A stretch of DNA of 23,060 nucleotides from a virus (lineage: Duplodnaviria > Heunggongvirae > Uroviricota > Caudoviricetes), in the IMG/VR virus record IMGVR_UViG_2690316115_000020, positions 1 to 23,060 of that record; one strand, 5' to 3'. Positions within the stretch are counted from its first letter, which is position 1, and every line of letters starts with the position of its first letter. Positions 1 through 23,060 of this stretch are shown piece after piece. A program made the translations under genes and the position numbers. Under the pieces are notes generated by a model. It was not told where the DNA came from. It worked only from the letters and a program-made list of their open reading frames with translations, and did no database searches.

Positions 1-1158
1 ATGCTCACCGTTAAGCAGATTGAAGCAGCAAAGCCGAAAGAAAAACCATACCGCCTTCTCGATGGTAATGGCCTGTACCTTTATGTCCCTGTGTCAGGGA
101 AAAAGGTATGGCAGCTTCGCTACAAGATTGACGGTAAGGAGAAAATACTGACCGTCGGAAAATATCCGCTTATGACTTTGCAAGAGGCAAGGGATAAAGC
201 ATGGGCTGCGAGGAAAGACATCTCGGTCGGCATCGATCCGGTAAAGGCGAAAAAGGCTTCGTCTAACAACAATTCCTTTAGTGCGATTTACAAGGAATGG
301 TACGAGCACAAGAAGCAAGTCTGGTCAGTAGGCTATGCAACTGAACTTGCCAAAATGTTTGACGACGACATTTTACCTATCATTGGCGGCCTTGAAATTC
401 AGGATATTGAGCCGATGCAACTGCTGGAAGTAATCCGCAGGTTTGAAGATCGCGGTGCAATGGAGCGAGCAAACAAAGCACGCAGAAGATGCGGCGAGGT
501 TTTCCGTTACGCTATTGTCACCGGAAGGGCTAAATATAACCCGGCACCTGACCTTGCTGACGCCATGAAGGGATACCGCAAGAAGAACTTCCCGTTTCTT
601 CCTGCAGACCAGATCCCGGCATTCAACAAAGCACTGGCAACATTTTCAGGAAGTATCGTATCGCTCATTGCCACCAAGGTTTTACGCTACACAGCCCTAA
701 GAACGAAAGAGCTTCGTTCCATGCAATGGAAGAACGTCGATTTTGAAAACAGGATTATCACCATCGACGCCAGTGTGATGAAGGGACGCAAAATTCATGT
801 GGTTCCTATGTCAGACCAGGTGGTTGAACTTCTCACTACGCTAAGCTCAATCACTAAACCAGTATCAGAGTTTGTTTTTGCCGGGCGCAACGATAAGAAG
901 AAGCCAATCTGCGAGAACGCGGTATTGCTTGTGATCAAACAAATCGGCTATGAGGGTCTGGAAAGCGGTCACGGATTCAGGCATGAATTCAGCACGATTA
1001 TGAACGAGCACGAATGGCCTGCTGATGCTATTGAAGTGCAACTGGCACATGCCAACGGCGGATCTGTGCGCGGAATTTACAACCATGCTCAGTATCTCGA
1101 TAAGCGCAGGGAGATGATGCAGTGGTGGGCGGACTGGATTGATGAAAAGCCGGAGTGA
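1..1158 (+). CDS. int: Phage integrase, tyrosine recombinase of the P4/IntS type
   Basis: 385-aa ORF beginning at window position 1 (MLTVKQIEAAKPKEKPYRLLDGNGLYLYV...), typical N-terminal arm-binding region of P4-family integrases. Catalytic-domain signature residues are present in order (..LRTKELRS.., ..HGFRHEF.., ..RGIYNHAQY). From memory it closely resembles E. coli CPS-53 IntS-type integrases. Confidence 0.9.
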   Translation: MLTVKQIEAAKPKEKPYRLLDGNGLYLYVPVSGKKVWQLRYKIDGKEKILTVGKYPLMTLQEARDKAWAARKDISVGIDPVKAKKASSNNNSFSAIYKEWYEHKKQVWSVGYATELAKMFDDDILPIIGGLEIQDIEPMQLLEVIRRFEDRGAMERANKARRRCGEVFRYAIVTGRAKYNPAPDLADAMKGYRKKNFPFLPADQIPAFNKALATFSGSIVSLIATKVLRYTALRTKELRSMQWKNVDFENRIITIDASVMKGRKIHVVPMSDQVVELLTTLSSITKPVSEFVFAGRNDKKKPICENAVLLVIKQIGYEGLESGHGFRHEFSTIMNEHEWPADAIEVQLAHANGGSVRGIYNHAQYLDKRREMMQWWADWIDEKPE

Positions 1159-1375
1159 TCCACCTTAACCACTATCGAAGAGCACAAAGCCTTGCAATCC
1201 AGTACAAAACTTTGTTTGTCTCATCAACCATAGCAAGTCATCGATCGATTGAGGCCTGGATGATAGACTTCATGCCTTTGATTATTAGCTGATAGAAGAA
1301 ATGTTAAAGCTATTTGCAATAGTACACCTCGATTGGTGTTATCAACACGCTAAAATGTTCTGAGATTAAGTCAAG

Positions 1376-2803
1376 ATGGAGTTAATTATGTTCAGAAATC
1401 AATATGCTATATCAGACGCTTCACTAAGTGGTAACATCAGTCCTGACATGGAATGGCACAGGATGAGCATATACCTAGGAGAGGGAGCAGAGGTTTTCGC
1501 TAATGACAATTGCATTATCATAGGTAAAGTCGTCAATAGCTGCGACCCTAGCATGTCCCCTAATGATATAGCAGACGCTGTATCATCATGCGACAGCATT
1601 GAAAGTGTTTTTGAACTGACTGATGGGATGGCAGGAAGATACATAATCGCTTTCATCATAAACTCAGAGGTATATATGCTGACTGATGCTTGCGGATTCA
1701 AAAGAGCTCTATTTATGAGGTATAATGGTGCAAAAATAATAACATCATCTGAAAATTACGCCGCTCACATATTTGGGTTTAACATTGTCATTAATGAAGA
1801 TATAAAAGATATGATGCGGGATGAATCCTACAGAAGAAAAGAAAGCCCATGGTTTGGTTTGACTTCTCCAGATGAAAGATTCAGTTATTTAATACCAAAT
1901 CACTACCTGTATATAGGTGATTTTTCGTTACATCGCATGCCCCCGCCAAAAATTGGTGGTGATGTAATTACCAGCGCATCATCAATGATAAAGAATACAA
2001 TTTTAGCACTTTCTGAAAGGTATAAGTTGATACAGCCTATAACGGCTGGCATTGACAGTAGGATTCTTCTTGCAGCATCTGAATCAGTTAAAGATAAAAT
2101 CGATTATTATGTATTTGGAGACGAAAACTCAAACCACGAAGACGTGTCCGTTCCTAAAGAGCTAGCAAAGATAGTTGGCGTAAATTTTAATGCAATCACC
2201 CCTCCGTCAGCACCAGATGAGTTCAAAAAGGAAATCGAAATGACAGTTCTTGGTGGTAGGGACTTGCCAAAAATAGATAATATATACTATCACTATAAAA
2301 ATTCTAACTTTGAAAAAGTAAACATCAATGGTAATGGCGCAGAGATATTCAGGTCGTATTATGGCGTGTCGATATTAGAGTTTAGCGCCAAGTCACTCTC
2401 TATACTTTCTGGAACTAAAAAATGGCCCATCATGGAAAGAAAGATTTATGATTGGCTAACCTTAACTGAAGCCAAAAGATTTTCTCAAGAGAACAATATA
2501 TCAATTACCGACCTTTTCTATTGGGAGCAAAGAATGGCAATATGGGGGTCTATGTTCCCTTTAGAGCAAGATATCGCAATGGATGAGGTGTCGCCATTCA
2601 GTAATAGAAAGCTAATTTTCACAATGCTGAGCGAATCTTCAAGCAAACGTAGATCACCAGACTTTAAATCGGCAACTTTGTTAATTAATTTTATGGATGA
2701 CAGATTAAATAAAGTGCCTGTAAATCCAAAATCATCAAACCATATTATAAACTTTATAAAGGCCCATACAATAACTCAGTTAATTGTTAAGAAAATAATC
2801 TAA
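1376..2803 (+). CDS. AT-rich cargo (moron) gene; soluble AsnB-family-like protein (class-II amidotransferase-like N-domain plus degenerate PP-loop synthetase domain), function unknown
   Basis: 475-aa ORF, visibly lower GC than flanking phage genes, with many AGA/AGG/ATA codons. The likely true start is the ATG at 1388 (GGAG 6 nt upstream, giving MFRNQ...). Motifs by eye, in AsnB order and spacing: GMAGRYIIAFIINSEVYMLTDACGFKRALFMRY..GAKIITSSE (res 84-126, cf. AsnB [37 protein letters not shown]); LIQPITAGIDSRILLAAS (res 218-234, PP-loop-like, cf. LLSGGLDSS); KELAKIVGVNFNAI (cf. QEVANHLGTVHHEI); NGNGAEIFRSYYG (res 318-330, cf. SGEGSDEVFGGY). No hydrophobic transmembrane segments are evident. 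Confidence that it is a real gene is high; the family assignment is moderate and not search-verified. Confidence 0.7.
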   Translation: MELIMFRNQYAISDASLSGNISPDMEWHRMSIYLGEGAEVFANDNCIIIGKVVNSCDPSMSPNDIADAVSSCDSIESVFELTDGMAGRYIIAFIINSEVYMLTDACGFKRALFMRYNGAKIITSSENYAAHIFGFNIVINEDIKDMMRDESYRRKESPWFGLTSPDERFSYLIPNHYLYIGDFSLHRMPPPKIGGDVITSASSMIKNTILALSERYKLIQPITAGIDSRILLAASESVKDKIDYYVFGDENSNHEDVSVPKELAKIVGVNFNAITPPSAPDEFKKEIEMTVLGGRDLPKIDNIYYHYKNSNFEKVNINGNGAEIFRSYYGVSILEFSAKSLSILSGTKKWPIMERKIYDWLTLTEAKRFSQENNISITDLFYWEQRMAIWGSMFPLEQDIAMDEVSPFSNRKLIFTMLSESSSKRRSPDFKSATLLINFMDDRLNKVPVNPKSSNHIINFIKAHTITQLIVKKII

Positions 2804-2814
2804 ATTTTAAATTT

Positions 2815-2847
2815 ATCAATATCGGGGAATGCAAACCCGATATTGAT
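2815..2847. terminator. Bidirectional intrinsic-terminator-like hairpin between the convergent cargo gene and tailspike gene
   Basis: Perfect 12-bp inverted repeat ATCAATATCGGG (2815-2826) / CCCGATATTGAT (2836-2847) with a 9-nt loop GAATGCAAA. It lies 12 nt after the cargo stop and 25 nt after the tailspike stop, with T/A-rich flanks on both sides. Confidence 0.6.
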
Positions 2848-2871
2848 TTAGATTGCGTTATTGATATGCAT

Positions 2872-5403
2872 TTAAATTATTGATAGCGTTCTGATTTCAT
2901 TTCCGGCCGGTGATGTCATAACTATCTGTGTTACGTTAGCGCCGGACACCGTATACGTCAGAATTATGTTACCAGCGGTTCCTATATTAAAGTTTTGTTT
3001 AGCACCTGATGAACCTATAGCTTTGGCATTCGTTAAAGTATACGTATTACCTGAGGTAAATCCTGTAGAAATTACAAATTGTTGCCCAACTTTAAAAGGA
3101 ACTGTCATTGTTACGGATGTTGACTCGACAGTGATAAACGGCAGGCTATGCTGTTTAACTCCCGTCACATCCCAGAACTCACAATTACGCACCAATGCTC
3201 GACCAATTAAACCGCGAGTTACAGGGAATGTTGTCTGGTCCTGTGATAAGAATGCTCCAACAATTTGCACGTTATCGAGCGTAATATCGTGTACTGTGGC
3301 CCCATCTATAGGACTTAACGTTGGTGATGCACTCCATAATTTACCACCCTTCATTTTGATACTCACAGGACCATTTGGGTCTCCACCATAATATGCACGG
3401 ATACGCTCAAATTTACAATCTGTGAGTTCATAGCTGCCGCGTTGATTGGTTTCGAACATTGTGTAAGCCTCGCCAGGCACGCCATGTCTAACATTGCTGG
3501 CAACAACACGGGGGTTATGTCGGAACGATGCCGACGTAACAGAGAAAACCGGCGCGCAGACATCATTGATGAGAATGTCCGTGGTATAACGCCCTGTAAC
3601 AGCGTTCTCAGAGTTACTCATATCCGAATATAGCGCTTTAAAGCGGGAGAAGTCTATGTTAAGCCCAACCCCTGCGCTTTTCGGGAGGGAGCCAAAATCA
3701 AGCCCGTCAATAACAATTTTCTTCGGAAAGTAAAGAACATTGTCGCGGCTAACTGTGATCAAAGTTCCTGGGTAAGTCACTGCGACGCCGGGGTACATTT
3801 TAATATCTTTCAGGGTGATATTATTAAATAGCGTAGGGCTTATAGGCGATCCGCTACTAGGCCCCTGCCCAGCAGTGACGGAGGCATTGATAATGCCGTT
3901 ACCCGGAACGTCGTTGCGCAAACCAGTTAGCTTTATATTCTCCATGTATAAATCACCATCGAAGAATCCCCCAGCGTCAGGGCGAGTCGCAATAATATTA
4001 CCAGGCTTATATGGTGAAGCGTTAAATGTTGAATTGGTTACGTACAAATCTCCGATACCAGAAGCGAGGACACCATAAACCCCAATATTACAGTCATTTA
4101 TCTTTAAGTAGTTTTGGAAGGGCCTGTGGAAATCAATTCGACTAAGATCACATCTTTCAAACCTTATATTGGCGCAATTATTGCTGCCTGTCGCCCCCCA
4201 ACCTTGACCATTTGCCGTTGCGTTTTTGATAGTAACATTCATCGATTCGCCTAGCCCGATGGCGTATGCGTAGCTATCAACACCATCTATTAAGGCGTTT
4301 GCTATGGCTGGCGTGTATAAACCATCCACTATAACATCATAGCTGTCGTGAATTTCTAACCGGGTATCATTAAAGTTTTGCGTTATCGGTCTGTTAATAA
4401 ATGACGTATTAATCAGACGAACTCTTGTTGCCTGATTAATAAAAATAATGCGATACCTTGTAGTAAGGCTCTCATCTATAGTCAACCCCTTAATGGTCTG
4501 CACATCTTTGCGAATTTTAAGTGCTTTAATAGATGTTGCGTTAGTTCCCAGGGCGTACTTAAGCGGGTTTTCAATGTATCCACGGTTATATACCCTGTTG
4601 AAATCTACGCGAGTTTGATTAACGCCATCGAAAATAAACATCGGTTGAGATGTTGATAACTGAATGAAGCAGCCGTCAAGGTCGGTGTTAGAAGCCAAAC
4701 CGTCAAGATAGTTGCTGCCTATTCCGCGAGAGTTACGAGTGGACGCATTAACACCATTAACCGGGGCCGAACCTGCCTCATAGGTTACAGGAGCGTCAGG
4801 CTGGCTAATAACAATCTGACCTGTCCACGTAGCGGATGGCTTGAGGACAGAACCAGTTAAATCCACATTTAAACTTTTAATATCAAGATAAGTATCACCA
4901 TCTAGTAGAAAAGTTCCGTCAGATTGCCTAACGTCTAAATTATTTGAATAAGCATAGTTCAGTGCCTTAGCTATGGCGGGAGCGTCATTTGTTACTCCAT
5001 CACCAATAGCGCCAAACTCCTTCAACGTTACCCAGTATTTTACTTTCTCCAAGCTCTTTTGATACTGATCCGGGTCGTACTTCAGCACATTAGGAAAATA
5101 GAACTGCTGTGATCCATATGCATCATAAACAGCCATAGAGTGGCCTTGCACAGTTACGAACTTGGCAATCTGTCCGTTATATACCGGATATCCGGCGGCG
5201 TTAATGATGATTGGTTGCGAAACAGGAACGTGAGAACCGTCTTCGTTCTCTACATAAACCGGAATCTGGTTTTCAGGATTTACCGGGTCAGTGTCAATTT
5301 TACCGATATAAATTTTGCCATTGGCAACCGCTTTAAAAGAACGCGCCATAGTGAAGAGTTGCGAAGGCATACTCACTACAACATTGGCTGTAATGTCTGT
5401 CAT
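2872..5403 (-). CDS. Tailspike protein: P22-type head-binding N-terminal domain fused to a long, divergent beta-helix-like receptor-binding/depolymerase domain
   Basis: 843-aa ORF. The N-terminal ~115 aa ([59 protein letters not shown]...[10 protein letters not shown]) matches the P22 gp9 head-binding domain as I recall it. The remainder is unrelated to P22 gp9 and carries a pectate-lyase-like motif [20 protein letters not shown] near its start. GGAG Shine-Dalgarno 8 nt upstream of the ATG. Confidence 0.9.
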
Positions 5404-5461
5404 TTAATTTGCTCCAGATACAAGGAATCGCCGCAGCATGGCTACGGTGAATTTTGGGCAT

Positions 5462-5485
5462 AAAAAAACCCAGCCGAAGCTGGGT
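5462..5485 (-). terminator. Rho-independent terminator between ejection-protein gene (gp16) and tailspike gene
   Basis: On the minus strand: ACCCAGC-TTCG-GCTGGGT hairpin (7-bp GC-rich stem, 4-nt loop; plus coordinates 5468-5485) followed immediately by a run of 6-7 T (plus-strand A-run 5462-5467). Confidence 0.65.
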
Positions 5486-5535
5486 CGTTGCGTTGGTTAT
5501 CTGTAAGTAGTTATGTGCTTAGTTAATTATTTATT

Positions 5536-7380
5536 CTATTGTTCTGCTGTAATTTGGCTTGCAAGTATAGGGCGTATCGCATTTGCAGCATTATTTAGCG
5601 CTCTTTCATAGGCTGGTGTTCCAAGCTTAGTGTTTGCCAAACGAAGAAGCATATTCCTTGCGGCTTTGGACTCATACAAACGCATCATTGCACCGAAACC
5701 AGCCTCAAGCCCCATTGATACGCCAAGAGTCGCAGTTGCGCCAATCGTCCTTATCCTGTTGGCTTGCGATTGCCCCGTCTGAGTTACTACATTTGCGGTG
5801 TCTGACCTTGCTGTTTGCTGTAGAACTTCATGAAGAGCATCAAGCTCTTTCATGTGCTTTCCAGAAAAAATAGTGTTGTAAATTTCACCACCCGACTGAG
5901 ATTTCAGCTTATTAACTTCAGTGATGAACCTGGCTGGAGAGTCACCGGCCTTTTCCGCTATTTTGCTGACGTAAGCTGCACGCATAGCATCTTTCCCTTT
6001 ATCATCCAATGCGCTCCAGATTCGTTTCACGTCAGATGGTTTTCTGCTTAATACAACGGTATTTATAAGTTCAGGACTGGCTTCACTGCTTGCCTGGTTG
6101 AGCTTGTTAGCAATGTTTTTATTAAGCACCTTATTATAAACATTTGCATAATCGGAATTTGCTTTAAGGTATTTTGCTGCGTCTGATGCACCGAGGTTTT
6201 TTGCAACTGCGTTACGAAGGTCTTTTGACATTGCATTCTCTACCATATTGGTAGCTGCTTTTGCCTGGTTGGGGAAGACCATAGCATCTCCCTGAACATT
6301 AGATCTAAATGCTGTTCTGTGCTGACGCAAGAGATCAAACGTAACATCCAAATCAGTTGCAGGGTTTGCTAATTCTTCACGTAGGTTACGCAAGGATGTA
6401 AGCAGGCTTTGATTGGCAGACGTCCCGAGCCGTTCCTGTCTTGCGATCGCTGTATTCAGAGCATTCATGGTATTTGTGGTATCAACTGCGGCATTACCCA
6501 TTTTATTGGTGACGTCATTGATAACAGCGCCAGCAGCATCCTTCCGTTCCCTTAACGTGGTGGTCAGAGATTTCACCACATCATCCGGGTTGTACTCACC
6601 AAAACGCTCAAAATAATTACTTACCAACTTACTCCGCGTTGCATATTGCTCTGCCCTTTTACTGCCAGTTCCAAGAATGGCCCCCTCAGCATCCTGAGTA
6701 AGACCACGAGTGAAAGCATTTTTCGGCGGGATAACATCAGATGTCATTGGTGTCACGCCCATCGATTCTGATGTGGCAATTTTCTTCGCCACTTCTGGCG
6801 CAATATCACCTTTTATAGCCGTTATTCCACGCCCTATTCCCTTTGCTGCTGCGGAAAGAACCCCCTGAGCGGCAAGGTTAACTCCGGCATTTTTGGCTGC
6901 ATTTTGTGCGAAATCGCCTTTCTGATTTGCGGCCTCTGCCAGTGATCCAATAGCCATGCTTCCTGCCATTCCAACTCCTGGAACTAAATACCCGCCAATT
7001 GTTTCTCCAGCTTGCGCATAAGGGTCTGTCGGTCGATAGACTGGACGATAGACATCATCCAAAACCTTGGGACCACCAAGCCCCTGACTGATTGCATTAA
7101 TCAGGCTTGCACCACCCTGTAACACGTCAAATGGTATGTTTACCAGACCACGACCAGCCTGTTCTGCAATTTGCCCTGCACTTTGACCACCAGTGAGCCA
7201 ATCGCCAGCTTGTTGCATCAATGATGGTTCTTCCCGTGTTGGTGCATTATTGGCCTGATTAACTGTTTGTTGCTGAACAGCCTGACCAGCAAAATACTCA
7301 TCAATGGCGGTGCCAATATCTTCGGTGCTCGTACTATCAGGAAAGGTAAATGTCTTACCGTTTGCAGTTACTTTCATCAT
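5536..7380 (-). CDS. Ejection (injection) protein, P22 gp16 homolog
   Basis: 614 aa; N-terminus [33 protein letters not shown] matches P22 gp16 as recalled. Size (P22 gp16 about 609 aa) and position (last ejection gene before the tailspike) fit. Confidence 0.85.
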
Positions 7381-8789
7381 TCCACCGTAAATTGAATGCC
7401 TGATTTTGAGGTATATGATCCAACCTGATTCCGTGGTTCTCCTGAAGGTGTCGAATCTTGTGCTGGCGCTGCGTCAGTATTCAATGACATATACCGCTTA
7501 ACGGCACTCCCCAATGATTCACCTTTTTTAACATCCAACCCCAATATCTGACCGCCATTACGCGATTGTCCAGGGTTGCCATTCGCGCTCATCCACTCGG
7601 CTTTAAACTCATTAAACTGCGCGTTTCGTCGCTCAAGGTTTGCCATTGCATCAAGCCATCTTGCGACCGTCTCAGGGTTATCCATGTCAGTTGGCGCGCC
7701 CTGTCGAACGATCTCAACGTCTTTATCCGTTGCGGGGCCTGGAGGTAGGAATTTAAGAACCTGACTGTTAACAAGGGCATTTTGGCGGATGCGCAAATCA
7801 CGCAATGTTGTATCGCTTCCGGTAAGTTTTGCGAACATGTTCTGTGCGTTACCGAACAAACCTGTCGTTGGTTTTTCTGCTCTGAACTGTTGAGCAAGCG
7901 CACTCATAGAATTGGCTGAGTTTGATGATGCTGTAGCATTGTTTACAGCCGTCTCGATGCCTTTTTCCATGTTTACTGACAGCTTAGGTGCTTCGCTAAT
8001 CAACTGCTGAGCCTTTTCCTGCGCTTGCTGCATCTTAAACCCGAACTCTTGCTGATCCAGAGCCAAGCGTTGTGCTGCGATATTGTGCCCAGTCATTGCT
8101 GACTGATAGGAAAGGTTTTGCCCTCTCGCCTGAAGTGCTTCTCCAGCCTGATTGCTGCGGATTGTCTCTGCCAGCCTGCCTCGGTCAATTTCACGACCAG
8201 CCATCTTGTCCTGAACATTGAAGTAATCAATCGGACCAAGAGCAGCCATTCCAAGGTGATCAACAAACTCACCAAATCCTGAAGGGTTCTGCTGATACAT
8301 CTGAGCAACGCTGTTAGGGTCAACACCGACGCGCGCCAGCTCATTGGCGTTGTTTTGCAGCCATGATTGCATTGCTTCTGGAGACGAGGCCGCAAGGCGT
8401 GCGCCAGCCGCTAAGGTGCCGATAGAATTGCGCTGGTCTTCGTCTGCCCACTTCATACCAGACTGAATCTTCTCTAATTGACCAGGATATTTGGTCATCA
8501 GATCTCGCACCTGCTGCCGATCACCTGACTGGATGGCTGCCGCATATTCTTTTTGGAATGCAGCATCCGCTTCCTGTTGCTTTGCGGCTTGATATGTTTG
8601 AGCGACACTACCAAGCCCCTGCAACGCCTGAAGGCCGATGTTATTGCGACCTGAGCGCTCCATTTCGTTGTTCTGGCGAATATAGGCCAACGCCTCACTT
8701 ACATCACTTGCCTTTGGCGCATTTGAGTTTTGCCCACCGATACCAGCAAGAAAACCGCCTGAGTTGATTCCTTGTTGCCAAGTAGCCAT
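7377..8789 (-). CDS. Ejection protein, P22 gp20 homolog
   Basis: 470 aa (P22 gp20 about 471 aa). Sits between the gp7-like and gp16-like genes. Stop overlaps the gp16 start by 4 nt, suggesting translational coupling. Confidence 0.8.
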
Positions 8790-8798
8790 ATTCCCACC

Positions 8799-9479
8799 TT
8801 AAAACAATGATCCAAGACCACCGATAATGCCGCCACCAATAGCGCCAACAGCCGTACCTATTCCTGGCACCACAGAGCCAATCATCGCCCCTGATGCCGC
8901 ACCGCTCATGGCACCTCCCAAGGCTGATTGCAGTCCTGATGGTCGGTTAGCATTAGCCGCAGATGCTGCCGCCTGCTGTTGATACAATTGGCTGACGTTG
9001 TTAGCGTAGTTCTGCCCGGCGTTTGCCTGACCTGTAAGAGCACCAAGGCCAATGTTTGCCAGATTGTTGTAGTTGTTCATCTGACCTGACAGCCAGTTTT
9101 GACCGAGTGTAGGTGCGATTGCTGCTAACTGGTTTCCTGTTGCTGTAGAGCCTAATCCACCCGTTGCCTCTGCTGCTGCCAGACTCTGATAGCGCGCCTG
9201 CCCTGCAAGGTCTTTATACTGCTGAGAGTTGTAATACTGGTTAAGAGCCTGACCTTGCCCCTGAAGAGAAGAAAGATTTTGCAACTGTGATACGTACTGC
9301 TGAGCGAGTGGCGTGAACGGTGCAAGGTTCTGCATGTTCGTTTGCCACATTTCACGCTGCAGTTCGATGCCCTTTTCAGTTGCGCGTGCCTGGGCTTTTG
9401 CTCCGCTATCACTGCCACCTCCACCTTTGCAGTACACAGCTTTGCTGAGGTGCTTATTGGCAATCTGGAAAATTAACAT
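8799..9479 (-). CDS. Ejection protein, P22 gp7 homolog
   Basis: 226 aa (P22 gp7 about 229 aa), Gly/Ala/Gln-rich low-complexity protein, in the conserved position between the gp14-like gene and gp20. The N-terminus overlaps the upstream gene by 26 nt, so the start may be slightly different. Confidence 0.7.
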   Translation of the reverse strand: MLIFQIANKHLSKAVYCKGGGGSDSGAKAQARATEKGIELQREMWQTNMQNLAPFTPLAQQYVSQLQNLSSLQGQGQALNQYYNSQQYKDLAGQARYQSLAAAEATGGLGSTATGNQLAAIAPTLGQNWLSGQMNNYNNLANIGLGALTGQANAGQNYANNVSQLYQQQAAASAANANRPSGLQSALGGAMSGAASGAMIGSVVPGIGTAVGAIGGGIIGGLGSLF

Positions 9480-9936
9480 TCTTTAGCTCCTCGTATTTTG
9501 AGCGCGGTAACTGATAAATCGTGATGCCTACAGGCTTTCCATTGCTGGTATAAGCATCATCAAGGTGACCAACACGGGTAGCGCCAAGCAAACGGATAAT
9601 TGCCCGTCCGTATTTCGTTGTGTCAGGAACCATGGTAATGCTGTTAAGGAATGGTGAGTTTTCGAGAAGCCATTTGCAGAATAATCGATGCCCTTGCAGT
9701 GCATATTCGCCACGGAATCCGGGGTCATACACCGCATGGCATTCCACAACGCTATGCCAGAAGTTACGCACTTCATGAACGCCAGCCAGCACTAATCCTT
9801 CGTAGATGCCGAGGTATACCGCATCAGGCTTGATGTAGTATTTATCTCCACTGTCTACAATATTTCCCGTGTTTGCCGGGTTGTTAAGGAATTCTGCAAG
9901 CTTCACCGGGTTATCGATGAGCTTTATTTCCATCAC
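9454..9936 (-). CDS. P22 gp14-like protein (assigned by position between tail needle and gp7)
   Basis: 160-aa ORF in the slot occupied by gene 14 in P22-like late operons. Start overlaps the tail-needle stop by 4 nt. No motif recognised by eye. Confidence 0.5.
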
Positions 9937-10781
9937 TGCTCCGCAATGATTTTGATTGTTGTGGCAGTAAACGCCGCACCATTTGACTGAATGGTTAACG
10001 TACTGCCATTTGTGGCAAGAAAGCCGTCTTTATCCACGCTGAAGAACGTAGCTAACAGGATGTTATCGGTTGTTGTCGCCGAGTTACGACTGCTTACCAG
10101 CGTGTCAGGGACAGAGCCGGAAAAGGTTAGTTGCATTGACCTGTTGGCGGTTCCGCTGGGCCACGTACCGACGATCGACAGCTTGAAGAACAAGGTTTTG
10201 TTCTCGTTGAACACAACCATCTTGTTGTTAACGGTGTCGAAGAATGGTGCCAACGTGCCGGATGACGGCGTGAGCGTTTTCAGCAGGCTAACAAGATTGG
10301 TCGGCGCTGTCGGGATGGTTACAGATACGCCAGAGTAAACAACCTCTGACTTCTTGCGAGTAGTGGCATACTCCAGAGCATCGATGCGCGTTTCATGGTC
10401 TGAAAGCGTGTTTTGAATGGCGACAACTTCATCAGTCAGATACTCAATATCGTTTTCTGCTGTCGTTAATCGTGAATCAAGGCCGACTATCGCCGCTTCT
10501 GCGTTAGTGATCCTTGTTTCGTGGTCCTGAATCTTCGCTTCAGCCGATGCCAGTCGAATTTCGTGATCGACCAGAATCACATCCTGCTCATCGTTCCTGA
10601 CTTGTGCGTCATAAGCGCCCTGTCCGGCCTCGTTGGCCTTGTTCGCCACATTACCAACATCAGTACCCTGTGCGATAACGTACAGCAGATATGACTGCGA
10701 GAAGATATTACGCGGAAGGACTGATGTATCGAGCCGCGTAGCCTGAATGATTACCGGCTCATTGAGATTCGAATCAGCCAT
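9933..10781 (-). CDS. Tail needle (P22 gp26 homolog) with extended C-terminal domain
   Basis: 282 aa. N-terminus [67 protein letters not shown] matches the P22 gp26 N-terminus as recalled. It is followed by heptad coiled-coil repeats ([29 protein letters not shown]...HETRIDALE) and then ~130 aa of non-coiled-coil sequence. P22 gp26 is about 233 aa; Sf6-type needles with a C-terminal knob are about 282 aa. Confidence 0.9.
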
Positions 10782-12199
10782 TACTCAATCCTTATCTGAC
10801 AGCCAGACAGAGTGACAGGTGACTTCGTGATAACGCGCAATTTGAAGCCGACATTTTTCCTGATGCGCCCAACTCGCTTCCACAAAACGCGTTTGTCGTA
10901 AACGAACGGTTCATTCTGCTCAATCATCTGCTCACGACCATAATTGATGCCGTCAGTGGTTGCAGAGAGGAACAGGCGGTCGGCGTACTGCGCAACTCCA
11001 GTTGACGATTCAACTTCAAGGTCGAAAACTCTGGCGTTATCCGCTTTGAACAACGGAGTAAACAGCAGGTGTTCCTGTTGCTTGTCGTACTGGCTGCTGA
11101 TATCGAACTGCAATTTTCCTGTCATCGATTCAAGCTTATCGCCGCACGTTATCTGATTGCCTTCGTAAATGAAGTCGATAGCGCGGTACACATCGTCATA
11201 CAGGCCTGTTTTCAGCACACACCATTGCGGACCATTGGCACTTGAAGATGCGTCGTACACGAGAACATGGCGCGGAAGGTGGATAATCAGCAACTCATGC
11301 GCATCAAATCGCAACGATTCCATCACGCCATCAGCCAGTTCATCAGCAGTGTAGGAGCGGAGGATTTTCTCAATGCTCGCGCTGGCGATTGGTGACACCT
11401 GACCGGAGCCGATGATGTACACAGACGGCGCACCCGTTGCCGGGTTGCTGATGAACGCATAGGAATCAGCAAACGGCGTTTTGCAGTAAGTCCCGGCAAT
11501 GCCTTTCTGCACCATCAGCGATGGTTGTGCAACATACAAAGCGGCACCAACGGTGGTTGCCCCAGTCAGGGAAAAATATTCAATCGTCGATGAACCAAAG
11601 CAGACGATGAAGTCTCGCCATGTTCCGATTCCGATGATGCCGTCAGGCTGCGACTCGGCACGATATTGTGCGCTGTAACGGTCAGGATGCGATTCGTCTT
11701 CAAGGTCAGTGATGAACCATGAATCAGTTCCGTCTTTTGACCACGCATAACGGCCACGTAAGCGTGTAATGTCGCGAACCGAACCTAACTCATACTGCGT
11801 GAATCCGCTGTCTGTAGGCCAGTTTGAGACGGTTTTAACCGTGCCATCATAGCGATACTCAACCAGTTGACCATTAACGCCTACAGCCTGAGATGTTCGA
11901 CCATGCGCCATTGATACGCGACCACTTCCGGCGACGTCACCGACTTCGCTTTCGCCTTTGTAGAGCTTGCCGCCACACACACGATAGACAGCATTCTGCG
12001 CCATGTTGTACTCGACGCCGCGCGATACACCGTTCACATCAGAGCGTTTGGCAATGCCCGGGAATGAGCGAAGATATCCGCTGCTGTTCAGGATTTCTTT
12101 GGGGGTTGCCAACATATTCACTGGCAGATAGTCGATATAGTCGGCGTTTCGAAAGTCTTTGCCGACACCTTTCATAAGCGGAAGTTGCTGAATCGGCAT
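10781..12199 (-). CDS. Tail hub / head-completion protein, P22 gp10 homolog
   Basis: 472 aa (same length as P22 gp10); [49 protein letters not shown]... matches the P22 gp10 N-terminus from memory. Confidence 0.9.
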
Positions 12200-12208
12200 T
12201 TATTCACC

Positions 12209-12670
12209 TCACGTACTCGGATCATCTTTCTCGATGTAAAACCGATTCCACGTAAACGCGCTTTTGTTACCACTACCGCGAGGCATGTCATTTCTCCGCT
12301 CAAGTGGTGGTATTTTGGTTAAAGCGATACAGATTGTCTGATATGCACTGTCAGCAGCGGTAAGGAGAGCGTCTGACGGCTGAATGACGTTATCCATGCA
12401 CACTTGCACAGCGAGTTTCAAAGCGACGCCATCATTTGCCCATGCAGGGATACCTGAATCATCGTCAGGTAACGGCATGATGCCGTTTTCTGTATCAGCA
12501 AACTGATATCCAAGCTCGATACCTTTAGCCTGCCATGCTGCCATCATGTCTTCGAGGTCATTAATGGCATCTTCAATTGCCTGAGGGTCAGCATCTGTCA
12601 ACGTGGCATTGGAATACAGCCCGGCTTTTCGTAAAGCCTTAAGAACGAGATCACCCTTCGTTTTCGCCAT
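12209..12670 (-). CDS. Tail adaptor / head-completion protein, P22 gp4 homolog
   Basis: 153 aa; MAKTKGDLVLKALRKAGLYSNATLTDADPQAIEDAINDLEDMMAAW matches the recalled P22 gp4 pattern (TKGDLV..ALRK.G..S.ATLTD..PQ...DA..DLE.MMA.W). Confidence 0.85.
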   Translation of the reverse strand: MAKTKGDLVLKALRKAGLYSNATLTDADPQAIEDAINDLEDMMAAWQAKGIELGYQFADTENGIMPLPDDDSGIPAWANDGVALKLAVQVCMDNVIQPSDALLTAADSAYQTICIALTKIPPLERRNDMPRGSGNKSAFTWNRFYIEKDDPST

Positions 12671-12839
12671 CTTCTTCCGCCTTAGCCACTTTATGCTTCG
12701 TTGCGGTTTCTTCAGGAGTTTTTACCCAGCCTTTTTTCAGGTGAGATTTAACTTCTTCGTCATCAACAATGATGTAATCGACAGCAAACTGACCACAGGT
12801 GATCATGTTGCCAGGCTTATAGAGCATTGTTCGTGCCAT
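12651..12839 (-). CDS. Small hypothetical protein (62 aa) between coat and gp4-like genes
   Basis: ATG at 12839-12837 preceded by GGGAGAAG (minus strand), giving MARTMLYKPGNMITCGQFAVDYIIVDDEEVK...EEDGENEG. The 74-aa version in the ORF track starts at a GTG inside the upstream terminator hairpin and is probably an over-extension. The 3' end overlaps the gp4-like start by 20 nt. Confidence 0.55.
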   Translation of the reverse strand: MARTMLYKPGNMITCGQFAVDYIIVDDEEVKSHLKKGWVKTPEETATKHKVAKAEEDGENEG

Positions 12840-12850
12840 TGTCTTCTCCC

Positions 12851-12875
12851 AATAAAAATGGGGCCGTAGCCCCAC
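12851..12875 (-). terminator. Rho-independent terminator immediately downstream of the coat gene
   Basis: Minus strand, 4 nt after the coat stop: GGGGC-TACG-GCCCC hairpin (extendable by a T-A and a G-U pair; plus coordinates 12860-12873) followed by TTTTTATT, then the RBS of the next small ORF. Confidence 0.6.
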
Positions 12876-12880
12876 CTAAA

Positions 12881-14134
12881 TTACTGCCCGGCAATAACGA
12901 TGCCCGTATATTCAGGAACAAGTACAGAGCAACCGTACAGAGTGGTGAAACGAGCAGTGGTTACGCCTTTGATGTGGTCGAAGGCGTAAGACATGATCAG
13001 CGTAGCGCCCTGCTCGGTGGTTGCTGTCATTACCTGTGGCCCCTGACCAGTCGGGAATGCCAGTTTGCCGTACATCAGTTCAACAGAACCATCAGCCCAG
13101 AACAGGTTAGCCGGTGCTGCGTTCTTGTTGAGAATGGTGATTGCTGCTGATTCTGCCGGTTTGGCATCGACGTTTGCATATGGACGACTCGCAACATCAG
13201 TATTTTCAACAGGGAGAATCTTTGGAGAAATTGTTACGGTAGTTCCGCTAACAGCCAGAACACGGAATACCTGCGGTTGACCGGTGGTATCTTTTGTGAT
13301 CTGGTGTACGGAATTCACACCGGCAATGGTGAACGCATCACCAACCTGCAAGCCAGATGCAGATACCGTAATAGTCCCCTGTCGGTTATCAACTGGCATA
13401 CCATTTGAATCTTTCGCTTCAACCTTGTGTTCAGGTTGGCCTGATACTGTCAAGGATTCAGTGCTTCCTTTCGGTAATCGACCAGAAATATCGGTCTTGT
13501 AGCTATCAAAGGAAGCAACCTGAGGGATCTGCGCTTTTTCGTATGCTGTCAGGGTTGCGCCCTGAGCATAGGCACGGTGACCAAGCTCGCCAGCAAGGTC
13601 TTTGTAGTTGAAGGGGTTCCAGAAAGAGCGACGGTTGATACCCTGCGGTACACCTATCGCCGTCATGGTGGCATCAATACCTGCCGCACAGTTCCACAAA
13701 TCACGGCCCTGTGTACCTGTGGTTGAGTCAGCCATCGTGATCACGTTAGTAGCACGCTGCGTGACCATGGAAATCAGGTCAGAGTCAATCTGTGCAGCAA
13801 GGCGCATACCTGCGGCTCGACCAGCCTCAGTTTTATGTTCCGGGTCACGCATTTCACGCGCATCCAGAGTGTACAGAATGTTTTTCGGCTCCTTGAACAC
13901 AGAAGGAACAAGGCGCTGAACCAGTGCGGTAGGCGTTTTGCTGCTGAGATCGAGGCCTTCCTCAATGTTCATGTGGTAATGCTGCGGGCGATACAGAACA
14001 TCACCTGCTCGCTGCATTGCTGTATCACCGGGACGGAATTTTTTAGCGTTACGGGAAACTACGCAGGCGGCCTCAAAGCCTTCAACGTAGTTTTCGAACA
14101 TGATTTCAAGGTCTTTTGCTAATTGGTTAGCCAT
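12881..14134 (-). CDS. Major capsid (coat) protein, P22 gp5 / Sf6-type
   Basis: 417 aa (P22 coat about 430 aa). Position after scaffold and before gp4 fits. Scattered motif agreement with recalled P22 coat (AKKFRPGDTAMQR ~ AKKYTPPAASMQR; FWADGS ~ FWADDA). Confidence 0.85.
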   Translation of the reverse strand: MANQLAKDLEIMFENYVEGFEAACVVSRNAKKFRPGDTAMQRAGDVLYRPQHYHMNIEEGLDLSSKTPTALVQRLVPSVFKEPKNILYTLDAREMRDPEHKTEAGRAAGMRLAAQIDSDLISMVTQRATNVITMADSTTGTQGRDLWNCAAGIDATMTAIGVPQGINRRSFWNPFNYKDLAGELGHRAYAQGATLTAYEKAQIPQVASFDSYKTDISGRLPKGSTESLTVSGQPEHKVEAKDSNGMPVDNRQGTITVSASGLQVGDAFTIAGVNSVHQITKDTTGQPQVFRVLAVSGTTVTISPKILPVENTDVASRPYANVDAKPAESAAITILNKNAAPANLFWADGSVELMYGKLAFPTGQGPQVMTATTEQGATLIMSYAFDHIKGVTTARFTTLYGCSVLVPEYTGIVIAGQ

Positions 14135-14152
14135 GCTTAATGCTCCGATAGG

Positions 14153-15046
14153 TTATTTTTTTGCCTTTTTAGCGGCGAAATACGGCGTCCAGTCACCAGT
14201 TTCCAGCACCTTGGCTTTCAATTTGTCGAGGTTGTTGATTACTGCGCCGTTGCTCCCCTTAACTGTCGGGGTTGTGGCTGCCGTGGTTTTTGCTTTTGGC
14301 ATGATTCTGGCCTTCGATTCGATACGTTCCAGCAGACGACCAATTGCTACGGGGTTGGTAGCTTCTGCCAGTTGCTTGCGCAGTTCAGCGTTGCGACCGA
14401 GTGCCAGAACAACGATTTCCGGCTTCTCTGACTCAAACAGGATCGCGTTTTGTGTCTCGATGGGAATTTCCTCGAGTACGGCCTGCTCAGCTTCCTGATA
14501 GCCAGGAACTTTGAGAGCCTTAACACGTTGCTGATATTTGGATAATCGCTCTTGATAGGCAGCCTGAAGCTCCTGCTCCTTCTGCTTGCGAGCCATCTCC
14601 TGTTGCTGGTACTTTCCGTTATCCTCTGCCCACTTAGCCATGCGTTGCTGATAGATTTCTTCATCGAAACCGATGTCCTCATCATCCAGTTTTGGCATTC
14701 GCGGTGGTTGAGTGATTACCGGCTGCTGCTCGACGGGTTTCTGAGACTGACGCATCAGCTCTTTCAGCTCGCGGTCTTTCTCTTTAATCGTCTTGCGCAG
14801 GTGTTTTACCAGTCCATGCTCTGCGCTATCTTCGCTGGTTGGCGAATCCAGCTTTTCGTCACCAAAGTAGAATTCCTGTTCTGATTCGTCGTCATCAGTT
14901 TCAGTAGCTTCCTCTGCATCATTGCCGGAGGACTCACTGCCATCTTCTGTTTCGACTTCTTCAGCCAGTTCGACATCATCAGGAATCTGCTCTGACGCGT
15001 CGGTTTCGATTTCAACTTCTGGTGTGTTTTCTGCCATCTGGTCCAT
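14153..15046 (-). CDS. Scaffolding protein, P22 gp8-like
   Basis: 297 aa (P22 gp8 about 303 aa), highly acidic N-terminus (EVEIETDASEQIPDDVELAEEVETEDGSESSGNDAEEATETDDDESEQE), helical charged middle and basic C-terminus. Lies between the portal and coat genes. Confidence 0.8.
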   Translation of the reverse strand: MDQMAENTPEVEIETDASEQIPDDVELAEEVETEDGSESSGNDAEEATETDDDESEQEFYFGDEKLDSPTSEDSAEHGLVKHLRKTIKEKDRELKELMRQSQKPVEQQPVITQPPRMPKLDDEDIGFDEEIYQQRMAKWAEDNGKYQQQEMARKQKEQELQAAYQERLSKYQQRVKALKVPGYQEAEQAVLEEIPIETQNAILFESEKPEIVVLALGRNAELRKQLAEATNPVAIGRLLERIESKARIMPKAKTTAATTPTVKGSNGAVINNLDKLKAKVLETGDWTPYFAAKKAKK

Positions 15047-15136
15047 TTGTTACCCCTGTTTACTCGATGTTCAGCCCATCGGAAGGCAATAGGGTGCCTG
15101 GCCTCATAAAGACAGCCATTGCACGTTATGGGTTAA

Positions 15137-17335
15137 TTACTGCTGTGGTTGTTGCTGAGTTGATTTTTGCAGGATGCTGCTGATGTCCATGCGCTGCGCA
15201 TGGCCCTGTGCCTGACTTTTCAGGACAAGCTCTGCATCAGCACGGGCATTGTCTCCTTGCTGTTGCTGGAACTGTCCGAGCAGTTTCAGAGCCTCGCGGA
15301 TATCAGATTTCTGCTGGCTATCGGCAGATGCGAGGATTTTCACAACGTTTGCCGCTGCAACCTGAGCATCAGTCTGTGCCTGGAATGCTTTAACCTGAAT
15401 GGCTGCCTGTTCGTTCTGCGCTTTCTGCAATTCAGCCTGACCAGCAAGAAGCTGACCTTGCGCTGCAACCATAGCCGGATCTGGCTGACTGGCCTGTTGT
15501 TGTTTCGCCTGTTCAACCATCTGCTGTTCTTCAGGCGTTCTCGGCTTGATAACTCCAGACAGAAGCAACTGATTGCGGTTGTATTCTTTCAGGTCGTCCA
15601 TCCCTTCGCCGTCCATATTGTCGAGAATCATCGACGATACAAGGTCGTGCTTCGGCGTTCCTGGTGGGATAAGTGCCAGCATGGAAAGTAACGACTTAAC
15701 CGTTGCATCACGGCGAGTAGCGAACGACTGACCGACATCGACAGTCACTTCATAGTTACCCTGCGAAAGGTCATTAAGCGCGATAACCTGCCCTGTCTGA
15801 CGGTCAACCACTTCACCAGTCATCAGCGCCACGTCATCGCTGCCGTCCTCATTAACGATACGCATCGGCGTATCACTGCCATAGACCTCACGCGCCATAG
15901 AAAGCCACACAACGCCAGCGCGACGCATGGATTTAGCCATGTTGTCCATGTAGATATAGGACTGCGTATCCATCCGGTTAAAGATGCTATCAACGGTATC
16001 GGTGGCGACGTTGCTCGGCATGTTCTCAAGCTGCGACGCACCTGTAATTTGCTGAATAGCCGTTCCGGTGTACTGCAATAGCCCGGCAAGAGCTGGAGGC
16101 ATTTGTGTCGGAGGCGTATAACTGCTGACCTGAGCCTGCGCAGTAATATCTCCGTTTTTGTTTTTCAGACTGACCATCGGCAGGAACGCCGGGCGCTTTT
16201 TGTTGCGCTCCGCCCAATGAGTGGCGAGAGGACCAGGAATCATGTCAACATCAACTACAGGAATGCCATCACCGCCAGCCTGAGTGGCGTTATCTGCAAT
16301 CATGGAAACCATCAGGTTCTCAAGACGCTGTGCATCCATCGCTTTTGCTGCGTGGCCTTCGATTCGCTCCTGATTATCAACAAATGAGCGACGCCCATAT
16401 ACCGGGATGAGAGGAATATGTTCGCCCGGAATACGCTTCGGTTCTTCCAGCCATTCAGCGCCAGACAGAAGACCGCAATAAACGCGGCGCTTCTTCACCG
16501 TTCGCTCGCCAATCAGTTCGAATGCACCATCGGTCAGCTCGTCGACAATATCTTTGATTTGATCTTCATCATAGATTGCCGTTTCTCCGCTAACAGGGTT
16601 ACGCCATGCTGTGAGCTTCACCTTCTCTATGCGAACTTCGTAGTAGCGACCAACATAGATAGCATCAGGAGTTGACCAGTCATATTGAGTGCCAGTGTCA
16701 TCACGAGAAAGGCTTGCCGCGATGGAATCAGGGTATTCAGCCTCGAACGCTTTAGGCGTCATGGAGAACATTTCCATAGCCCACATAGCATCGGAGCGGT
16801 CATATTGCTTGCTGTCCTGATCGAAGAAGACGCATATCGCTGGGTCGTAAACAGGAAGAAGGCTGATGCGTCGCTGCTCGTTACTCGGATCCATTTCATC
16901 TTCGTAATCGGCACACATGCGGAAACAACCGAATCCGCCCGTTACAGCATCATCAAATGCGTTATCACACGCTTCACCACCGGATGTTTCCTGATAGTCA
17001 GCGCGGAATTTGCCGTTCATCTTTTCGGCTAACGCTTCCGATGCCTTATCGTCCTTCGGCCTGAATTTAACGCTGATGCGATTCTGTCGATACTCGCCAA
17101 TGATGCGATCACATTCACGGGCAATCTTATTTAGTTCAAAGCGCGGGTAATGCTCAAACCTGCCTTCATCAAATGAGTAACCAGCGTTTGTGCTGCCTTC
17201 CCACTGTGCGCCGGACACCCGGACGAAACGTTGAGCCTCAATAATCTGCTCACGCATATCCTGCGTTGCTGACCAGGCATTATCAAAGTTGCACAGCACC
17301 TTGCGATGCCAGTCAGTCATCTTTTTTTCTGCCAT
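15137..17335 (-). CDS. Portal protein, P22 gp1 homolog
   Basis: 732 aa (P22 portal about 725 aa). Segments matching recalled P22 portal: GEHIPLIPVYG, PRTPEEQQ, DPAMVAAQGQLLAGQAELQKAQN, DNARADAELVLK, QRMDISSILQ, ending in a glutamine-rich C-terminal barrel-like tail. Confidence 0.9.
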   Translation of the reverse strand: MAEKKMTDWHRKVLCNFDNAWSATQDMREQIIEAQRFVRVSGAQWEGSTNAGYSFDEGRFEHYPRFELNKIARECDRIIGEYRQNRISVKFRPKDDKASEALAEKMNGKFRADYQETSGGEACDNAFDDAVTGGFGCFRMCADYEDEMDPSNEQRRISLLPVYDPAICVFFDQDSKQYDRSDAMWAMEMFSMTPKAFEAEYPDSIAASLSRDDTGTQYDWSTPDAIYVGRYYEVRIEKVKLTAWRNPVSGETAIYDEDQIKDIVDELTDGAFELIGERTVKKRRVYCGLLSGAEWLEEPKRIPGEHIPLIPVYGRRSFVDNQERIEGHAAKAMDAQRLENLMVSMIADNATQAGGDGIPVVDVDMIPGPLATHWAERNKKRPAFLPMVSLKNKNGDITAQAQVSSYTPPTQMPPALAGLLQYTGTAIQQITGASQLENMPSNVATDTVDSIFNRMDTQSYIYMDNMAKSMRRAGVVWLSMAREVYGSDTPMRIVNEDGSDDVALMTGEVVDRQTGQVIALNDLSQGNYEVTVDVGQSFATRRDATVKSLLSMLALIPPGTPKHDLVSSMILDNMDGEGMDDLKEYNRNQLLLSGVIKPRTPEEQQMVEQAKQQQASQPDPAMVAAQGQLLAGQAELQKAQNEQAAIQVKAFQAQTDAQVAAANVVKILASADSQQKSDIREALKLLGQFQQQQGDNARADAELVLKSQAQGHAQRMDISSILQKSTQQQPQQ

Positions 17336-17336
17336 A

Positions 17337-18752
17337 TCAACCTACACCACAAGGAATTGAGTAACTGGAATAGTCGGTTTGCGCAGCCGACTCCGGGCAA
17401 TGCATACACATCATCAACGCATCAGCCAGGTTAGGAGATGGGATCCCGAGCTTTTGCTTCATTTCGACCTTAGTCATAAGCTCCAGCTTCCCGTTGTTAT
17501 TGAATTTGCGCTGAATCTGCGTCAGTTCTGCAAACAGCTTCTCCAGCATCTTCTCGCCTATCGCTTCTTTGTCGAAACTCAGCATGTCGTCGGGGTCTGC
17601 ATACTCACCGTGGGCAACCGCCCGATATGTCAGATACAGCCTGTCAGCCAGCGCGTAATAGAATTGCGCTCGCTTATTGCGGAATACATCGCCAATAGTG
17701 CGAACGTTGTCGCCCTGTACGACTTCATCAGCCCATGCTCCGGCCTGATACGGAGCATCTTCATCGAATGGCGATTCGCTGCCCTTAAACATCGTGGCGG
17801 TGATTTTCTTACCGGAGAATGCTTCCGTTGTCTGTCTGCGTAGCCCGGCACCAACGCCATCGCCATCCCACAGGTAGTGGTCAGCGCCGTCTTCAATCGC
17901 CAGAGAAGTAGCCCAGTCAGCACCCTCGTTGATGTCCATCAGTAGACCTTCGGCAATGCGCTTAACCACCGAACCGTGACGCGATGCATAACCTTTAGCA
18001 TCTGGCCCTGTATCTGATGGGTCATGCGCAGAGACAACAGCGCCTTTCGCTTTCCATCCGAGTTTCTTGTGCGCATCGGTAGCAGCTTCAAGCCATTCAC
18101 GTTTGATGATTGCCATATCACTTGCGCTTACCGGCTCACCAAGCCAGATGTGACGATACAGTGTCGGATTTCTGCGTTTGCACTCTTCCATCTCCAGACA
18201 GAGAACTTCAGGAAAATGCGGGTTGTCGGTGTAGTTCACCGTCAGCAGGCAAATATCATCGGGAGGATTTACAACGAATCGCTGATAGGTATCGTCGAGG
18301 ATGTTCTTCGGGTTAAAGCTCACCCATATTTCAGAGAACGGCTTGCGGATGGTTGGTATCAGGATATCCCACGATTCCTTTGTTACCGCTTCCGCTTCTT
18401 CCACCCAGCAGATATCAATGCCTTCGAGCGATTTAATCTTCGTCGGGTTGTTTTTGATGCCGTAGAACATGAACTCAGCATTCGTTCCGAGATGACGAAT
18501 CATGGAACGCTGAATTTCAAACTCAGCCGAATACCCCTCCCGCTCTATGGTGTCTTCAAGCAACCGGATTACTGAATCGCTGATACTGTTTTGCAGTTCA
18601 CGAGCGCAGAGAATACGCACAGGCTGCCGACGCGCCGCTTCAACAAGAAGCCTCGCAATTGCCCATGACTTACCGCTACCTCGACCGCCTTTGGCGACTT
18701 TGTAGCGATGCGCCTCAATGAACGGTTCAAAGATAGGATTAATCGAGGTCAT
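17337..18752 (-). CDS. Terminase large subunit
   Basis: 471 aa; Walker A KGGRGSGKSW near the N-terminus (MTSINPIFEPFIEAHRYKVAKGGRGSGKSWAIARLL...). Size and N-terminus match Sf6-type large terminase as recalled. Start overlaps the small-subunit stop by 4 nt. Confidence 0.9.
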   Translation of the reverse strand: MTSINPIFEPFIEAHRYKVAKGGRGSGKSWAIARLLVEAARRQPVRILCARELQNSISDSVIRLLEDTIEREGYSAEFEIQRSMIRHLGTNAEFMFYGIKNNPTKIKSLEGIDICWVEEAEAVTKESWDILIPTIRKPFSEIWVSFNPKNILDDTYQRFVVNPPDDICLLTVNYTDNPHFPEVLCLEMEECKRRNPTLYRHIWLGEPVSASDMAIIKREWLEAATDAHKKLGWKAKGAVVSAHDPSDTGPDAKGYASRHGSVVKRIAEGLLMDINEGADWATSLAIEDGADHYLWDGDGVGAGLRRQTTEAFSGKKITATMFKGSESPFDEDAPYQAGAWADEVVQGDNVRTIGDVFRNKRAQFYYALADRLYLTYRAVAHGEYADPDDMLSFDKEAIGEKMLEKLFAELTQIQRKFNNNGKLELMTKVEMKQKLGIPSPNLADALMMCMHCPESAAQTDYSSYSIPCGVG

Positions 18753-19189
18753 TTTCCGAATAGATTGCTCATCGGTGATGTTTCAATCTGGATTGCGCCG
18801 CCGTCTTTGCCTGTTAGCTCGTGATCAACCTTGTCGCGCCATTTATCCTTCTGTCGGTTCTTAAGCCAGAAGATGGCGGCGGTTGTATCAGGCGGGTAAT
18901 ACTTCTCAAGCGGAGTTTCGACAATTCTGTTTTCAATAACACGAATATCGATGTCTGGAGCCACGAAGCCCATAGCGCGTTGATAAAGACGGTCACTAAC
19001 TTCTGCATCAGCGACGGCCTTACCCTTTTTTATGGACTCCGAAAACTCAGGATAATCAAGCTTCCACTTGTTAATAGTTGACTCACTGACTTCGAAGAAA
19101 TCAGCAAGCTCTGCATCGGTGTAGCCCAGCAAGCACAGTTTGCGTGCCTGTTCGGCGTACGCCTCTTGATACTTTGTTGGGCGCGCCAT
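18749..19189 (-). CDS. Terminase small subunit
   Basis: 146 aa immediately upstream of and overlapping the large terminase gene; helix-turn-helix-like N-terminal region (AELADFFEVSESTINKWK). Confidence 0.75.
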   Translation of the reverse strand: MARPTKYQEAYAEQARKLCLLGYTDAELADFFEVSESTINKWKLDYPEFSESIKKGKAVADAEVSDRLYQRAMGFVAPDIDIRVIENRIVETPLEKYYPPDTTAAIFWLKNRQKDKWRDKVDHELTGKDGGAIQIETSPMSNLFGK

Positions 19190-19191
19190 GT

Positions 19192-19434
19192 TTATGCTCC
19201 GGTAGTGAACAGGTCTAACGCTTCCTTCGATTTACGCACCGCTTCGATAGTGCGGGTCGTGATATCTGAATTAGCGCCGCCTGACTGGAAGTGAATTTTG
19301 AATAGCTCAAGCTTCAGCTCGTCAGTACCAATGAACTGAAATGCTTCCTCTGCGGCTGCGTTCTGGTTCATGACCAGTTTGTAAATCTCTAACTGGAATT
19401 TCTGTTCTTCAGTCATGGGAATAATCTCTGCCAT
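19192..19434 (-). CDS. Hypothetical small protein (80 aa) upstream of the terminase genes
   Basis: ORF with GGAG 7 nt upstream of its ATG (minus strand); its stop abuts the terS start. No recognisable motif. Confidence 0.55.
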   Translation of the reverse strand: MAEIIPMTEEQKFQLEIYKLVMNQNAAAEEAFQFIGTDELKLELFKIHFQSGGANSDITTRTIEAVRKSKEALDLFTTGA

Positions 19435-19882
19435 TGTTGGCTCCGTTTATCCGTTAAAAGGGATATCAGTTAAGTTATCCCGTGTAGGGTATAAGCCATT
19501 GTCGAGACCACTCATTGAATGGTCTCTGCAATAACCGATGTCTTTCCATCAGTCCGCCACCACAAAGAATCTTTTTTTGCCATAAGGCAGGAGGTTCATC
19601 TTTCAGTGGCTGCCAGTGTTATTTCCCCACTTTCTGGCTTGGGTTGTTTCGCTGTACTGCCGTAACTGGTTGCCCAGAATAAATTCCGGTTTCATTATCA
19701 AGCCCACCCGTAGATAGGCTTTGTAATGAACTGGCTCTTATCTCAACGCAGCCCCTTACCGCGCGCCAGATGCTCAATATCAAGCATCAGCAATGAGATG
19801 TTTAATCTGGATTCACTCCAGAAGTGATCACCATCCTGTCTACAGAGCCAGATGTGAAGGATGATGAGTAAAATTATCGCTA

Positions 19883-20350
19883 TCATCTAAGGCATTGCGT
19901 CCTGATGTATTCCTGAAGCGCTCTCAGTGCTGTTTGGTCGCGGATAATTCCGTCCCGGATACCGAGAACGTTTCGTCCAGCAACTGGAGAGAGTTCGACG
20001 GTGGCATCATTGCCCATGCCGGAGGCGCTGGAGGTTTCGGCTGAGGATGGCACAGGGCATTTTCCTTTGACGAGCACCCTGCCACCATTATCAAGCTTGC
20101 GCCGAAGAGCATCATTTTCAGCTTTCGCATCAGCTAACTCCTTCGTGTATTTAGCATCGAGTGCATCAGCAGAACGCTGGCGCTGCTGCATGTCAGTAAT
20201 GGTGGCGGTCGCCTGCTTCAGTTCTCTGGCATTTTTGTCGCGCTGGGCTTTGTAGGTAATGGCGTTATCACGGTAATGATTAACAGCCCATGACAGGCAG
20301 ACGATGATGCAGATAACCAGAGCGGAGATAATCGCGGTTAATCTGCTCAT
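19883..20350 (-). CDS. Rz: Rz i-spanin (inner-membrane spanin subunit)
   Basis: 155 aa; N-terminal transmembrane segment ([20 protein letters not shown]) followed by a charged coiled-coil region. Start overlaps the endolysin stop. Contains the embedded Rz1 frame. Confidence 0.9.
19924..20130 (-). CDS. Rz1: Rz1 o-spanin (outer-membrane lipoprotein), embedded out-of-frame within Rz
   Basis: 68-aa ORF entirely inside Rz in another frame; [21 protein letters not shown] has a lipoprotein signal with lipobox VAGC, followed by a proline-rich stretch [16 protein letters not shown]. Resembles recalled lambda Rz1 (MLKLKMML...VVGCTS...PPPPPAW). Confidence 0.85.
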
Positions 20351-20823
20351 ACCTCAATCTCTCTTACCGTTCCGCCAGCTTCTTTGAATTTTGCAATCAG
20401 GCTGTCAGCCTTATGCTCGAACTGACCGTAACCAGCCCCCGGCAGTGAAGCCCAGATATTGCTGCAACGGTCGATAGCCTGACGAATATCGCCGCGATCA
20501 ATCATTGGTAAAGCGCCACGCTCTTTAATCTGCTGCAGCGCAACAGCGTCCTGGCTTTTGGGAGAGAAGTCTTTCAGGCCAAGCTGCTTACGGTAGGCAT
20601 CCCACCAACGGGAAAGAAGCTGGTAACGTCCGGCTGCTGTTGATTTGAGTTTTGGGTTTAGCGTGACAAGTTTGCGAGGGTGATCGGAGTAATCAGTGAA
20701 TAGCTCTCCGCCTACAATGACGTCATAACCATGATTTCTGGTTTTCTGCCGTCCGTTATCAGTTCCCTCCGACCACGCCAGCATATCGAGGAACGCCTTA
20801 CGTTGATTATTGATTTCCACCAT
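20347..20823 (-). CDS. R: Endolysin, lambda R-type lytic transglycosylase
   Basis: 158 aa; [53 protein letters not shown]... is essentially the lambda R sequence as I recall it, including the catalytic Glu in [10 protein letters not shown]. Confidence 0.95.
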
Positions 20824-21130
20824 CTTCTACTCCGGCTTTTTTAGCAGCGAAGCGTTTGATAAGCGAACCAATCGAGTCAGTACCGATGTAGCCGATGAAC
20901 ACGCTCGTTATATAAGCGAGATTGCTACTTAGTCCGGCGAAGTCGAGAAGGTCACGAATGAACCAGGCGATAATGGCGCACATCGTTGCGTCGATTACTG
21001 TTTTTGTAAACGCACCGCCATTATATCTGCCGCGAAGGTACGCCATTGCAAACGCAAGGATTGCCCCGATGCCTTGTTCCTTTGCCGCGAGAATGGCGGC
21101 TAACAGGTCATGTTTTTCTGGCATCTTCAT
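20807..21130 (-). CDS. S: Holin, lambda S-type, with dual-start motif
   Basis: 107 aa; [62 protein letters not shown]... matches lambda S as recalled. Met1-Lys2-Met3 is the classic antiholin/holin (S107/S105) dual start. The 3' end overlaps the R start by 17 nt, as in lambda. Confidence 0.95.
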
Positions 21131-21136
21131 GTCTTA

Positions 21137-21150
21137 CCCCCAATAAGGGG
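21137..21150 (-). promoter_or_regulatory. sdi-like RNA stem-loop at the holin translation start
   Basis: Minus strand CCCC-TTATT-GGGG(G) immediately upstream of the S ATG; the 3' arm forms part of the GGGGGTAAG Shine-Dalgarno. In lambda the equivalent structure is known to control the choice between the Met1 and Met3 starts. Confidence 0.6.
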
Positions 21151-21570
21151 ATTTGCTCTATTTAATTAGGAATAAGGTCGATTACTGATAGAACAAATCC
21201 AGGCTACTGCGTTAAGTAATCAGATTTGTTCGTGACCGATATGCACGGGCAAAACGGCAGGAGGTTGTTAGCGCGACCTCCTGTCACCCGCTTTCACGAA
21301 GATCATGTGTAGAAGGCCGCAGCATAACTATCACTGATGAATTCAGGACATCCAGTGGCTACGGCTCAGTTTGGATTGTGGCGACCGGTGCTGATCTCCG
21401 GTTTGCTGCAACTGCCTACAGCGGGCTACGTGGCCACACCGAATCCAGCGAAAGATTCTTGCCCTTACACATCAGCCTGTGCATTCACCACAACGATAAG
21501 AGCACTGCGCGGCACCTTTCACCAATTCCGCGAGGTCTGAGGGTTCAATGCTCTTACCTGTTGTGCAAAC

Positions 21571-21612
21571 AAAAAAAGCCACCGTTGCAACTTAAGAGTC
21601 ACTAACGGCAGC
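21571..21612 (-). terminator. Candidate tR'-like intrinsic terminator downstream of the late promoter
   Basis: Minus strand: GCTGCCGTT ... AACGGTGGC imperfect 9-bp stem (two G-U pairs, long loop) followed by TTTTTTTG, then TGCACAACAGGTAAGAGCATTGA, which I recall from the lambda tR' / 6S RNA region. Loop length and exact pairing are uncertain. Confidence 0.45.
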
Positions 21613-21622
21613 TTATGCGAAT

Positions 21623-21651
21623 AGTGTTGCTCATTTGCTCAATGATGTCAA
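21623..21651 (-). promoter_or_regulatory. Candidate late promoter pR' (with Q-utilisation site expected nearby)
   Basis: Minus strand TTGACA (21651-21646) starting 6 nt after the Q stop codon, 17-nt spacer, then weak -10-like AACACT (21628-21623). Position between Q and the terminator is as expected for lambdoid late promoters. The -10 is poor, so the assignment is tentative. Confidence 0.3.
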
Positions 21652-21657
21652 CACGTT

Positions 21658-22146
21658 CTACGCTACATGTTTAATTTTCTCTACACGTTTCCGGTTTTTA
21701 AACGCACTATCCAGAACCGGGTAAATCATAAACAACGAGGCATTGAGGATTTCGTCAACTTCCCGACGACAGGTTGCGAGCGATGGTTTTTGAATGCGCC
21801 CGCCGCCCCGGCATAACATCTTGCGAGGTCTTGCGACGCGATGATAGTAAGATGCAATGGCGTGCTTGGAAGAACCGTGGGCGTAGTAGCTGAGGAGGAT
21901 GCCAAAGGCTTTCTTGTCAATGTACATGACGGAATCGACGACCTGAGAAATCAACATTCCATCATCATCATTGCACATCGGCCTTGTCATAACTCTTCCC
22001 GGCTCTACGCTCTCCATGAACTTCGCTATTACGCTGCTCATGCGCTTTTCAAGACGACCTGAATAAACCCATGCTCCCCACAGTTCAAGCCAGCCATTCA
22101 GCCAATCGTGCTGCTCTTTGGTGAGGTTTAGTTCTCTTATGCTCAT
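21658..22146 (-). CDS. Q: Late-gene antiterminator Q (phage-21-type Q family, distinct from lambda Q)
   Basis: 162 aa directly upstream of the late promoter and lysis cassette. Motifs LELWGAWV and TRPMCNDDDGMLI resemble the recalled E. coli prophage Q-family antiterminator QuuD (LERWGAWA, RPQCCDDDAMII). Confidence 0.75.
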   Translation of the reverse strand: MSIRELNLTKEQHDWLNGWLELWGAWVYSGRLEKRMSSVIAKFMESVEPGRVMTRPMCNDDDGMLISQVVDSVMYIDKKAFGILLSYYAHGSSKHAIASYYHRVARPRKMLCRGGGRIQKPSLATCRREVDEILNASLFMIYPVLDSAFKNRKRVEKIKHVA

Positions 22147-22331
22147 CGTCTTCCCCTCTTGCCCTGTTTGACCATCAGGACGCCGTTAACTATTACATGA
22201 CGCTCGCCTTTGCTGTCTCGGTTGTACTTGAGCACTGTTCCTCTTGCGCAGGAAAGCATCCTCGCCACTTCGGTCTGATTGCCTCGTGTCTGGATAAGAA
22301 GCTCTGGTATCGTTTGAATTGTGGCGTTCAT
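22143..22331 (-). CDS. ninH: NinH-like small DNA-binding protein
   Basis: 62 aa; TIPELLIQTRGNQTEVARMLSCARGTVLKYNRDSKGERHVIVNGVLMV matches recalled lambda NinH (TIPDMLVEAYGNQTEVARRLKCSRGTVRKYVDDKDGKMHAIVNDVLMV). Stop overlaps the Q start by 4 nt. Confidence 0.8.
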   Translation of the reverse strand: MNATIQTIPELLIQTRGNQTEVARMLSCARGTVLKYNRDSKGERHVIVNGVLMVKQGKRGRR

Positions 22332-22690
22332 ACGTTCTCCAGTTCGGTGATTTTTATTCCAAGCCTTCCGCCTGGTACTTTCACGCCACGAATTACGCGA
22401 ATGTCATCGAATTGCTCGTCGTCTTCCGCAAATCCGGCGTGGATAAGGGAGTCGAGTAAACCTTTAAGAATGTTGTCGAGGTCGCGGCGGCGGGAGTCTG
22501 GAACGTCTGCGATGACTTTGATTCGTAGTCGTGATTTGGTGAAAATGTCTAACTTGAGTTGGCGGATGATTTGCTGAACGTCTTTTCGGTATTTCTGGCC
22601 TTTATCGCTGATGTAGTATTGGCTTCCCCGTCTTCGCCAGTAGGTGTTCACCGACGGCGGGTATGGAAGCACAAACTGATATTCGTTCAT
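22328..22690 (-). CDS. rusA: RusA-family Holliday junction resolvase
   Basis: 120 aa; LPYPPSVNTYWRRRG...DVPDSRRRDLDNILKGLLDSL...GGRLGIKITE matches the recalled RusA pattern (LPWPPSNNRYY...PDRRRRDLDNLQKA...GGRLELTITE). Confidence 0.85.
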   Translation of the reverse strand: MNEYQFVLPYPPSVNTYWRRRGSQYYISDKGQKYRKDVQQIIRQLKLDIFTKSRLRIKVIADVPDSRRRDLDNILKGLLDSLIHAGFAEDDEQFDDIRVIRGVKVPGGRLGIKITELENV

Positions 22691-22977
22691 GACTTAATCT
22701 TCCCCTCCTTCAGCAGTATCGCCTGCGTCCTGATCACGCCTTCGAGGTGGTAAAGTCTGGCGTCTTTGTTGTCGAGATTATAGGTGCGTCGGTCGATTTC
22801 ATCGTGACACGCGCTACAAGCCCATGCGCCGATCAGGTCGTCAGGCTTCATTCCCGTTCCGCAAATTCCAGCCATCCGGTAATGTGCCAGAACTGTAGTT
22901 TCAGGATTGCCATTGCATACGCCGTAAATACGTACCTGGCATTCTCTGCCGCGTGCTTCTTTGCGTAGATTAGCCAT
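22687..22977 (-). CDS. YbcO-like nin-region protein (DUF1364-type, Cys-rich putative metal-binding nuclease)
   Basis: 96 aa; MANLRKEARGRECQVRIYGVCNGNPETTVLAHYRMAGICGTGMKPDDLIGAWACSACHDEIDRR closely resembles recalled DLP12 YbcO. Conserved Cys/His (C..C...C..CH) are present. Confidence 0.75.
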   Translation of the reverse strand: MANLRKEARGRECQVRIYGVCNGNPETTVLAHYRMAGICGTGMKPDDLIGAWACSACHDEIDRRTYNLDNKDARLYHLEGVIRTQAILLKEGKIKS

Positions 22978-23060
22978 TAAGCAGCCTCCCCTGTTACTTT
23001 CAGCATTCCGTTATCGAGCAGCTTTCTGGTCAGCCACTGTTGACCACGCCCGGTGATTTT
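22977..23060 (-). CDS. 3' end of an upstream nin-region ORF (truncated by window edge), unidentified
   Basis: Minus-strand open frame entering from the right window edge and ending ...KITGRGQQWLTRKLLDNGMLKVTGEAA-stop. Its TAA overlaps the ATG of the YbcO-like gene (TAATG), indicating coupling. Too short to identify. Confidence 0.5.
   Translation of the reverse strand, partial: KITGRGQQWLTRKLLDNGMLKVTGEAA

Follow-up and report, generated by a model that had tools for sequence, protein, structure and literature searches.

Between the integrase (int) and tailspike genes of a P22-like phage lies an open reading frame, here called the cargo gene, and its leader raises two questions: where did this leader come from, and which promoter in it would express the gene in a lysogen? 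Here, we describe the origin of the leader, its predicted promoter and the predicted product of the cargo gene in a 23,060-nt stretch of phage DNA (positions 1 to 23,060 of IMG/VR record IMGVR_UViG_2690316115_000020; the whole stretch is called the window), with the coordinates of all features collected in Table 1. The int gene ends at 1158 and the first ATG stands at 1376, leaving an int-cargo spacer of 217 bp with a G+C content of 38.7%, compared with 48.2% for int, 36.9% for the cargo gene and 48% for the whole window. An earlier note on this DNA had described the spacer as AT-rich and unlike int in composition, which holds true, with equal or greater AT-richness in 7% of all 217-bp windows of the 23-kb window; the foreign origin that it gave the cargo ORF likewise agrees with the difference in G+C content between cargo and window. 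Also present as described are a TAAAAT hexamer without a good -35, 19 nt before ATG 1376, and a GGAG sequence 6 nt before a second ATG at 1388.

Table 1. Positions of the int, leader, cargo and repeat features in the window.
Feature	Positions	Strand	Basis
IntS-type tyrosine integrase (CPS-53/KplE1, HK620, Sf6 type)	1-1158	+	Pfam Arm-DNA-bind_3, Phage_int_M, Phage_integrase
int-distal flank common to IntS-type phages	1159-1214	+	homology, HK620 annotation
Block upstream of -35, conserved in E. coli and Shigella gtr regulatory regions	1215-1240	+	alignments A1, A3
Predicted -35 TCGATC, containing GATC 1243-1246	1241-1246	+	identical to P22 -35/GATC4 (A3, A7)
Predicted extended -10: TG 1261-1262 and TAGACT 1264-1269, 17-nt spacer	1261-1269	+	homology
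Predicted transcription start (+1)	1276	+	homology to P22 gtr start only
gtrA 5' stub ORF, 20 codons and stop (MLKLFAIVHLDWCYQHAKMF, then stop)	1301-1363	+	alignments A1-A4, A7; translation
TAAAAT, straddling the gtrA/cargo breakpoint 1351/1352	1351-1356	+	alignments
Junction segment brought in with the cargo, 27.8% G+C, holding Shine-Dalgarno (SD) GGAG 1378-1381	1352-1387	+	
Cargo CDS (471 aa) for a predicted Cys-less enzyme resembling asparagine synthetase B / beta-lactam synthetase, with a putative PP-loop	1388-2803	+	structure, homologues
12-bp perfect inverted repeat I1 with 9-nt loop, between convergent cargo and tailspike genes	2815-2847	.	

Origin of the leader

Most of the leader is resident phage DNA: positions 1159-1351 (193 of its 229 nt) comprise the int flank, a gtr promoter and the 5' end of gtrA. 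Within this part, 1186-1351 aligns with the int-gtrA spacer and first 50 nt of gtrA in HF4s, a CPS-53-like prophage, the Shigella phages SfV and SfII, and P22. Matches to the int-spacer region (query window 900-1700) occur in about 2,100 complete E. coli genomes, and in the best-matching records this region is the intS-yfdG(gtrA) junction. The closest relatives of 1159-1351, at ~87-96% identity, are the CPS-53 (KplE1) intS-yfdG(gtrA) region, HF4s and N7, which share the IntS integrase of the window and have attP upstream of int; CPS-53 and HF4s carry intact gtrA-gtrB-gtrC and N7 a 26-codon stub, whereas the window carries an AsnB-like gene instead. Homology to gtrA stops at 1351/1352, inside TAAAAT, and the segment that follows (1352-1387) is absent from all gtr-carrying relatives and conserved in all cargo-linked copies. 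An intact gtrABC operon, with a gtrA of about 120 aa and gtrB and gtrC downstream, is not present in the window, where neither gtrB nor gtrC was found between 1301 and the tailspike gene and gtrA is reduced to codons 1-17 and frameshifted. The leader had previously been taken for a self-contained imported cassette, a view that fails since 1159-1351 also occurs in gtrABC-carrying relatives. Judged from the alignments, the spacer is a resident gtr promoter with the first 17 gtrA codons, behind which a novel cargo appears to have replaced gtrABC.

The int gene shares ~95-97% nucleotide identity with int of Sf6, HK620, CUS-3 and HF4s, and homology to HK620, HK633, CUS-3, 434 and Stx phages stops at ~1194-1223. 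A weak inverted repeat, I3 (1184-1194 and 1205-1215, 82% complementary), lies within the int-distal flank and is the counterpart of the HK620 feature annotated as 'terminator for prophage excision transcript'; a terminator scan did not detect it, and the fold of the flank (1150-1280) is not significant (z -0.32). An attP in the int-cargo spacer, as in the P22/SfV layout, was rejected, as attP of the IntS type lies upstream of int. The HK620 and Sf6 annotations place the attP core there, an integrated CPS-53-like prophage has the contiguous order tRNA-Arg, intS, gtrA, attP of SfII lies upstream of its window-homologous part, and no attP core (identity to a tRNA 3' end) was found between int and the conversion genes in the window. 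With attP upstream of int, integration leaves the conversion genes next to int.

Predicted gtr promoter

In P22, mapping has placed the gtr transcription start 33 bp past GATC4, itself part of the -35, and 25 bp ahead of the gtrA ATG (Broadbent et al., 2010; PMC2909390), and a P22 fragment from -45 to +34 alone yields 349 Miller units and a uniform Lac+ phenotype (PMC2909390). The core geometry in the window is that of P22, with GATC 1243 at -33 and ATG 1301 25 nt after the predicted +1, the same distance as in P22. Both promoters have an identical -35 with its GATC, a 17-nt spacer, a TG-extended -10 (aligned with P22 TGCTACACT; the hexamer is TAGACT in the window and TACACT in P22) and a conserved TTCA..CCTTT around +1, and both occupy the same slot, from int to the tailspike gene, in a P22-like phage. 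The window differs from P22 in having no GATC1-3, in its divergence outside the core, in its 17-codon gtrA stub in place of gtrABC and in an attP that is not adjacent. The 1215-1240 block is nearly invariant among the window, HF4s, the CPS-53-like prophage, SfV and SfII, and is kept although the Sf phages have other int and attP. Since only 41 of 79 positions from -45 to +34 are identical to P22, the promoter activity predicted here is an extrapolation from the conserved core elements.

In a position weight matrix (PWM) for sigma-70, the TAGACT site has the highest score on the plus strand of 1100-1400, 9.1 bits, which 32% of shuffles also attain, and its -35 matches the consensus at 3 of 6 positions. 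A consensus scan of 1159-1387 found no promoter-like site, and the plus strand of the spacer contains just two TANNNT hexamers, TAGACT at 1264 and TAAAAT at 1351. The argument for the promoter is one of homology and not of score, because both candidates score within what shuffled sequence leads one to expect. On the minus strand, antisense candidates scoring 9.3-9.8 bits were rejected as being at chance level.

The 16-mer TGGATGATAGACTTCA, which covers the TG/-10 block, occurs in 106 IMG/VR contigs and is followed 28 nt later by a full-length 120-aa GtrA in 71 of them; others have gtrA stubs and then an Acyl_transf_3, AT3-SGNH or O-antigen-polymerase-like gene, the last as in HK620. With different genes found repeatedly behind the P_gtr core, the promoter is therefore a repeatedly reused platform. 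In one E. coli copy, L008, 3 bp are missing at the predicted +1. No mapped start for the E. coli/Shigella version of the gtr promoter was found in the literature, nor was one for K-12 yfdG (predicted at 2,467,830) or S. flexneri gtrA found in the Cappable-seq and M90T supplements. From the homology to the P22 promoter, we infer transcription at ~1276 in this phage, and the earlier proposal of a promoter within the spacer that is active in the lysogen is probably correct.

gtrA stub and start codon of the cargo gene

ATG 1301 is the gtrA start codon, and gtrA homology extends from there to 1351 with an extra T at 1320 that shifts the frame. Deletion of T1320 in silico gives a 27-codon ORF ending with TAA at 1383-1385, 2 nt before ATG 1388, and Enterobacter copies of the locus have exactly this 27-codon arrangement. 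The second ATG, credited by the earlier note with the better SD, is supported as the start codon by that SD, by RefSeq, which annotates the identical gene of E. coli chromosomes from this ATG, and by the protein family, whose consensus N-terminus MF(R/K)NQY is matched by MFRNQY from ATG 1388. Neither a terminator-like site nor significant RNA structure was found from 1276 to 1388 (z -0.86 for the fold of 1276-1410), and an Rfam search of 1000-3000 returned no match, giving no support to a riboswitch, attenuator or sRNA in the leader. A hairpin around the SD and ATG 1388 was rejected, as it loses pairs in the Enterobacter copies with no compensating changes; this was a base-by-base comparison of the fold with alignment A4, with no covariation count.

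Predicted product of the cargo gene

Sequence and profile searches of Pfam, NCBIfam, PHROG, PADLOC and PDB returned no match for the cargo, which was classified only through structure prediction and Foldseek. The AF2 model (pLDDT 94.1, pTM 0.93) matches 1q15, 1m1z, 9b6c and 1ct9 (Foldseek probability 1.0, E 2e-12 to 1e-9), with CarA, beta-lactam synthetase (beta-LS) and AsnB among the proteins matched. As modeled, the protein has the two-domain AsnB fold, sharing with that superfamily an N domain of Ntn-like type followed by a C domain of PP-loop ATP-pyrophosphatase type. T219-A-G-x-D-S-R225 is found at the expected PP-loop position as a family-invariant variant of SGGxDS, and TAGxDSR is conserved in 73 cargo homologues; an NAD-synthase PP-loop profile matches faintly (E 0.11). 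The N-terminal Cys nucleophile of class II amidotransferases is absent from the cargo and from the family consensus, and in this the cargo resembles CarA and beta-LS rather than AsnB. It differs from CarA/beta-lactam synthetase-type enzymes by its ~10-13% identity to them, the lack of a Pfam Asn_synthase match and TAGxDSR in place of SGGxDS.

WbpS of P. aeruginosa O6 and WbtH of Francisella are O-antigen amidotransferases of the AsnB superfamily without the glutaminase Cys. Homologues of the cargo are found in polysaccharide gene clusters, and we infer that the cargo is a candidate surface-polysaccharide modifier. The family also adjoins depolymerase-type receptor-binding proteins in phages of enterobacteria and of low-GC hosts (L126-L129), and the cargo gave no match among INPHARED phages by tblastn, nor among GTDB species representatives. 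More speculatively, and we would sooner doubt this than assert it, the cargo could be the founder of a new class of phage enzymes for surface-glycan modification (lysogenic conversion): a Cys-less, AsnB-like adenylating amidoligase that would amidate or aminoacylate an O-antigen sugar carboxylate, plugged into the gtr promoter via a once in-frame gtrA stub that would serve both for translational coupling and as a homology handle between phages. If so, the placement by receptor-binding proteins would point to a general, unrecognised form of receptor modification or superinfection exclusion. The AsnB-like family is a candidate third kind of phage O-antigen modification, besides glucosylation and acetylation, and is of interest in this respect for serotyping, for vaccine antigens and for the host range of phages. 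Downstream of the cargo gene, repeat I1 falls between the stop codons at 2803 (plus strand) and 2872 (minus strand) and probably acts as a terminator in both directions, closing the cassette.

Other copies and other cassettes

The same stub, junction and cargo are found in five other genome contexts, and the combination is present in 5 of 5,426 complete E. coli genomes and also in two Enterobacter-type prophage loci; of the E. coli loci, two (L007 and L008) were read and entered into the alignments. Upstream contexts of the cargo copies vary and include a full IntS int, an int 3' fragment, an IS1 insertion and a P22-type promoter. Among several E. coli strains the cargo shows 99% identity or more, and the Enterobacter version, also intact, shows 85%. 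Frameshifting of the stub and rarity of the cargo could mean decay of the locus.

In other phages, the int-tailspike slot always holds some conversion gene or remnant, such as the O-antigen-polymerase-like gene of HK620, oac of Sf6 and the AT3 acetyltransferase genes that follow gtrA stubs in three IMG/VR contigs (L123, L093 and L050). HK620 and the AT3 examples keep the same P_gtr core as the window, with breakpoints that differ from it (just after the -10 in HK620, behind a 47-codon stub in L123), whereas in Sf6 the spacer is unrelated and has a putative promoter of its own; none of these cassettes has an AsnB-like cargo. The cargo has moron traits in its differing G+C content and the terminator-like repeat I1, yet its promoter is inherited from the replaced cassette.

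Expression of the cargo gene

We consider it likely that the leader is a composite, formed when cassettes were exchanged at the lysogenic-conversion locus of a P22-like (Lederbergvirus-type) phage, and that the cargo is expressed from the inherited gtr promoter. A foreign, AT-rich, AsnB-like gene, bringing along 36 nt of the DNA upstream of it, SD included, would have recombined into gtrA codon 17, replacing gtrABC, and the cargo would therefore have inherited the resident gtr promoter. The predicted mRNA leader is ~112 nt long and would include the gtrA ribosome-binding site and stub ORF. In the presumed ancestral form, as in the Enterobacter copies, translation of the cargo would be coupled to the start of gtrA through the in-frame 27-codon stub; in the E. 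coli lineage, including the window, the extra T1320 puts the stub stop at 1361-1363, and with the stub ended early the cargo would have to rely on its own GGAG and ATG 1388.

For the lysogen, the mechanism judged most likely is transcription from this inherited promoter without phase variation. The Dam/OxyR signature (four GATC in two pairs with OxyR half-sites in the ~115 bp upstream of +1) is not found in the window, where the sole GATC within -115 to +34 is that at -33 and another, at 1157 (-119), lies on the int stop codon; alignment A3 shows no conservation at the positions of P22 GATC1-3. Phase variation was not seen in operons that have just the -35/GATC4 and -10 (Davies et al., 2013; PMC3688519). 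With one of the four Dam/OxyR GATC sites, non-phase-variable expression in the lysogen is therefore predicted, possibly sensitive to Dam methylation of the -35.

Alternatively, the spacer might have no functional promoter and the cargo might be expressed by read-through from int, either from P_intS in the lysogen or from leftward early transcription after induction. The two genes are co-oriented with no canonical terminator predicted between them, and the terminator hairpin annotated in HK620 is degenerate in the window. We nevertheless give this reading little credence: expression of intS-type integrase genes is poor and under negative autoregulation (PMC2951348), so that read-through would be weak in lysogens, and the gtr core elements are conserved across unrelated int/attP modules and retained after an IS1 insertion 71 nt upstream.

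It is similarly improbable that the lysogen carries a silent or decaying locus, with an H-NS-silenced or relic cargo and a leader that is inherited baggage. The low G+C content of the cargo, its frameshifted stub, its rarity among E. coli genomes, its absence from phage records (INPHARED), and the existence of gtrA stubs with nothing useful downstream (E212, L112) would fit such a state. However, the 471-aa ORF is intact and aligns at every family-invariant residue, including TAGxDSR; its high identity among E. coli strains and intactness in Enterobacter speak against a relic, and an hns mutation leaves the behaviour of P22 gtr expression unaltered (PMC2909390).

There is, finally, only a slim chance that the junction made a new main promoter from TAAAAT and a weak -35 (TCGATT at 1329-1334, the best available, with a 16-nt spacer and 3 of 6 matches), giving a ~25-nt leader to ATG 1388: the hexamer agrees with the -10 consensus in 5 of 6 positions, A2 and T6 among them, and ranks second on the plus strand (7.7 bits), but the best site in 63% of shuffles reaches as much, the consensus scan missed it, it has no TG extension, both Enterobacter copies of the junction (L011 and L125) read TCAAAT, losing the key -11 A, with TCAATA as -35, and a start at ~1363 would stand only ~15 nt before the SD. 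The earlier choice of TAAAAT as the promoter of the leader is thus not upheld, given also that it straddles the breakpoint and that a better candidate lies 87 nt upstream.

In our reading by cassette exchange, which is deflationary, the leader itself represents a promoter module that is already known and widely conserved, and the flagged hexamer arose incidentally through recombination. A known promoter type would serve an unusual cargo, and the locus illustrates the exchange of conversion cassettes, in which the cargo docks on a fixed promoter, 5' UTR and gtrA stub and so needs no promoter of its own. The analysis also provides a precise predicted transcription start, start codon and regulatory behaviour for the cargo leader. 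Promoter variants appear swappable upstream of the same cargo, with the P22 type in one context and the CPS-53 type, with its single GATC, in another; in P22 itself, the P22-type promoter has the Dam/OxyR phase-variation signature.

Description

The gap between the integrase gene (int) and the asparagine-synthetase-like cargo gene carries a known promoter module, a predicted non-phase-variable variant of P_gtr (the promoter of the gtrABC O-antigen glucosylation operon, mapped in phage P22), which the locus inherited when one cassette was exchanged for another; what is unusual is the cargo and its docking onto a stub of gtrA. Re-reading of the sequence upheld every sequence fact in the earlier note, including TAAAAT (1351-1356), GGAG (1378-1381) and both candidate ATGs, so its observation is confirmed, and its interpretation is partly supported. 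The spacer is indeed AT-rich and unlike int (G+C content 38.7% vs 48.2%, with 36.9% for the cargo), though moderately, as 7% of the window's 217-bp windows are equally low in G+C or lower.

Gene order and predicted promoter elements of the window, with P22 counterparts
Feature	Coordinates	Strand	P22	Window	Remarks
int	1-1158	+			385 aa; first gene of the window
int-cargo gap					217 bp; directly after int
Cargo ORF	first ATG 1376, second ATG 1388, stop 2803	+			same strand as int
Tailspike gene	2872-5403	-			843 aa; convergent with the cargo; virion genes next
-35	1241-1246		TCGATC	TCGATC
Promoter spacer	1247-1263		17 nt	17 nt
Extended -10	1261-1269		TGCTACACT	TGATAGACT
+1 context	ends at 1276		TTCAGACC	TTCATGCC

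In a BLAST search of 1100-1450 against phages, the spacer up to 1351 was 87% identical to phage HF4s (3' end of int, entire int-gtrA spacer and first 50 nt of gtrA), and 1215-1351 was 80% identical to the stretch that leads up to gtrA and enters it in Shigella phages SfI, SfII, SfIV and SfV. DNA of this region (query 900-1700) is matched in ~2,100 complete E. coli genomes, the best-matching records placing it at the intS-yfdG(gtrA) junction of prophage CPS-53/KplE1. The gtrA start codon is ATG 1301 (MLKLFA...), and a frameshift caused by an additional T at 1320 leaves a 20-codon ORF with its stop codon at 1361-1363. The match to gtrA breaks off between 1351 and 1352, and TAAAAT therefore lies on the breakpoint, its first T being the final gtrA-derived base and AAAAT the start of the incoming DNA. 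Only 1352-1387 (36 nt, 27.8% G+C), including GGAG, was imported with the cargo; the idea of an acquired leader holds for this segment and fails for the spacer up to 1351, which matches gtr-carrying phages. An attP within the spacer was rejected for this integrase type, in contrast to P22 and SfII, where attP lies in the int-distal spacer. Annotations of HK620 and Sf6 place the attP core upstream of int, and tRNA-Arg(argW), intS and gtrA are contiguous in integrated CPS-53-like prophages.

In P22, mapping put the gtr transcription start 25 bp before the gtrA ATG and 33 bp after GATC4, a site inside the -35; the -45 to +34 fragment suffices for intrinsic activity (349 Miller units, uniform Lac+), and this activity is lower in a dam mutant (PMC2909390). 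Window elements were placed by aligning P22 with the window (alignments A3 and A7), and the GATC at -33 and stub ATG at +26 reproduce the published P22 geometry exactly. This gtr-type site tops the + strand scores in 1100-1400 (9.1 bits, sigma-70 PWM), a value also attained in 32% of shuffles. Its TG/-10 16-mer is matched exactly in 106 IMG/VR contigs, 71 of which encode an intact 120-aa GtrA 28 nt later. The regulatory region holds one GATC site rather than the four of P22, so the Dam/OxyR phase-variation signature is absent; Salmonella gtr operons that keep only -35/GATC4 and -10 show no phase variation (PMC3688519). Because activity of the P22 core promoter drops in a dam mutant, methylation may tune the window promoter at the -35 Dam site. 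Searches of 1276-1388 for terminator-like sites, significant folds and Rfam families were negative. Both the predicted -35 and the single Dam site fall within a 10-bp perfect palindrome (ATCGATCGAT, 1240-1249). The block TTTGTCTCATCAACCATAGCAAGT (1211-1240), immediately 5' of the -35, hardly varies between the gtr regions of E. coli CPS-53-type elements and Shigella SfV/SfII, even though these have unrelated int/attP modules, and differs from the P22 OxyR/GATC arrangement.

Stub, junction and cargo occur together in 5 of 5,426 complete E. coli genomes. The two loci that were read and aligned both adjoin dacD without an adjacent IntS gene; int is reduced to its final 60 nt in one, and in the other IS1 sits at the position corresponding to 1205. 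The IS1 of strains DAM and ANT lies 71 nt before the predicted +1 (locus L007, ~5288-6000), and L007 has an acyltransferase-family gene immediately upstream of it; strain 2017.06.05CC has lost 3 bp (ATG) at the predicted +1 (locus L008, ~6180). The cargo is also 85% identical in two Enterobacter-type P22-like prophage loci (L011 and L125), between the int/humD region and the tailspike gene. Their promoter and 5' UTR are P22-type (TGCTACACT), not CPS-53-type, yet junction, cargo and the final ~18 nt of the stub are common to them and the window, which points to one ancestral fusion, with promoter variants presumably swapped by later recombination in the stub or 5' UTR. Both Enterobacter stubs are in frame for 27 codons, MLKLFA(N/K)YTSIGVIN(T/M)LKCSEIEPGWS, and their TAA ends 2 nt before the cargo ATG, a predicted translational-coupling arrangement; in silico deletion of T1320 gives the window the same 27-codon layout. 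In these prophages a canonical LexA box (CTGTATATGCATACAG; L011 5195-5215, L125 ~405-425) separates a divergent humD/umuD-like gene from the gtr-type promoter, ~70 nt or less from the cargo's predicted +1.

That the locus is silent or decaying, or silenced by H-NS as the earlier note suggested for its AT-rich leader, is unlikely; in P22, gtr behaviour is unchanged by hns mutation (PMC2909390). We give equally little credence to cargo transcription by read-through from int only, as genes of the intS type are under negative autoregulation and show poor expression (PMC2951348). A promoter created at the junction around TAAAAT is just as doubtful: apart from TAAAAT and TAGACT the + strand of the spacer holds no TANNNT hexamer, but the 7.7 bits of TAAAAT with its best -35 (TCGATT, 16-nt spacer; simple sigma-70 PWM) are matched by the best site of 63% of shuffles and a consensus scan of the whole 1159-1387 returned no promoter-like site, leaving it without statistical weight as a -10, and both Enterobacter copies read TCAAAT with TCAATA as putative -35, which argues against a conserved junction promoter. 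TAAAAT is most likely incidental to the gtr-type promoter.

The cargo's start codon is the second ATG (1388), which the earlier note credited with the better Shine-Dalgarno, because a Shine-Dalgarno lies 6 nt upstream, 38 homologues have the consensus N-terminus MF(R/K)NQY (MVFKNQY in a 50% homologue) and RefSeq annotates 471 aa. The protein has no match in Pfam, NCBIfam, PHROG, PADLOC or PDB sequences. Its confident AF2 model (pLDDT 94) matches carbapenam synthetase, beta-lactam synthetase and asparagine synthetase B (Foldseek E 2e-12 to 1e-9), but it lacks the N-terminal Cys of the last, and an invariant TAGxDSR stands where the PP-loop SGGxDS is expected in the homologue alignment. The cargo belongs to an unannotated ~490-aa family (other members at loci L012, L013 and L126-L129) with a predicted AsnB/beta-lactam-synthetase fold, the invariant TAGxDSR and a Cys-less N-terminus. 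Homologues of 47-50% identity lie inside polysaccharide clusters (Wzx/MatE, EpsG, glycosyltransferases, Bac_transf, PglD-like, DegT), and those of 27-32%, in low-GC prophages (L126-L129), directly 3' of beta-helix/pectate-lyase receptor-binding proteins, with a Wzy_C gene between homologue and lysis genes in L126. As these contexts point to surface polysaccharide, modification of O-antigen or a surface glycan is a reasonable inference.

The int-tailspike slot with its gtr promoter is a reusable platform. HK620 has the same promoter core through TGATAGACTTCA but then a different, O-antigen-polymerase-like gene, and in IMG/VR contigs gtrA stubs precede AT3 or AT3-SGNH acetyltransferases; the N7 stub has 26 codons, E212 keeps only a remnant, and the Sf6 int-oac spacer is unrelated to the window's. 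Behind the same promoter, contig locus L123 has a 47-codon gtrA stub followed by a 630-aa AT3-SGNH acetyltransferase, and L093 and L050 have AT3 genes after the stub; in L112, L028 and L075 stubs are fused to nothing or straight to a terminator. These six stub events are independent.

In the tailspike, aa 1-113 form a P22-type head-binding domain; for the receptor-binding part, identity is just 57% with proteins of Shigella phage MK-13 (host S. boydii type 1) and Enterobacter phage fGh-Ecl02, and 49% with Rtp. Where the cargo and tailspike genes converge, a perfect inverted repeat of 12 bp with a 9-nt loop (ATCAATATCGGG/CCCGATATTGAT, 2815-2847) is probably a bidirectional terminator, though a terminator scan made no call there. 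Around the int stop codon, a perfect 9-bp inverted repeat (ACTGGATTG, 1133-1141; CAATCCAGT, 1195-1203; 53 nt between arms), of which a back-of-envelope estimate expects ~0.07 by chance in the region, might act on int in RNA processing or retroregulation; HK620 and HF4s have a change in one arm. The segment 1098-1223 (last 60 nt of int and ~65 nt downstream) is 85% identical in phage 434, lambda hybrids and many Stx-phage record ends, detached from any IntS gene, and looks like a recurrent recombination boundary.

Follow-up and report, generated by a model that had tools for sequence, protein, structure and literature searches.

In a P22-like Escherichia coli prophage, a single gene has taken the place of the O-antigen glucosylation cassette gtrABC, leaving the gtr leader and a 5' stub of gtrA behind. 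Structural modelling supports its product being a soluble relative of asparagine synthetase B (AsnB) with two domains. We consider it moderately probable that the gene is a lysogenic-conversion (receptor-modifying) moron standing in for gtrABC, and that it encodes a cytoplasmic, ATP-dependent, amide-forming modifier of the receptor polysaccharide. The relevant features of the window, by which we mean the whole 23,060-nt stretch of viral DNA that was analysed, are as follows.

1..1158, plus strand: IntS/Sf6-type tyrosine integrase gene, int (Pfam Phage_integrase, E = 2e-39; Phage_int_M; Arm-DNA-bind_3), the left border of the moron slot
1159..1300, plus strand: gtr-operon leader, presumed promoter/regulatory region, common to gtrA/yfdG-bearing prophages
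1301..1363, plus strand: gtrA' stub, consisting of the gtrA start codon and about 17 homologous codons (MLKLFA...); left recombination junction
1388..2803, plus strand: AsnB-superfamily enzyme gene, 471 aa (475 aa from an alternative upstream ATG at 1376)
2815..2847, no strand: perfect 12-bp inverted repeat (ATCAATATCGGG, 9-nt loop, CCCGATATTGAT) between two convergent stop codons
2872..5403, minus strand: tailspike gene, 843 aa (Head_binding, E = 1.6e-65)
5056..5403, minus strand: P22-type head-binding (particle-anchor) domain of the tailspike (Pfam Head_binding, residues 1-112)
2872..5055, minus strand: receptor-binding part of the tailspike (residues 117-842), a predicted β-helix, pectate-lyase-like

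The integrase DNA is 95-97% identical to int of Sf6, HK620, and CUS-3, and in public contigs int adjoins yfdC and mlaA at the argW site; the window contains no tRNA genes. With int on its left and the tailspike/late operon convergent with it on its right, the enzyme gene does occupy the integrase-tailspike moron slot, as the first-pass annotation had proposed. The usual occupant of this slot is gtrABC. From position 1159 to approximately 1350, the window matches DNA upstream of and into yfdG/gtrA in approximately 685 E. coli genomes, and similarity to gtrC-bearing loci picks up again at the tailspike stop codon. The leader holds an invariant CATCGATCGATTGAG (GATC at 1243-1246), and a second GATC lies at 1157-1160. 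A consensus promoter scan of the leader returned no convincing σ70 site, and its action as a promoter is presumed from its position only. Alignment with the intact gtrA of two other loci (L003 and L021) revealed that the stub is frameshifted by an additional T at 1320 and ends at a TGA (1361-1363). The same stub junction is found in strain DAM, in O91 strains, and in Enterobacter, where 27 codons of the stub stay in frame and its stop falls 2 nt ahead of the enzyme ATG. The inverted repeat is likely a bidirectional terminator that forms part of the cassette: DAM, the O91 strains, and Enterobacter all retain it, with variation that leaves the stem intact, and gtrC-tailspike junctions lack it. 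A simple terminator scan missed this hairpin because of its weak flanking T-run.

Both gtrABC (P22, SfX, CPS-53) and oac (Sf6) occur in the same slot, and gtrABC also shares the leader and the partner tailspike domain. Known cassettes of this slot encode membrane proteins; Gtr works at the periplasmic face and Oac is an integral-membrane acyltransferase. In contrast, the enzyme described here is a single soluble protein, predicted to be ATP-dependent, that would form an amide rather than add a glucosyl or acetyl group. It would have to act before the O-unit is flipped.

Positions 1376..2803 on the plus strand form one unbroken open reading frame of 475 aa. The ATG at 1388 is probably the true start, since GGAG (1378-1381) precedes it with a 6-nt spacer, the resulting 471 aa equal the length of annotated homologues, and the N-terminus then fits the MFRNQY of the family. 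The gene has a GC content of 0.369, versus 0.482 for int and 0.497 for the remaining window. Its product contains no transmembrane segment (maximum 19-residue hydropathy 1.36; GRAVY -0.20), nor does the N-terminus resemble a signal sequence. In the initial description of a single AT-rich, apparently cytoplasmic protein of 475 aa, the start should probably be moved from 1376 to 1388. The gene has a dN/dS ratio of 0.07-0.17 and stays intact in prophage remnants that are riddled with IS elements and whose tailspike is lost or truncated. One copy carries an in-frame stop, which counts against a role in conversion.

The predicted model divides into two domains.

Residues ~1-190: N-domain, Ntn-amidotransferase-like, without Cys1
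Residues ~191-471: C-domain, PP-loop ATP-pyrophosphatase-like, with T219-A-G-I-D-S-R225

This two-domain fold can be superposed on AsnB, β-LS, and CarA, and its nearest structural neighbours are carbapenam synthetase, β-lactam synthetase, and TsnB9. The structural search suggested in the first-pass annotation thus returned the AsnB-type match that it had anticipated, whereas the profile searches suggested alongside it did not. With the single sequence, Pfam, NCBIfam, PHROGs, PADLOC, and phmmer against the PDB gave nothing significant. Asn_synthase (PF00733) did not match the window protein at E up to 10, nor any of 74 family members at E up to 0.1; GATase_7 (PF13537) matched 10 of the 74 weakly (best E = 1.3e-4), and members also matched QueC and PP-loop Pfam models weakly. 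The family profile retrieved only PurF-type amidotransferases from the PDB sequences, at E ~1, and a search for AsnB homologues gave close orthologues only. We note that this sub-threshold sequence-profile similarity to AsnB counts against the conversion reading. As the protein does not score as a member of Pfam Asn_synthase and has no Cys nucleophile, its proper label is "superfamily relative" and not "AsnB family".

Four motifs had been picked out by eye as AsnB-type. Three of them are collinear with AsnB in hhalign comparisons, run with the single sequence and then with 14 orthologues, at a sub-threshold probability of 4-7%: PITAGIDSR lies opposite LLSGGLDSS, KELAKIVGVNFNAI opposite AQEVANHLGTVHHEI, and the N-domain core G83-R84...D100-A-C-G opposite GMFAF...GRDHLG. 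The fourth, NGNGAEIFRSYYG versus SGEGSDEVFGGY, is a match by eye only, and agrees with the strand-helix pattern of the predicted model. The PP-loop-like TAGIDS spans residues 219-224 (471-aa numbering). Among 74 diverse homologues, T219, G221, and R225 are invariant, and A220, D223, and S224 are each present in at least 93%. Where AsnB has SGGxDS(S/T), the enzyme has TAGxDSR; this variant loop, TAG for SGG, is putatively competent to bind ATP, and its departure from the canonical form counts against the conversion reading. The two proteins differ further in length (471 aa versus 554 aa for AsnB), in Cys1, which AsnB/ASNS possess and the enzyme does not, and in score, the enzyme lying below every Pfam and NCBIfam Asn-synthase threshold. 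Position 2 is F or Y in 66/74 sequences, and a Cys occurs among the first 12 residues in only four of them. Without an N-terminal Cys, there is no glutaminase nucleophile and hence no use of glutamine through the Ntn glutaminase site. The N-domain is nevertheless strongly conserved (Q5, Y6, G46, G83, R84, D100, S120, and N171 are invariant or nearly so), which suggests that it still binds something.

β-LS and CarA have likewise lost Cys1 while keeping the synthetase domain, but their identity to the enzyme is only 11-14%, and they belong to β-lactam pathways rather than to a phage moron slot or polysaccharide cluster. They form an intramolecular lactam, which is not indicated for the enzyme. 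In β-LS, the catalytic residues are a Tyr348-Glu382 dyad and Lys443. No clavulanate or carbapenem pathway genes were found around the enzyme gene or the family loci, and across 57 loci the surrounding genes are of polysaccharide or phage type. The setting of a lasso-peptide (McjC-type) cyclase is also absent, with no genes for a precursor peptide or a B-protein protease; the sole small upstream ORF is the gtrA stub.

The partner of the enzyme gene is the receptor-binding part of the tailspike, for which the Pfam match (Pect-lyase_RHGA_epim) is weak. At the amino acid level, it is 82%, 83%, and 88% identical to the tailspikes adjacent to the gene in Enterobacter (L009), an IMG/VR record (L023), and E. 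coli DAM, respectively, and 89% identical to the gtrABC-linked tailspike of O38 strain BL12. The head-binding N-terminus is unrelated to those of the L009 and L023 tailspikes; on this comparison, the head-binding domain is backbone-specific and does not travel with the cassette. Twelve complete genomes cover the receptor-binding DNA to 94% or more, and every one of them is O38; this DNA is present in 12 of 13 O38 genomes, next to gtrABC in 10 and next to the enzyme gene in two. The O38 strain NCTC9038 appears to have neither the enzyme gene nor the tailspike/gtr module, and the full module of enzyme gene and tailspike is present in roughly 36 draft genomes. The enzyme gene (85% identity) and the receptor-binding domain (82-83%) recur together on three backbones with unrelated tailspike N-termini. 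As judged from sequence comparison, the enzyme gene and the O38-linked receptor-binding domain are co-inherited.

Two observations on O serotypes count against the conversion reading. Three carriers of the gene are O91, not O38; these we regard as a single event, since they have one wzy allele and one remnant in common. In addition, nothing in the annotated O38 cluster (four glycosyltransferase-like proteins and one GalE-like epimerase) points to a carboxylate, although ugd adjoins the cluster. A glycine ligase for O91 was an attractive candidate, given the three O91 carriers, the amide-linked glycine that O91 contains (PMC7685785), and an O91 cluster that lacks a ligase gene. As a general explanation we rejected it, as the enzyme gene is absent from 24 of 27 O91 genomes, even at the "distant" sensitivity of blastn.

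These observations bear on another explanation, in which the enzyme modifies a different surface glycan (ECA with its ManNAcA, colanic acid with its GlcA and pyruvate, or capsule) and the link to the O38 tailspike is genetic hitch-hiking. The backbones carrying the module are found in both E. coli and Enterobacter, which have ECA in common; all carriers possess a colanic-acid cluster with the pyruvyltransferase wcaK and ugd; the gene persists in the O91 strains without a matching tailspike; and the O38 cluster contains no dedicated acid-sugar gene. We nonetheless consider this explanation unlikely, because the gene is an exact replacement for a cassette that glucosylates the O-antigen and, on three backbones, is inherited together with a tailspike domain of the O-antigen type, and because phage morons of the integrase-tailspike slot are known to act on the receptor of the tailspike itself (PMC10408124).

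The enzyme belongs to a large family without a name, which comprises approximately 1,750-6,000 clusters (1,756 at E <= 1e-30) from many phyla and is enriched in polysaccharide and tailspike settings. Of eight sampled contexts, six to seven are polysaccharide clusters, as are no fewer than 32 of 49 loci counted at species level, and the distant relatives are mostly in Wzx/Wzy clusters. Carboxylate-generating enzymes are frequent nearby: a UDP-sugar 6-dehydrogenase in 3/8 sampled contexts and 10/49 loci (within 10 kb), and an adjoining pyruvyltransferase in Marinobacter, Halomonas, and Thioalkalivibrio. The E. coli ugd is chromosomal and unlinked to the enzyme gene. Three Gram-positive-type prophages carry a member (27-32% identity) immediately behind a β-helix tailspike gene, and in one of the three Wzy_C comes next; at the sequence level, these prophages are an independent replicate of the enzyme-tailspike pairing. 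Prophage homologues of the enzyme occur in Bacillales (L024, L025, L027). A tblastn search of 50,697 phage genomes with the enzyme gave no match, and no PHROG covers it. The remaining 17 of the 49 loci lie outside recognisable polysaccharide clusters, some with plainly unrelated neighbours, which counts against the conversion reading.

Those 17 loci also favour a cytoplasmic small-molecule or metabolic moron unrelated to receptors, with either the synthesis of an amide or lactam metabolite or an ammonia-dependent activity like that of asparagine synthetase as its role; so does the secondary-metabolite role of the closest structures (carbapenam synthetase, β-lactam synthetase, and TsnB9). This we judge distinctly unlikely: the phage slot offers no biosynthetic partners, adjacency to tailspikes recurs in unrelated phages, most family contexts are polysaccharide clusters, and the glutamine- or aspartate-binding residues of AsnB are not evidently conserved in the alignment, itself at a probability of 4-7%.

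The first-pass annotation had left the choice between surface-polysaccharide conversion and a single-gene defence or superinfection-exclusion function. A defence that bypasses the receptor polysaccharide, for example ATP depletion or nucleic-acid modification by the PP-loop domain, would suit the moron slots of prophages, which often hold defence genes. PP-loop enzymes include nucleic-acid modifiers such as QueC, TilS, and ThiI, which turn up as weak matches to a single domain, and PADLOC gave a weak hit to PD-T4-6 (E = 0.032, 11 bits, 35 residues). However, that hit is not significant, and over both domains the match is with AsnB-type enzymes that form amides rather than with RNA or DNA modifiers; moreover, chromosomal homologues reside in polysaccharide operons and not in defence islands. 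Such a function therefore seems quite improbable. Of the two options, conversion is favoured, on the basis of the Wzx/Wzy contexts, the co-inheritance with the O38 tailspike, the distant members beside tailspikes, and the lack of a significant PADLOC hit. A role as a tailspike assembly chaperone or post-translational tailspike modifier is very improbable: the gene is always beside a tailspike gene in phages, and in the Gram-positive-type prophages it comes directly after that gene in the same orientation, where fibre chaperones are often found, but the copy in the window runs towards the late operon and has a lysogenic gtr leader ahead of it, the gene survives unbroken in loci with a deleted or truncated tailspike, most homologues belong to bacterial polysaccharide clusters without a tailspike, and related tailspikes work with gtrABC in the slot instead.

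For conversion of the receptor polysaccharide, we infer the following course of expression, enzymatic activity, substrate, amide chemistry, and effect on phage adsorption. In the lysogen, the retained gtr leader would drive transcription of the gene, and the product would be a soluble enzyme of the cytoplasm that adopts the asparagine-synthetase-B fold. ATP would be bound by its PP-loop domain and used to adenylate a carboxylate, and an amine (ammonia, an amino acid, or another) would attack the adenylate to form an amide. The substrate would be a carboxyl-bearing constituent of the O38-type O-antigen while still in the cytoplasm, either as a nucleotide sugar or as an undecaprenyl-PP-linked repeat unit ahead of flipping by Wzx. 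The altered polymer would escape binding or cleavage by the neighbouring tailspike type, so that the lysogen would be shielded from superinfection and its serotype changed. Host glycosyltransferases, Wzx, and Wzy would need to accept the altered unit, a requirement that counts against the conversion reading. In Lederbergviruses, O-antigen modification genes sit behind the genes for receptor-binding proteins (PMC10408124).

The closest functional analogy is to WbpS-type enzymes (P. aeruginosa O6, H. pullorum), which are members of the AsnB superfamily. WbpS proteins are canonical glutamine-dependent AsnB homologues. In contrast, the family described here forms an unannotated clade of its own, which lacks the glutaminase nucleophile, and the enzyme is a phage-borne add-on, whereas WbpS is part of a core pathway. 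AsnB-like enzymes of the WbpS type lie near UDP-sugar 6-dehydrogenases in surface-glycan clusters and have been proposed to convert UDP-HexNAcA to the amide (PMC6025236). Our literature search found no prior account of an asparagine-synthetase-like prophage gene tied to a tailspike or O-antigen, and searches on uronic-acid amidation likewise gave no hits. AsnB-fold proteins as such already occur in phages. Viral "asparagine synthase" proteins (for example, those of Achromobacter phage Motura, A0A514CSI5, and of giant viruses) have an AsnB-type fold in common with the enzyme (Foldseek E = 1e-12 to 1e-10, TM ~0.5), but show only 10-12% identity to the enzyme and lengths of 406-440 or 846 aa.

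When a prophage modifies the O-antigen, the consequences extend to serotype, phage host range, vaccine epitopes, and how far serotyping from DNA can be relied on. The phage O-antigen chemistries known are glucosylation, O-acetylation, linkage switching, and the addition of phosphoethanolamine, and to our knowledge the phage O-antigen enzymes described so far are membrane-bound glucosyl-, acetyl-, or polymerase-type systems. If our reading is correct, amide formation or charge neutralisation would join this list, and a cytoplasmic ATP-dependent amide former would represent a new chemistry at a new location. Strains typed as O38 by wzx/wzy could hide at least two prophage-determined variants, one with gtrABC and one with the enzyme gene. 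The module would also be a ready enzyme-plus-probe pair, in which the tailspike can report the modification. More tentatively, we suggest that temperate phages of Gram-negative and Gram-positive hosts may carry an unrecognised class of serotype conversion, in which a soluble, ATP-dependent, glutaminase-less amide ligase of the AsnB superfamily edits a carboxylate in the cytoplasm and travels with the tailspike domain whose recognition it abolishes. If true, the conversion reading would provide a function for several thousand uncharacterised bacterial proteins.

The first-pass annotation had described an AT-rich and soluble-looking ORF between the integrase and tailspike genes, and our analysis confirmed it as an uninterrupted frame (1376..2803, + strand, 475 aa). 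The features of this region are as follows.

1..1158: IntS/Sf6-type integrase, left neighbour of the enzyme gene
1301 (ATG) to 1361-1363 (stop), + strand: gtrA' stub, frameshifted by an extra T at 1320
1388..2803, + strand: enzyme gene from its probable start codon
2815-2847: perfect 12-bp hairpin between the convergent stop codons of the enzyme gene and tailspike
2872..5403, - strand: tailspike, 843 aa, with a P22 head-binding domain, convergent with the enzyme gene

GC content is 0.369 in the enzyme gene versus 0.482 in int and 0.497 in the remainder of the window, and neither a transmembrane segment nor a signal-like N-terminus was found in the protein. ATG 1388 is the probable start because a GGAG lies at 1378-1381 with a 6-nt spacer, homologues are annotated at 471 aa, and the family N-terminus reads MFRNQY. 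The gene is intact across four lineages, with dN/dS of 0.07-0.17. Beyond this region, the window carries a standard P22-like virion module with 95-96% identity to known Lederbergviruses. Its tailspike-gp16 interval (5404-5535) is without arc/mnt (immI) genes. In the comparison with L087, L090, L091 and L094, several int-gene-tailspike modules that are otherwise identical belong to backbones with arc/mnt (immI) and with differing gp16 variants, which are 614-797 aa long and in some cases have an SLT domain, so that mosaicism directly adjoins the module.

The enzyme protein has an AsnB-type fold and a conserved PP-loop, and it has lost the glutaminase nucleophile. Searches of Pfam, NCBIfam, PHROGs, PADLOC and PDB sequences returned noise only, with no curated model recognizing the protein; the sole hint was the PP-loop region of NAD+ synthase (E = 0.11), and the single-protein Pfam profile-HMM check proposed in the first-pass annotation gave no significant match. 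The comparison list for the protein comprises carbapenam synthetase (23.7), β-lactam synthetase (23.5), E. coli AsnB (22.0), human ASNS (21.5) and the hydroxyamidotransferase TsnB9 (21.1). Four AsnB-type motifs had been picked out by eye. Three were recovered by hhalign at sub-threshold probability, which pairs TAGIDS(R) with SGGLDS(S) of AsnB, pairs KELAKIVGVNFNAI with AQEVANHLGTVHHEI, and finds the N-domain core equivalence; the fourth, NGNGAEIF versus SGEGSDEVF, is a by-eye match only, in agreement with the strand-helix pattern of the model. T219, G221 and R225 do not vary across the family, and A220, D223 and S224 hardly do. Position 2 is Phe/Tyr (66 of 74 sequences), never the Cys nucleophile of glutamine-dependent enzymes. 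These PP-loop residues and the replaced Cys place the protein in the AsnB superfamily as a divergent member that is glutaminase-less; the proposed kinship stands at that level, and membership of the Pfam Asn_synthase family does not. Its homologues form a large family of ~490-aa proteins without a precomputed Pfam domain: a 74-member profile, searched against 1.84 billion representatives, recovered 1,756 clusters (50% identity) at E ≤ 1e-30 and 6,023 at E ≤ 1e-3.

The gene entered its position by a cassette swap at a gtr locus. The usual order is tRNA-Arg, intS, gtrA, gtrB and gtrC, followed by a tailspike gene that runs the other way, and the suggestion that this slot normally holds membrane serotype-conversion genes found support in the gtr leader and gtrA' stub that remain upstream of the enzyme gene. 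In ~685 E. coli genomes, the stretch that leads up to and into gtrA matches the ~190 bases that follow int in the window. In the alignment, the gtr leader, the gtrA start codon and ~17 codons (MLKLFA...) are kept, and past the stub the window departs from gtr loci into the enzyme gene. This left junction is identical in every carrier examined, including Enterobacter hormaechei, where the stub is in frame and stops 2 nt ahead of the enzyme ATG; because all of them share it, it points to a probable single ancestral replacement of the gtr genes. On the right, similarity to gtr-bearing loci restarts at the tailspike stop codon. All carriers have the hairpin with an intact stem, and gtrC-tailspike junctions do not have it. 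From the two junctions, the cassette therefore comprises the gtr leader, gtrA' stub, enzyme gene and hairpin, swapped between conserved flanks. The retained leader has GATC sites at 1157-1160 and within the block 1236-1250 (CATCGATCGATTGAG), which is invariant in E. coli gtr loci and all enzyme-gene carriers, and largely so in Enterobacter. Salmonella gtr operons are phase-variable via Dam and OxyR at such sites, and because this leader was retained the enzyme gene may have inherited phase-variable expression.

The cassette is co-inherited with a tailspike domain linked to serogroup O38. The receptor-binding part (residues 117-842) matches tailspikes that adjoin the enzyme gene elsewhere, with 82% identity in an Enterobacter prophage (L009), 83% in an IMG/VR contig (L023) and 88% in E. 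coli DAM, and the N-terminal particle-anchor domains of the L009 and L023 tailspikes are unrelated to that of the window. The enzyme gene and receptor-binding domain therefore travel jointly over three backbones. The L023 copy (590-2005, 85% identity) has a lone in-frame stop at codon 246 (YYVFG*ENS) and is otherwise conserved; the stop reflects either recent pseudogenization or an error in sequencing. Among 5,426 complete E. coli genomes, only 5 have the enzyme gene, even with blastn 'distant' sensitivity, and 12 have the tailspike domain near full length. By wzy, every one of these 12 is O38. Of 13 complete O38 genomes, 12 carry the domain, an unusually tight association of serogroup and prophage, and NCTC9038 is the sole one without it. 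The domain lies in three different chromosomal settings: within an intact prophage at argW, or within a remnant at either yegL-mdtA or dacD-sbcB. Beside the O38 tailspike, 10 of the genomes have gtrABC in the slot; DAM and ANT, like the window, have the AsnB-like gene there. The window tailspike shares 89% identity with the tailspike linked to gtrABC in O38 strain BL12. Because either occupies the slot beside the same tailspike, the enzyme gene is thus a direct alternative to the known O-antigen glucosylation cassette at the same receptor specificity. Exact-sequence look-ups placed the window arrangement on dozens of draft contigs, mostly at argW, with differing P22-like backbones downstream. 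In O38 strains DAM and ANT (L002, NZ_CM129523.1, 7288-12465), two IS1B copies of the same orientation flank the gene together with a tailspike truncated at its N-terminus (658 aa), a unit that resembles a composite transposon.

Three carriers of the enzyme gene are typed O91. The O91 antigen contains amide-linked glycine (PMC7685785), specifically GlcA-glycine, and no ligase gene was found in the O91 cluster, which made a role as the O91 glycine ligase attractive; 24 of 27 O91 genomes are without the gene, which speaks against a general role of this kind. The three share one wzy allele and one remnant at dacD-sbcB, ridden with IS and group-II introns and ~25 kb from the O91 O-antigen cluster, with the intact gene and a 554-bp tailspike 3' stub (L001, NZ_AP027790.1, 12238-13653; L017, 16041-26097). 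The occurrence looks like one hitch-hiking event and not like the presence of a general O91 ligase.

The wider family is associated with tailspikes and polysaccharide clusters. No PHROG covers it, and tblastn of the enzyme protein against 50,697 phage genomes found no copy; other AsnB-fold proteins in viruses share the fold but have 10-12% identity. Three Gram-positive-type prophages in IMG/VR have a member (27-32% identity) directly after a tailspike of the β-helix kind (phrog_7458, E 1e-139 to 1e-253). Their tail genes are Dit/Tal, BppU or Baseplate_J, and one of the three encodes a PlyG-type endolysin. In another listing of these prophages (L024, 9438-10682), a Wzy_C-family protein (E 3e-25) follows the tailspike and family member, which suggests a putative multi-gene serotype-conversion module. 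Six of eight non-phage contexts, read from precomputed Pfam labels, are clear Wzx/Wzy or export polysaccharide clusters; of the other two, one has sugar-modification genes as neighbours and one gives no information. Scanning a single genome per species gave 55 loci from many phyla, of which 49 were annotated by phmmer against 63 labelled reference proteins. Hallmark assembly genes lie within 10 kb in 26 of the 49, and two or more weaker markers in 6 more; no polysaccharide marker was found in 17, some with truly unrelated neighbours. The family is enriched in polysaccharide clusters, yet also occurs outside them. Some neighbours encode enzymes that generate carboxylates: a UDP-sugar 6-dehydrogenase lies within 10 kb in 10 of the 49 loci and in 3 of the 8 contexts. 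A pyruvyltransferase directly adjoins the family gene in Marinobacter, Halomonas and Thioalkalivibrio, a hint that the carboxylate used as substrate there could belong to a pyruvyl ketal, not to a uronic acid. The conserved order is FrhB-like protein, family member, polysaccharide pyruvyltransferase in Marinobacter (L038, L014) and Halomonas (L039), and nitroreductase, pyruvyltransferase, family member in Thioalkalivibrio (L006). In Brevibacillus reuszeri (L057, 8239-9819), the member directly follows, with overlapping stop and start, a 526-aa DMFA2_C protein resembling the N,N-dimethylformamidase β-subunit (E 2e-104), itself after a UDP-sugar 6-dehydrogenase. An amidase-like partner thus adjoins the putative amide synthetase, a layout repeated in Brevibacillus/Paenibacillus polysaccharide operons (L045, L048, L049, L072, L073).

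We infer the function, substrate and chemistry of the enzyme. AsnB-superfamily enzymes adenylate a carboxylate with ATP, after which an amine attacks. Because of this chemistry and the biology of the int-tailspike slot, we propose that (i) the gtr leader would drive production in the lysogen; (ii) the enzyme would act in the cytoplasm and amidate a constituent of the O-antigen precursor that bears a carboxyl group, with ammonia or another amine, not glutamine, as nitrogen donor; and (iii) the polymer, once exported, would evade the cognate tailspike. The closest functional precedent is the WbpS-type enzymes that make sugar uronamides (PMC6025236), and on the accepted view the genes with which Lederbergviruses modify O-antigen stand behind the receptor-binding protein gene and serve to block superinfection (PMC10408124). 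The mechanism has four weak points: no dedicated acid-sugar gene was found in the O38 cluster, about a third of family loci (17/49) lie outside polysaccharide clusters, one gene copy (L023) has an in-frame stop, and the PP-loop is a TAG variant whose competence is presumed. The evidence supports the structural and positional interpretation first offered, an AsnB-type fold and replacement of gtrABC, and of the two functions then considered it favours polysaccharide conversion over a generic defence role. As a serotype-conversion moron, the gene would bring in an enzyme class and a site of action that are both new, and it is drawn from a large uncharacterised protein family.

Follow-up and report, generated by a model that had tools for sequence, protein, structure and literature searches.

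The locus considered here raises the question of what an AsnB-like protein with altered catalytic motifs does in a prophage, and whether it is still an enzyme. In the window (the whole stretch of 23,060 nucleotides of viral DNA that was analysed) the gene at 1388..2803 on the + strand encodes a soluble protein of 471 aa, a divergent glutaminase-less member of the AsnB/beta-lactam-synthetase superfamily. The answer towards which we lean, with moderate confidence, is that this cargo protein is an active, glutaminase-independent, ATP-using enzyme that serves lysogenic conversion of the surface polysaccharide recognised by the adjacent tailspike.

The open reading frame is listed as 1376/1388..2803 on the + strand, and residues are numbered here from the 1376 start (475 aa; the 471-aa protein is obtained by subtracting 4). 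ATG 1388 is the likely start codon, since a Shine-Dalgarno sequence GGAG, read directly from the sequence at 1378..1381 (+ strand) and conserved in the Enterobacter copy, lies 6 nt 5' of it, since the resulting N-terminus MFRNQY fits the family consensus M-F-[RK]-N-Q-Y (Q in 75/76 and N in 68/76 sequences, position 2 being F or Y), and since the 471-aa form is the one annotated by PGAP. A preliminary description had pointed to the absence of an N-terminal nucleophilic Cys, and this holds. In-frame stops 2 and 4 codons 5' of ATG 1376 close the frame, so that Met-Cys from any upstream start is impossible, and 95 of the 98 homologues carrying the N-terminal motif likewise have no Cys at or adjoining it. 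Among canonical AsnB-like proteins, a Cys at position 2 was conserved in 7/7, six having an M-C start and one starting from a TTG codon. Unlike AsnB (E. coli AsnB, human ASNS) and the canonical AsnB-like amidotransferases of polysaccharide clusters, the cargo protein is thus without Cys1 and therefore would not hydrolyse glutamine. The missing nucleophile would fit a catalytically dead scaffold, i.e., an AsnB-like fold kept for binding, regulation or as a decoy. Cys1 has, however, also been lost in BLS and CarA, which are fully active and among the best structural matches, and these Cys-less enzymes use a substrate amine instead (PMC6594144).

The AF2 model of the cargo protein (pLDDT 95.3) consists of an N-terminal class-II (Ntn) glutamine-amidotransferase-like domain without nucleophile, in which the N-terminal MFRNQY is conserved (1388..1951, + strand), and a C-terminal PP-loop (N-type ATP pyrophosphatase) domain (1952..2800, + strand). 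This two-domain fold is matched over the full length of the protein and profile homology is detectable, and the assignment to the AsnB/beta-lactam-synthetase superfamily is therefore confirmed by fold. Comparison by hhalign with a profile of AsnB and six canonical AsnB-like proteins gave Prob 95.7% and E 9e-9, with PITAGIDS placed on LLSGGLDS; the seven-sequence profile was needed for this, the lone AsnB sequence giving the right register at 4% probability. Two tblastn-detected homologues of the cargo protein (E 2e-15 and 8e-18) exceed the threshold of Pfam Asn_synthase in their PP-loop region, and one of the two has SGGLDS in the TAGIDS column. On the other hand the cargo protein, in difference from AsnB, lies below the curated thresholds of PF00733 and TIGR01536. 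None of 76 family members matches PF00733, weak GATase_7 matches occur in 17/76, and searches of PDB sequences by phmmer and profile hmmsearch returned PurF matches only, all sub-significant. The label "AsnB-like" is accordingly valid at the level of fold and profile only, the protein being under every curated HMM threshold, which again may be counted for a dead scaffold.

The loop that reads TAGIDS had been proposed to stand at the PP-loop position, and alignment against AsnB bears this out; the similarity is not coincidental. T223-A-G-I-D-S228 (codons 2042-2059), part of the variant PP-loop T-A-G-I-D-S-R at 2042..2062 (+ strand), falls in MAFFT alignments into the same column as SGGLDS of E. 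coli AsnB and of the bridging pCE1537-B homologue, and the register is the same in hhalign. In the model the loop is placed after strand 217-221 and at the start of helix 226-234, as is classical for a PP-loop. Relative to SGGxDS, Gly3, Asp5 and Ser6 are retained, while Ser1 is changed to Thr and Gly2 to Ala. In 76 bacterial and archaeal homologues (27-50% identity to the window protein) T223, G225, D227 and R229 are invariant (76/76), and A224 and S228 are found in 74/76 and 72/76, respectively. A census of the loop in 120 homologues gave TAGxDS in 102, TAGxDT in 9, TSGxDS in 5, TGGxDS in 2 and SGGxDS in one. Variant and canonical loops are interchangeable within the family, because a few members have TGG or SGG, and the family shows T-A-G-x-D-S-R to be a PP-loop variant that is stable in nature. 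The substitution of Ala for the second Gly could in principle impair pyrophosphate binding.

The downstream loop N-G-N-G-A-E-I (2327..2347, + strand) was also read correctly in the preliminary description, and is the probable counterpart of S-G-E-G-S-D-E in AsnB. N318-G-N-G-A-E-I324 is placed after strand 314-317 in the model, in agreement with this topology, but its equivalence to LSGEGSDEVF of AsnB is less certain because it was seen only in a greedy extension of the hhalign alignment. N318, G319, N320 and E323 are conserved in 63, 74, 69 and 65 of the 76 sequences, respectively, and in the greedy extension the position of the catalytic E348 of AsnB is occupied by Asn. AsnB and BLS have a catalytic Lys (K449 and K443, respectively), and BLS has a Tyr-Glu dyad (Y348/E382). 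Equivalents of the Lys and of the Tyr/Glu dyad were not located, the alignment being reliable only to residue ~277.

The altered PP-loop and the Asn at the E348 position are the remaining arguments for a dead scaffold, a possibility that the preliminary description had set beside that of an active adenylating enzyme. Against it, the departures from the canonical motifs are fixed family-wide: T, G, D and R of the loop never vary, and A and S hardly do. The positions conserved here (Asp, Ser and the third Gly) are those important for ATP-Mg binding in PP-loop enzymes. There is, moreover, strong purifying selection: between the E. coli and Enterobacter prophage copies of the cargo gene dN/dS is 0.17 at dS 0.45, and among E. 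coli copies dN/dS is 0.07-0.08. As the loop is conserved throughout the family and dN/dS is low, an active, glutaminase-independent enzyme is favoured from the sequence data and a dead scaffold appears very improbable. The altered catalytic motifs are, to judge from these alignments, a family signature and not decay. In line with purifying selection as estimated from the substitution rates, an intact copy of the cargo gene is retained within decayed prophage remnants.

The family is a large, uncharacterised, cross-domain one, found mainly in polysaccharide loci; Halomonas, Marinobacter, Brevibacillus and haloarchaea are among its carriers. In the 76 sequences from bacteria and archaea 13 columns are invariant and 34 nearly invariant, and the family comprises 1,760 to 6,000 clusters at 50% identity with no Pfam model. 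A tblastn search of 50,697 phage genomes found the family in none, and in a megablast of phage genomes the gtr leader (see below) was the sole match. The suggestion that such a protein would be new for prophage cargo needs qualification, as AsnB-fold phage proteins are already known (e.g., in Achromobacter phage Motura). What stands of it is that lysogenic-conversion loci yielded no such protein.

The position of the gene within the prophage is informative. The left end of the prophage carries an IntS-type tyrosine integrase (1..1158, + strand, 385-aa ORF) at the argW/yfdC site. In loci with the identical cargo protein a Phage_integrase gene adjoins fadL-mlaA-yfdC, and strain SC418 has the same arrangement, with intS after tRNA-Arg. 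The intS-gtrA intergenic region at 1159..1300 (+ strand) corresponds by homology to the promoter and 5' leader of the gtr operon: positions 1160-1351 of the window have 90-97% identity to a sequence ending inside yfdG/gtrA in ~690 E. coli genomes, and the region also aligns to intS-yfdG of SC418. A promoter function is suggested by this homology, a sigma-70 scan having shown no convincing consensus and nothing above the shuffle expectation. The leader is followed by a gtrA remnant (1301..1363, + strand), in which the start codon and ~17 codons are kept before a 1-nt insertion shifts the frame and the remnant ends at a stop; ATGTTAAAGCTATTTGCA gives MLKLFA, exactly as YfdG/GtrA of SC418 begins. 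Homology to gtrA ends near 1351-1353, at the left replacement junction, and the Enterobacter prophage L007 has this same remnant and this same junction. As the gtr leader and ~17 codons of gtrA precede the cargo gene, the latter has replaced gtrABC. It lies between integrase and tailspike, i.e., in the gtr slot, the tailspike gene being convergent and 68 nt downstream. The cargo protein has no Pfam match to GtrA, GtrB, GtrC or Oac.

The tailspike gene (2872..5403, - strand) encodes a P22 head-binding domain (aa 1-113; Pfam Head_binding, E 2e-66) and a beta-helix receptor-binding domain, the start of the helix being pectate-lyase-like. The receptor-binding domain (aa 118-843) shares 82% identity with that of the tailspike beside the Enterobacter copy, whereas the N-terminal domains of the two tailspikes are unrelated. 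Between the convergent genes a 12-bp hairpin (2815..2847, no strand assigned) was found by folding and is probably a shared bidirectional terminator: the 86-nt stretch 2795-2880 has an MFE of -23.1 kcal/mol (z = -4.16) and 0/200 shuffles fold as well, although a scan for consensus terminators left the hairpin unflagged and gave nothing above the shuffle expectation. Together the gtrA remnant, cargo gene, terminator hairpin and tailspike receptor-binding domain constitute a mobile module (1301..5019, no strand assigned). In a single blastn block of 3,728 columns (~3.7 kb) window positions 1301-5019 correspond to 5293-9010 of L007 with 81.5% identity, and the Enterobacter prophage is otherwise different from that of the window. 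Strain DAM carries this block too, with 91% identity and at another chromosomal site, where a gene of the Acyl_transf_3 (Oac-type) family adjoins the cargo gene. A modifier gene that stays tied to a tailspike receptor-binding domain across phage types and genera may be regarded as a mobile "recognise and modify" module.

The polysaccharide connection extends to the relatives of the gene. Of eight non-phage homologues with Pfam context, six are in polysaccharide clusters or directly adjoin sugar-modification genes, and one further homologue has export and priming genes ~6 kb off. Both plasmid homologues (2/2) are in capsule or glycan clusters, one of them immediately after wecB-wecC. At least one polysaccharide marker was found within 10 kb in 51/73 genome loci, and in 4 additional loci the immediate neighbours are polysaccharide-related by Pfam, one of these matches being weak.

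In roughly a quarter of the loci no polysaccharide genes are seen close by, and this may be taken in favour of an active enzyme with a non-glycan target, e.g., a synthetase of small-molecule or peptide lactams or amides (BLS, CarA or lasso-cyclase type), or else a defence gene against phages or a metabolic moron. The closest solved folds, CarA, TsnB9 and BLS, are indeed natural-product enzymes, and integrase-proximal prophage cargo is often defence-related. Neither the window nor the related loci, however, contain lasso-peptide precursor or B-type protease genes, or beta-lactam or carbapenem genes adjoining the cargo gene; in place of a clavam or carbapenem cluster, the window and more than 20 related loci show phage or polysaccharide genes. 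The best match among the PADLOC-DB defence HMMs was PD-T4-6 (E 0.032 over 35 residues), which is not significant, and the defence reading was therefore rejected. With most relatives in polysaccharide loci, and with the gene in place of gtrABC and welded to a tailspike receptor-binding domain, a non-glycan target seems unlikely. The cargo protein also differs from BLS and CarA, themselves glutaminase-inactive members of the AsnB superfamily, in having only 10-15% identity to them, a PP-loop TAGxDSR and not SGGxDS, a strongly conserved N-terminal peptide and N-domain within its family, and a context of polysaccharide or phage conversion loci and not antibiotic clusters.

Returning to an active enzyme with a glycan target, its chemistry is probably carboxylate amidation. 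In all of the five best structural matches an adenylated carboxylate is converted into an amide-type C-N bond. As a class, N-type ATP pyrophosphatases activate an acid by adenylation, and the acid is then joined to ammonia or an amine (PMC6594144). By analogy, the C-terminal domain would bind ATP-Mg via the variant loop T-A-G-x-D-S-R and adenylate the carboxyl of a sugar acid (a uronic acid, pyruvyl ketal or similar) presented at the cytoplasmic face on a nucleotide sugar or an undecaprenyl-PP-linked repeat unit. AMP would then be displaced by free ammonia or an amino compound to give an amide, and it is conceivable that the amine is held by the conserved, Cys-less N-terminal domain. The resulting change of the glycan would alter the serotype and might be expected to weaken recognition by tailspikes of the same specificity, i.e., to cause superinfection exclusion.

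An enzyme of the same class and glycan target could also use another chemistry, either by adenylating a carbonyl oxygen (acetamido to acetamidino, WbuX/PseA-like) or by depending for its ammonia on a canonical AsnB-like partner or on a glutaminase encoded separately. Carbonyl oxygens, too, are activated by PP-loop enzymes (PMC6594144), and canonical Cys1 AsnB-like paralogues lie ~0.3-4 kb from the family gene in 6 genome loci, an arrangement that in itself argues for a distinct role of the family members. Furthermore, a Ugd/WecC-type uronic-acid-forming dehydrogenase was found within 10 kb in only 11/73 loci (by BLAST with E. coli reference proteins, of limited sensitivity), so that the surroundings of most loci give no indication of a uronic acid as substrate, and a universal link to uronic-acid synthesis was for the same reason rejected. 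The cargo protein showed neither a family HMM match nor a close fold match to N-acetyl sugar amidotransferases (WbuX/PseA-type). We consider these other chemistries improbable, if slightly less so than a non-glycan target.

Amidation of carboxylates has itself been considered for a particular O-antigen. The E. coli carriers of the gene belong to at least two O serogroups, three of the five carrier genomes being O91 and the other two O38, so that there is no single obvious O-antigen substrate. As three of five carriers are O91 and the O91 O-antigen bears amide-linked glycine (PMC7685785), a role as O91 glycine-amide ligase was examined. It was rejected, as the gene is absent from 24/27 O91 genomes and two carriers are O38; it is also missing in 11/13 O38 genomes.

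Known phage O-antigen conversion proceeds by membrane glycosyl- or acetyltransferases, or by polymerase swaps. The cargo gene resembles the GtrABC glucosylation and Oac O-acetylation cassettes in its slot, promoter, leader and first gtrA codons, in its co-inheritance with a tailspike receptor-binding domain and in the Oac-type neighbour in strain DAM. Its product differs in being unrelated, soluble and predicted to be ATP-dependent, and not a membrane-embedded glycosyl- or acyltransferase. Enzymatic coupling of an amine to a polysaccharide uronic acid at the expense of ATP has its precedent in the glucuronamide amidoligase of the Campylobacter jejuni HS:2 capsule, Cj1438. It has another fold, ATP-grasp, proceeds via an acyl-phosphate and not an acyl-adenylate, and has no sequence or structural relation to the cargo protein. 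If the gtr slot carries an AsnB-type enzyme that acts in the cytoplasm with ATP, serotype change and superinfection exclusion would gain a route of new chemistry. We found no report of seroconversion by an AsnB-like enzyme in the literature searched, and it is tempting to speculate, albeit tentatively, that a soluble glutaminase-less AsnB-like amide ligase, which places ammonia or an amino compound on an acidic O-antigen or capsule sugar and is co-inherited with the tailspike, founds a new kind of serotype conversion.

Outside phages, the gene leads to a large family of polysaccharide loci that spans domains and lacks annotation. Its members could be the enzymes behind amide-linked uronic-acid decorations of bacterial and archaeal surface glycans. 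A review of E. coli O-antigens lists amide-linked amino acids among their constituents, and a keyword search of the review brought up no gene of AsnB or amidotransferase type assigned to them (PMC7685785). The cargo family is a testable candidate for this role.

The cargo protein has no hydrophobic stretch that would form a membrane segment (maximum 19-residue Kyte-Doolittle mean 1.36) and is predicted from its hydrophobicity to be soluble and cytoplasmic. The known phage O-antigen modifiers GtrABC and Oac are membrane proteins, and in this respect the cargo protein stands apart from them.

At the left end of the window is an IntS-type integrase gene (1-1158), followed on the + strand by the cargo ORF (1376/1388-2803), whose AsnB-like product has 475 or 471 aa depending on the start codon, and by a convergent - strand gene for a tailspike of 843 aa (2872-5403), beyond which lie P22-type ejection, tail, coat, scaffold, portal and terminase genes. 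The cargo gene is likely to start at ATG 1388, because GGAG is present 6 nt upstream, homologue N-termini read M-F-[RK]-N-Q-Y, and the PGAP annotation is the 471-aa form. The residue numbering of the preliminary description, which starts at ATG 1376, is used here. The absence of an N-terminal Cys reported there holds, as in-frame stops 2 and 4 codons 5' of ATG 1376 rule out an upstream start as its source. The motifs TAGIDS and NGNGAEI are encoded at 2042-2059 and 2327-2347, respectively; the feature is real, and its sequence had been read correctly.

Curated HMMs (Pfam, NCBIfam, PHROGs, PADLOC) gave no significant match to the cargo protein, the best being NAD synthase (E 0.11, residues 214-289), and sequence searches of the PDB returned PurF glutaminase-domain matches only, all sub-significant. 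An AlphaFold2 model made with 76 homologues as input (mean pLDDT 95.3, pTM 0.94) had full-length Foldseek matches in the PDB to CarA, beta-lactam synthetase (BLS), TsnB9, human ASNS and E. coli AsnB (E 2e-12 to 1e-7), and at the level of the predicted fold the evidence for AsnB-likeness is clear. Two distant plasmid homologues were found by tblastn, on E. coli pCE1537-B (E 2e-15) and in Natrinema (E 8e-18), both above the Pfam Asn_synthase threshold at the PP-loop, and a joint alignment placed TAGIDS (window), SGGLDS (pCE1537-B), TAGLDS (Natrinema) and SGGLDS (AsnB) in one column. A family profile was also aligned by hhalign with a canonical profile of E. coli AsnB and six AsnB-like proteins from genome loci near family members, all with Cys at position 2. 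The alignment (Prob 95.7%, E 9e-9, 187 columns) paired GRY with GMF, DACG with RDxxG, TSS with ASE and PITAGIDS with LLSGGLDS. A greedier extension of lower confidence paired KVNINGNGA-EIFRSYYG with KMVLSGEGSDEVFGGYLY and DEVSPFSN with EARVPFLD, in agreement with the model topology, where strand 314-317 is followed by a Gly-rich turn. The motif likeness to AsnB, which might have been coincidental, is on these two alignments homologous, with lower confidence for NGNGAEI. The pCE1537-B homologue (locus L015, 7942-10287) is a 781-aa 'asparagine synthase-related protein' whose gene belongs to a capsule cluster on the plasmid and is immediately 3' of wecB-wecC. The window protein is homologous to its last ~420 residues, which nonetheless have the canonical SGGLDS, and its first ~350 gave no Pfam match.

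The family of the cargo protein is large. A word-indexed search gave 143 matches, an exhaustive profile search of 50%-identity representatives gave 6,034 at E 1e-3, 3,682 at E 1e-10 and 1,760 at E 1e-30, and a scan of representative genomes (185,579 species) found 161 relatives spanning many bacterial phyla, haloarchaea and Bathyarchaeia. Among 76 members with 27-50% identity to the window protein, G50, G87, R88, D104, S124, N175, T223, G225, D227, R229, W383, E384 and N450 are invariant, and 34 further columns, among them Q9, Y10, A224, S228, N316, G319 and N320, are at least 90% conserved. The preliminary description had left room for a dead scaffold, i.e., an AsnB-like fold without catalysis, but this must now be considered highly improbable for several reasons. 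First, the PP-loop of 120 homologues reads TAGxDS in 102, TAGxDT in 9, TSGxDS in 5, TGGxDS in 2 and SGGxDS in 1; judged from these sequences T-A-G is a fixed family signature with occasional reversion to Gly, as expected for a working loop. Second, purifying selection on the cargo gene is clear: the E. coli prophage copy compared with that of Enterobacter gives dN/dS 0.17 (dS 0.45), and E. coli copies compared with one another give 0.07-0.08, a figure with only 9-12 substitutions behind it. Third, the gene is kept intact in prophage remnants that are otherwise almost wholly lost. Fourth, absence of Cys1 does not imply inactivity, since BLS and CarA, among the best structural matches, are active without it. 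In the putatively active protein the N-domain may also have a function, e.g., in substrate or amine binding, to judge by how strongly the N-terminal peptide and the polar residues Q9, R88, D104, S124, E156, W159, N175, H176 and R187 are conserved.

Judged by their neighbour genes, i.e., Pfam contexts, plasmid homologues and a marker screen, the genes of the family are for the most part, though not in every case, accessories of surface-glycan loci. In precomputed Pfam annotation of eight homologue contexts, P0010 (Candidatus Symbiobacter) lies with Wzy, Wzx, EpsH/EpsI, Wzz and Wza; P0013 (Thioalkalivibrio) with Wzx, a pyruvyl transferase, glycosyltransferases and, directly downstream, a UDP-sugar dehydrogenase; and P0116 (Priestia) with a priming transferase, Wzx, glycosyltransferases, a UDP-sugar dehydrogenase, Wzy and a 2-epimerase. 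The metagenomic homologues lie with glycosyltransferases, EpsG, DegT and a PglD-like gene (P0004), with Wzy, glycosyltransferases, Wzx and a pyruvyl transferase (P0005), with PIG-L, a formyltransferase and a priming transferase (P0027), ~6 kb from polysaccharide export and priming genes (P0045), or among no polysaccharide-related neighbours (P0102). The Natrinema plasmid homologue is 3' of a flippase gene. A crude tblastn screen with E. coli marker proteins covered 73 genome loci that had 8 kb or more of flank, and 51 of them had one or more polysaccharide markers no further than 10 kb away. Of the 22 loci without a marker, nine supplied ten immediate neighbours for a Pfam search; the neighbours were polysaccharide-related (GT2, Wzx, a PL14 lyase, a weak GT47 match) at four loci and unrelated at five. 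No universal partner gene was found among the 73 loci; a Ugd/WecC-like gene is nearby in 11 and a canonical Cys-bearing AsnB-like paralogue in six, possibly reflecting a functional pairing or two separate amidations. These paralogues (L050 4940-6913, L051 13395-15266, L064 7671-9557, L086 14819-16684, L096 11804-13663, L100 11585-13432) have Cys at position 2 and SGG[LIV]DS (last Ser replaced by Pro in two), and lie ~0.3-4 kb from the Cys-less gene in six unrelated genomes.

In ~690 E. coli genomes, the intS-yfdG(gtrA) region matches window 1160-1351. In an alignment with strain SC418, the window retains, besides the gtr leader, the beginning of gtrA, with its start codon at 1301 and ~17 codons. 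A 1-nt insertion near 1320 shifts the frame of this remnant (1301-1363) to a stop at 1361-1363, where gtrA homology ends and the cargo leader begins in the SC418 alignment. The stop lies 25 nt before the cargo start, and the resulting 20-codon leader ORF might couple translation to the cargo gene. An Enterobacter hormaechei prophage with an 85% identical protein (P0002) has the same remnant and junction without the insertion; the common junction implies that a single ancestral event swapped gtrA'-gtrC for the cargo gene, which stands in the place of GtrABC/Oac conversion cassettes without homology to them. P22-type gtr operons are phase-variable via Dam and OxyR. A GATC at 1243, within ATCGATCGAT (window 1240-1250), is kept in the window, SC418 and the Enterobacter locus, the last having two GATC sites at that leader position.

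By blastn, window 1301-5019 and 5293-9010 of the Enterobacter prophage locus L007 form one unbroken block (81.5% identity) with the gtrA remnant, the cargo gene, a strong hairpin and the tailspike receptor-binding domain. The 12-bp hairpin (2815-2847) is in the gap between the cargo and tailspike genes, which converge on it, and a T-rich stretch comes after it. The 86 nt 2795-2880 that contain it fold with an MFE of -23.1 kcal/mol (z -4.2). It is probably a bidirectional terminator; a simple terminator scan did not flag it. The two tailspikes are 82% identical from residue 118 with unrelated particle-binding N-termini, and the Enterobacter phage has a tape-measure gene, so its tail type differs. 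The module is GC-poor (32-40% across the cargo gene and at the tailspike gene's 3' end), compared with 46-50% in the integrase and in virion genes beyond the module; low GC is usual in glycan-locus genes. The nearest phage relatives of tailspike residues 118-843 (2872-5052) are fGh-Ecl02 (Enterobacter) and MK-13 (Shigella; host S. boydii type 1), both at 57%; E. coli phage Rtp matches the receptor-binding domain at 49%, and more distant matches include many Klebsiella capsule-depolymerase-type fibres.

N-type ATP pyrophosphatases activate an acid by adenylation for coupling to ammonia; in beta-lactam synthetases the partner is a substrate amine (PMC6594144). By analogy, the cargo protein is proposed to adenylate the carboxyl of a sugar acid or lipid-linked repeat unit at the cytoplasmic face. 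The amide would then be made from free ammonia or an amino compound, with no hydrolysis of glutamine. Expression in the prophage would be driven by the gtr promoter, and the modification would alter the glycan bound by the prophage's own tailspike type. The homology, conservation and gene context described above are shown by the analysis; ATP use, substrate, nucleophile and phenotype are what we infer. The weak points are that the alignment did not place equivalents of the catalytic Lys and Glu, that PP-loop position 2 is Ala, that the protein is soluble in contrast to known phage O-antigen modifiers, that carriers come from two serogroups, and that uronic-acid genes are not consistently near family genes. 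The protein belongs to the AsnB superfamily by fold and profile, but differs from AsnB proper in lacking Cys1, in falling below HMM thresholds and in having TAGIDS, not strict SGGxDS. BLS and CarA may be closest in working, although the cargo protein has a glycan setting, and the genomic context of these enzymes and of lasso cyclases is absent around its gene. The novelty as prophage cargo that had been claimed holds in part, as AsnB-fold proteins occur in other phages (10-15% identity to the cargo protein) while tblastn detected the cargo family in no sequenced phage genome. A few database entries already read 'Glutamine amidotransferase type-2 domain-containing protein' or 'Asparagine synthetase domain-containing protein', so the distant homology has not gone wholly unnoticed. 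In the literature searched, no link was reported between asparagine-synthetase-like proteins and either tailspike-linked modification of O-antigen or amidation of uronic acids. The cargo gene offers a credible, testable route to a new form of lysogenic conversion.

Intact P22-like prophages of E. coli at the yfdC/argW site encode the identical protein, and near-identical copies occur in O91 strains (3 of 27 genomes) and O38 strains (2 of 13), within prophage remnants located between dacD and sbcB. The gene is rare in E. coli (5 of 5,426 complete genomes) and appears to be more frequent in the Enterobacter cloacae complex, with single variants present on 80, 31 and 26 contigs. The dacD-sbcB site is ~15-20 kb from the O-antigen cluster; its remnants are heavily decayed and flanked by IS elements and a group II intron, with the gene intact at L001 12237-13652, L020 7237-8652 and L017 6184-7599. 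In strain DAM the module lies between two IS1B copies and adjoins an Oac-type Acyl_transf_3 gene. An otherwise near-identical prophage (L104) has an Arc/Mnt-type repressor gene (10138-10398) between the tailspike and gp16 genes, which is missing at the matching position in the window and in the near-identical prophage L101.

Follow-up and report, generated by a model that had tools for sequence, protein, structure and literature searches.

A putative conversion-plus-recognition cassette in the gtr slot of a P22-like phage, combining an orphan AsnB-fold gene with a lyase-like tailspike domain

Within the analysed window, a stretch of 23,060 nucleotides of phage DNA, positions 1225-5052 may be viewed as a mobile 'conversion plus recognition' cassette. 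In this cassette, a gtr leader with ~55 nt of gtrA would be followed by a foreign low-GC gene of the AsnB superfamily (hereafter referred to as cargo), a hairpin terminator and the convergent receptor-binding domain (RBD) of the tailspike. The overall explanation that we prefer, the chances of which we regard as evenly balanced, is that the cassette replaced gtr and that cargo modifies the surface polysaccharide of the tailspike's host. That cargo is a glycan-modifying conversion gene appears reasonably likely, and that its target is the very receptor bound by the adjacent RBD has slightly less than an even chance. The more specific view that it amidates a uronate and thereby blocks a lyase is rather unlikely.

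The gtr slot, the hairpin and base composition

The left neighbour of the cassette is a tyrosine integrase gene of the IntS/argW type (1..1158, + strand; Pfam Phage_integrase, Phage_int_M and Arm-DNA-bind_3), whose product shares 99% identity with the integrases encoded at related E. coli loci. Between this gene and cargo, alignments revealed two segments of a gtr operon on the + strand. The first, 1225..1300, has counterparts in the int-gtrA intergenic regions of BL12 and 33F4, and its alignment to the Enterobacter cassette is weaker; it represents the upstream (promoter/leader) region of the operon retained 5' of cargo. For the second, 1301..1355, the aligned sequences are gtrA of BL12, gtrA of 33F4 and the Enterobacter cassette; it is a remnant of the gtrA 5' end (MLKLFA...) with a frameshift caused by a 1-nt insertion at 1320. 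The translation of intact gtrA starts MLKLFAKYTSIGVLNTLIH, and the remnant reads MLKLFAIVHLDWCYQHAKMF*. Since what is left of the gtr leader, followed by the first ~55 nt of gtrA, still precedes cargo, this gene has replaced gtrABC. The ancestor likely resembled the BL12 prophage, with gtrABC adjoining the same RBD family, and the alignments show that gtrABC, starting at about codon 19 of gtrA, was exchanged for cargo in one event. The cassette was later carried by P22-like E. coli phages and by a tailspike-bearing phage, unrelated to these, that is found in E. coli and the Enterobacter cloacae complex. A consensus scan upstream of cargo gave no convincing sigma-70 promoter; the cargo promoter was apparently borrowed from gtr, and its activity is one that we infer from the leader sequence. 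The gtr operon of P22 is subject to Dam/OxyR-type phase variation. Such control was considered for cargo and rejected, the region upstream of which contains only a single GATC.

Cargo and the tailspike gene had been predicted to be adjacent and convergent across a perfect 12-bp hairpin, and this was confirmed. The respective ORFs, 1376-2803 (+) and 2872-5403 (-), are separated by a spacer of 68 nt, and the hairpin (2815..2847) consists of two arms of 12 nt, 2815-2826 and 2836-2847, which are 100% complementary and enclose a 9-nt loop. Adjacency and convergence carry little evidential weight alone, because prophages of the Sf6/HK620/CPS-53 type have an integrase gene, conversion genes and a tailspike gene in this order by default (compare BL12). 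Indeed, the arrangement of int, cargo and tailspike 3' end is the same as that of gtrABC loci. When folded as a 76-nt segment, the spacer yielded -21.8 kcal/mol, a stability reached by 0 of 200 shuffled sequences (z = -4.3). The hairpin was seen at every cargo-bearing locus, with a compensatory pair change in Enterobacter (ATCAAT/ATTGAT to ATAAAT/ATTTAT); gtr-bearing loci are without it, and homology at these loci begins only at the tailspike stop codon. A simple terminator scan did not call the hairpin, because its loop is 9 nt long and its T-run is weak. The hairpin travels with cargo and is probably the terminator of this gene.

According to the original prediction, cargo and the RBD-encoding part of the tailspike gene would both be lower in GC than the rest of the late operon. 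This is true for cargo, which has a GC content of 0.368 and a GC3 of 0.355, compared to 0.499 for the late operon, and the largest codon-usage distance of all genes (1.29). Cargo is therefore clearly foreign, and it combines the two features of a moron, namely atypical composition and, in the co-travelling hairpin, its own terminator. The tailspike gene is mildly low in GC (0.436), and the RBD part (0.436) is not below the head-binding part (0.439). The idea that the RBD differs from the head-binding domain in being of foreign composition was therefore rejected. The codon-usage distance of the RBD (0.85) falls within the late-gene range of 0.53-1.20. The neighbouring gp16-like gene is likewise low in GC (0.462).

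The cargo product and its relatives

The ATG at 1376, from which cargo was originally read, is probably unused. We prefer the ATG at 1388, 4 codons downstream, which has a GGAG 6 nt ahead of it and gives a product of 471 aa (1388..2803, +), the length of the database copies; the family consensus begins MFRNQY. An AF2 model of this protein (pLDDT 94.8) was compared with the PDB using Foldseek, which returned full-length matches to 1q15, 1m1z, 7ylz, 8sue and 1ct9 with a probability of 1.0 and E-values from 1e-12 to 1e-9, comprising carbapenam synthetase, beta-lactam synthetase, TsnB9 and AsnB. The earlier designation 'AsnB-like' is thus appropriate at the level of the fold (E = 1.5e-12) and not at the level of sequence, where profile searches were empty. 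Cargo has no Pfam or NCBIfam match, phmmer gave no sequence-level link to AsnB, and a profile of the cargo family found no AsnB among the PDB sequences. None of 44 family members matched an AsnB-type family, the only matches being QueC and QueF_N, with one member each. QueC is a PP-loop family.

The model predicts a two-domain AsnB fold, composed of an Ntn-type N-domain and a PP-loop synthetase domain, so that cargo may be assigned to an orphan family of the AsnB superfamily. A PP-loop-like motif, T223-A-G-I-D-S-R229 (475-aa numbering), is encoded at 2042..2062 (+). Across the 44 members, T223, G225, D227 and R229 do not vary, whereas conservation of A224 and S228 is 90% or higher. The resulting pattern T-A-G-x-D-S-R is a variant of the SGGxDS motif of ATP-pyrophosphatases that differs from the canonical form in the first two positions. 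The N-terminal Cys nucleophile of a glutaminase was not found, as the consensus of the 44 members has no conserved Cys at position 2, and no transmembrane helix is predicted in cargo (maximum KD19 1.36).

The family comprises 1,709 clusters at 50% identity (E <= 1e-30), which are spread across bacteria and include one archaeal member. We inspected the loci of seven distant homologues, six of which (P0004, P0005, P0008, P0010, P0013 and P0116) sit in Wzx/Wzy polysaccharide clusters with genes for Wzx, Wzy/EpsG, glycosyltransferases and Bac_transf; a UDP-sugar 6-dehydrogenase is additionally encoded at three of these six loci, and a pyruvyl transferase at two. Together with the precise replacement of gtrABC, this context argues against the view that cargo is unrelated to surface glycans and serves as a defence gene, as a small-molecule (beta-lactam-like or lasso-like) enzyme or as a metabolic gene. 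Such a role would agree with the top structural matches, which are secondary-metabolite enzymes (the carbapenam and beta-lactam synthetases and TsnB9), with the seventh homologue, which is flanked by IS66 only, and with the 18 of 64 long GTDB loci that contain no polysaccharide marker, the other 46 containing at least one as judged by crude home-made HMMs. However, cargo is a lone gene and partner biosynthetic genes are absent from the phage, which makes a role of this kind improbable. Anti-phage defence in particular was rejected, as cargo matched nothing in PADLOC with an E-value better than 0.03 and had no PHROG match. The home-made HMMs, used without a background set, placed a UDP-sugar 6-dehydrogenase within 10 kb of cargo relatives at only 12 of 64 loci, and an enrichment of this enzyme near family members is therefore weak at best.

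It is very improbable that cargo is a decaying passenger without a current function. This view could draw on the complete genomes, five of which contain cargo, all in prophage remnants (2 in O38 and 3 in O91 strains), and no intact cargo-bearing prophage was found in a complete, serotypable genome. However, the 471-aa ORF is intact at all loci, also in decayed prophages, split copies being rare (one Enterobacter genome, P0312/P0313). Moreover, the motifs are invariant, and a dN/dS of 0.17 relative to the Enterobacter copy indicates purifying selection.

The tailspike, its receptor and the linkage to cargo

The tailspike follows the P22-like plan of a head-binding domain and an exchangeable RBD. 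Its P22-type head-binding (particle-attachment) domain (5053..5403, -; PF09008, aa 1-113, E = 2e-66) matches the N-termini of the Sf6 and P22 tailspikes in the PDB. The receptor-binding/enzymatic part (aa 118-843; 2872..5052, -) is a K64-ORF41-like beta-helix that matches PDB entry 8x8m over aa 122-707 (E = 1.5e-38) and also phrog_16586, and its relatives, which are 82-92% identical, are found behind three different N-terminal adaptors, including PF18668 and an SU10-type adaptor. K64-ORF41 (8x8m) is a beta-elimination lyase with the catalytic residues Tyr528, His574 and Arg628 (PMC11652154). In a HMMER alignment to 8x8m, which assumes a chain-to-paper numbering offset of +20 that gives the right residue type at all three positions, these residues correspond to Y379 (4267-4269), H425 (4129-4131) and R473 (3985-3987) of the tailspike, the codons of which span 3985..4269 (-). 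Among 12 relatives, Y379 and H425 never vary, and the conservation of R473 is 90% or higher. As judged by this alignment, the RBD keeps the catalytic Tyr/His/Arg of a K64-ORF41-type lyase and is a putative lyase itself.

With regard to the receptor, serotype O38 accounts for 13 of 5,426 complete E. coli genomes, and most of the RBD gene is present in exactly 12 genomes, which are 12 of these 13 and contain it at three different chromosomal sites. This association is inflated, because two of the three remnant sites lie 20-50 kb from rfb. Outside O38, the complete E. coli genomes contain a 185-aa remnant of the RBD in three O91 genomes and in no other serotype. The gene cluster for the O antigen is the same in O38 as in S. 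dysenteriae 8, and the shared O unit may contain GlcA, which was not used as evidence. In the O unit of O91, GlcA is amidated with glycine (PMC10609480). The O91 rfb cluster is without a ligase candidate, and three genomes with cargo are O91. Nevertheless, cargo was rejected as a general solution for the missing glycine ligase, since it is present in 3 of 27 O91 genomes and blastn found no diverged copy. The three cargo-bearing O91 genomes look like one lineage.

The expected co-occurrence of cargo with this RBD type was observed, but it is not exclusive. At every one of the ~20 loci examined (L001, L003, L005-L015, L022-L025, L038 and L039), cargo abuts the RBD family or a remnant of it. These loci span E. 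coli and Enterobacter and two phage backbones, the Enterobacter RBD being 82% identical, preceded by another N-terminal adaptor (PF18668) and part of another backbone. In at least seven Enterobacter variant pairs, cargo and tailspike have consecutive accession numbers. A search of IMG/VR for RBD relatives returned a single contig with both genes present, and the GTDB species representatives contained none. On the other side, intact gtrABC adjoins the RBD family in 10 complete E. coli genomes, and on one metagenome contig cargo neighbours an unrelated tailspike of the esterase type, the two being separated by a scar, 100 aa long, of the former RBD. Both patterns, which had been named in advance as speaking against a specific pairing, were thus seen in part. 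Furthermore, E. coli loci share 99-100% identity in cargo but have a mosaic RBD next to it, with 70-100% identity, and the dS is 0.45 for cargo versus 1.43 for the RBD. The two are therefore not strictly co-inherited and, considering also the gtrABC loci and the exceptional contig, their linkage is strong but non-obligate.

Such linkage could exist without matching. Cargo would then be a moron beside the tailspike 3' end that stays there by co-transfer and by recombination between phages with the same host serotype, and its target would be another polymer (colanic acid, ECA or capsule) or an O-antigen feature that is irrelevant to the tailspike. We consider this unlikely, albeit deserving serious attention. 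It is consistent with the unequal divergence depths, the exceptional contig and the position at the int-tailspike junction, a standard moron/conversion slot. Also, the RBD pairs equally well with gtrABC, its central allele classes are not sorted by cargo versus gtr, and the replacement of gtr in a single event leaves few independent cargo-RBD associations. In contrast, the location of cargo in the exact slot and behind the leader of an O-antigen-modifying operon, the maintenance of the pair on both backbones and in both genera although the RBD recombines heavily, and the scar of a family RBD in the sole exception all argue against it. The proposal of a matched pair for receptor recognition and receptor modification thus finds partial support, in the linkage, the gtr slot and the polysaccharide context, but not in exclusivity.

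Proposed function and comparison with known systems

If cargo acts on the receptor of its neighbour, a lysogen would express it through the old gtr promoter, and the product would alter the repeat unit of a Wzx/Wzy-made polysaccharide, most likely an O38-type O antigen. By analogy with its fold relatives, the enzyme may adenylate a carboxylate with ATP and then form an amide. Because the glutaminase Cys is absent, nitrogen would come from ammonia or from an amine or amino acid rather than from glutamine, and because the protein is soluble without transmembrane helices its action would have to be cytoplasmic and to precede flipping of the repeat unit. A beta-eliminating lyase requires the carboxylate of a uronic acid, and amidation of this carboxylate would render lysogens resistant to the adjacent tailspike. 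In its boldest form, which we regard as a doubtful conjecture, this proposal makes cargo an amidoligase with the AsnB fold that disarms lyase-type tailspikes by capping an O-unit uronate with ammonia or an amino acid, and thereby the first ATP-dependent enzyme for seroconversion that is both phage-borne and cytoplasmic.

Known phage seroconversion takes place outside the cytoplasm (glucosylation by Gtr, acetylation by Oac) or involves polymerase swapping. If the proposal is true, a soluble ATP-dependent enzyme in the gtr slot would represent a new prophage route to surface editing. It would also provide a function for an orphan family in polysaccharide loci, whose sequence clusters number more than 1,700 and could include the enzymes by which uronic acids of O antigens and capsules are converted to amino-acid amides. 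The system offers an experimental handle on this Pfam-less family, with one gene, one serotype (O38), a presumed cognate tailspike and a natural gtrABC comparison, and the association of the RBD with O38 is of independent use where O38/SD8-type strains are to be typed or targeted with phages.

Among known systems, the beta-lactam and carbapenam synthetases (1m1z, 1q15) are the best structural matches of cargo, over both domains (E = 1e-12, TM ~0.54). These AsnB paralogues have lost glutaminase activity, lack the N-terminal Cys and form intramolecular amides in antibiotic pathways; they differ from cargo in sequence (10-12% identity) and their genomic context is entirely different. AsnB-type sugar amidotransferases are encoded in O-antigen clusters, as exemplified by WbpS (P. 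aeruginosa O6) and WbqG (E. coli O121), which have the N-terminal Cys of a glutaminase and Pfam Asn_synthase matches, and are expected to catalyse the ATP-dependent amidation of a uronic-acid carboxylate. Cargo shares with them the AsnB-superfamily fold and the association with polysaccharide clusters, whereas it is phage-borne and lacks both the Cys nucleophile and any Pfam or NCBIfam match. GtrABC operons of the P22/Sf6/CPS-53 type lie, like cargo, between the integrase gene and the tailspike 3' end; cargo retains their upstream region with ~55 nt of gtrA, and the same RBD family occurs with intact gtrABC. However, GtrABC are three membrane proteins, which use Und-P-glucose as a donor and act at the periplasmic face, whereas cargo is one soluble protein with an ATP-pyrophosphatase-like motif and no transmembrane segment. 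With the tailspikes of Sf6, HK620 and P22, the present tailspike has in common the head-binding domain (residues 1-113, PF09008) and the position as last gene of the late operon; only the N-terminus matches, and their endorhamnosidase or endo-N-acetylglucosaminidase RBDs are unrelated to the RBD studied here. The latter is homologous over ~590 residues to K64-ORF41, the capsule depolymerase of a Klebsiella phage, with the catalytic Tyr/His/Arg kept, and K64-type phage tail fibres are ~28% identical to the tailspike by tblastn, with a different N-terminal adaptor. Whereas K64-ORF41 targets the K64 capsule, the RBD described here is associated with E. coli O38.

Structure and origin of the cargo-tailspike cassette

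The window covers the right arm of a prophage of the Sf6/HK620/CPS-53 type. It contains an integrase gene (1-1158, + strand), the cargo ORF for an orphan AsnB-superfamily-like protein (1376/1388-2803, + strand; 475/471 aa) and, convergent to the latter, a tailspike gene (2872-5403, - strand; 843 aa). The tailspike combines a P22 head-binding domain (PF09008, aa 1-113, E = 2e-66) with a receptor-binding part (RBD, aa 118-843), and the genes for injection, head and packaging lie on the - strand.

As originally predicted, the cargo and tailspike genes converge on a perfect 12-bp inverted repeat (2815-2826 / 2836-2847), which is contained in a spacer of 68 nt with a fold energy of -21.8 kcal/mol (z = -4.3). 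This hairpin was found in all cargo loci, in most of them with a stem of 13 bp, and the Enterobacter hairpin shows a compensatory change from C:G to A:T. It is missing from loci carrying gtrABC, the O-antigen glucosylation operon, and homology between the gtr and cargo loci begins only at the tailspike stop codon. Since every cargo locus has the hairpin and the gtr loci do not, it belongs to the cargo and would most simply be the cargo terminator. A strong terminator-like hairpin with a T-run (5467-5486, - strand; GACCCAGC-TTCG-GCTGGGTT TTTTT) is located at 5404-5535, where it separates a gp16-like gene from the tailspike gene. The same interval lacks the Arc/Mnt (immI) gene that is present in the related loci L005, L006, L024 and L025.

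The gap between the integrase and cargo genes (230 nt) retains traces of an earlier gene content. Positions ~1225-1300 align with the int-gtrA intergenic region of gtr-bearing E. coli loci, and positions 1301-~1355 correspond to the start of gtrA (ATGTTAAAGCTATTTGCAA..., MLKLFA...), frameshifted by a 1-nt insertion at 1320. The similarity to gtrA stops after ~1355 and is followed by the cargo Shine-Dalgarno sequence and ATG. The Enterobacter cassette has the same gtrA remnant without the 1-nt insertion, so that a short leader ORF immediately precedes the cargo ribosome-binding site. As this remnant is common to both, gtrA (from ~codon 19) through gtrC must have been replaced once, before the cassette spread. 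Judged from these alignments, the cargo-hairpin-RBD cassette is genuine and derived from a gtrABC-RBD ancestor.

Low GC had been proposed for both the cargo gene and the RBD. Indeed, the GC content of the cargo gene is 0.368 (GC3 0.355) versus 0.499 for the late operon, and its codon usage is the most deviant in the window. The RBD, however, is not specifically atypical. The GC content of the tailspike gene is 0.436, with no difference between the head-binding part (0.439) and the RBD (0.436), and the codon usage of the RBD falls inside the range of the late genes.

Association of the cargo gene with the RBD family

The cargo gene is rare. It is present in 5 of 5,426 complete E. coli genomes, and tblastn against 50,697 deposited phage genomes detected no copy. 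Draft assemblies with an intact cargo prophage include GCA_022489725.1, GCA_016663345.1, GCA_043236445.1 and GCA_050009355.1. All close copies that we inspected adjoin a complete or partial member of this RBD family. These copies are located on 12 E. coli draft or metagenome contigs (L005-L014, L024, L025), in the prophage remnants of the O38 genomes DAM/ANT and of the O91 lineage, on one IMG/VR contig and two metagenome contigs, and in E. hormaechei. In the latter species, the cargo (85% at the amino acid level) is convergent with an 847-aa tailspike that shares 82% identity with the window RBD in its residues 122-846. The N-terminal adaptor of this tailspike is of another kind (PF18668), and the backbone of the phage, with a tape-measure protein and NlpC/P60, differs from that of the window. 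Consecutive accession numbers indicate that the cargo adjoins the tailspike in at least 7 Enterobacter sequence variants, comprising more than 150 contigs in total.

The RBD family itself occurs in other contexts as well. Members with 87-89% amino acid identity adjoin an intact gtrA-gtrB-gtrC in BL12/GS04/BHD6; in the 33F4 group, the neighbour is gtrABC. Together these are 10 complete genomes. Lytic phages without conversion genes also carry the family, including an SU10-like phage (73%), the Ackermannviridae MK-13 and fGh-Ecl02 (57%), and the T1-like siphovirus Escherichia phage Rtp, whose ‘tail fibre’ rtp50 is 49% identical to the RBD across its full length. The Rtp match brings the range of the RBD family to five or more phage morphotypes or backbones. 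A counter-example to the association is the metagenome contig L038, in which the cargo (86%) is followed by a C-terminal scar of ~100 aa from a family RBD and then by an intact, unrelated tailspike with a G7C gp63.1-like SGNH esterase domain; the replacement is seen at 1162-4116 of L038. The view that the cargo and the RBD form a matched pair is partly supported, in so far as the cassette is genuine and the cargo is linked to the RBD in all inspected close copies (in L038, to the scar). However, the pairing is neither obligate nor exclusive, because the RBD also occurs with gtrABC and the L038 cargo lies beside an unrelated tailspike.

Among the E. coli loci the cargo is 99-100% identical, whereas the adjacent RBD is a mosaic of 70-100% identity (200-nt bins), as seen at window positions 3300-4700 in comparison with L002, L004, L005, L006 and L024. 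The centre of the RBD (~3900-4500), which holds the putative catalytic residues, falls into two deep allele classes that do not sort with cargo versus gtrABC. In the E. coli-Enterobacter comparison, the dS values are 0.45 (cargo) and 1.43 (RBD). Taken together, this indicates that what has been maintained, in the face of repeated recombination, is an association with the RBD family, which fits either functional matching or a shared host range.

Two loci show further peculiarities. In the E. coli contig L005 (1-5400), the bio operon and ybhB are the neighbours of the cargo-tailspike pair, which is not at argW and is accompanied by no more of the integrase than a fragment of 27 aa; this represents either another chromosomal location or a rearrangement. 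In the E. coli DAM locus (L001), the segment from a HumD-like gene to the IS1 in front of the cargo contains an acyltransferase-family gene (4070-5167). This gene possibly encodes an O-acetyltransferase, and this type of phage may carry two surface-modifying genes.

Host serotype and the predicted activity of the RBD

Serotypes were read from the PGAP naming of wzx and wzy by serogroup. The O38 wzy gene was found in 13 of 5,426 complete genomes, 12 of which are exactly the 12 genomes that hold most of the RBD gene (H1-H9, H13-H15). In these genomes the RBD is located at argW (BL12 group), dacD-sbcB (DAM/ANT) or yegL-mdtA (33F4 group). It should be noted that two of these three sites are 20-50 kb away from rfb, and that this linkage inflates the O38 statistic. 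The finding is nevertheless most simply read as targeting of the O38 O antigen by the RBD family. The O38 gene cluster also occurs in E. marmotae and S. dysenteriae 8 (PMC8795385, PMC6650469). The pairing was expected to constrain the substrate of the cargo enzyme and does so, the candidate being narrowed to an O38/SD8-type O unit. The sole complete O38 genome without the RBD, that of the O38 reference strain NCTC9038 (NZ_LR134082.1), also lacks the cargo and represents a candidate natural unmodified host, and the occurrence of gtrABC or cargo on the same RBD offers a natural comparison for experiments.

The other three cargo-bearing complete genomes are O91 (L003/L030, which is E. coli 2017.06.05CC, L031 and L032). 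They hold an intact cargo in a destroyed prophage at dacD-sbcB, ~23 kb from rfb, with the tailspike cut to 185 aa. GlcA in the O91 O unit is amidated with glycine (PMC10609480). No ligase candidate was found in the O91 rfb cluster, and the cargo is absent from 24 other O91 genomes.

The RBD is homologous to PDB entry 8x8m over ~590 residues (E = 1.5e-38). This structure is K64-ORF41, a Klebsiella K64 capsule depolymerase that is classified as a beta-elimination lyase, with the catalytic residues Tyr528, His574 and Arg628 (PMC11652154). In the HMMER alignment, residues Y548, H594 and R648 of the 8x8m chain (numbering of the paper +20) correspond to Y379, H425 and R473 of the window protein. Y379 and H425 do not vary among 12 relatives with identities as low as 24%, and the conservation of R473 is at least 90%. 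Beta-elimination needs the carboxylate of a uronic acid, and AsnB-fold enzymes activate carboxylates. Because the lyase and the AsnB-fold enzyme share this chemical group, we propose that the cargo enzyme would act on the uronate carboxylate needed by the putative lyase-type tailspike, if the O38 repeat unit has a uronic acid.

The cargo family and its fold

Six of the seven distant cargo homologues whose contigs were inspected are housed in Wzx/Wzy-type polysaccharide clusters. The neighbours are GT4, EpsG, a flippase and PglC/PglD/DegT for P0004 (50% identity); Wzy, Wzx, GT2s and a pyruvyl transferase for P0005 (47%); GT4s, a UDP-sugar 6-dehydrogenase and Wzi for P0008 (43%); Wzx, Wzy and exosortase EPS genes for P0010 (40%); Wzx, a pyruvyl transferase and an adjacent UDP-sugar 6-dehydrogenase for P0013 (38%); and Wzx, Wzy and a UDP-sugar 6-dehydrogenase for P0116 from Priestia (28%). 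IS66 is the sole flanking feature of the seventh, P0003. In a crude marker scan with home-made HMMs, covering 64 GTDB loci with a length of 12 kb or more, 46 loci had at least one polysaccharide marker and 29 had at least three. The cargo family is therefore polysaccharide-associated. A specific tie to uronic acids is only suggestive, and the same crude scan detected UDP-sugar 6-dehydrogenase in only 12 of the 64 loci.

The first search yielded 143 word-sharing homologues of the cargo, and an exhaustive profile search gave 1,709 clusters (50% identity) at E ≤ 1e-30 and 5,856 at E ≤ 1e-3, distributed over Proteobacteria, Firmicutes, Cyanobacteria, Fibrobacteres and one haloarchaeon. The family is widespread in Brevibacillus, Fibrobacter and cyanobacteria; the haloarchaeal member (30% identity) is encoded on the Halococcus salifodinae chromosome (L058). 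The family consensus starts with MFRNQY, database copies have a length of 471 aa, and a GGAG lies 6 nt ahead of position 1388; all three argue for a translation start of the cargo at 1388 and not at 1376. An N-terminal cysteine is absent from the family, the cargo has no hydrophobic segment, and its dN/dS relative to the Enterobacter orthologue is 0.17.

Searches with Pfam, NCBIfam, PHROGs and PADLOC, as well as phmmer and profile searches of PDB sequences, returned nothing useful for the cargo. The AsnB-like assignment in the original prediction thus failed in sequence-based membership tests, but it stood at the level of the fold. A confident AlphaFold model was built with 44 homologues (pLDDT 94.8, pTM 0.93). 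Its Foldseek matches, which extend over the two domains, are carbapenam synthetase, beta-lactam synthetase, TsnB9 and asparagine synthetases, with E values from 1e-12 to 1e-9. A PP-loop-like T-A-G-x-D-S-R motif is kept in the family, with T223, G225, D227 and R229 being invariant. The cargo is probably a surface-polysaccharide-modifying enzyme of a class that is new for phages, and it resembles the glutaminase-less branch of the AsnB fold, which is of the beta-lactam synthetase type.

Follow-up and report, generated by a model that had tools for sequence, protein, structure and literature searches.

The tailspike gene in this stretch of DNA (the window, 23,060 nucleotides) joins a P22-type head-binding domain to a receptor-binding part of another kind, which raises the question of what that part recognizes, how it acts on its receptor and how much DNA was exchanged along with it. 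The explanation that best accounts for the evidence, judged probable though well short of certain, is a P22-type spike with a lyase module of the K64-ORF41 family, with E. coli O38 O-antigen as its likely receptor, carried by a mobile two-gene cassette. The initial annotation, which described a P22-type tailspike with a replaced receptor-binding domain, was confirmed as an observation and supported in its interpretation; the swapped unit is larger than it saw, a cassette of two genes that includes the convergent neighbour of the tailspike gene.

Table 1. Features of the tailspike region, in window coordinates
Feature	Position	Strand	Basis or comment
IntS-type tyrosine integrase	1..1158	+	NCBIfam PRK09692, E 1e-70
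Mobile cassette: gtrA' remnant, neighbour gene, hairpin and receptor-binding module	1301..5019		3.7 kb; blastn
gtrA 5'-end remnant, frameshifted (MLKLFA...)	1301..1351	+	Directly upstream of neighbour gene; translation matches GtrA N-terminus
Linked neighbour gene	1388..2803	+	471 aa from ATG 1388 (475 aa from ATG 1376); AF2 and Foldseek
Perfect 12-bp inverted repeat, 9-nt loop	2815..2847 (2815-2826 / 2836-2847)		Between convergent genes; then TTTAGATT; read from sequence
Tailspike gene	2872..5403	-	Identical to WP_053896236.1 / CTS46697.1 (exact-sequence look-up)
C-terminal all-beta domain, residues about 708-843, and stop codon	2872..3282	-	AF2 strands 706-842, pLDDT about 90
Predicted right-handed beta-helix catalytic body, residues about 122-707	3283..5040	-	phmmer, AF2, Foldseek
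Arg474 codon	3982..3984	-	Aligned to catalytic Arg628 of K64-ORF41
His426 codon	4126..4128	-	Aligned to catalytic His574 of K64-ORF41; invariant block R422-I-D-F-H426-x-P428
Tyr380 codon	4264..4266	-	Aligned to catalytic Tyr528 of K64-ORF41 (MAFFT; codon checked)
Junction/linker, residues 116-128	5020..5058	-	Between end of P22-type similarity and start of shared cassette
Head-binding (virion attachment) domain, residues 1-115	5059..5403	-	PF09008, Sf6 gp14, P22 gp9, megablast
Terminator-like hairpin in gap between gp16-type gene and tailspike gene	5467..5486	-	Pattern scan: 8-bp stem, 5 G-C pairs, T-run

The tailspike appears to belong to a P22-like temperate phage integrated in the E. coli chromosome. 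Chromosomal flank on contig ERR134529_260 places the prophage at the yfdC/mlaA locus, and its sister prophage in BL12 occupies the same site, adjoining tRNA-Arg (argW). Upstream of the tailspike gene are, in order, genes of the portal, coat, gp4, gp10, needle, gp7, gp20 and gp16 families; the gene thus closes the late operon, behind the P22-type genes for the ejection proteins gp7, gp20 and gp16. The late genes show 94 to 96% DNA identity to those of CUS-3, Kapi1 and HK620. Positions 2872..5060, to which the initial annotation was assigned, are part of a real open reading frame but cover only the section after the head-binding domain; the full frame in the ORF list encodes 843 aa, longer, as had been stated, than P22 gp9 (666 to 667 aa). 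The exact protein is already public, under a generic name only, and relatives at 87 to 92% identity are likewise in public databases under generic names.

The N-terminus is clearly that of the P22 family. Pfam Head_binding (PF09008) aligns over its whole profile with residues 1-113 (E 2.1e-66, 221.7 bits; cut-off 24). Sf6 gp14 is matched by residues 1-118 (E 3e-65) and P22 gp9 by residues 1-139 (E 1e-55); in the P22 alignment there is little identity past residue 115, and from about residue 139 onwards the search detected no sequence similarity to gp9. When compared by megablast with 31 P22-like phage genomes, DNA similarity ends at gene nt 339-346. These results bear out a P22 gp9-like N-terminus of about 115 residues (the ten-letter landmark chosen for its end lies at residues 105-114) and place the domain swap at the junction that is usual for the P22 family. 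The head-binding domain is 70 to 91% identical to those of P22 gp9, Sf6 gp14, HK620 gp9 and the CUS-3 tailspike, which also share the gene position, the junction near residue 115 and the swapping of receptor-binding parts. It would fix the spike to the virion tail. An unrelated module of 720 aa follows: protein matches to Rtp50, K64-ORF41 and MK-13 begin at residues 122-125, and the DNA match to a cassette in Enterobacter hormaechei begins at window position 5019, which corresponds to residue 129.

The module has a recognizable family. A phmmer search matched residues 122-707 to 8x8m_A (E 1.5e-38), which is K64-ORF41, the tail spike protein of the podovirus SH-Kp 152410 of Klebsiella (PDB 8X8M/8X8O; AUV61507.1), and BLASTP gave 25.6% identity over 570 columns. 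The AF2 model (a monomer) is confident for residues 121-843, with pLDDT mostly > 85 in the beta-helix body, and its best Foldseek match was again 8x8m_A (E 1.4e-41; TM 0.75 normalized by query and 0.81 by target, comparing a predicted model with a cryo-EM structure). The next beta-helix proteins reached a query-normalized TM of only ≤ 0.28, and all significant matches outside the N-terminus were beta-helix proteins. The structural alignment, at 812 columns, takes in the C-terminal domain (residues about 708-843), where sequence similarity to 8x8m was not significant. K64-ORF41 cleaves by beta-elimination, with Tyr528, His574 and Arg628 as catalytic residues (PMC11652154). The corresponding Tyr380, His426 and Arg474 are among only 31 invariant columns in an alignment of 23 homologues reaching down to 24% identity, and MAFFT alignment places their equivalents in MK-13 gp103 and Rtp50 as well. 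The module also matches PHROG 16586 ('tail fiber protein') and belongs to the K64-ORF41-type Tyr/His/Arg polysaccharide lyases.

The beta-helix depolymerase proposed in the initial annotation was therefore upheld by the structure model and its Foldseek matches, the check that it had suggested. The 18-letter motif from which it started, taken as typical of the pectate-lyase fold, is present at residues 131-148, but the Pfam PF12708 match there covers residues 124-187 only and, at 18.2 bits, falls short of the curated cut-off (27), although some close homologues carry a precomputed match to this family. Because of that score the motif by itself is weak evidence, and the beta-helix rests on the structure model instead. 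Near-identity to an already characterized tailspike, which the initial annotation had set against its own proposal, was not found: K64-ORF41 is the closest enzyme whose specificity is known, and since no characterized tailspike is close, the proposal stands.

Residues about 122-843 would then constitute a depolymerase with a beta-helix fold that shares its family with the Klebsiella K64 capsule lyase. It would bind a uronic-acid-containing surface polysaccharide and cleave it by beta-elimination through Tyr380, His426 and Arg474; a lyase requires a 4-linked uronic acid in its substrate. By cutting through the glycan the virion could reach the outer membrane. Lyase activity is predicted here by homology, and conserved catalytic residues are no proof of the same chemistry. 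Alternatively, this may be a beta-helix tailspike that uses other chemistry (as a glycoside hydrolase) or only binds, with the Tyr/His/Arg set retained for substrate binding or folding. Identity to K64-ORF41 is, after all, low, the pectate-lyase-like Pfam match is under threshold, and two characterized P22-family tailspikes are hydrolases (P22, named an endorhamnosidase, and CUS-3, annotated as an endosialidase). The tailspikes of Sf6 and HK620 are also hydrolases. Yet the receptor-binding parts of these four phages have no detectable sequence similarity to the module and reach a query-normalized TM of ≤ 0.25 (P22 gp9 against the tailspike model, 0.12 to 0.17), whereas the whole chain superimposes on a lyase, and the three residues stay invariant among highly diverged homologues, His426 within the R-I-D-F-H-x-P block. 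A hydrolase or a pure binding protein is thus considered unlikely. The lyase-type spike differs from K64-ORF41 in its adaptor, which in the Klebsiella protein is of the T7 gp17 type and about 270 residues long, and in that K64-ORF41 acts on K64 capsule of Klebsiella while the activity of the window protein is predicted and its host is of another genus. If this is true, a Klebsiella-type capsule-lyase module would be shown on the P22 head-binding scaffold.

Relatives of the module occur in Shigella phage MK-13 (gp103, 57% identity), Enterobacter phage fGh-Ecl02 (57%), E. coli phage Rtp (Rtp50, 49%) and an E. hormaechei prophage (83%), and the best proteins in a set of 5.8 billion are 89 to 92% identical to the tailspike. 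The module is found behind PF09008, PF18668 and other N-termini. It is horizontally mobile among P22-like podoviruses, a contractile-tail-type prophage, Ackermannviridae and Drexlerviridae, and stands on another adaptor domain each time. MK-13, fGh-Ecl02 and Rtp carry the full-length module with the same catalytic residues; unlike the P22-like prophage in the window, they are lytic Ackermannviridae or Drexlerviridae with other adaptors, have no linked neighbour gene, and their module is uncharacterized. A literature search found no characterized specificity for MK-13 gp103 or Rtp50, the latter being a presumed O-antigen-binding lateral fibre for which this was 'never directly demonstrated' (PMC8594841). 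The 83% relative in E. hormaechei could point to a cross-genus glycan instead of O38.

Serogroup association provides a candidate receptor. At least 80% of the tailspike gene was carried by 12 of 5,426 complete E. coli genomes, and these are 12 of the 13 genomes with an O38 wzy; none of the 5,413 non-O38 genomes carried as much. Treating every genome as independent gives a hypergeometric P of 1e-35; counting just the three separate prophage contexts (mdtA/yegL, argW and dacD) gives about 1e-8. The carriers comprise only two groups of wzy alleles, and few independent events thus underlie the association. Many of the O38 copies are pseudogenes. Because nearly all O38 genomes carry the gene, in three separate contexts, O38 O-antigen is the likely receptor of this module clade, a link drawn from carriers among the complete genomes. 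No O38-specific phage enzyme was found in the literature searched, and a 2023 study of tailspikes and serogroups does not include O38. With this assignment a generically annotated E. coli prophage tailspike gains a testable mechanism (Tyr380, His426 and Arg474) and a receptor, and a serogroup would be added to the tailspike-specificity map, on which phage host-range prediction and diagnostic or enzymatic tools draw.

The same carriers might be explained by clonality, the true receptor being a uronic-acid glycan widespread in Enterobacteriaceae, such as colanic acid, enterobacterial common antigen (ECA) or a K capsule. Such a receptor fits the spread of relatives, which reaches from E. hormaechei to phages of Shigella and Enterobacter and to Rtp, a phage that grows on laboratory E. 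coli; it also fits the small number of wzy-allele groups and a weak similarity of the N-terminal cap to the Phi92 colanidase gp150 and to a PHROG 'colanic acid degradation' family. That similarity spans only about 45 to 70 residues, however, and colanic acid and ECA loci are near-universal, whereas the gene was confined to O38 genomes, where it sits in three different integration contexts. Furthermore, sister prophages pair the same tailspike with gtrABC, an O-antigen-modifying module. A widespread glycan is accordingly given a low probability, and O38 O-antigen is preferred for the clade.

Whether the allele in the window shares the specificity of the O38-associated alleles is a separate matter. 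It is a mosaic: along the gene its identity to 33F4 varies from 81 to 96%, but over gene nt 900-1500, a segment that includes the catalytic residues, its DNA matches that of BL12 and DAM at only about 75%; its 3' end is matched most closely (93.9%) by a stump in O91 strains. Recombination might therefore have replaced the substrate-binding core and changed the specificity. Such a change is possible, if on the unlikely side, as DNA identity to 33F4-type O38 copies is 89.5% over the full length, the 89 to 92% identity of the best proteins is in the range that usually keeps specificity, and BL12 and 33F4, both in O38 hosts, differ equally from each other.

The exchanged DNA extends beyond the tailspike gene. 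The whole cassette is one unbroken blastn match (81.7%) to an E. hormaechei prophage of the contractile-tail type; in E. coli DAM a 91% match covers window positions 1205..4919, and a remnant in strain 2017.06.05CC matches 1098..3421 at 97%. At its other end, window positions 1..1351 align at 94.6% identity with the stretch of BL12 that begins at int and extends to codon 17 of gtrA. In P22-like phages gtrABC modules take the slot between int and the tailspike gene, and BL12 and 33F4 hold gtrABC where the window has the neighbour gene, upstream of which the DNA between int and gtrA and the opening 17 codons of gtrA are kept. A gene with an asparagine-synthetase fold (see below) has taken over the place of gtrABC in this O-antigen-modification slot, and in temperate phages the module travels with this convergent gene in a 3.7-kb block. 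The 12-bp hairpin between the two genes is likely their shared terminator; it was missed in a pattern scan for terminators with a loop limit of 8 nt.

The neighbour protein was recognizable only by its fold. Searches of Pfam, NCBIfam, PHROGs, PADLOC and the PDB (phmmer and profile) gave nothing significant; for Asn_synthase models in particular there was no Pfam match at E ≤ 0.1, no NCBIfam family and E ≥ 0.07 in the PDB profile search. Its AF2 model (pLDDT 93.3) matched carbapenam synthetase, beta-lactam synthetase, TsnB9 and AsnB (1q15, 1m1z, 7ylz, 1ct9, 8sue) over the full length of a two-domain Ntn-like and PP-loop synthetase fold (E 1e-12 to 1e-8, TM 0.47 to 0.59). An invariant T223-A-G225-x-D227-S-R229, a possible variant of the PP-loop ATP-binding motif SGGxDS, follows the first strand of the C-terminal domain, where such a motif would be expected, and the sole sequence hint for a PP-loop is a weak NAD synthase match (E 0.11). 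The N-terminal Cys nucleophile for glutamine hydrolysis is absent from the family, whose consensus starts MFRNQY. In this it resembles CarA and beta-lactam synthetase, which have an inactive glutaminase domain, likewise lack the N-terminal catalytic Cys and share the two-domain fold over its full length (TM 0.5 to 0.55); a PP-loop-like motif may be a further common feature. They show no significant sequence similarity to the neighbour protein and belong to antibiotic synthesis, whereas homologues of the neighbour are mostly in polysaccharide-synthesis loci.

From this fold and context, the neighbour is predicted to be an amide-forming glycan-modification enzyme. Its maximum 19-residue hydropathy (1.36) predicts a soluble protein, and with the AsnB-type fold this would place any modification in the cytoplasm, unlike the periplasmic glucosylation by gtrABC; GtrA, GtrB and GtrC have no homology to it. 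There was no tblastn match to the gene among 50,697 phage genomes, and a search of a viral fold library gave only AsnB-like phage proteins matching at the level of fold. In the cassette the gene travels with the tailspike module. A tentative and rather doubtful extension is that the cassette pairs a lyase tailspike with its antidote, the neighbour amidating the carboxylate on the uronic acid of the same glycan that its partner spike cuts. Since beta-elimination requires a free carboxylate, amidation would make the receptor of the lysogen uncleavable and exclude related phages. If so, phage serotype conversion would have a new, cytoplasmic form, one whose mechanism suits lyase-type spikes and which can pass between prophages of the podovirus and contractile-tail types. 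The family is widespread and unannotated; a receptor-modifying role would make it a new class of serotype-conversion gene and give a first functional handle on it.

O91 strain 2017.06.05CC has an intact copy of the neighbour gene, and its own O91 cluster shows no amide-forming gene. The neighbour was considered as the missing enzyme that forms the glycine amide of glucuronic acid in O91 O-antigen and rejected, as only three of 27 O91 genomes carry the gene.

The receptor-binding region had been noted as more AT-rich than the core late genes, and the module is indeed lower in GC (0.436, against 0.499 for late genes at 5536-19189). Since the head-binding domain has much the same value (0.438), AT-richness does not tell the swapped part from the conserved one and was rejected as a sign of the swap. 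The truly AT-rich gene is the neighbour (1376..2803), with a GC content of 0.368.

The tailspike belongs both to the modular P22-family tailspikes and to the lyases typified by K64-ORF41, a Klebsiella phage capsule depolymerase and its closest characterised relative. Residues 1-113 match the full Pfam Head_binding profile (PF09008, E 2e-66), residues 1-118 match Sf6 gp14 (E 3e-65) and residues 1-139 match P22 gp9 (E 1e-55), identity to the latter being low past residue 115. At the DNA level, the only match of the gene in 31 P22-like phage genomes was from nucleotide 1 to 339-346, and in over 1,100 E. coli genomes the match is likewise mostly limited to this 5' end. Since similarity to P22-like phages is confined to the 5' end, the junction corresponds to the family's usual exchange point; a 'boundary sequence' is annotated at the same junction in the CUS-3 record. 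The initial annotation of a P22-type head-binding domain followed by a domain swap at the usual point is thus confirmed and its interpretation supported, with refinements: the interval that it gave, 2872..5060, covers only what follows the head-binding domain. Furthermore, the receptor-binding region is indeed more AT-rich than the late genes (GC 0.436 versus 0.499), but the head-binding part is equally low (0.438), so base composition does not distinguish the swapped part. The exact protein sequence is already public under the generic name 'phage tailspike protein' (WP_053896236.1/CTS46697.1).

A search of PDB sequences gave a single strong match to the module, covering residues 122-707 (chain 8x8m_A, E 1.5e-38). 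8X8M is the structure of K64-ORF41, a depolymerase from Klebsiella phage SH-Kp 152410 that acts on the K64 capsule; this enzyme is described as a beta-elimination lyase whose site, formed by Tyr528, His574 and Arg628, is intrachain (PMC11652154). When the native K64-ORF41 sequence, taken from the phage record, was aligned, these residues fell on tailspike Tyr380, His426 and Arg474, and they are likewise matched in MK-13 gp103 and Rtp50. All three are among just 31 invariant columns in an alignment of 23 homologs with identity down to 24%, and His426 lies within the block R422-I-D-F-H-x-P428. An AlphaFold2 model built from this alignment was confident for residues 121-843 (pLDDT mostly > 85) and poor at the N-terminus, where the alignment is shallow. 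Foldseek comparison of the model with the PDB returned 8x8m_A first (E 1.4e-41, TM 0.75/0.81, 812 columns aligned). The runners-up outside the N-terminus were other beta-helix spikes with query-normalised TM ≤ 0.28, including phi297 gp61 and AP22 gp54, the latter placed with K64 and K1 lyases in a review (PMC11652154). The proposed beta-helix, depolymerase-type module is therefore borne out in both sequence and predicted fold, which assign the module to the K64-ORF41-type family, and we infer lyase chemistry. The pectate-lyase-fold motif noted previously is present at residues 131-148, but its Pfam score is below threshold (18.2 versus 27 bits).

The module is found on different scaffolds. Among 50,697 phage genomes searched by tblastn, it is complete at 57% identity in Ackermannviridae (Shigella phage MK-13, Enterobacter phage fGh-Ecl02) and at 49% in Drexlerviridae (E. 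coli phages Rtp and IME253); distant matches (24 to 34%) come chiefly from Klebsiella phages, K64-1 among them. PHROGs assigns it to phrog_16586, 'tail fiber protein'. The nearest proteins in a set of 5.8 billion are E. coli prophage proteins with PF09008 (86 to 92% identical), and in this set PF18668 (Tail_spike_N) and other N-termini precede the module as well. A literature search found no tested specificity for these relatives. Judged by the characterised relatives found here, the pairing of a lyase-type module with a P22 scaffold appears to be undescribed.

Contig ERR134529_260 carries the exact tailspike protein inside a P22-like prophage, in the order portal, scaffold, coat, gp4, gp10, needle, gp7, gp20, gp16, tailspike, convergent 471-aa gene and integrase. 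Beyond the integrase are the chromosomal genes for a formate/nitrite-transporter-family protein (yfdC in E. coli BL12), mlaA and fadL; the corresponding integration site of the sister prophage in BL12 is a tRNA-Arg gene (argW). Late genes are 94 to 96% identical to those of CUS-3, Kapi1 and HK620. A Peptidase_M2 match at 5536..7380 (-) was weak (E 0.011, below threshold) and spurious, precomputed annotation placing this gene in the P22 gp16 ejection-protein family (PF26808). Between it and the tailspike start lies a strong terminator-like hairpin (5467..5486, -; 8-bp stem, then a T-run), which suggests that the tailspike may need read-through or its own promoter.

Features of the window and of decayed tailspike copies in other E. 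coli loci
Feature	Position	Strand	Remarks
gtrA remnant	1301..1351	+	First 17 codons, frameshifted (MLKLFA...); directly upstream of neighbour gene
Neighbour gene	1376..2803	+	Likely start 1388; GC 0.368; convergent with tailspike
Inverted repeat	2815..2847		12-bp, perfect, 9-nt loop; between the two convergent stop codons; missed by automatic scan
Tailspike ORF	2872..5403	-	843 aa; ORF list
Decayed tailspike copies	L001 6001-8533; L002 4263-7060; L003 4506-5553		

The module travels with its convergent neighbour gene. Comparison of the window with E. hormaechei by blastn gave one unbroken match (1301..5019, 81.7%), here called the cassette. In E. hormaechei an 83%-identical module follows a PF18668 adaptor, in a prophage whose sheath-initiator and baseplate families are of the contractile-tail type, with the same 68-nt gap between the two genes. 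The neighbour gene is found with the module in E. coli DAM and ANT too, and in three O91 strains it lies beside all that survives of the tailspike, its final 550 bp. The inverted repeat between the genes is probably a terminator shared by both. The shared block starts exactly at the gtrA remnant, and positions 1..1351, from int into gtrA, are 94.6% identical to BL12; thus, the neighbour gene took over the position of gtrABC behind the upstream region of gtr. The dacD-site cassettes of E. hormaechei and E. coli are followed by a HumD/Peptidase_S24-type gene (L008 12264-12653 and L002 10794-11180, respectively), which suggests that the two genera carry related elements at one and the same site.

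The neighbour gene probably starts at ATG 1388 (471 aa), since the family consensus begins MFRNQY. It had no match in Pfam, NCBIfam, PHROG, PADLOC or PDB sequence searches, no homolog by tblastn in the 50,697 phage genomes and no hydrophobic segment. Its AlphaFold2 model (pLDDT 93.3) matched over its full length carbapenam synthetase, beta-lactam synthetase, TsnB9 and human and E. coli asparagine synthetases (E 1e-12 to 1e-8, TM 0.47-0.59). The protein lacks an N-terminal Cys, and a PP-loop-like TAGxDSR motif is invariant. Six of eight non-prophage homologs (27 to 50% identity) lie within polysaccharide-synthesis loci and a seventh is some 6 kb away from genes for Wzz and export. Three of the homologs' loci encode a UDP-sugar dehydrogenase, the type of enzyme that makes uronic acids. 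On the best reading, the gene was captured as a conversion gene and its product modifies glycans by ATP-dependent amide formation. That the neighbour enzyme amidates a uronic acid required by the lyase is an attractive, if rather unlikely, hypothesis. A role as the O91 glycine-amidation enzyme was rejected, the gene being present in just 3 of 27 O91 genomes.

The O38 O-antigen is the leading receptor candidate for this module clade. At least 80% of the tailspike gene was present in 12 of 5,426 complete E. coli genomes (DNA identity 84.6 to 89.5%), and PGAP labels wzx and wzy in BL12, DAM and 33F4 as 'O38 family'. The O38 wzy was found in 13 genomes of the same collection: exactly the 12 tailspike carriers and NCTC9038 (P ~1e-35 with genomes taken as independent, ~1e-8 if only three independent acquisitions are counted). 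The carriers comprise two wzy-allele groups and the gene occurs in three contexts: an intact P22-like prophage with gtrABC at argW (BL12 group), a decayed remnant with gtrABC at mdtA-yegL (33F4 group) and, in DAM and ANT, a copy at sbcB/dacD that IS1 has truncated. The interest of the tailspike lies in this clean serogroup association, in the apparently undescribed combination of a lyase-type module and a P22 scaffold, and in the linked orphan gene that occupies the serotype-conversion slot. The O38 cluster is damaged in BL12-lineage lysogens: galE is split by IS903B in BL12 (L017 22684-24781), and the wzy of GS04 carries an IS1 insertion. Selection for O-antigen loss under phage pressure may lie behind this.

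The window allele is mosaic: along the gene it is 81 to 96% identical to 33F4, but near the catalytic centre its identity to BL12 and DAM is about 75%. In the module's central 600 nt, identity is about 75% to BL12 and DAM versus 87 to 91% to 33F4 (2872..5403 against L001, L002 and L012), while the adjacent neighbour gene is 98 to 100% identical, implying recombination inside the module. Most E. coli tailspike copies have decayed, to three ORFs beside IS481, an IS1-cut gene or a 550-bp stump near IS3-family fragments and a group II intron. Beside the decayed copies the neighbour gene is intact, at 99.2 to 99.4% identity.

Follow-up and report, generated by a model that had tools for sequence, protein, structure and literature searches.

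The region between gene 16 and the tailspike gene (gene 9) of the P22-like phages is known to be variable. It has been described as the 'ant moron', of which ten types were recognized in sixteen P22-like genomes (Villafane et al. 2008, PMC2629481; here and below we draw on the accessible part of that paper). As stated there, the moron is absent in Sf6, APSE-1/2 and phiSG1, is degraded in HK620 and Scho1, and in P22 affects how often polymerases from PLate get to the tailspike gene. The P22 late operon has been described with a single promoter, and the terminators within it may cut downstream mRNA or stop transcripts without gp23/gp24 antitermination (PMC8022706). In addition, tailspike synthesis in induced cultures is reported to be robust when sieA has been deleted (bioRxiv 10.1101/2023.08.15.553423).

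In P22 itself the ant gene is intact, is driven by the promoter Pant and is followed by a terminator, tANT, which is annotated at 16012-16035 of NC_002371. Berget, Poteete and Sauer are said to have found, in J Mol Biol in 1983, that transcripts from Pant end between ant and gene 9 and that the expression of gene 9 needs antiterminated late transcription. Adams, Brown and Casjens reportedly also dealt with termination between ant and gene 9 in 1985.

Here we describe the corresponding locus in a sequence of the Caudoviricetes from IMG/VR (record IMGVR_UViG_2690316115_000020, positions 1 to 23,060). The whole of this 23,060-nucleotide stretch is referred to as the window. We consider it likely that an ant moron has been deleted from this late operon, leaving a scar that carries tANT, and that the tailspike is expressed by Q-dependent read-through of this terminator. 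The features on which the argument is built are as follows.

5536..7380, minus strand: gp16-type DNA ejection protein gene, P22-type allele (ORF, 614 aa)
5404..5535, minus strand: spacer between the gp16 and tailspike genes, the scar of a deleted ant moron (132 nt)
5504..5519, minus strand: remnant of the last ant codons (from alignments; the same stretch overlaps annotated Ant genes in E. coli)
5462..5486, minus strand: tANT intrinsic terminator (hairpin and U-tract, identical to the annotated P22 terminator)
5428..5450, minus strand: leader hairpin (core of 7 bp, 5447..5441 / 5437..5431)
5415..5412 and 5403..5401, minus strand: tailspike Shine-Dalgarno sequence GGAG and start codon ATG (from the sequence)
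2872..5403, minus strand: tailspike gene (843 aa), with a P22-type head-binding domain and a different receptor-binding part
21658..22146, minus strand: Q-type late antiterminator gene (PF06530 Phage_antitermQ, E 1e-24), the proposed source of read-through at tANT
21569..21614, minus strand: tR'-like hairpin and U7 just 3' of Q (-20.2 kcal/mol, z -3.4)

The DNA ejection gene ends with a TAG stop codon at 5538-5536. Its product is 73.5-74% identical to P22 gp16 in amino acids over the full length, compared with 33% for Sf6 gp13, and the genes upstream of it encode gp20 (PF16928) and gp7 (PF25688). Residues 1-113 of the tailspike match the Pfam domain Head_binding (PF09008, E 2e-66). The two genes are separated by 132 bp (5404-5535), exactly as the original prediction had it. 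The small ORFs within this spacer are only 22-42 aa long, are without support and are attributed to chance. A tRNA scan found none, and NCBIfam returned zero matches for gp16, the tailspike, Q and the 475-aa ORF described below.

The surroundings of the locus deserve a brief description. The receptor-binding part of the tailspike (aa 122-707) resembles PDB entry 8x8m, a 'probable tail spike protein', and by its PDB matches is unlike the enzymes of P22, Sf6 and HK620; the tailspike is 89% identical to a prophage tailspike of E. coli BL12. Between the integrase and tailspike genes lies a plus-strand ORF of 475 aa (1376-2803), convergent with the tailspike gene and without a Pfam match. In P22-like phages the O-antigen modification genes (gtrABC, oac) are located between integrase and tailspike, and this ORF may serve in lysogenic conversion. 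A perfect, AT-rich 12-bp hairpin (2815-2847, -17.2 kcal/mol, z -4.1), flanked by A/T runs, lies in the 68 nt that separate the two convergent genes and is probably a shared bidirectional terminator.

Is there any trace of the moron genes themselves? A tblastn search of the whole window gave no credible match to the Ant, Arc and SieA proteins of P22 or to HkcB and HkcC of HK620. P22 Mnt gave a weak match in the gp20 gene (8225..8031, E 8e-4 for a 46-kb target), which was judged to be due to chance. A search of the whole window with Rfam at E <= 1 returned no family, hence no sar RNA. None of ant, arc, mnt, sieA and sar was found between genes 16 and 9, in agreement with the earlier proposal that the window has no immI/sieA region between the ejection genes and the tailspike.

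The spacer is nonetheless closely related to the end of the moron. In P22, epsilon34, CUS-3 and HK620, the counterpart of window positions 5519..5404 consists of the 3' end of ant, then tANT and then the leader of gene 9, and the identity is 95-98%. For example, identity is 96.6% between 5519..5403 and the final 117 nt of the HK620 16-9 region and 95.1% between 5516..5435 and P22 (82 nt aligned), and the most frequent IMG/VR variant of the spacer block departs from the window at 2 of 116 positions. With epsilon34 and CUS-3 the window is collinear across the last ant codons, tANT and the 58-nt leader. The last ant codons appear in the window alignment as ...CATAACTACTGA, and the former ant stop codon TGA is now TTA at 5506..5504.

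A megablast search with 5700..5250 against 50,697 phage records points in the same direction. It gave 74 matches, and in 0 of the 74 did the match reach the end of gp16. The best-covering matches mostly start at window position 5519 or 5516 and continue through the terminator into the head-binding domain, and the features annotated beneath them are 'Ant', 'terminator' and 'tail spike'. We checked that the homology of 5519..5404 to ant-tANT is present in relatives that contain ant, which supports the status of the spacer as a scar. The 17 nt from the gp16 stop to 5519, AATAAATAATTAACTAA, resemble ant sequence slightly farther upstream, AGAATAAAGAATTACC, and the homology to ant probably reaches about 5535 (AGAATAAATAATTA in the window, AGAATAAAGAATTA in ant). 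From the resemblance of these 17 nt we infer that the left endpoint of the deletion is probably at or beside the gp16 stop codon. Taken together, the homology to ant-tANT and the P22-type gp16 argue that the gap arose by deletion of the variable ant moron. As judged from these alignments, the spacer is a scar left by a former ant region, and it is nearest to the 'tANT remnant' of HK620.

The original prediction had described the locus as having an Sf6-like organisation. If this were a primitive state, the lineage would never have had an ant moron and the terminator would be an independent feature of the late operon. Phages without the moron do exist, as the accessible part of PMC2629481 states for Sf6, APSE-1/2 and phiSG1, and six IMG/VR contigs among the matches listed have Sf6-type spacers of 153-164 nt without tANT. 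Sf6 and the window share the complete lack of genes between the gp16 homologue and the tailspike, their spacers are of similar length (164 nt between Sf6 genes 13 and 14, 132 nt in the window), and in each a hairpin is found shortly before the Shine-Dalgarno sequence. However, the hairpin of Sf6, a strong one, is non-homologous and is not a U-tract terminator, and the homology of the two spacers covers the last 15 nt only, in the region from the Shine-Dalgarno sequence to the ATG. The window does not contain an Sf6-type 13-14 spacer, with its intergenic homology and its Sf6-type gp13; the window gp16 is of the P22 type, and the spacer holds the 3' end of ant, including its stop position, followed by ant's own terminator. 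A primitive Sf6-like state is in our judgement practically impossible, being refuted by the homology to ant coding sequence, and in terms of homology the Sf6-like label has to be given up. By sequence comparison, the likeness to Sf6 is confined to the absence of intervening genes.

The terminator itself had been predicted at 5462-5485, and the hairpin (5486..5467) and U7 tract (5468..5462) bear this out. The stem is 8 bp long (5486..5479 / 5474..5467), 5 of its 8 pairs are G-C, and the loop is UUCG (5478..5475). On the transcribed strand, a G+C-rich stem-loop is therefore followed by a U-tract, as expected of an intrinsic terminator. A 38-nt segment containing tANT folds at -14.5 kcal/mol (z -2.8; 4 of 200 shuffles were as good), and a pattern scan places tANT first among the terminator-like sites of the 20-kb late operon. 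From the end of the U-tract there are 58 nt to the tailspike ATG and 46 nt to the GGAG Shine-Dalgarno sequence, so that the distance of about 60 bp between terminator and ribosome-binding site in the original prediction was approximately right. We also considered a bidirectional terminator at this place and rejected it: the plus strand has the hairpin without a U-tract, and the scans call the minus strand only.

The stem-loop and U-tract are identical to those of the annotated P22 terminator (GACCCAGCUUCGGCUGGGUUUUUUU), and the record of epsilon34 annotates the same hairpin, with a stem-loop identical to that of the window, as a terminator after ant. Given this homology, and its place between the ant stop position and the gene 9 leader, we treat the hairpin as the orthologue of tANT. 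The CCCAGC/GCTGGG stem is altered in one of 33 distinct variants (contig L121, where a U-U mismatch weakens it) and is otherwise invariant. A one-G deletion in the stem is found in the scar copies of HK620 and of four E. coli loci (L006, L007, L009 and L014). In HK620 this leaves the 3' arm one G shorter than in the window, and the hairpin folds at only -8.2 kcal/mol. The weakened stems in several scar copies suggest that the terminator may be under little selection once ant has been lost.

The leader that follows is more widely shared. The tailspike start GGAGCAAATTAAATGACAGA is common to P22, epsilon34, CUS-3 and Sf6, and is found exactly in at least 119 IMG/VR contigs. The leader hairpin folds at -12.4 kcal/mol (z -3.4), which 0 of 200 shuffles equalled. 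It is conserved in 122 out of 134 leaders of tailspike genes, including leaders of phages without tANT. Across 51 distinct leaders, 97.2% of cells are paired versus 97.0% when shuffled, with one compensatory double change. Possible roles for the hairpin are in mRNA stability or in translation.

The junctions around the leader can host other sequences. An insert of 78-119 nt lies between tANT and the leader in P22 (L005, approximately 6055-6175), in contig L027 and in 11 further IMG/VR contigs where the distance from tANT to the ATG is 136 nt; the window, epsilon34, CUS-3 and HK620 lack it. The insert, 119 nt long in P22, has a direct repeat of AAAATTCACCGTAGC on its two sides and a hairpin of its own (GACCTACAAAAAAATTGTAGGTC in P22). 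In phage Kapi1 (L011, 3016-3650) an HNH endonuclease gene on the opposite strand is found between the ant/tANT/leader block and the tailspike gene, and the first bases of a tailspike start are duplicated upstream of this insert.

How might a gene located behind a terminator be expressed? Two answers had been offered, antiterminated read-through or a separate promoter. The second would place a promoter in the interval of approximately 58 nt from the terminator to the ATG, driving the tailspike gene independently of the late promoter. While an upstream terminator could logically call for re-initiation, nothing in the sequence backs a promoter here. Consensus scans were empty between tANT and the ribosome-binding site, the best sigma-70-like -35/-10 pair in 5480..5404 scores 7/12, a background level that is equalled in 86% of windows of the same size, and most of the interval is occupied by the leader hairpin and the Shine-Dalgarno sequence. 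The description of the P22 late operon with one promoter (PMC8022706) also speaks against this option, which we regard as very improbable.

Read-through, in comparison, agrees with the layout of the window. The genes for Q, holin, the endolysin-position product, Rz, terminase, head, ejection (gp7/gp20/gp16) and tailspike are co-oriented on the minus strand, which is the gene order of a Q-antiterminated late operon. One point against the comparison with P22 is that the Q of the window belongs to PF06530, and P22 gp23 is presumably of the lambda-Q type. The non-coding region after Q is 527 nt long (21131-21657). It has a TTGACA directly after the Q stop (21651-21646), the tR'-like hairpin with its U7, and a second hairpin at approximately 21283..21245 (-22.5 kcal/mol). 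The hairpin and U7 after Q are consistent with Q-dependent late transcription. A consensus scan called no promoter in 21131-21657, and the late promoter is to be seen as a candidate only. With no promoter between tANT and the ribosome-binding site, a Q gene, a co-oriented operon and a hairpin identical to that of P22, antiterminated read-through of tANT is the best-supported mechanism for the expression of the tailspike; this half of the original prediction appears sound, the promoter half does not.

We propose the following sequence of events. The ant moron (sieA, mnt, arc, sar and ant) has been deleted from a P22-like prophage; what is left of it are the last ant codons and tANT, followed by the conserved leader of the tailspike gene, which includes the hairpin and the ribosome-binding site. 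During lytic growth, RNA polymerase would initiate at a single late promoter 3' of Q, as in P22, and be modified by the Q antiterminator. The modified polymerase would then ignore tANT and transcribe the tailspike gene, the last of the late operon, and unmodified polymerase, e.g. from spurious or leaky transcripts, would halt at tANT. Termination at the window's tANT and its suppression by the window's Q we infer from P22 biology, the homology and the scar coming from the alignments themselves. The original task of tANT would have been to end Pant transcripts ahead of gene 9. With both Pant and ant lost, this task would no longer exist here, and tANT probably persists because of its position within a strongly conserved linker found ahead of all tailspike genes of the group. 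On the best-supported view, tANT is for the most part a relic that has travelled with the conserved leader of the tailspike gene.

Deletions of this type are not restricted to the window. A match to the spacer is found in 698 of 5426 complete E. coli genomes. For the context, we took a spread sample of rows with a spacer coverage of at least 80%. Nearly all of their matches begin within nt 14-21 of the spacer and overlap with an annotated Ant gene, which by sequence is the normal ant-tANT-tailspike context. The junction of gp16, scar and tailspike occurs in 17 complete E. coli genomes, with 92.7-97.3% identity over 451 nt. In the junction loci that we fetched (L006, L007, L009, L012, L013 and L014) the spacers are 130-131 nt by annotation and the annotated tailspikes range from approximately 680 to 843 aa, most of them resembling the tailspike of the window over the N-terminal ~120 aa only.

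The IMG/VR contigs, at least 119, were picked by an exact match to the conserved tailspike start, and tANT is present in 74 of the 119 listed. The distance from tANT to the ATG is 58 nt in 59 of these, 136 nt in 12 and 168 nt, as in P22, in 3. Among the matches listed, all tANT contigs with a measured 16-9 gap of at least 2 kb encode Ant, and L058, L063, L027 and L061 have tANT, a short gap and no moron genes. The window-type junction is found in L058 (132 nt), L063 (131 nt) and L121 (135 nt, with the weakened stem), and in L027 with a 78-nt insert. In L061 the junction is of another kind: it lies beside an HK620-type gp16, and approximately 45 nt of ant have been kept. The occurrences in E. 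coli and IMG/VR indicate that the scar is a recurrent, established architecture. From a comparison of the junctions, tANT has outlived at least three different deletions, namely the window type, L061 and HK620.

Some E. coli chromosomes also carry degraded P22-like remnants (L008 and L136), in which truncated head-binding-domain pseudogenes are preceded by the same leader. These adjoin IS481 or host genes, and the block of leader and tailspike 5' end persists in such prophage debris.

Why, then, has tANT been kept so often? One idea is that the block of ant 3' end, tANT and leader is kept mainly as a recombination linker, a 'boundary sequence' for tailspike swaps, with the terminator activity incidental. 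The block and the head-binding domain are 93-98% identical where gp16 is 33-74% identical and the receptor domains of the tailspikes are unrelated, and several different tailspikes occur behind one and the same scar junction. The GenBank record of CUS-3 names the same 101-nt stretch from ant to the tailspike 'bsq1; boundary sequence'. That said, the conservation is equally explicable by constraint on the leader and ribosome-binding site and by recent exchange, and the idea concerns evolutionary origin and makes no prediction on expression. We hold it to be possible but somewhat doubtful as the main reason, and it can be combined with the explanation that we prefer, a deletion scar with read-through of a relic tANT.

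A further idea, which we find rather unlikely, is that tANT and the leader hairpin act as a self-standing cassette for expression and recombination, with selection for it independent of ant. It would account for the fact that at least three deletion junctions (again the window type, L061 and HK620) stop just short of the cassette. If correct, the loss of the terminator or the leader, beyond that of the ribosome-binding site, would be counter-selected, with e.g. the tailspike and downstream conversion genes being insulated from unmodified transcription.

Alternatively, tANT could be an active dosage device, which sets the tailspike-to-head ratio by partial termination despite Q or as a 3' hairpin that protects the ejection-gene mRNA. 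The Q-modified elongation complexes of lambdoid phages read through intrinsic terminators efficiently, which speaks against such a role, as do the several scar copies with weakened stems and the Sf6-type phages, which do without a terminator at the same place. In its favour, the stem is near-invariant over the 33 distinct variants and tANT is kept by the same junctions, three at least. The reported influence of the P22 moron on the number of PLate polymerases reaching gene 9 would also fit, but this effect is ascribed to the moron's own transcription and repressors, and not to tANT alone (PMC2629481). We consider a dosage role decidedly improbable and continue to regard tANT as largely a relic.

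For curators of phage genomes, the consequence is that the spacer ought to be entered as the scar of an ant-moron deletion with tANT in it, and not as an Sf6-type junction. The locus provides a natural example in which the whole moron has gone from a P22-type late operon and the tailspike leader cassette has been preserved. This fits the published idea of one ancestral moron that was later reshaped by insertions and deletions. It also fits the report that the deletion of sieA from P22 is followed by robust tailspike synthesis after induction. The finding has little significance beyond annotation.

In summary, P22 and the window have the same flank from the last ant codons on and the same tailspike leader and ribosome-binding site; they differ in that the window is without ant, arc, sar, mnt and sieA, and without the 119-nt insert that P22 has between tANT and the leader. 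Epsilon34 and CUS-3 have the same distance of 58 nt between tANT and the ATG as the window. In HK620 (AF335538) the hairpin is labelled as 'terminator associated with remnant of P22 ant gene; tANT', and in both HK620 and the window ant has been lost and tANT and the leader have been kept. However, HK620 has a different type of gp16 and retains hkcB, hkcC, a remnant of HkcD and a tMNT remnant, with 1165 nt between genes 16 and 9, whereas in the window only the 132-nt scar is left. The locus is at the exact variable position of the published ant moron, and in the accessible part of that work we did not find the emptied form, with an ant-3'/tANT scar beside a P22-type gene 16 (PMC2629481). The P22 ant terminator, the concept of a variable or absent ant moron and the HK620 tANT remnant without ant are already known. 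The sole nuance added by the window is the fully emptied form beside a P22-type gene 16, which is already present in many public genomes.

Follow-up and report, generated by a model that had tools for sequence, protein, structure and literature searches.

A gap with conserved stem-loops between the lysis and packaging genes of a lambdoid virus, probably an empty accessory-gene slot

A gap that separates the lysis cassette from the packaging genes in the lambdoid late operon is read here, with a probability of about 0.6, as the unoccupied allele of a hypervariable slot for accessory genes (morons, anti-defence genes), the hairpins of which would aid the shuffling of cassettes. It was found in a virus of the Caudoviricetes (IMG/VR record IMGVR_UViG_2690316115_000020, positions 1 to 23,060; this whole stretch of 23,060 nt is called the window). 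No hidden gene, tRNA or known sRNA accounts for the gap, which appears to be the empty state of a slot filled in relatives.

Position and borders of the gap

Rz and the next solid gene, a member of DUF2560 (Pfam, E 1e-43), lie 448 bp apart (Rz stop 19883, DUF2560 start 19434), which confirms the long gap described in an earlier, sequence-only reading of the window. The DUF2560 start is preceded by a Shine-Dalgarno motif (Table 1), and columns CGGAGCCA..CAATGGCAGAGATTA at this start showed no variation across 10 phages. The inverted repeats of that reading are present: GGGATA/TATCCC at 19460-19481, with TTTT after it on the minus strand, GAGACCA/TGGTCTC at 19508-19530, and GATGCT/AGCATC at 19769-19788, which falls within a small reading frame, orf47. 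Both downstream hairpins of its two-hairpin account are real and correspond to H6, the upper stem of which is the GGGATA/TATCCC hairpin (19481..19460, then UUUU at 19459..19456), and to the upper stem of H5 (GAGACCA/TGGTCTC), whereas the strongest hairpin, H1, had been missed. The statement that only ORFs of at most 30 codons occur proved wrong. The ORF listing of the gap contains frames of 47 aa (orf47), 54 aa (TTG, minus strand), 55 aa (TTG, plus strand) and 48 aa (ATG, plus strand).

Table 1. Coordinates of the features in and around the gap between Rz and the DUF2560 gene.
Feature	Position	Strand	Description
Rz	20350..19883	minus	lysis gene upstream of the gap
orf47	19743..19886	minus	47 aa, ATG overlaps Rz stop codon, abuts Rz
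H1	19729..19692	minus	CATTA stem-loop copy 1, TCATTACAAAGCCTATCTACGGGTGGGCTTGATAATGA
H2	19674..19689	minus	small hairpin, CCGGAATTTATTCTGG
Core	19537..19662	minus	conserved non-coding core, 126 nt, includes imperfect hairpin H3 (19610..19556)
H5	19534..19496	minus	CATTA stem-loop copy 2, TTATTGCAGAGACCATTCAATGAGTGGTCTCGACAATGG
H6	19447..19494	minus	long imperfect inverted repeat, arms 19 nt, 74% complementary
DUF2560 start signals	19432..19444	minus	downstream spacer end; GGAG Shine-Dalgarno 19444..19441, ATG 19434..19432
DUF2560 gene	19434..19192	minus	next solid gene after Rz

One reading frame of the gap, orf47, belongs to a known family. Its residues 1-47 align with profile positions 4-50 of 50 of phrog_11822 (E 2e-34), while a Pfam search yielded no match. 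The family comprises the 50-aa product of Sf6 gene 65, and its 50-aa form is annotated as hypothetical in relatives, both by PGAP and by the authors of the records. The window reads ATG CCT TAG ATG at the start, and relatives read ATG CCT TCG ATG, a change that is synonymous in Rz. Translation from the start codon of the 50-aa form gives MP*, followed by MIAII.., and the family reading frame is not intact in the window; as codon 3 is TAG, only the 47-aa ORF from the internal methionine is left. Its codon variants comprise 10 synonymous versus 21 non-synonymous changes, and diversity at codon positions 1/2/3 is 0.032/0.016/0.031, position 3 being no higher than position 1. All 44 phage homologues share at least 90% identity and none falls below this value. 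By these sequence comparisons the coding signal of orf47 is weak and its coding status doubtful. The idea that a known small gene might fill the region holds in part, as this annotated small ORF covers 144 of the 448 bp.

Two copies of a conserved stem-loop

H1 and H5 are copies of one element, named CATTA after its lower stem. The element measures ~39 nt (38-43 nt) and is two-tiered, with an upper stem that varies in sequence. In H1, a 6-bp lower stem (CATTA/TAATG) is followed by a 2x2 internal loop (CA/GA), an upper stem of 9-10 bp and a UACG loop. The predicted folding energy of H1 is -20.4 kcal/mol in the sense of the late transcript (z -6.7) and -12.4 kcal/mol in antisense, that of H5 is -23.9 kcal/mol (z -6.6) and -15.3 kcal/mol, respectively. 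The sense strand is thus ~8 kcal/mol more stable, because ~15% of the CATTA pairs are G-U. A covariance model (R1) scores H1 with 59.8 bits and H5 with 59.2 bits.

Compensatory changes support the CATTA fold at the level of sequence. In an alignment of 47 distinct variants, which were gathered with a pattern fixing the lower-stem flanks, so that lower-stem conservation is partly by construction, 95.3% of the cells are paired versus 32-51% after sliding the partners. RNAalifold recovers the two-tier fold. Eight of the 16 pairs carry changes on both sides, and covariation reaches 0.416 versus 0.251 in shuffles (0 of 500 as high); the independent compensatory events behind these values are few, since identity among the related sequences is 90-99% and no more than three or four hairpin lineages are represented. 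Model R1 yielded 154 matches in 94 loci, all 154 on the late-operon strand, among loci sampled by an exact 18-mer from the core and therefore biased towards close relatives. One copy (L082), located in the Q-holin slot, was found by the covariance model only; its upper stem is wholly different, yet paired. No further copy occurs within the window, where a 10.7-bit match (17309..17277) sits inside the portal gene. A scan of lambda from 40 to 48.5 kb yielded no copy, and HK97 has only two, both after the lysis genes.

The two copies lie in an unusually structured stretch. The 308-nt non-coding part of the gap folds on the minus strand with -105 kcal/mol (z -6.1). A 300-nt segment set on the spacer reaches z -5.4 on the late-transcript strand, the strongest fold among the 300-nt segments tested over 23 kb, and the lowest of 114 regularly spaced segments (z -5.1) also falls in the spacer region; over all 300-nt segments the mean is -0.57 (sd 1.34). 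The predicted structure of the spacer is more than chance.

Cassettes and breakpoints in related phages

Matching sequence sits after the lysis genes in P22-like and HK97-like phages, ES18 and Stx phages; HK620, Sf6, Kapi1 and HK97 are examples of phages with this arrangement. An 801-bp query around the slot gave a partial match in 2632 of 5426 E. coli genomes. A scan of genome contigs with an 18-mer returned mostly chance matches, with real ones only in Shimwellia and E. coli. Cassettes are placed exactly at the CATTA hairpins in over 100 related phages of the lambdoid group (P22-like, HK97-like, Stx), and 57% of 273 homology breakpoints (111 distinct architectures) lie within H1/H5 +/-3 nt versus 20% expected from length. 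The cassettes encode Rha (PF09669), Tad2-like (PF11195, anti-Thoeris), KilA-N, Phage_gp49_66 (N4 gp49/Sf6 gp66) and DUF551 proteins; annotations of relatives at the slot further include anti-CRISPR, GIY-YIG and HNH. Several independent cassettes have their stop codon ~1 nt ahead of the hairpin.

Two insertion points stand out. Site A coincides with the first 10 nt of H1, TCATTACAAA (19729..19720), which serve as junction repeat for the Rha, Tad2-like and KilA-N cassettes of relatives; as a direct repeat these 10 bp border the site-A cassettes. At site C, relatives carry a gene plus a family-B CATTA copy instead of H5 (left junction 19537/19536, right junction ~19499), the genes including the Sf6 gene 66 family and others. 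In the Stx phage JLK-2012, H1 is joined directly to the sequence after H5. Between H1 and the core, H2 varies more than any other part of the spacer (diversity 0.16 over 19689..19663). Relatives have a 57-68-bp replacement there, containing other hairpins, with a junction at ~19679 (indel junctions 19676-19680).

The window aligns over the insertion points without the cassettes of its relatives and has no extra protein-coding gene in the slot. Its site A is a clean empty allele in which the 10-bp junction repeat occurs once and no gene remnant was recognised, which argues against the decayed moron suggested in the sequence-only reading. Of its three options, a regulatory or recombination region fits best, as the breakpoints of more than 100 phages cluster and cassettes occur at fixed points. 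Hybrid phages arising at short homologies near Rz have been seen experimentally in E. coli LF82 (PMC9928086).

At the DNA level, the repeated hairpins and half-sites may provide short homologies for single-strand-annealing recombinases of the Erf, Red-beta or RecT type. Gain, loss and exchange of cassettes would thereby be possible between otherwise dissimilar phages. That the hairpins are instead DNA recognition sites of a dedicated cassette-moving enzyme (an attC-like recombinase, an IS200/IS605-type transposase, or HNH/GIY-YIG nucleases) is very improbable. The unit of gene plus hairpin does resemble an integron cassette, in that an imperfect palindrome closes a promoterless gene at its 3' end as in attC, site-A cassettes have the 10-bp direct repeat on both sides, and some cassettes contain or adjoin HNH and GIY-YIG genes; most cassettes, however, lack a nuclease or recombinase. 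The flanks (CATTACAAA ... TTGATAATG or GTTATTGCAG ... CGACAATGG) are unlike the attC core sites RYYYAAC ... GTTRRRY, and the element has 38-43 nt versus 57-141 nt in attC. No tyrosine recombinase stood out among the ORFs listed from 14800 to 23060. Its fold favours RNA, being much weaker as DNA or on the opposite strand due to the G-U pairs. The junctions look like products of homologous exchange among diverged copies; one CATTA element is a hybrid with its 5' arm from family B and its 3' arm from H5.

The non-coding spacer and its core

The remaining ~300 nt of the gap are, as judged from sequence comparison, non-coding, because indels in relatives interrupt their small ORFs. Candidate proteins of 30 aa (MKPEF..), 35 aa (MAKKIL..) and 54 aa (TTG start) and the plus-strand ORFs of 48 and 55 aa were rejected. 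Relatives show frameshifting indels, differences in A-run length and losses of start codons; frames crossing the core are disrupted by the A-run length, a change of ATG to AAG and a CAGTT(A)AC indel. A PHROG search with the 30-, 35- and 54-aa translations gave no match.

Decay of a coding sequence, either a pseudogene or a former moron, with hairpins that are incidental, is a quite unlikely origin of the spacer. It would explain a 35-codon ORF (ATG 19583) that is open in most relatives and frameshifted in the window by an extra A, the core A-run at 19578..19572 having 7 A in the window and 6 A in nearly all relatives. In ST64T-type phages, 37 bp (19482..19446) are missing and this upstream ORF is fused in frame to DUF2560 ('orf-118'). 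Gene decay does occur at the locus, as a truncated remnant of DUF2560 in HK97 shows. Decay would, however, maintain neither the compensatory changes nor the strand asymmetry of the hairpins, and it fits poorly with the clean junction of the empty allele. The ATG at 19583 is preceded by CCUCC, which is not a ribosome-binding site, the start codon is lost and the A-run altered in several relatives, and the 30-, 35- and 54-aa translations have no PHROG.

Across the same loci, diversity is 0.018 in the core and 0.131 at the third codon positions of the neighbouring DUF2560 gene. Such low diversity of the spacer need not be due to selection and could stem from a recent spread by recombination. An independent sRNA gene in the core (19662..19537), with or without H5 and H6, or an RNA domain excised from the late transcript, for instance a sponge or regulator, is an unlikely alternative. 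It is favoured by this low diversity, by the retention of the core beside many different upstream and downstream cassettes, and by the lack of a conserved core ORF; the other moron slot of the late region, which follows pR', is known to harbour prophage sRNAs (PMC4104026). The sample is, however, biased, since the loci were chosen by the core 18-mer. Alone, the core folds no better than shuffles (z -1.0). It is missing from some Stx phages and deleted in those of the JLK-2012 type.

Signals expected of such a gene were sought as well. Scans of both strands of the gap detected no sigma-70-like promoter and a single weak terminator-like match, located within the core on the plus strand. Rfam 15, with families such as AgvB, AsxR, STnc100, Esr41 and Proteo-phage-1, gave no match at gathering score anywhere in the window; the best match in the gap, Proteo-phage-1 with 16.8 bits (E 3.7), stayed below the cut-off of 42 bits, and matches up to E 10 were noise only. 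The small RNA proposed in the earlier reading is not borne out by these searches. Pairing of the spacer with the rest of the late transcript in the window is limited to matches of 9-11 nt, the chance level. ARAGORN detected 0 tRNA or tmRNA genes in the whole window. An RNA anti-CRISPR (a solitary CRISPR repeat), prompted by GGAUAAAC and UACGGCAGU, was rejected, as alignments to type I-E/I-F repeats stayed within the shuffled range. The conservation of the 126-nt core stays unexplained by the model of hairpins and an empty slot.

Hairpins in the late transcript

H1, H5 and H6 fold stably and provide the GC-rich stem-loop of an intrinsic terminator. The U-run is lacking in the tails of H5 (CGACAAUGG) and H1 (UUGAUAAUG); UUUU occurs only at H6 (-9.2 kcal/mol, z -3.4), behind a 6-bp stem with a 10-nt loop, and the terminator scan called no terminator there. 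No intrinsic terminator was detected on the minus strand from 19000 to 20400. By these sequence features the CATTA hairpin is probably not an intrinsic terminator.

An improbable alternative is that the hairpins are intrinsic terminators after all, which would stop transcription of the prophage state (from moron promoters or a leaky pR') before the packaging genes and be read through by the Q-modified polymerase. GC-rich stems followed by UUGAUAAU or UUUGAUAAU in H1 and the family-B copies point in this direction, as do the UUUU after H6 and the many putative terminators between late genes in the HK97 annotation. In the classical picture, a moron is closed by a terminator (Juhala et al., 2000, as cited in PMC4104026). 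In the gap, however, the scan called none in late-transcript orientation, and neither H5 (..GGUCUCGACAAUGG) nor the L082 copy (..GCAUCCAUUAAUGG) has a U-tract. Cassette-bearing relatives have a separate canonical terminator adjoining the CATTA element, so the element is something additional to a terminator.

The hairpins of the empty slot are probably processing or stability elements in the late mRNA, as suggested by the predicted folds. Compensatory changes preserve the fold, stability is higher in sense orientation and H1 mostly has a UACG loop, which together point to the Q-antiterminated late mRNA as the most likely site of action. There, the hairpins may act between cistrons as RNase III sites or 3'-protective hairpins that would insulate the message of each cassette. 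More tentatively, the CATTA stem-loops might be the punctuation of a system of gene-plus-hairpin cassettes, serving both as RNA processing or insulating signal and as recombination handle in the post-Rz and Q-holin slots.

Comparison with known systems

Accessory slots as such are commonplace in phages. No record of the hairpin family came up in literature-string or Rfam searches; queries with CATTA sequence strings returned unrelated primer matches only, and transcriptome papers on BTP1 and LF82 gave no coordinates covering the spacer site.

The closest analogue of the CATTA element is the promoter-early stem-loop (PeSL) of T4-type phages, a further mark of which are mini-circles formed when neighbouring copies exchange. 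Recombination between PeSL copies explains insertions, deletions and replacements among related phages, and the PeSL is a composite of a strong sigma-70-like early promoter and an efficiently terminating stem-loop (Arbiol et al., 2010, PMC2839356; Comeau et al., 2014, PMC4122927). Both systems have short conserved intergenic stem-loop motifs around non-essential ORFs in hyperplastic regions, with junctions at the motif. Unlike the PeSL, the CATTA element has no detected promoter, also in cassette-bearing relatives by a simple scan of the adjoining sequence, and no terminator U-tract. It further differs by its location inside the Q-antiterminated late operon of temperate lambdoid phages.

RNase III hairpins of phage T7 (R1.1 type) consist of helices of ~20 bp or more with an asymmetric loop. 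The CATTA element, known from its predicted fold alone, likewise lies between cistrons in mRNA sense and is built of two tiers (6 bp, 2x2 loop, 10 bp). Unlike R1.1, to which it has no sequence similarity, it has a total helix of ~16-18 bp, short for a classical RNase III substrate.

Boundary sequences are short and conserved, occur at mosaic module junctions and are proposed guides of homologous exchange. The CATTA hairpins resemble them in being short, conserved and located at lambdoid mosaic junctions. In the Sf6 record, 'bsq7; boundary sequence' lies inside Rz, outside the spacer, and no bsq feature covers H1, H5 or H6. To our knowledge, boundary sequences have not been defined by a conserved secondary structure. 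These boundary (linker) sequences were reportedly described in the lambdoid phages HK620 and Sf6 by Clark et al. in 2001 and Casjens et al. in 2004.

Like moron sites (Juhala et al., 2000, as cited in PMC4104026), the slot is flanked by essential late genes and can take up a single additional gene, and some cassettes of relatives have canonical terminators before or after them. Unlike a moron site in use, the slot of the window is empty, and the simple scan found no cassette promoter. The anti-sRNAs AgvB and AsxR and related RNAs occupy the pR' moron slot (Q to holin), each with a promoter and an Hfq-type terminator of its own (Tree et al., 2014, PMC4104026). They share with the spacer that non-coding elements are found at conserved positions beside moron insertion sites of the lambdoid late region. 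The slot differs, however, and the Rfam models AgvB, AsxR, STnc100 and Esr41 do not match the window.

Implications

The slot holds anti-defence genes in relatives, namely Tad2-like anti-Thoeris genes and genes annotated as anti-CRISPR. Its edges carry a recognisable structured element that is present in the Q-holin slot as well, and a covariance model of this element could list accessory cassettes across thousands of lambdoid prophages. If the tentative punctuation system were real, it would be the counterpart of the T4 PeSLs in temperate phages, or would loosely resemble integron cassettes. New anti-defence genes could then be located with the hairpin model as a beacon, with Tad2-like and anti-CRISPR cassettes hopping between unrelated phages. 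The gap offers a concrete example of how short structured repeats might drive the mosaicism of temperate phages.

Gene order and placement of the gap

The stretch between Rz and the DUF2560 gene is an empty accessory-gene slot. Its spacer is structured and untranslated, and a repeated hairpin with covariation marks the cassette boundaries. It measures 448 bp, in line with the roughly 450 bp of the sequence-only reading, and all genes around it are read from the minus strand. Nucleotide matches assign the window to the P22-like (Lederbergvirus) phages and prophages of E. coli, Shigella and Salmonella.

Features in and around the gap between Rz and the DUF2560 gene (H1 and H5, copies of the CATTA stem-loop; sites A and C, points at which relatives carry cassettes)
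Feature	Position	Strand	Remarks
Q-like gene	22146..21658	minus	
Holin	21130..20807	minus	
Lysozyme	20823..20347	minus	
Rz	20350..19883	minus	Rz1 nested inside
47-aa ORF	19886..19743	minus	ATG overlaps Rz stop
Site A	19729..19720		cassettes of 548-768 bp, inserted or replacing sequence down to 19663-19670
H1	19729..19692	minus	
H2	19689..19674	minus	
Core	19662..19537	minus	126 nt
Site C	19537/19536 to ~19499		cassettes of 129-413 bp, H5 replaced
H5	19534..19496	minus	
H6	19494..19447	minus	
DUF2560 protein gene	19434..19192	minus	80 aa; Pfam E 1e-43
Small terminase	19189..18749	minus	Sf6-type
Large terminase	18752..17337	minus	

No tRNA gene was found anywhere in the window. Directly upstream of the holin gene, at the place corresponding to 21131-21657, the close relatives Sf6, Kapi1 and an ST131 prophage have tRNA-Thr and/or tRNA-Asn. 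The Sf6-type small terminase is labelled 'HNH homing endonuclease' in phiv205-1 (L001:3031-3471) and 'hypothetical protein' in the ST131 prophage (L009), which look like mis-annotations. A mosaic boundary lies inside Rz at ~19918-20121. Sf6 and the window share 77% identity upstream of ~20121 and 96-97% from 19918 onward, and in several contigs ~193-196 bp of other sequence stand in place of 19919-20120. A 'bsq7; boundary sequence' is annotated within Rz in the Sf6 record.

Cassettes in related phages

Variability of the post-Rz region in P22-like phages is well known. Pairwise alignments with 10 annotated records and ~130 further contigs revealed a mosaic with recurrent junctions. Cassettes at site A encode Rha (PF09669), a Tad2-like anti-Thoeris domain (PF11195), KilA-N and proteins without a family; GIY-YIG, HNH or anti-CRISPR proteins are annotated there in other records. 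Those at site C encode the N4 gp49/Sf6 gp66 family, DUF551 and others. Smaller replacements occur at ~19679 and ~19483. All sites are empty in the window, in SEN22 and in an ST131 prophage.

One cassette product, named 'DUF2829 domain-containing protein' by PGAP and hypothetical in Kapi1, corresponds to the Pfam family Tad2-like (Thoeris anti-defence 2), with matches at L010:1090-1569 and L002:1840-2361 (E 6e-22 and 4e-26) in the slot equivalent to ~19725 of the window. Anti-CRISPR proteins are annotated in the post-Rz slot of phage Huey. With both kinds of cassette, the slot has the look of a hotspot for anti-defence genes in P22-like phages.

HK97-like siphoviruses, ES18 and Stx phages have the same block behind their lysis genes, despite quite different packaging genes, so the element is part of the end of the lysis region and not of a packaging module. 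Contigs assigned to metagenome-assembled genomes that bear the names Cellvibrionaceae, Bacillota and Collinsella (L013, L015, L020, L022, L023) also contain this E. coli phage region in long alignments of high identity; they are probably mis-binned or contaminant phage contigs.

Coding capacity of the gap

The proposal that no ORF exceeds 30 codons does not hold, as the gap contains the 47-aa ORF next to Rz and ORFs of 48-55 aa on both strands. All three inverted repeats pointed out earlier are present at the coordinates given for them (19460-19481, 19508-19530 and 19769-19788), and the last falls within the 47-aa ORF. This ORF matches phrog_11822 (E 2e-34) and no Pfam family. In relatives the ORF has a 50-aa form, which is listed as hypothetical (Sf6 gene 65, Kapi1_042, PGAP WP_001139681). 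Its codon 3 (19887-19889, minus strand) is TCG in relatives and TAG in the window, so that only the ORF from the internal Met remains. The same C-to-A change is synonymous in the Rz frame (CGA to AGA, Arg), which suggests that selection acts on Rz rather than on the 50-aa small ORF. Across 33 distinct sequences, 10 codon variants were synonymous and 21 non-synonymous, and diversity at third codon positions did not exceed that at first positions. All phage homologues (44/44) share at least 90% identity. The 47-aa ORF is treated here as an annotated small ORF of unproven coding status. In SEN22 (L004, 285-1432), an IS-like element with a frameshifted transposase interrupts the small ORF; ~7 bp (19866-19872 in the window) align on either side and look like a target duplication.

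The remaining 300 nt are non-coding, since candidate small ORFs fail comparison with relatives. An ORF from ATG-19583 comprises 35 codons in most relatives, is frameshifted in the window by a seventh A at 19578..19572, and loses its ATG in some relatives; the CCUCC upstream of it is not a ribosome-binding site. A CAGTT(A)AC indel affects the ORF from ATG-19695, and the ORFs on the plus strand span the A-run too. This run has seven A in the window, six in nearly all relatives and five in a few, a polymorphism that disrupts every ORF across it on either strand. Translations of the spacer ORFs gave no PHROG match.

In ST64T, a 37-bp deletion (19482..19446) joins an upstream ORF in frame to DUF2560, giving 'orf-118'. 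The 118-aa ORFs of ST64T-type phages (L005:1347-1703, L008:1355-1711) thus equal DUF2560 plus a 38-codon N-terminal extension. The conserved GGAG and ATG of DUF2560 persist inside 'orf-118', so the extension looks like an annotation effect, and the true start is probably the internal ATG. HK97 (L006:1495-1630; 38957-39092) retains the spacer but, of the DUF2560 gene, just codons 1-27 (MAEIILMTEEQKFQLEIYKLVMNQNAA); it diverges after this stub, just ahead of gene 74 (HNH). In the 650-bp gap of HK97, the stub is a gene remnant that lacks annotation.

The non-coding part folds more stably than expected by chance. Its 308 nt reached -105 kcal/mol (z -6.1) on the minus strand and z -3.8 on the plus strand. 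A 300-nt window set on it scored z -5.4; the lowest of 114 regularly spaced windows (mean -0.57, sd 1.34) scored z -5.1 in the same region. The strongest hairpin of the region, H1, had been overlooked by the sequence-only reading.

The CATTA stem-loop

Cassette ends revealed H1 and H5 to be copies of a single element; site-C cassettes are closed by a third form, family B. The lower stem of 6 bp (CATTA/TAATG; TTATTG/CAATGG in H5) is followed by a 2x2 internal loop (CA/GA), an upper stem of 10 bp differing in sequence by family, and a terminal loop of 3-6 nt, UACG in most H1 copies. Among 47 distinct variants, which represent three or four lineages, come from loci picked by a core-derived exact 18-mer and were gathered with a pattern fixing the flanks, standard pairs filled 95.3% of cells versus 32-51% with partners slid, and 8/16 pairs had changes on both sides. 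The covariation score was 0.416 against 0.251 in shuffles (0/500 as high), and RNAalifold predicted the same fold. In locus L048, one copy shows compensatory changes at three pairs. H5 is set apart from family B by an additional A-U pair and a switch from A-U to G-C in the lower stem. Another copy, in L082, was found by the covariance model alone (30 bits); its upper stem is wholly different yet paired. G-U makes up ~15% of paired cells, so the sense RNA exceeds the antisense in stability by ~8 kcal/mol (H1, -20.4 versus -12.4; H5, -23.9 versus -15.3).

Model matches were all on the late-operon strand (154/154, 94 loci). Within the window only H1 and H5 were found, HK97 has two copies, both after the lysis genes, and the lambda right arm yielded none. 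The Q-holin slot harbours the copies of L048 (5006-5043) and L082 (reverse strand, ~5079-5116), with a gene for an HNH (NUMOD4-like) endonuclease next to them; hence, the element is not limited to one slot. A second, terminator-like hairpin follows the L048 copy. In HK97, a weak match (18.9 bits, E 0.015) at the gp48/gp49 junction (L151:27563-27591, minus strand) still shows the lower stem with its internal loop (UCAUUACA..GAUAAUGG), but only 13 nt instead of the upper stem. It could have arisen by chance or be a degraded copy located in the early-left region.

The cassette junctions fall at the hairpins. On either side, site-A cassettes have a 10-bp repeat, TCATTACAAA, which in H1 forms the 5' arm of the lower stem. 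In cassette-bearing relatives, a canonical terminator (AGCCTCGCATTCGCGGGGCT and a T-run) comes after the left copy of this repeat; the window lacks that terminator. Several independent cassettes have their stop codon a single nucleotide ahead of the element. In Stx phage JLK-2012, H1 is fused straight to post-H5 sequence, everything between being deleted, and one hybrid variant combines a family B 5' arm with an H5 3' arm. Counting each architecture once, 156/273 homology breakpoints fell in H1 or H5 (+/-3 nt) versus 20% expected from length, a descriptive figure given that the events are non-independent. The others were mostly in H2, at the core start, or beside H6.

The conserved core

The core is retained beside many different neighbours. 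Its diversity was 0.018 in 27 loci with contiguous homology, loci having been retrieved by an exact 18-mer from the core itself; the adjacent DUF2560 gene had 0.131 at third and 0.024 at second codon positions. The low value suggests constraint, but recent recombinational spread and sampling bias could also give it. The core alone folds no better than shuffles, matches no RNA family and contains no promoter, and some Stx phages dispense with it.

Possible roles and relation to known systems

At the DNA level, the repeated elements and their half-sites would offer phage annealing recombinases short homologies for the exchange of cassettes. In E. coli LF82, experiments have shown hybrid phages that formed at short homologies near Rz (PMC9928086). 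At the RNA level, the hairpin would act in the Q-antiterminated late mRNA, as the maintained fold, strand asymmetry and UACG loop suggest, most plausibly as an intercistronic processing or stabilising hairpin. Action as an intrinsic terminator was rejected, because H5 and the L082 copy have no U-tract and a separate canonical terminator adjoins the element in relatives.

The closest analogue is the PeSL of T4-type phages. These stem-loop motifs border ORFs that are non-essential and lie in hyperplastic regions, where genes are shuffled by recombination between the motifs (PMC2839356). PeSLs include a strong promoter and an efficient terminator, whereas neither was found in the CATTA element. 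The element is also in keeping with an older concept, the boundary sequences of lambdoid phages; the sole one annotated nearby in Sf6 is that in Rz. The other late moron slot is where prophage anti-sRNAs reside, and the window gave no match to their Rfam models. A limited literature search found no published description of the CATTA hairpin family. The gap is real but of an ordinary type: it is the unoccupied form of a variable phage region whose kind is already known. The structured boundary element within it seems not to have been remarked on before.
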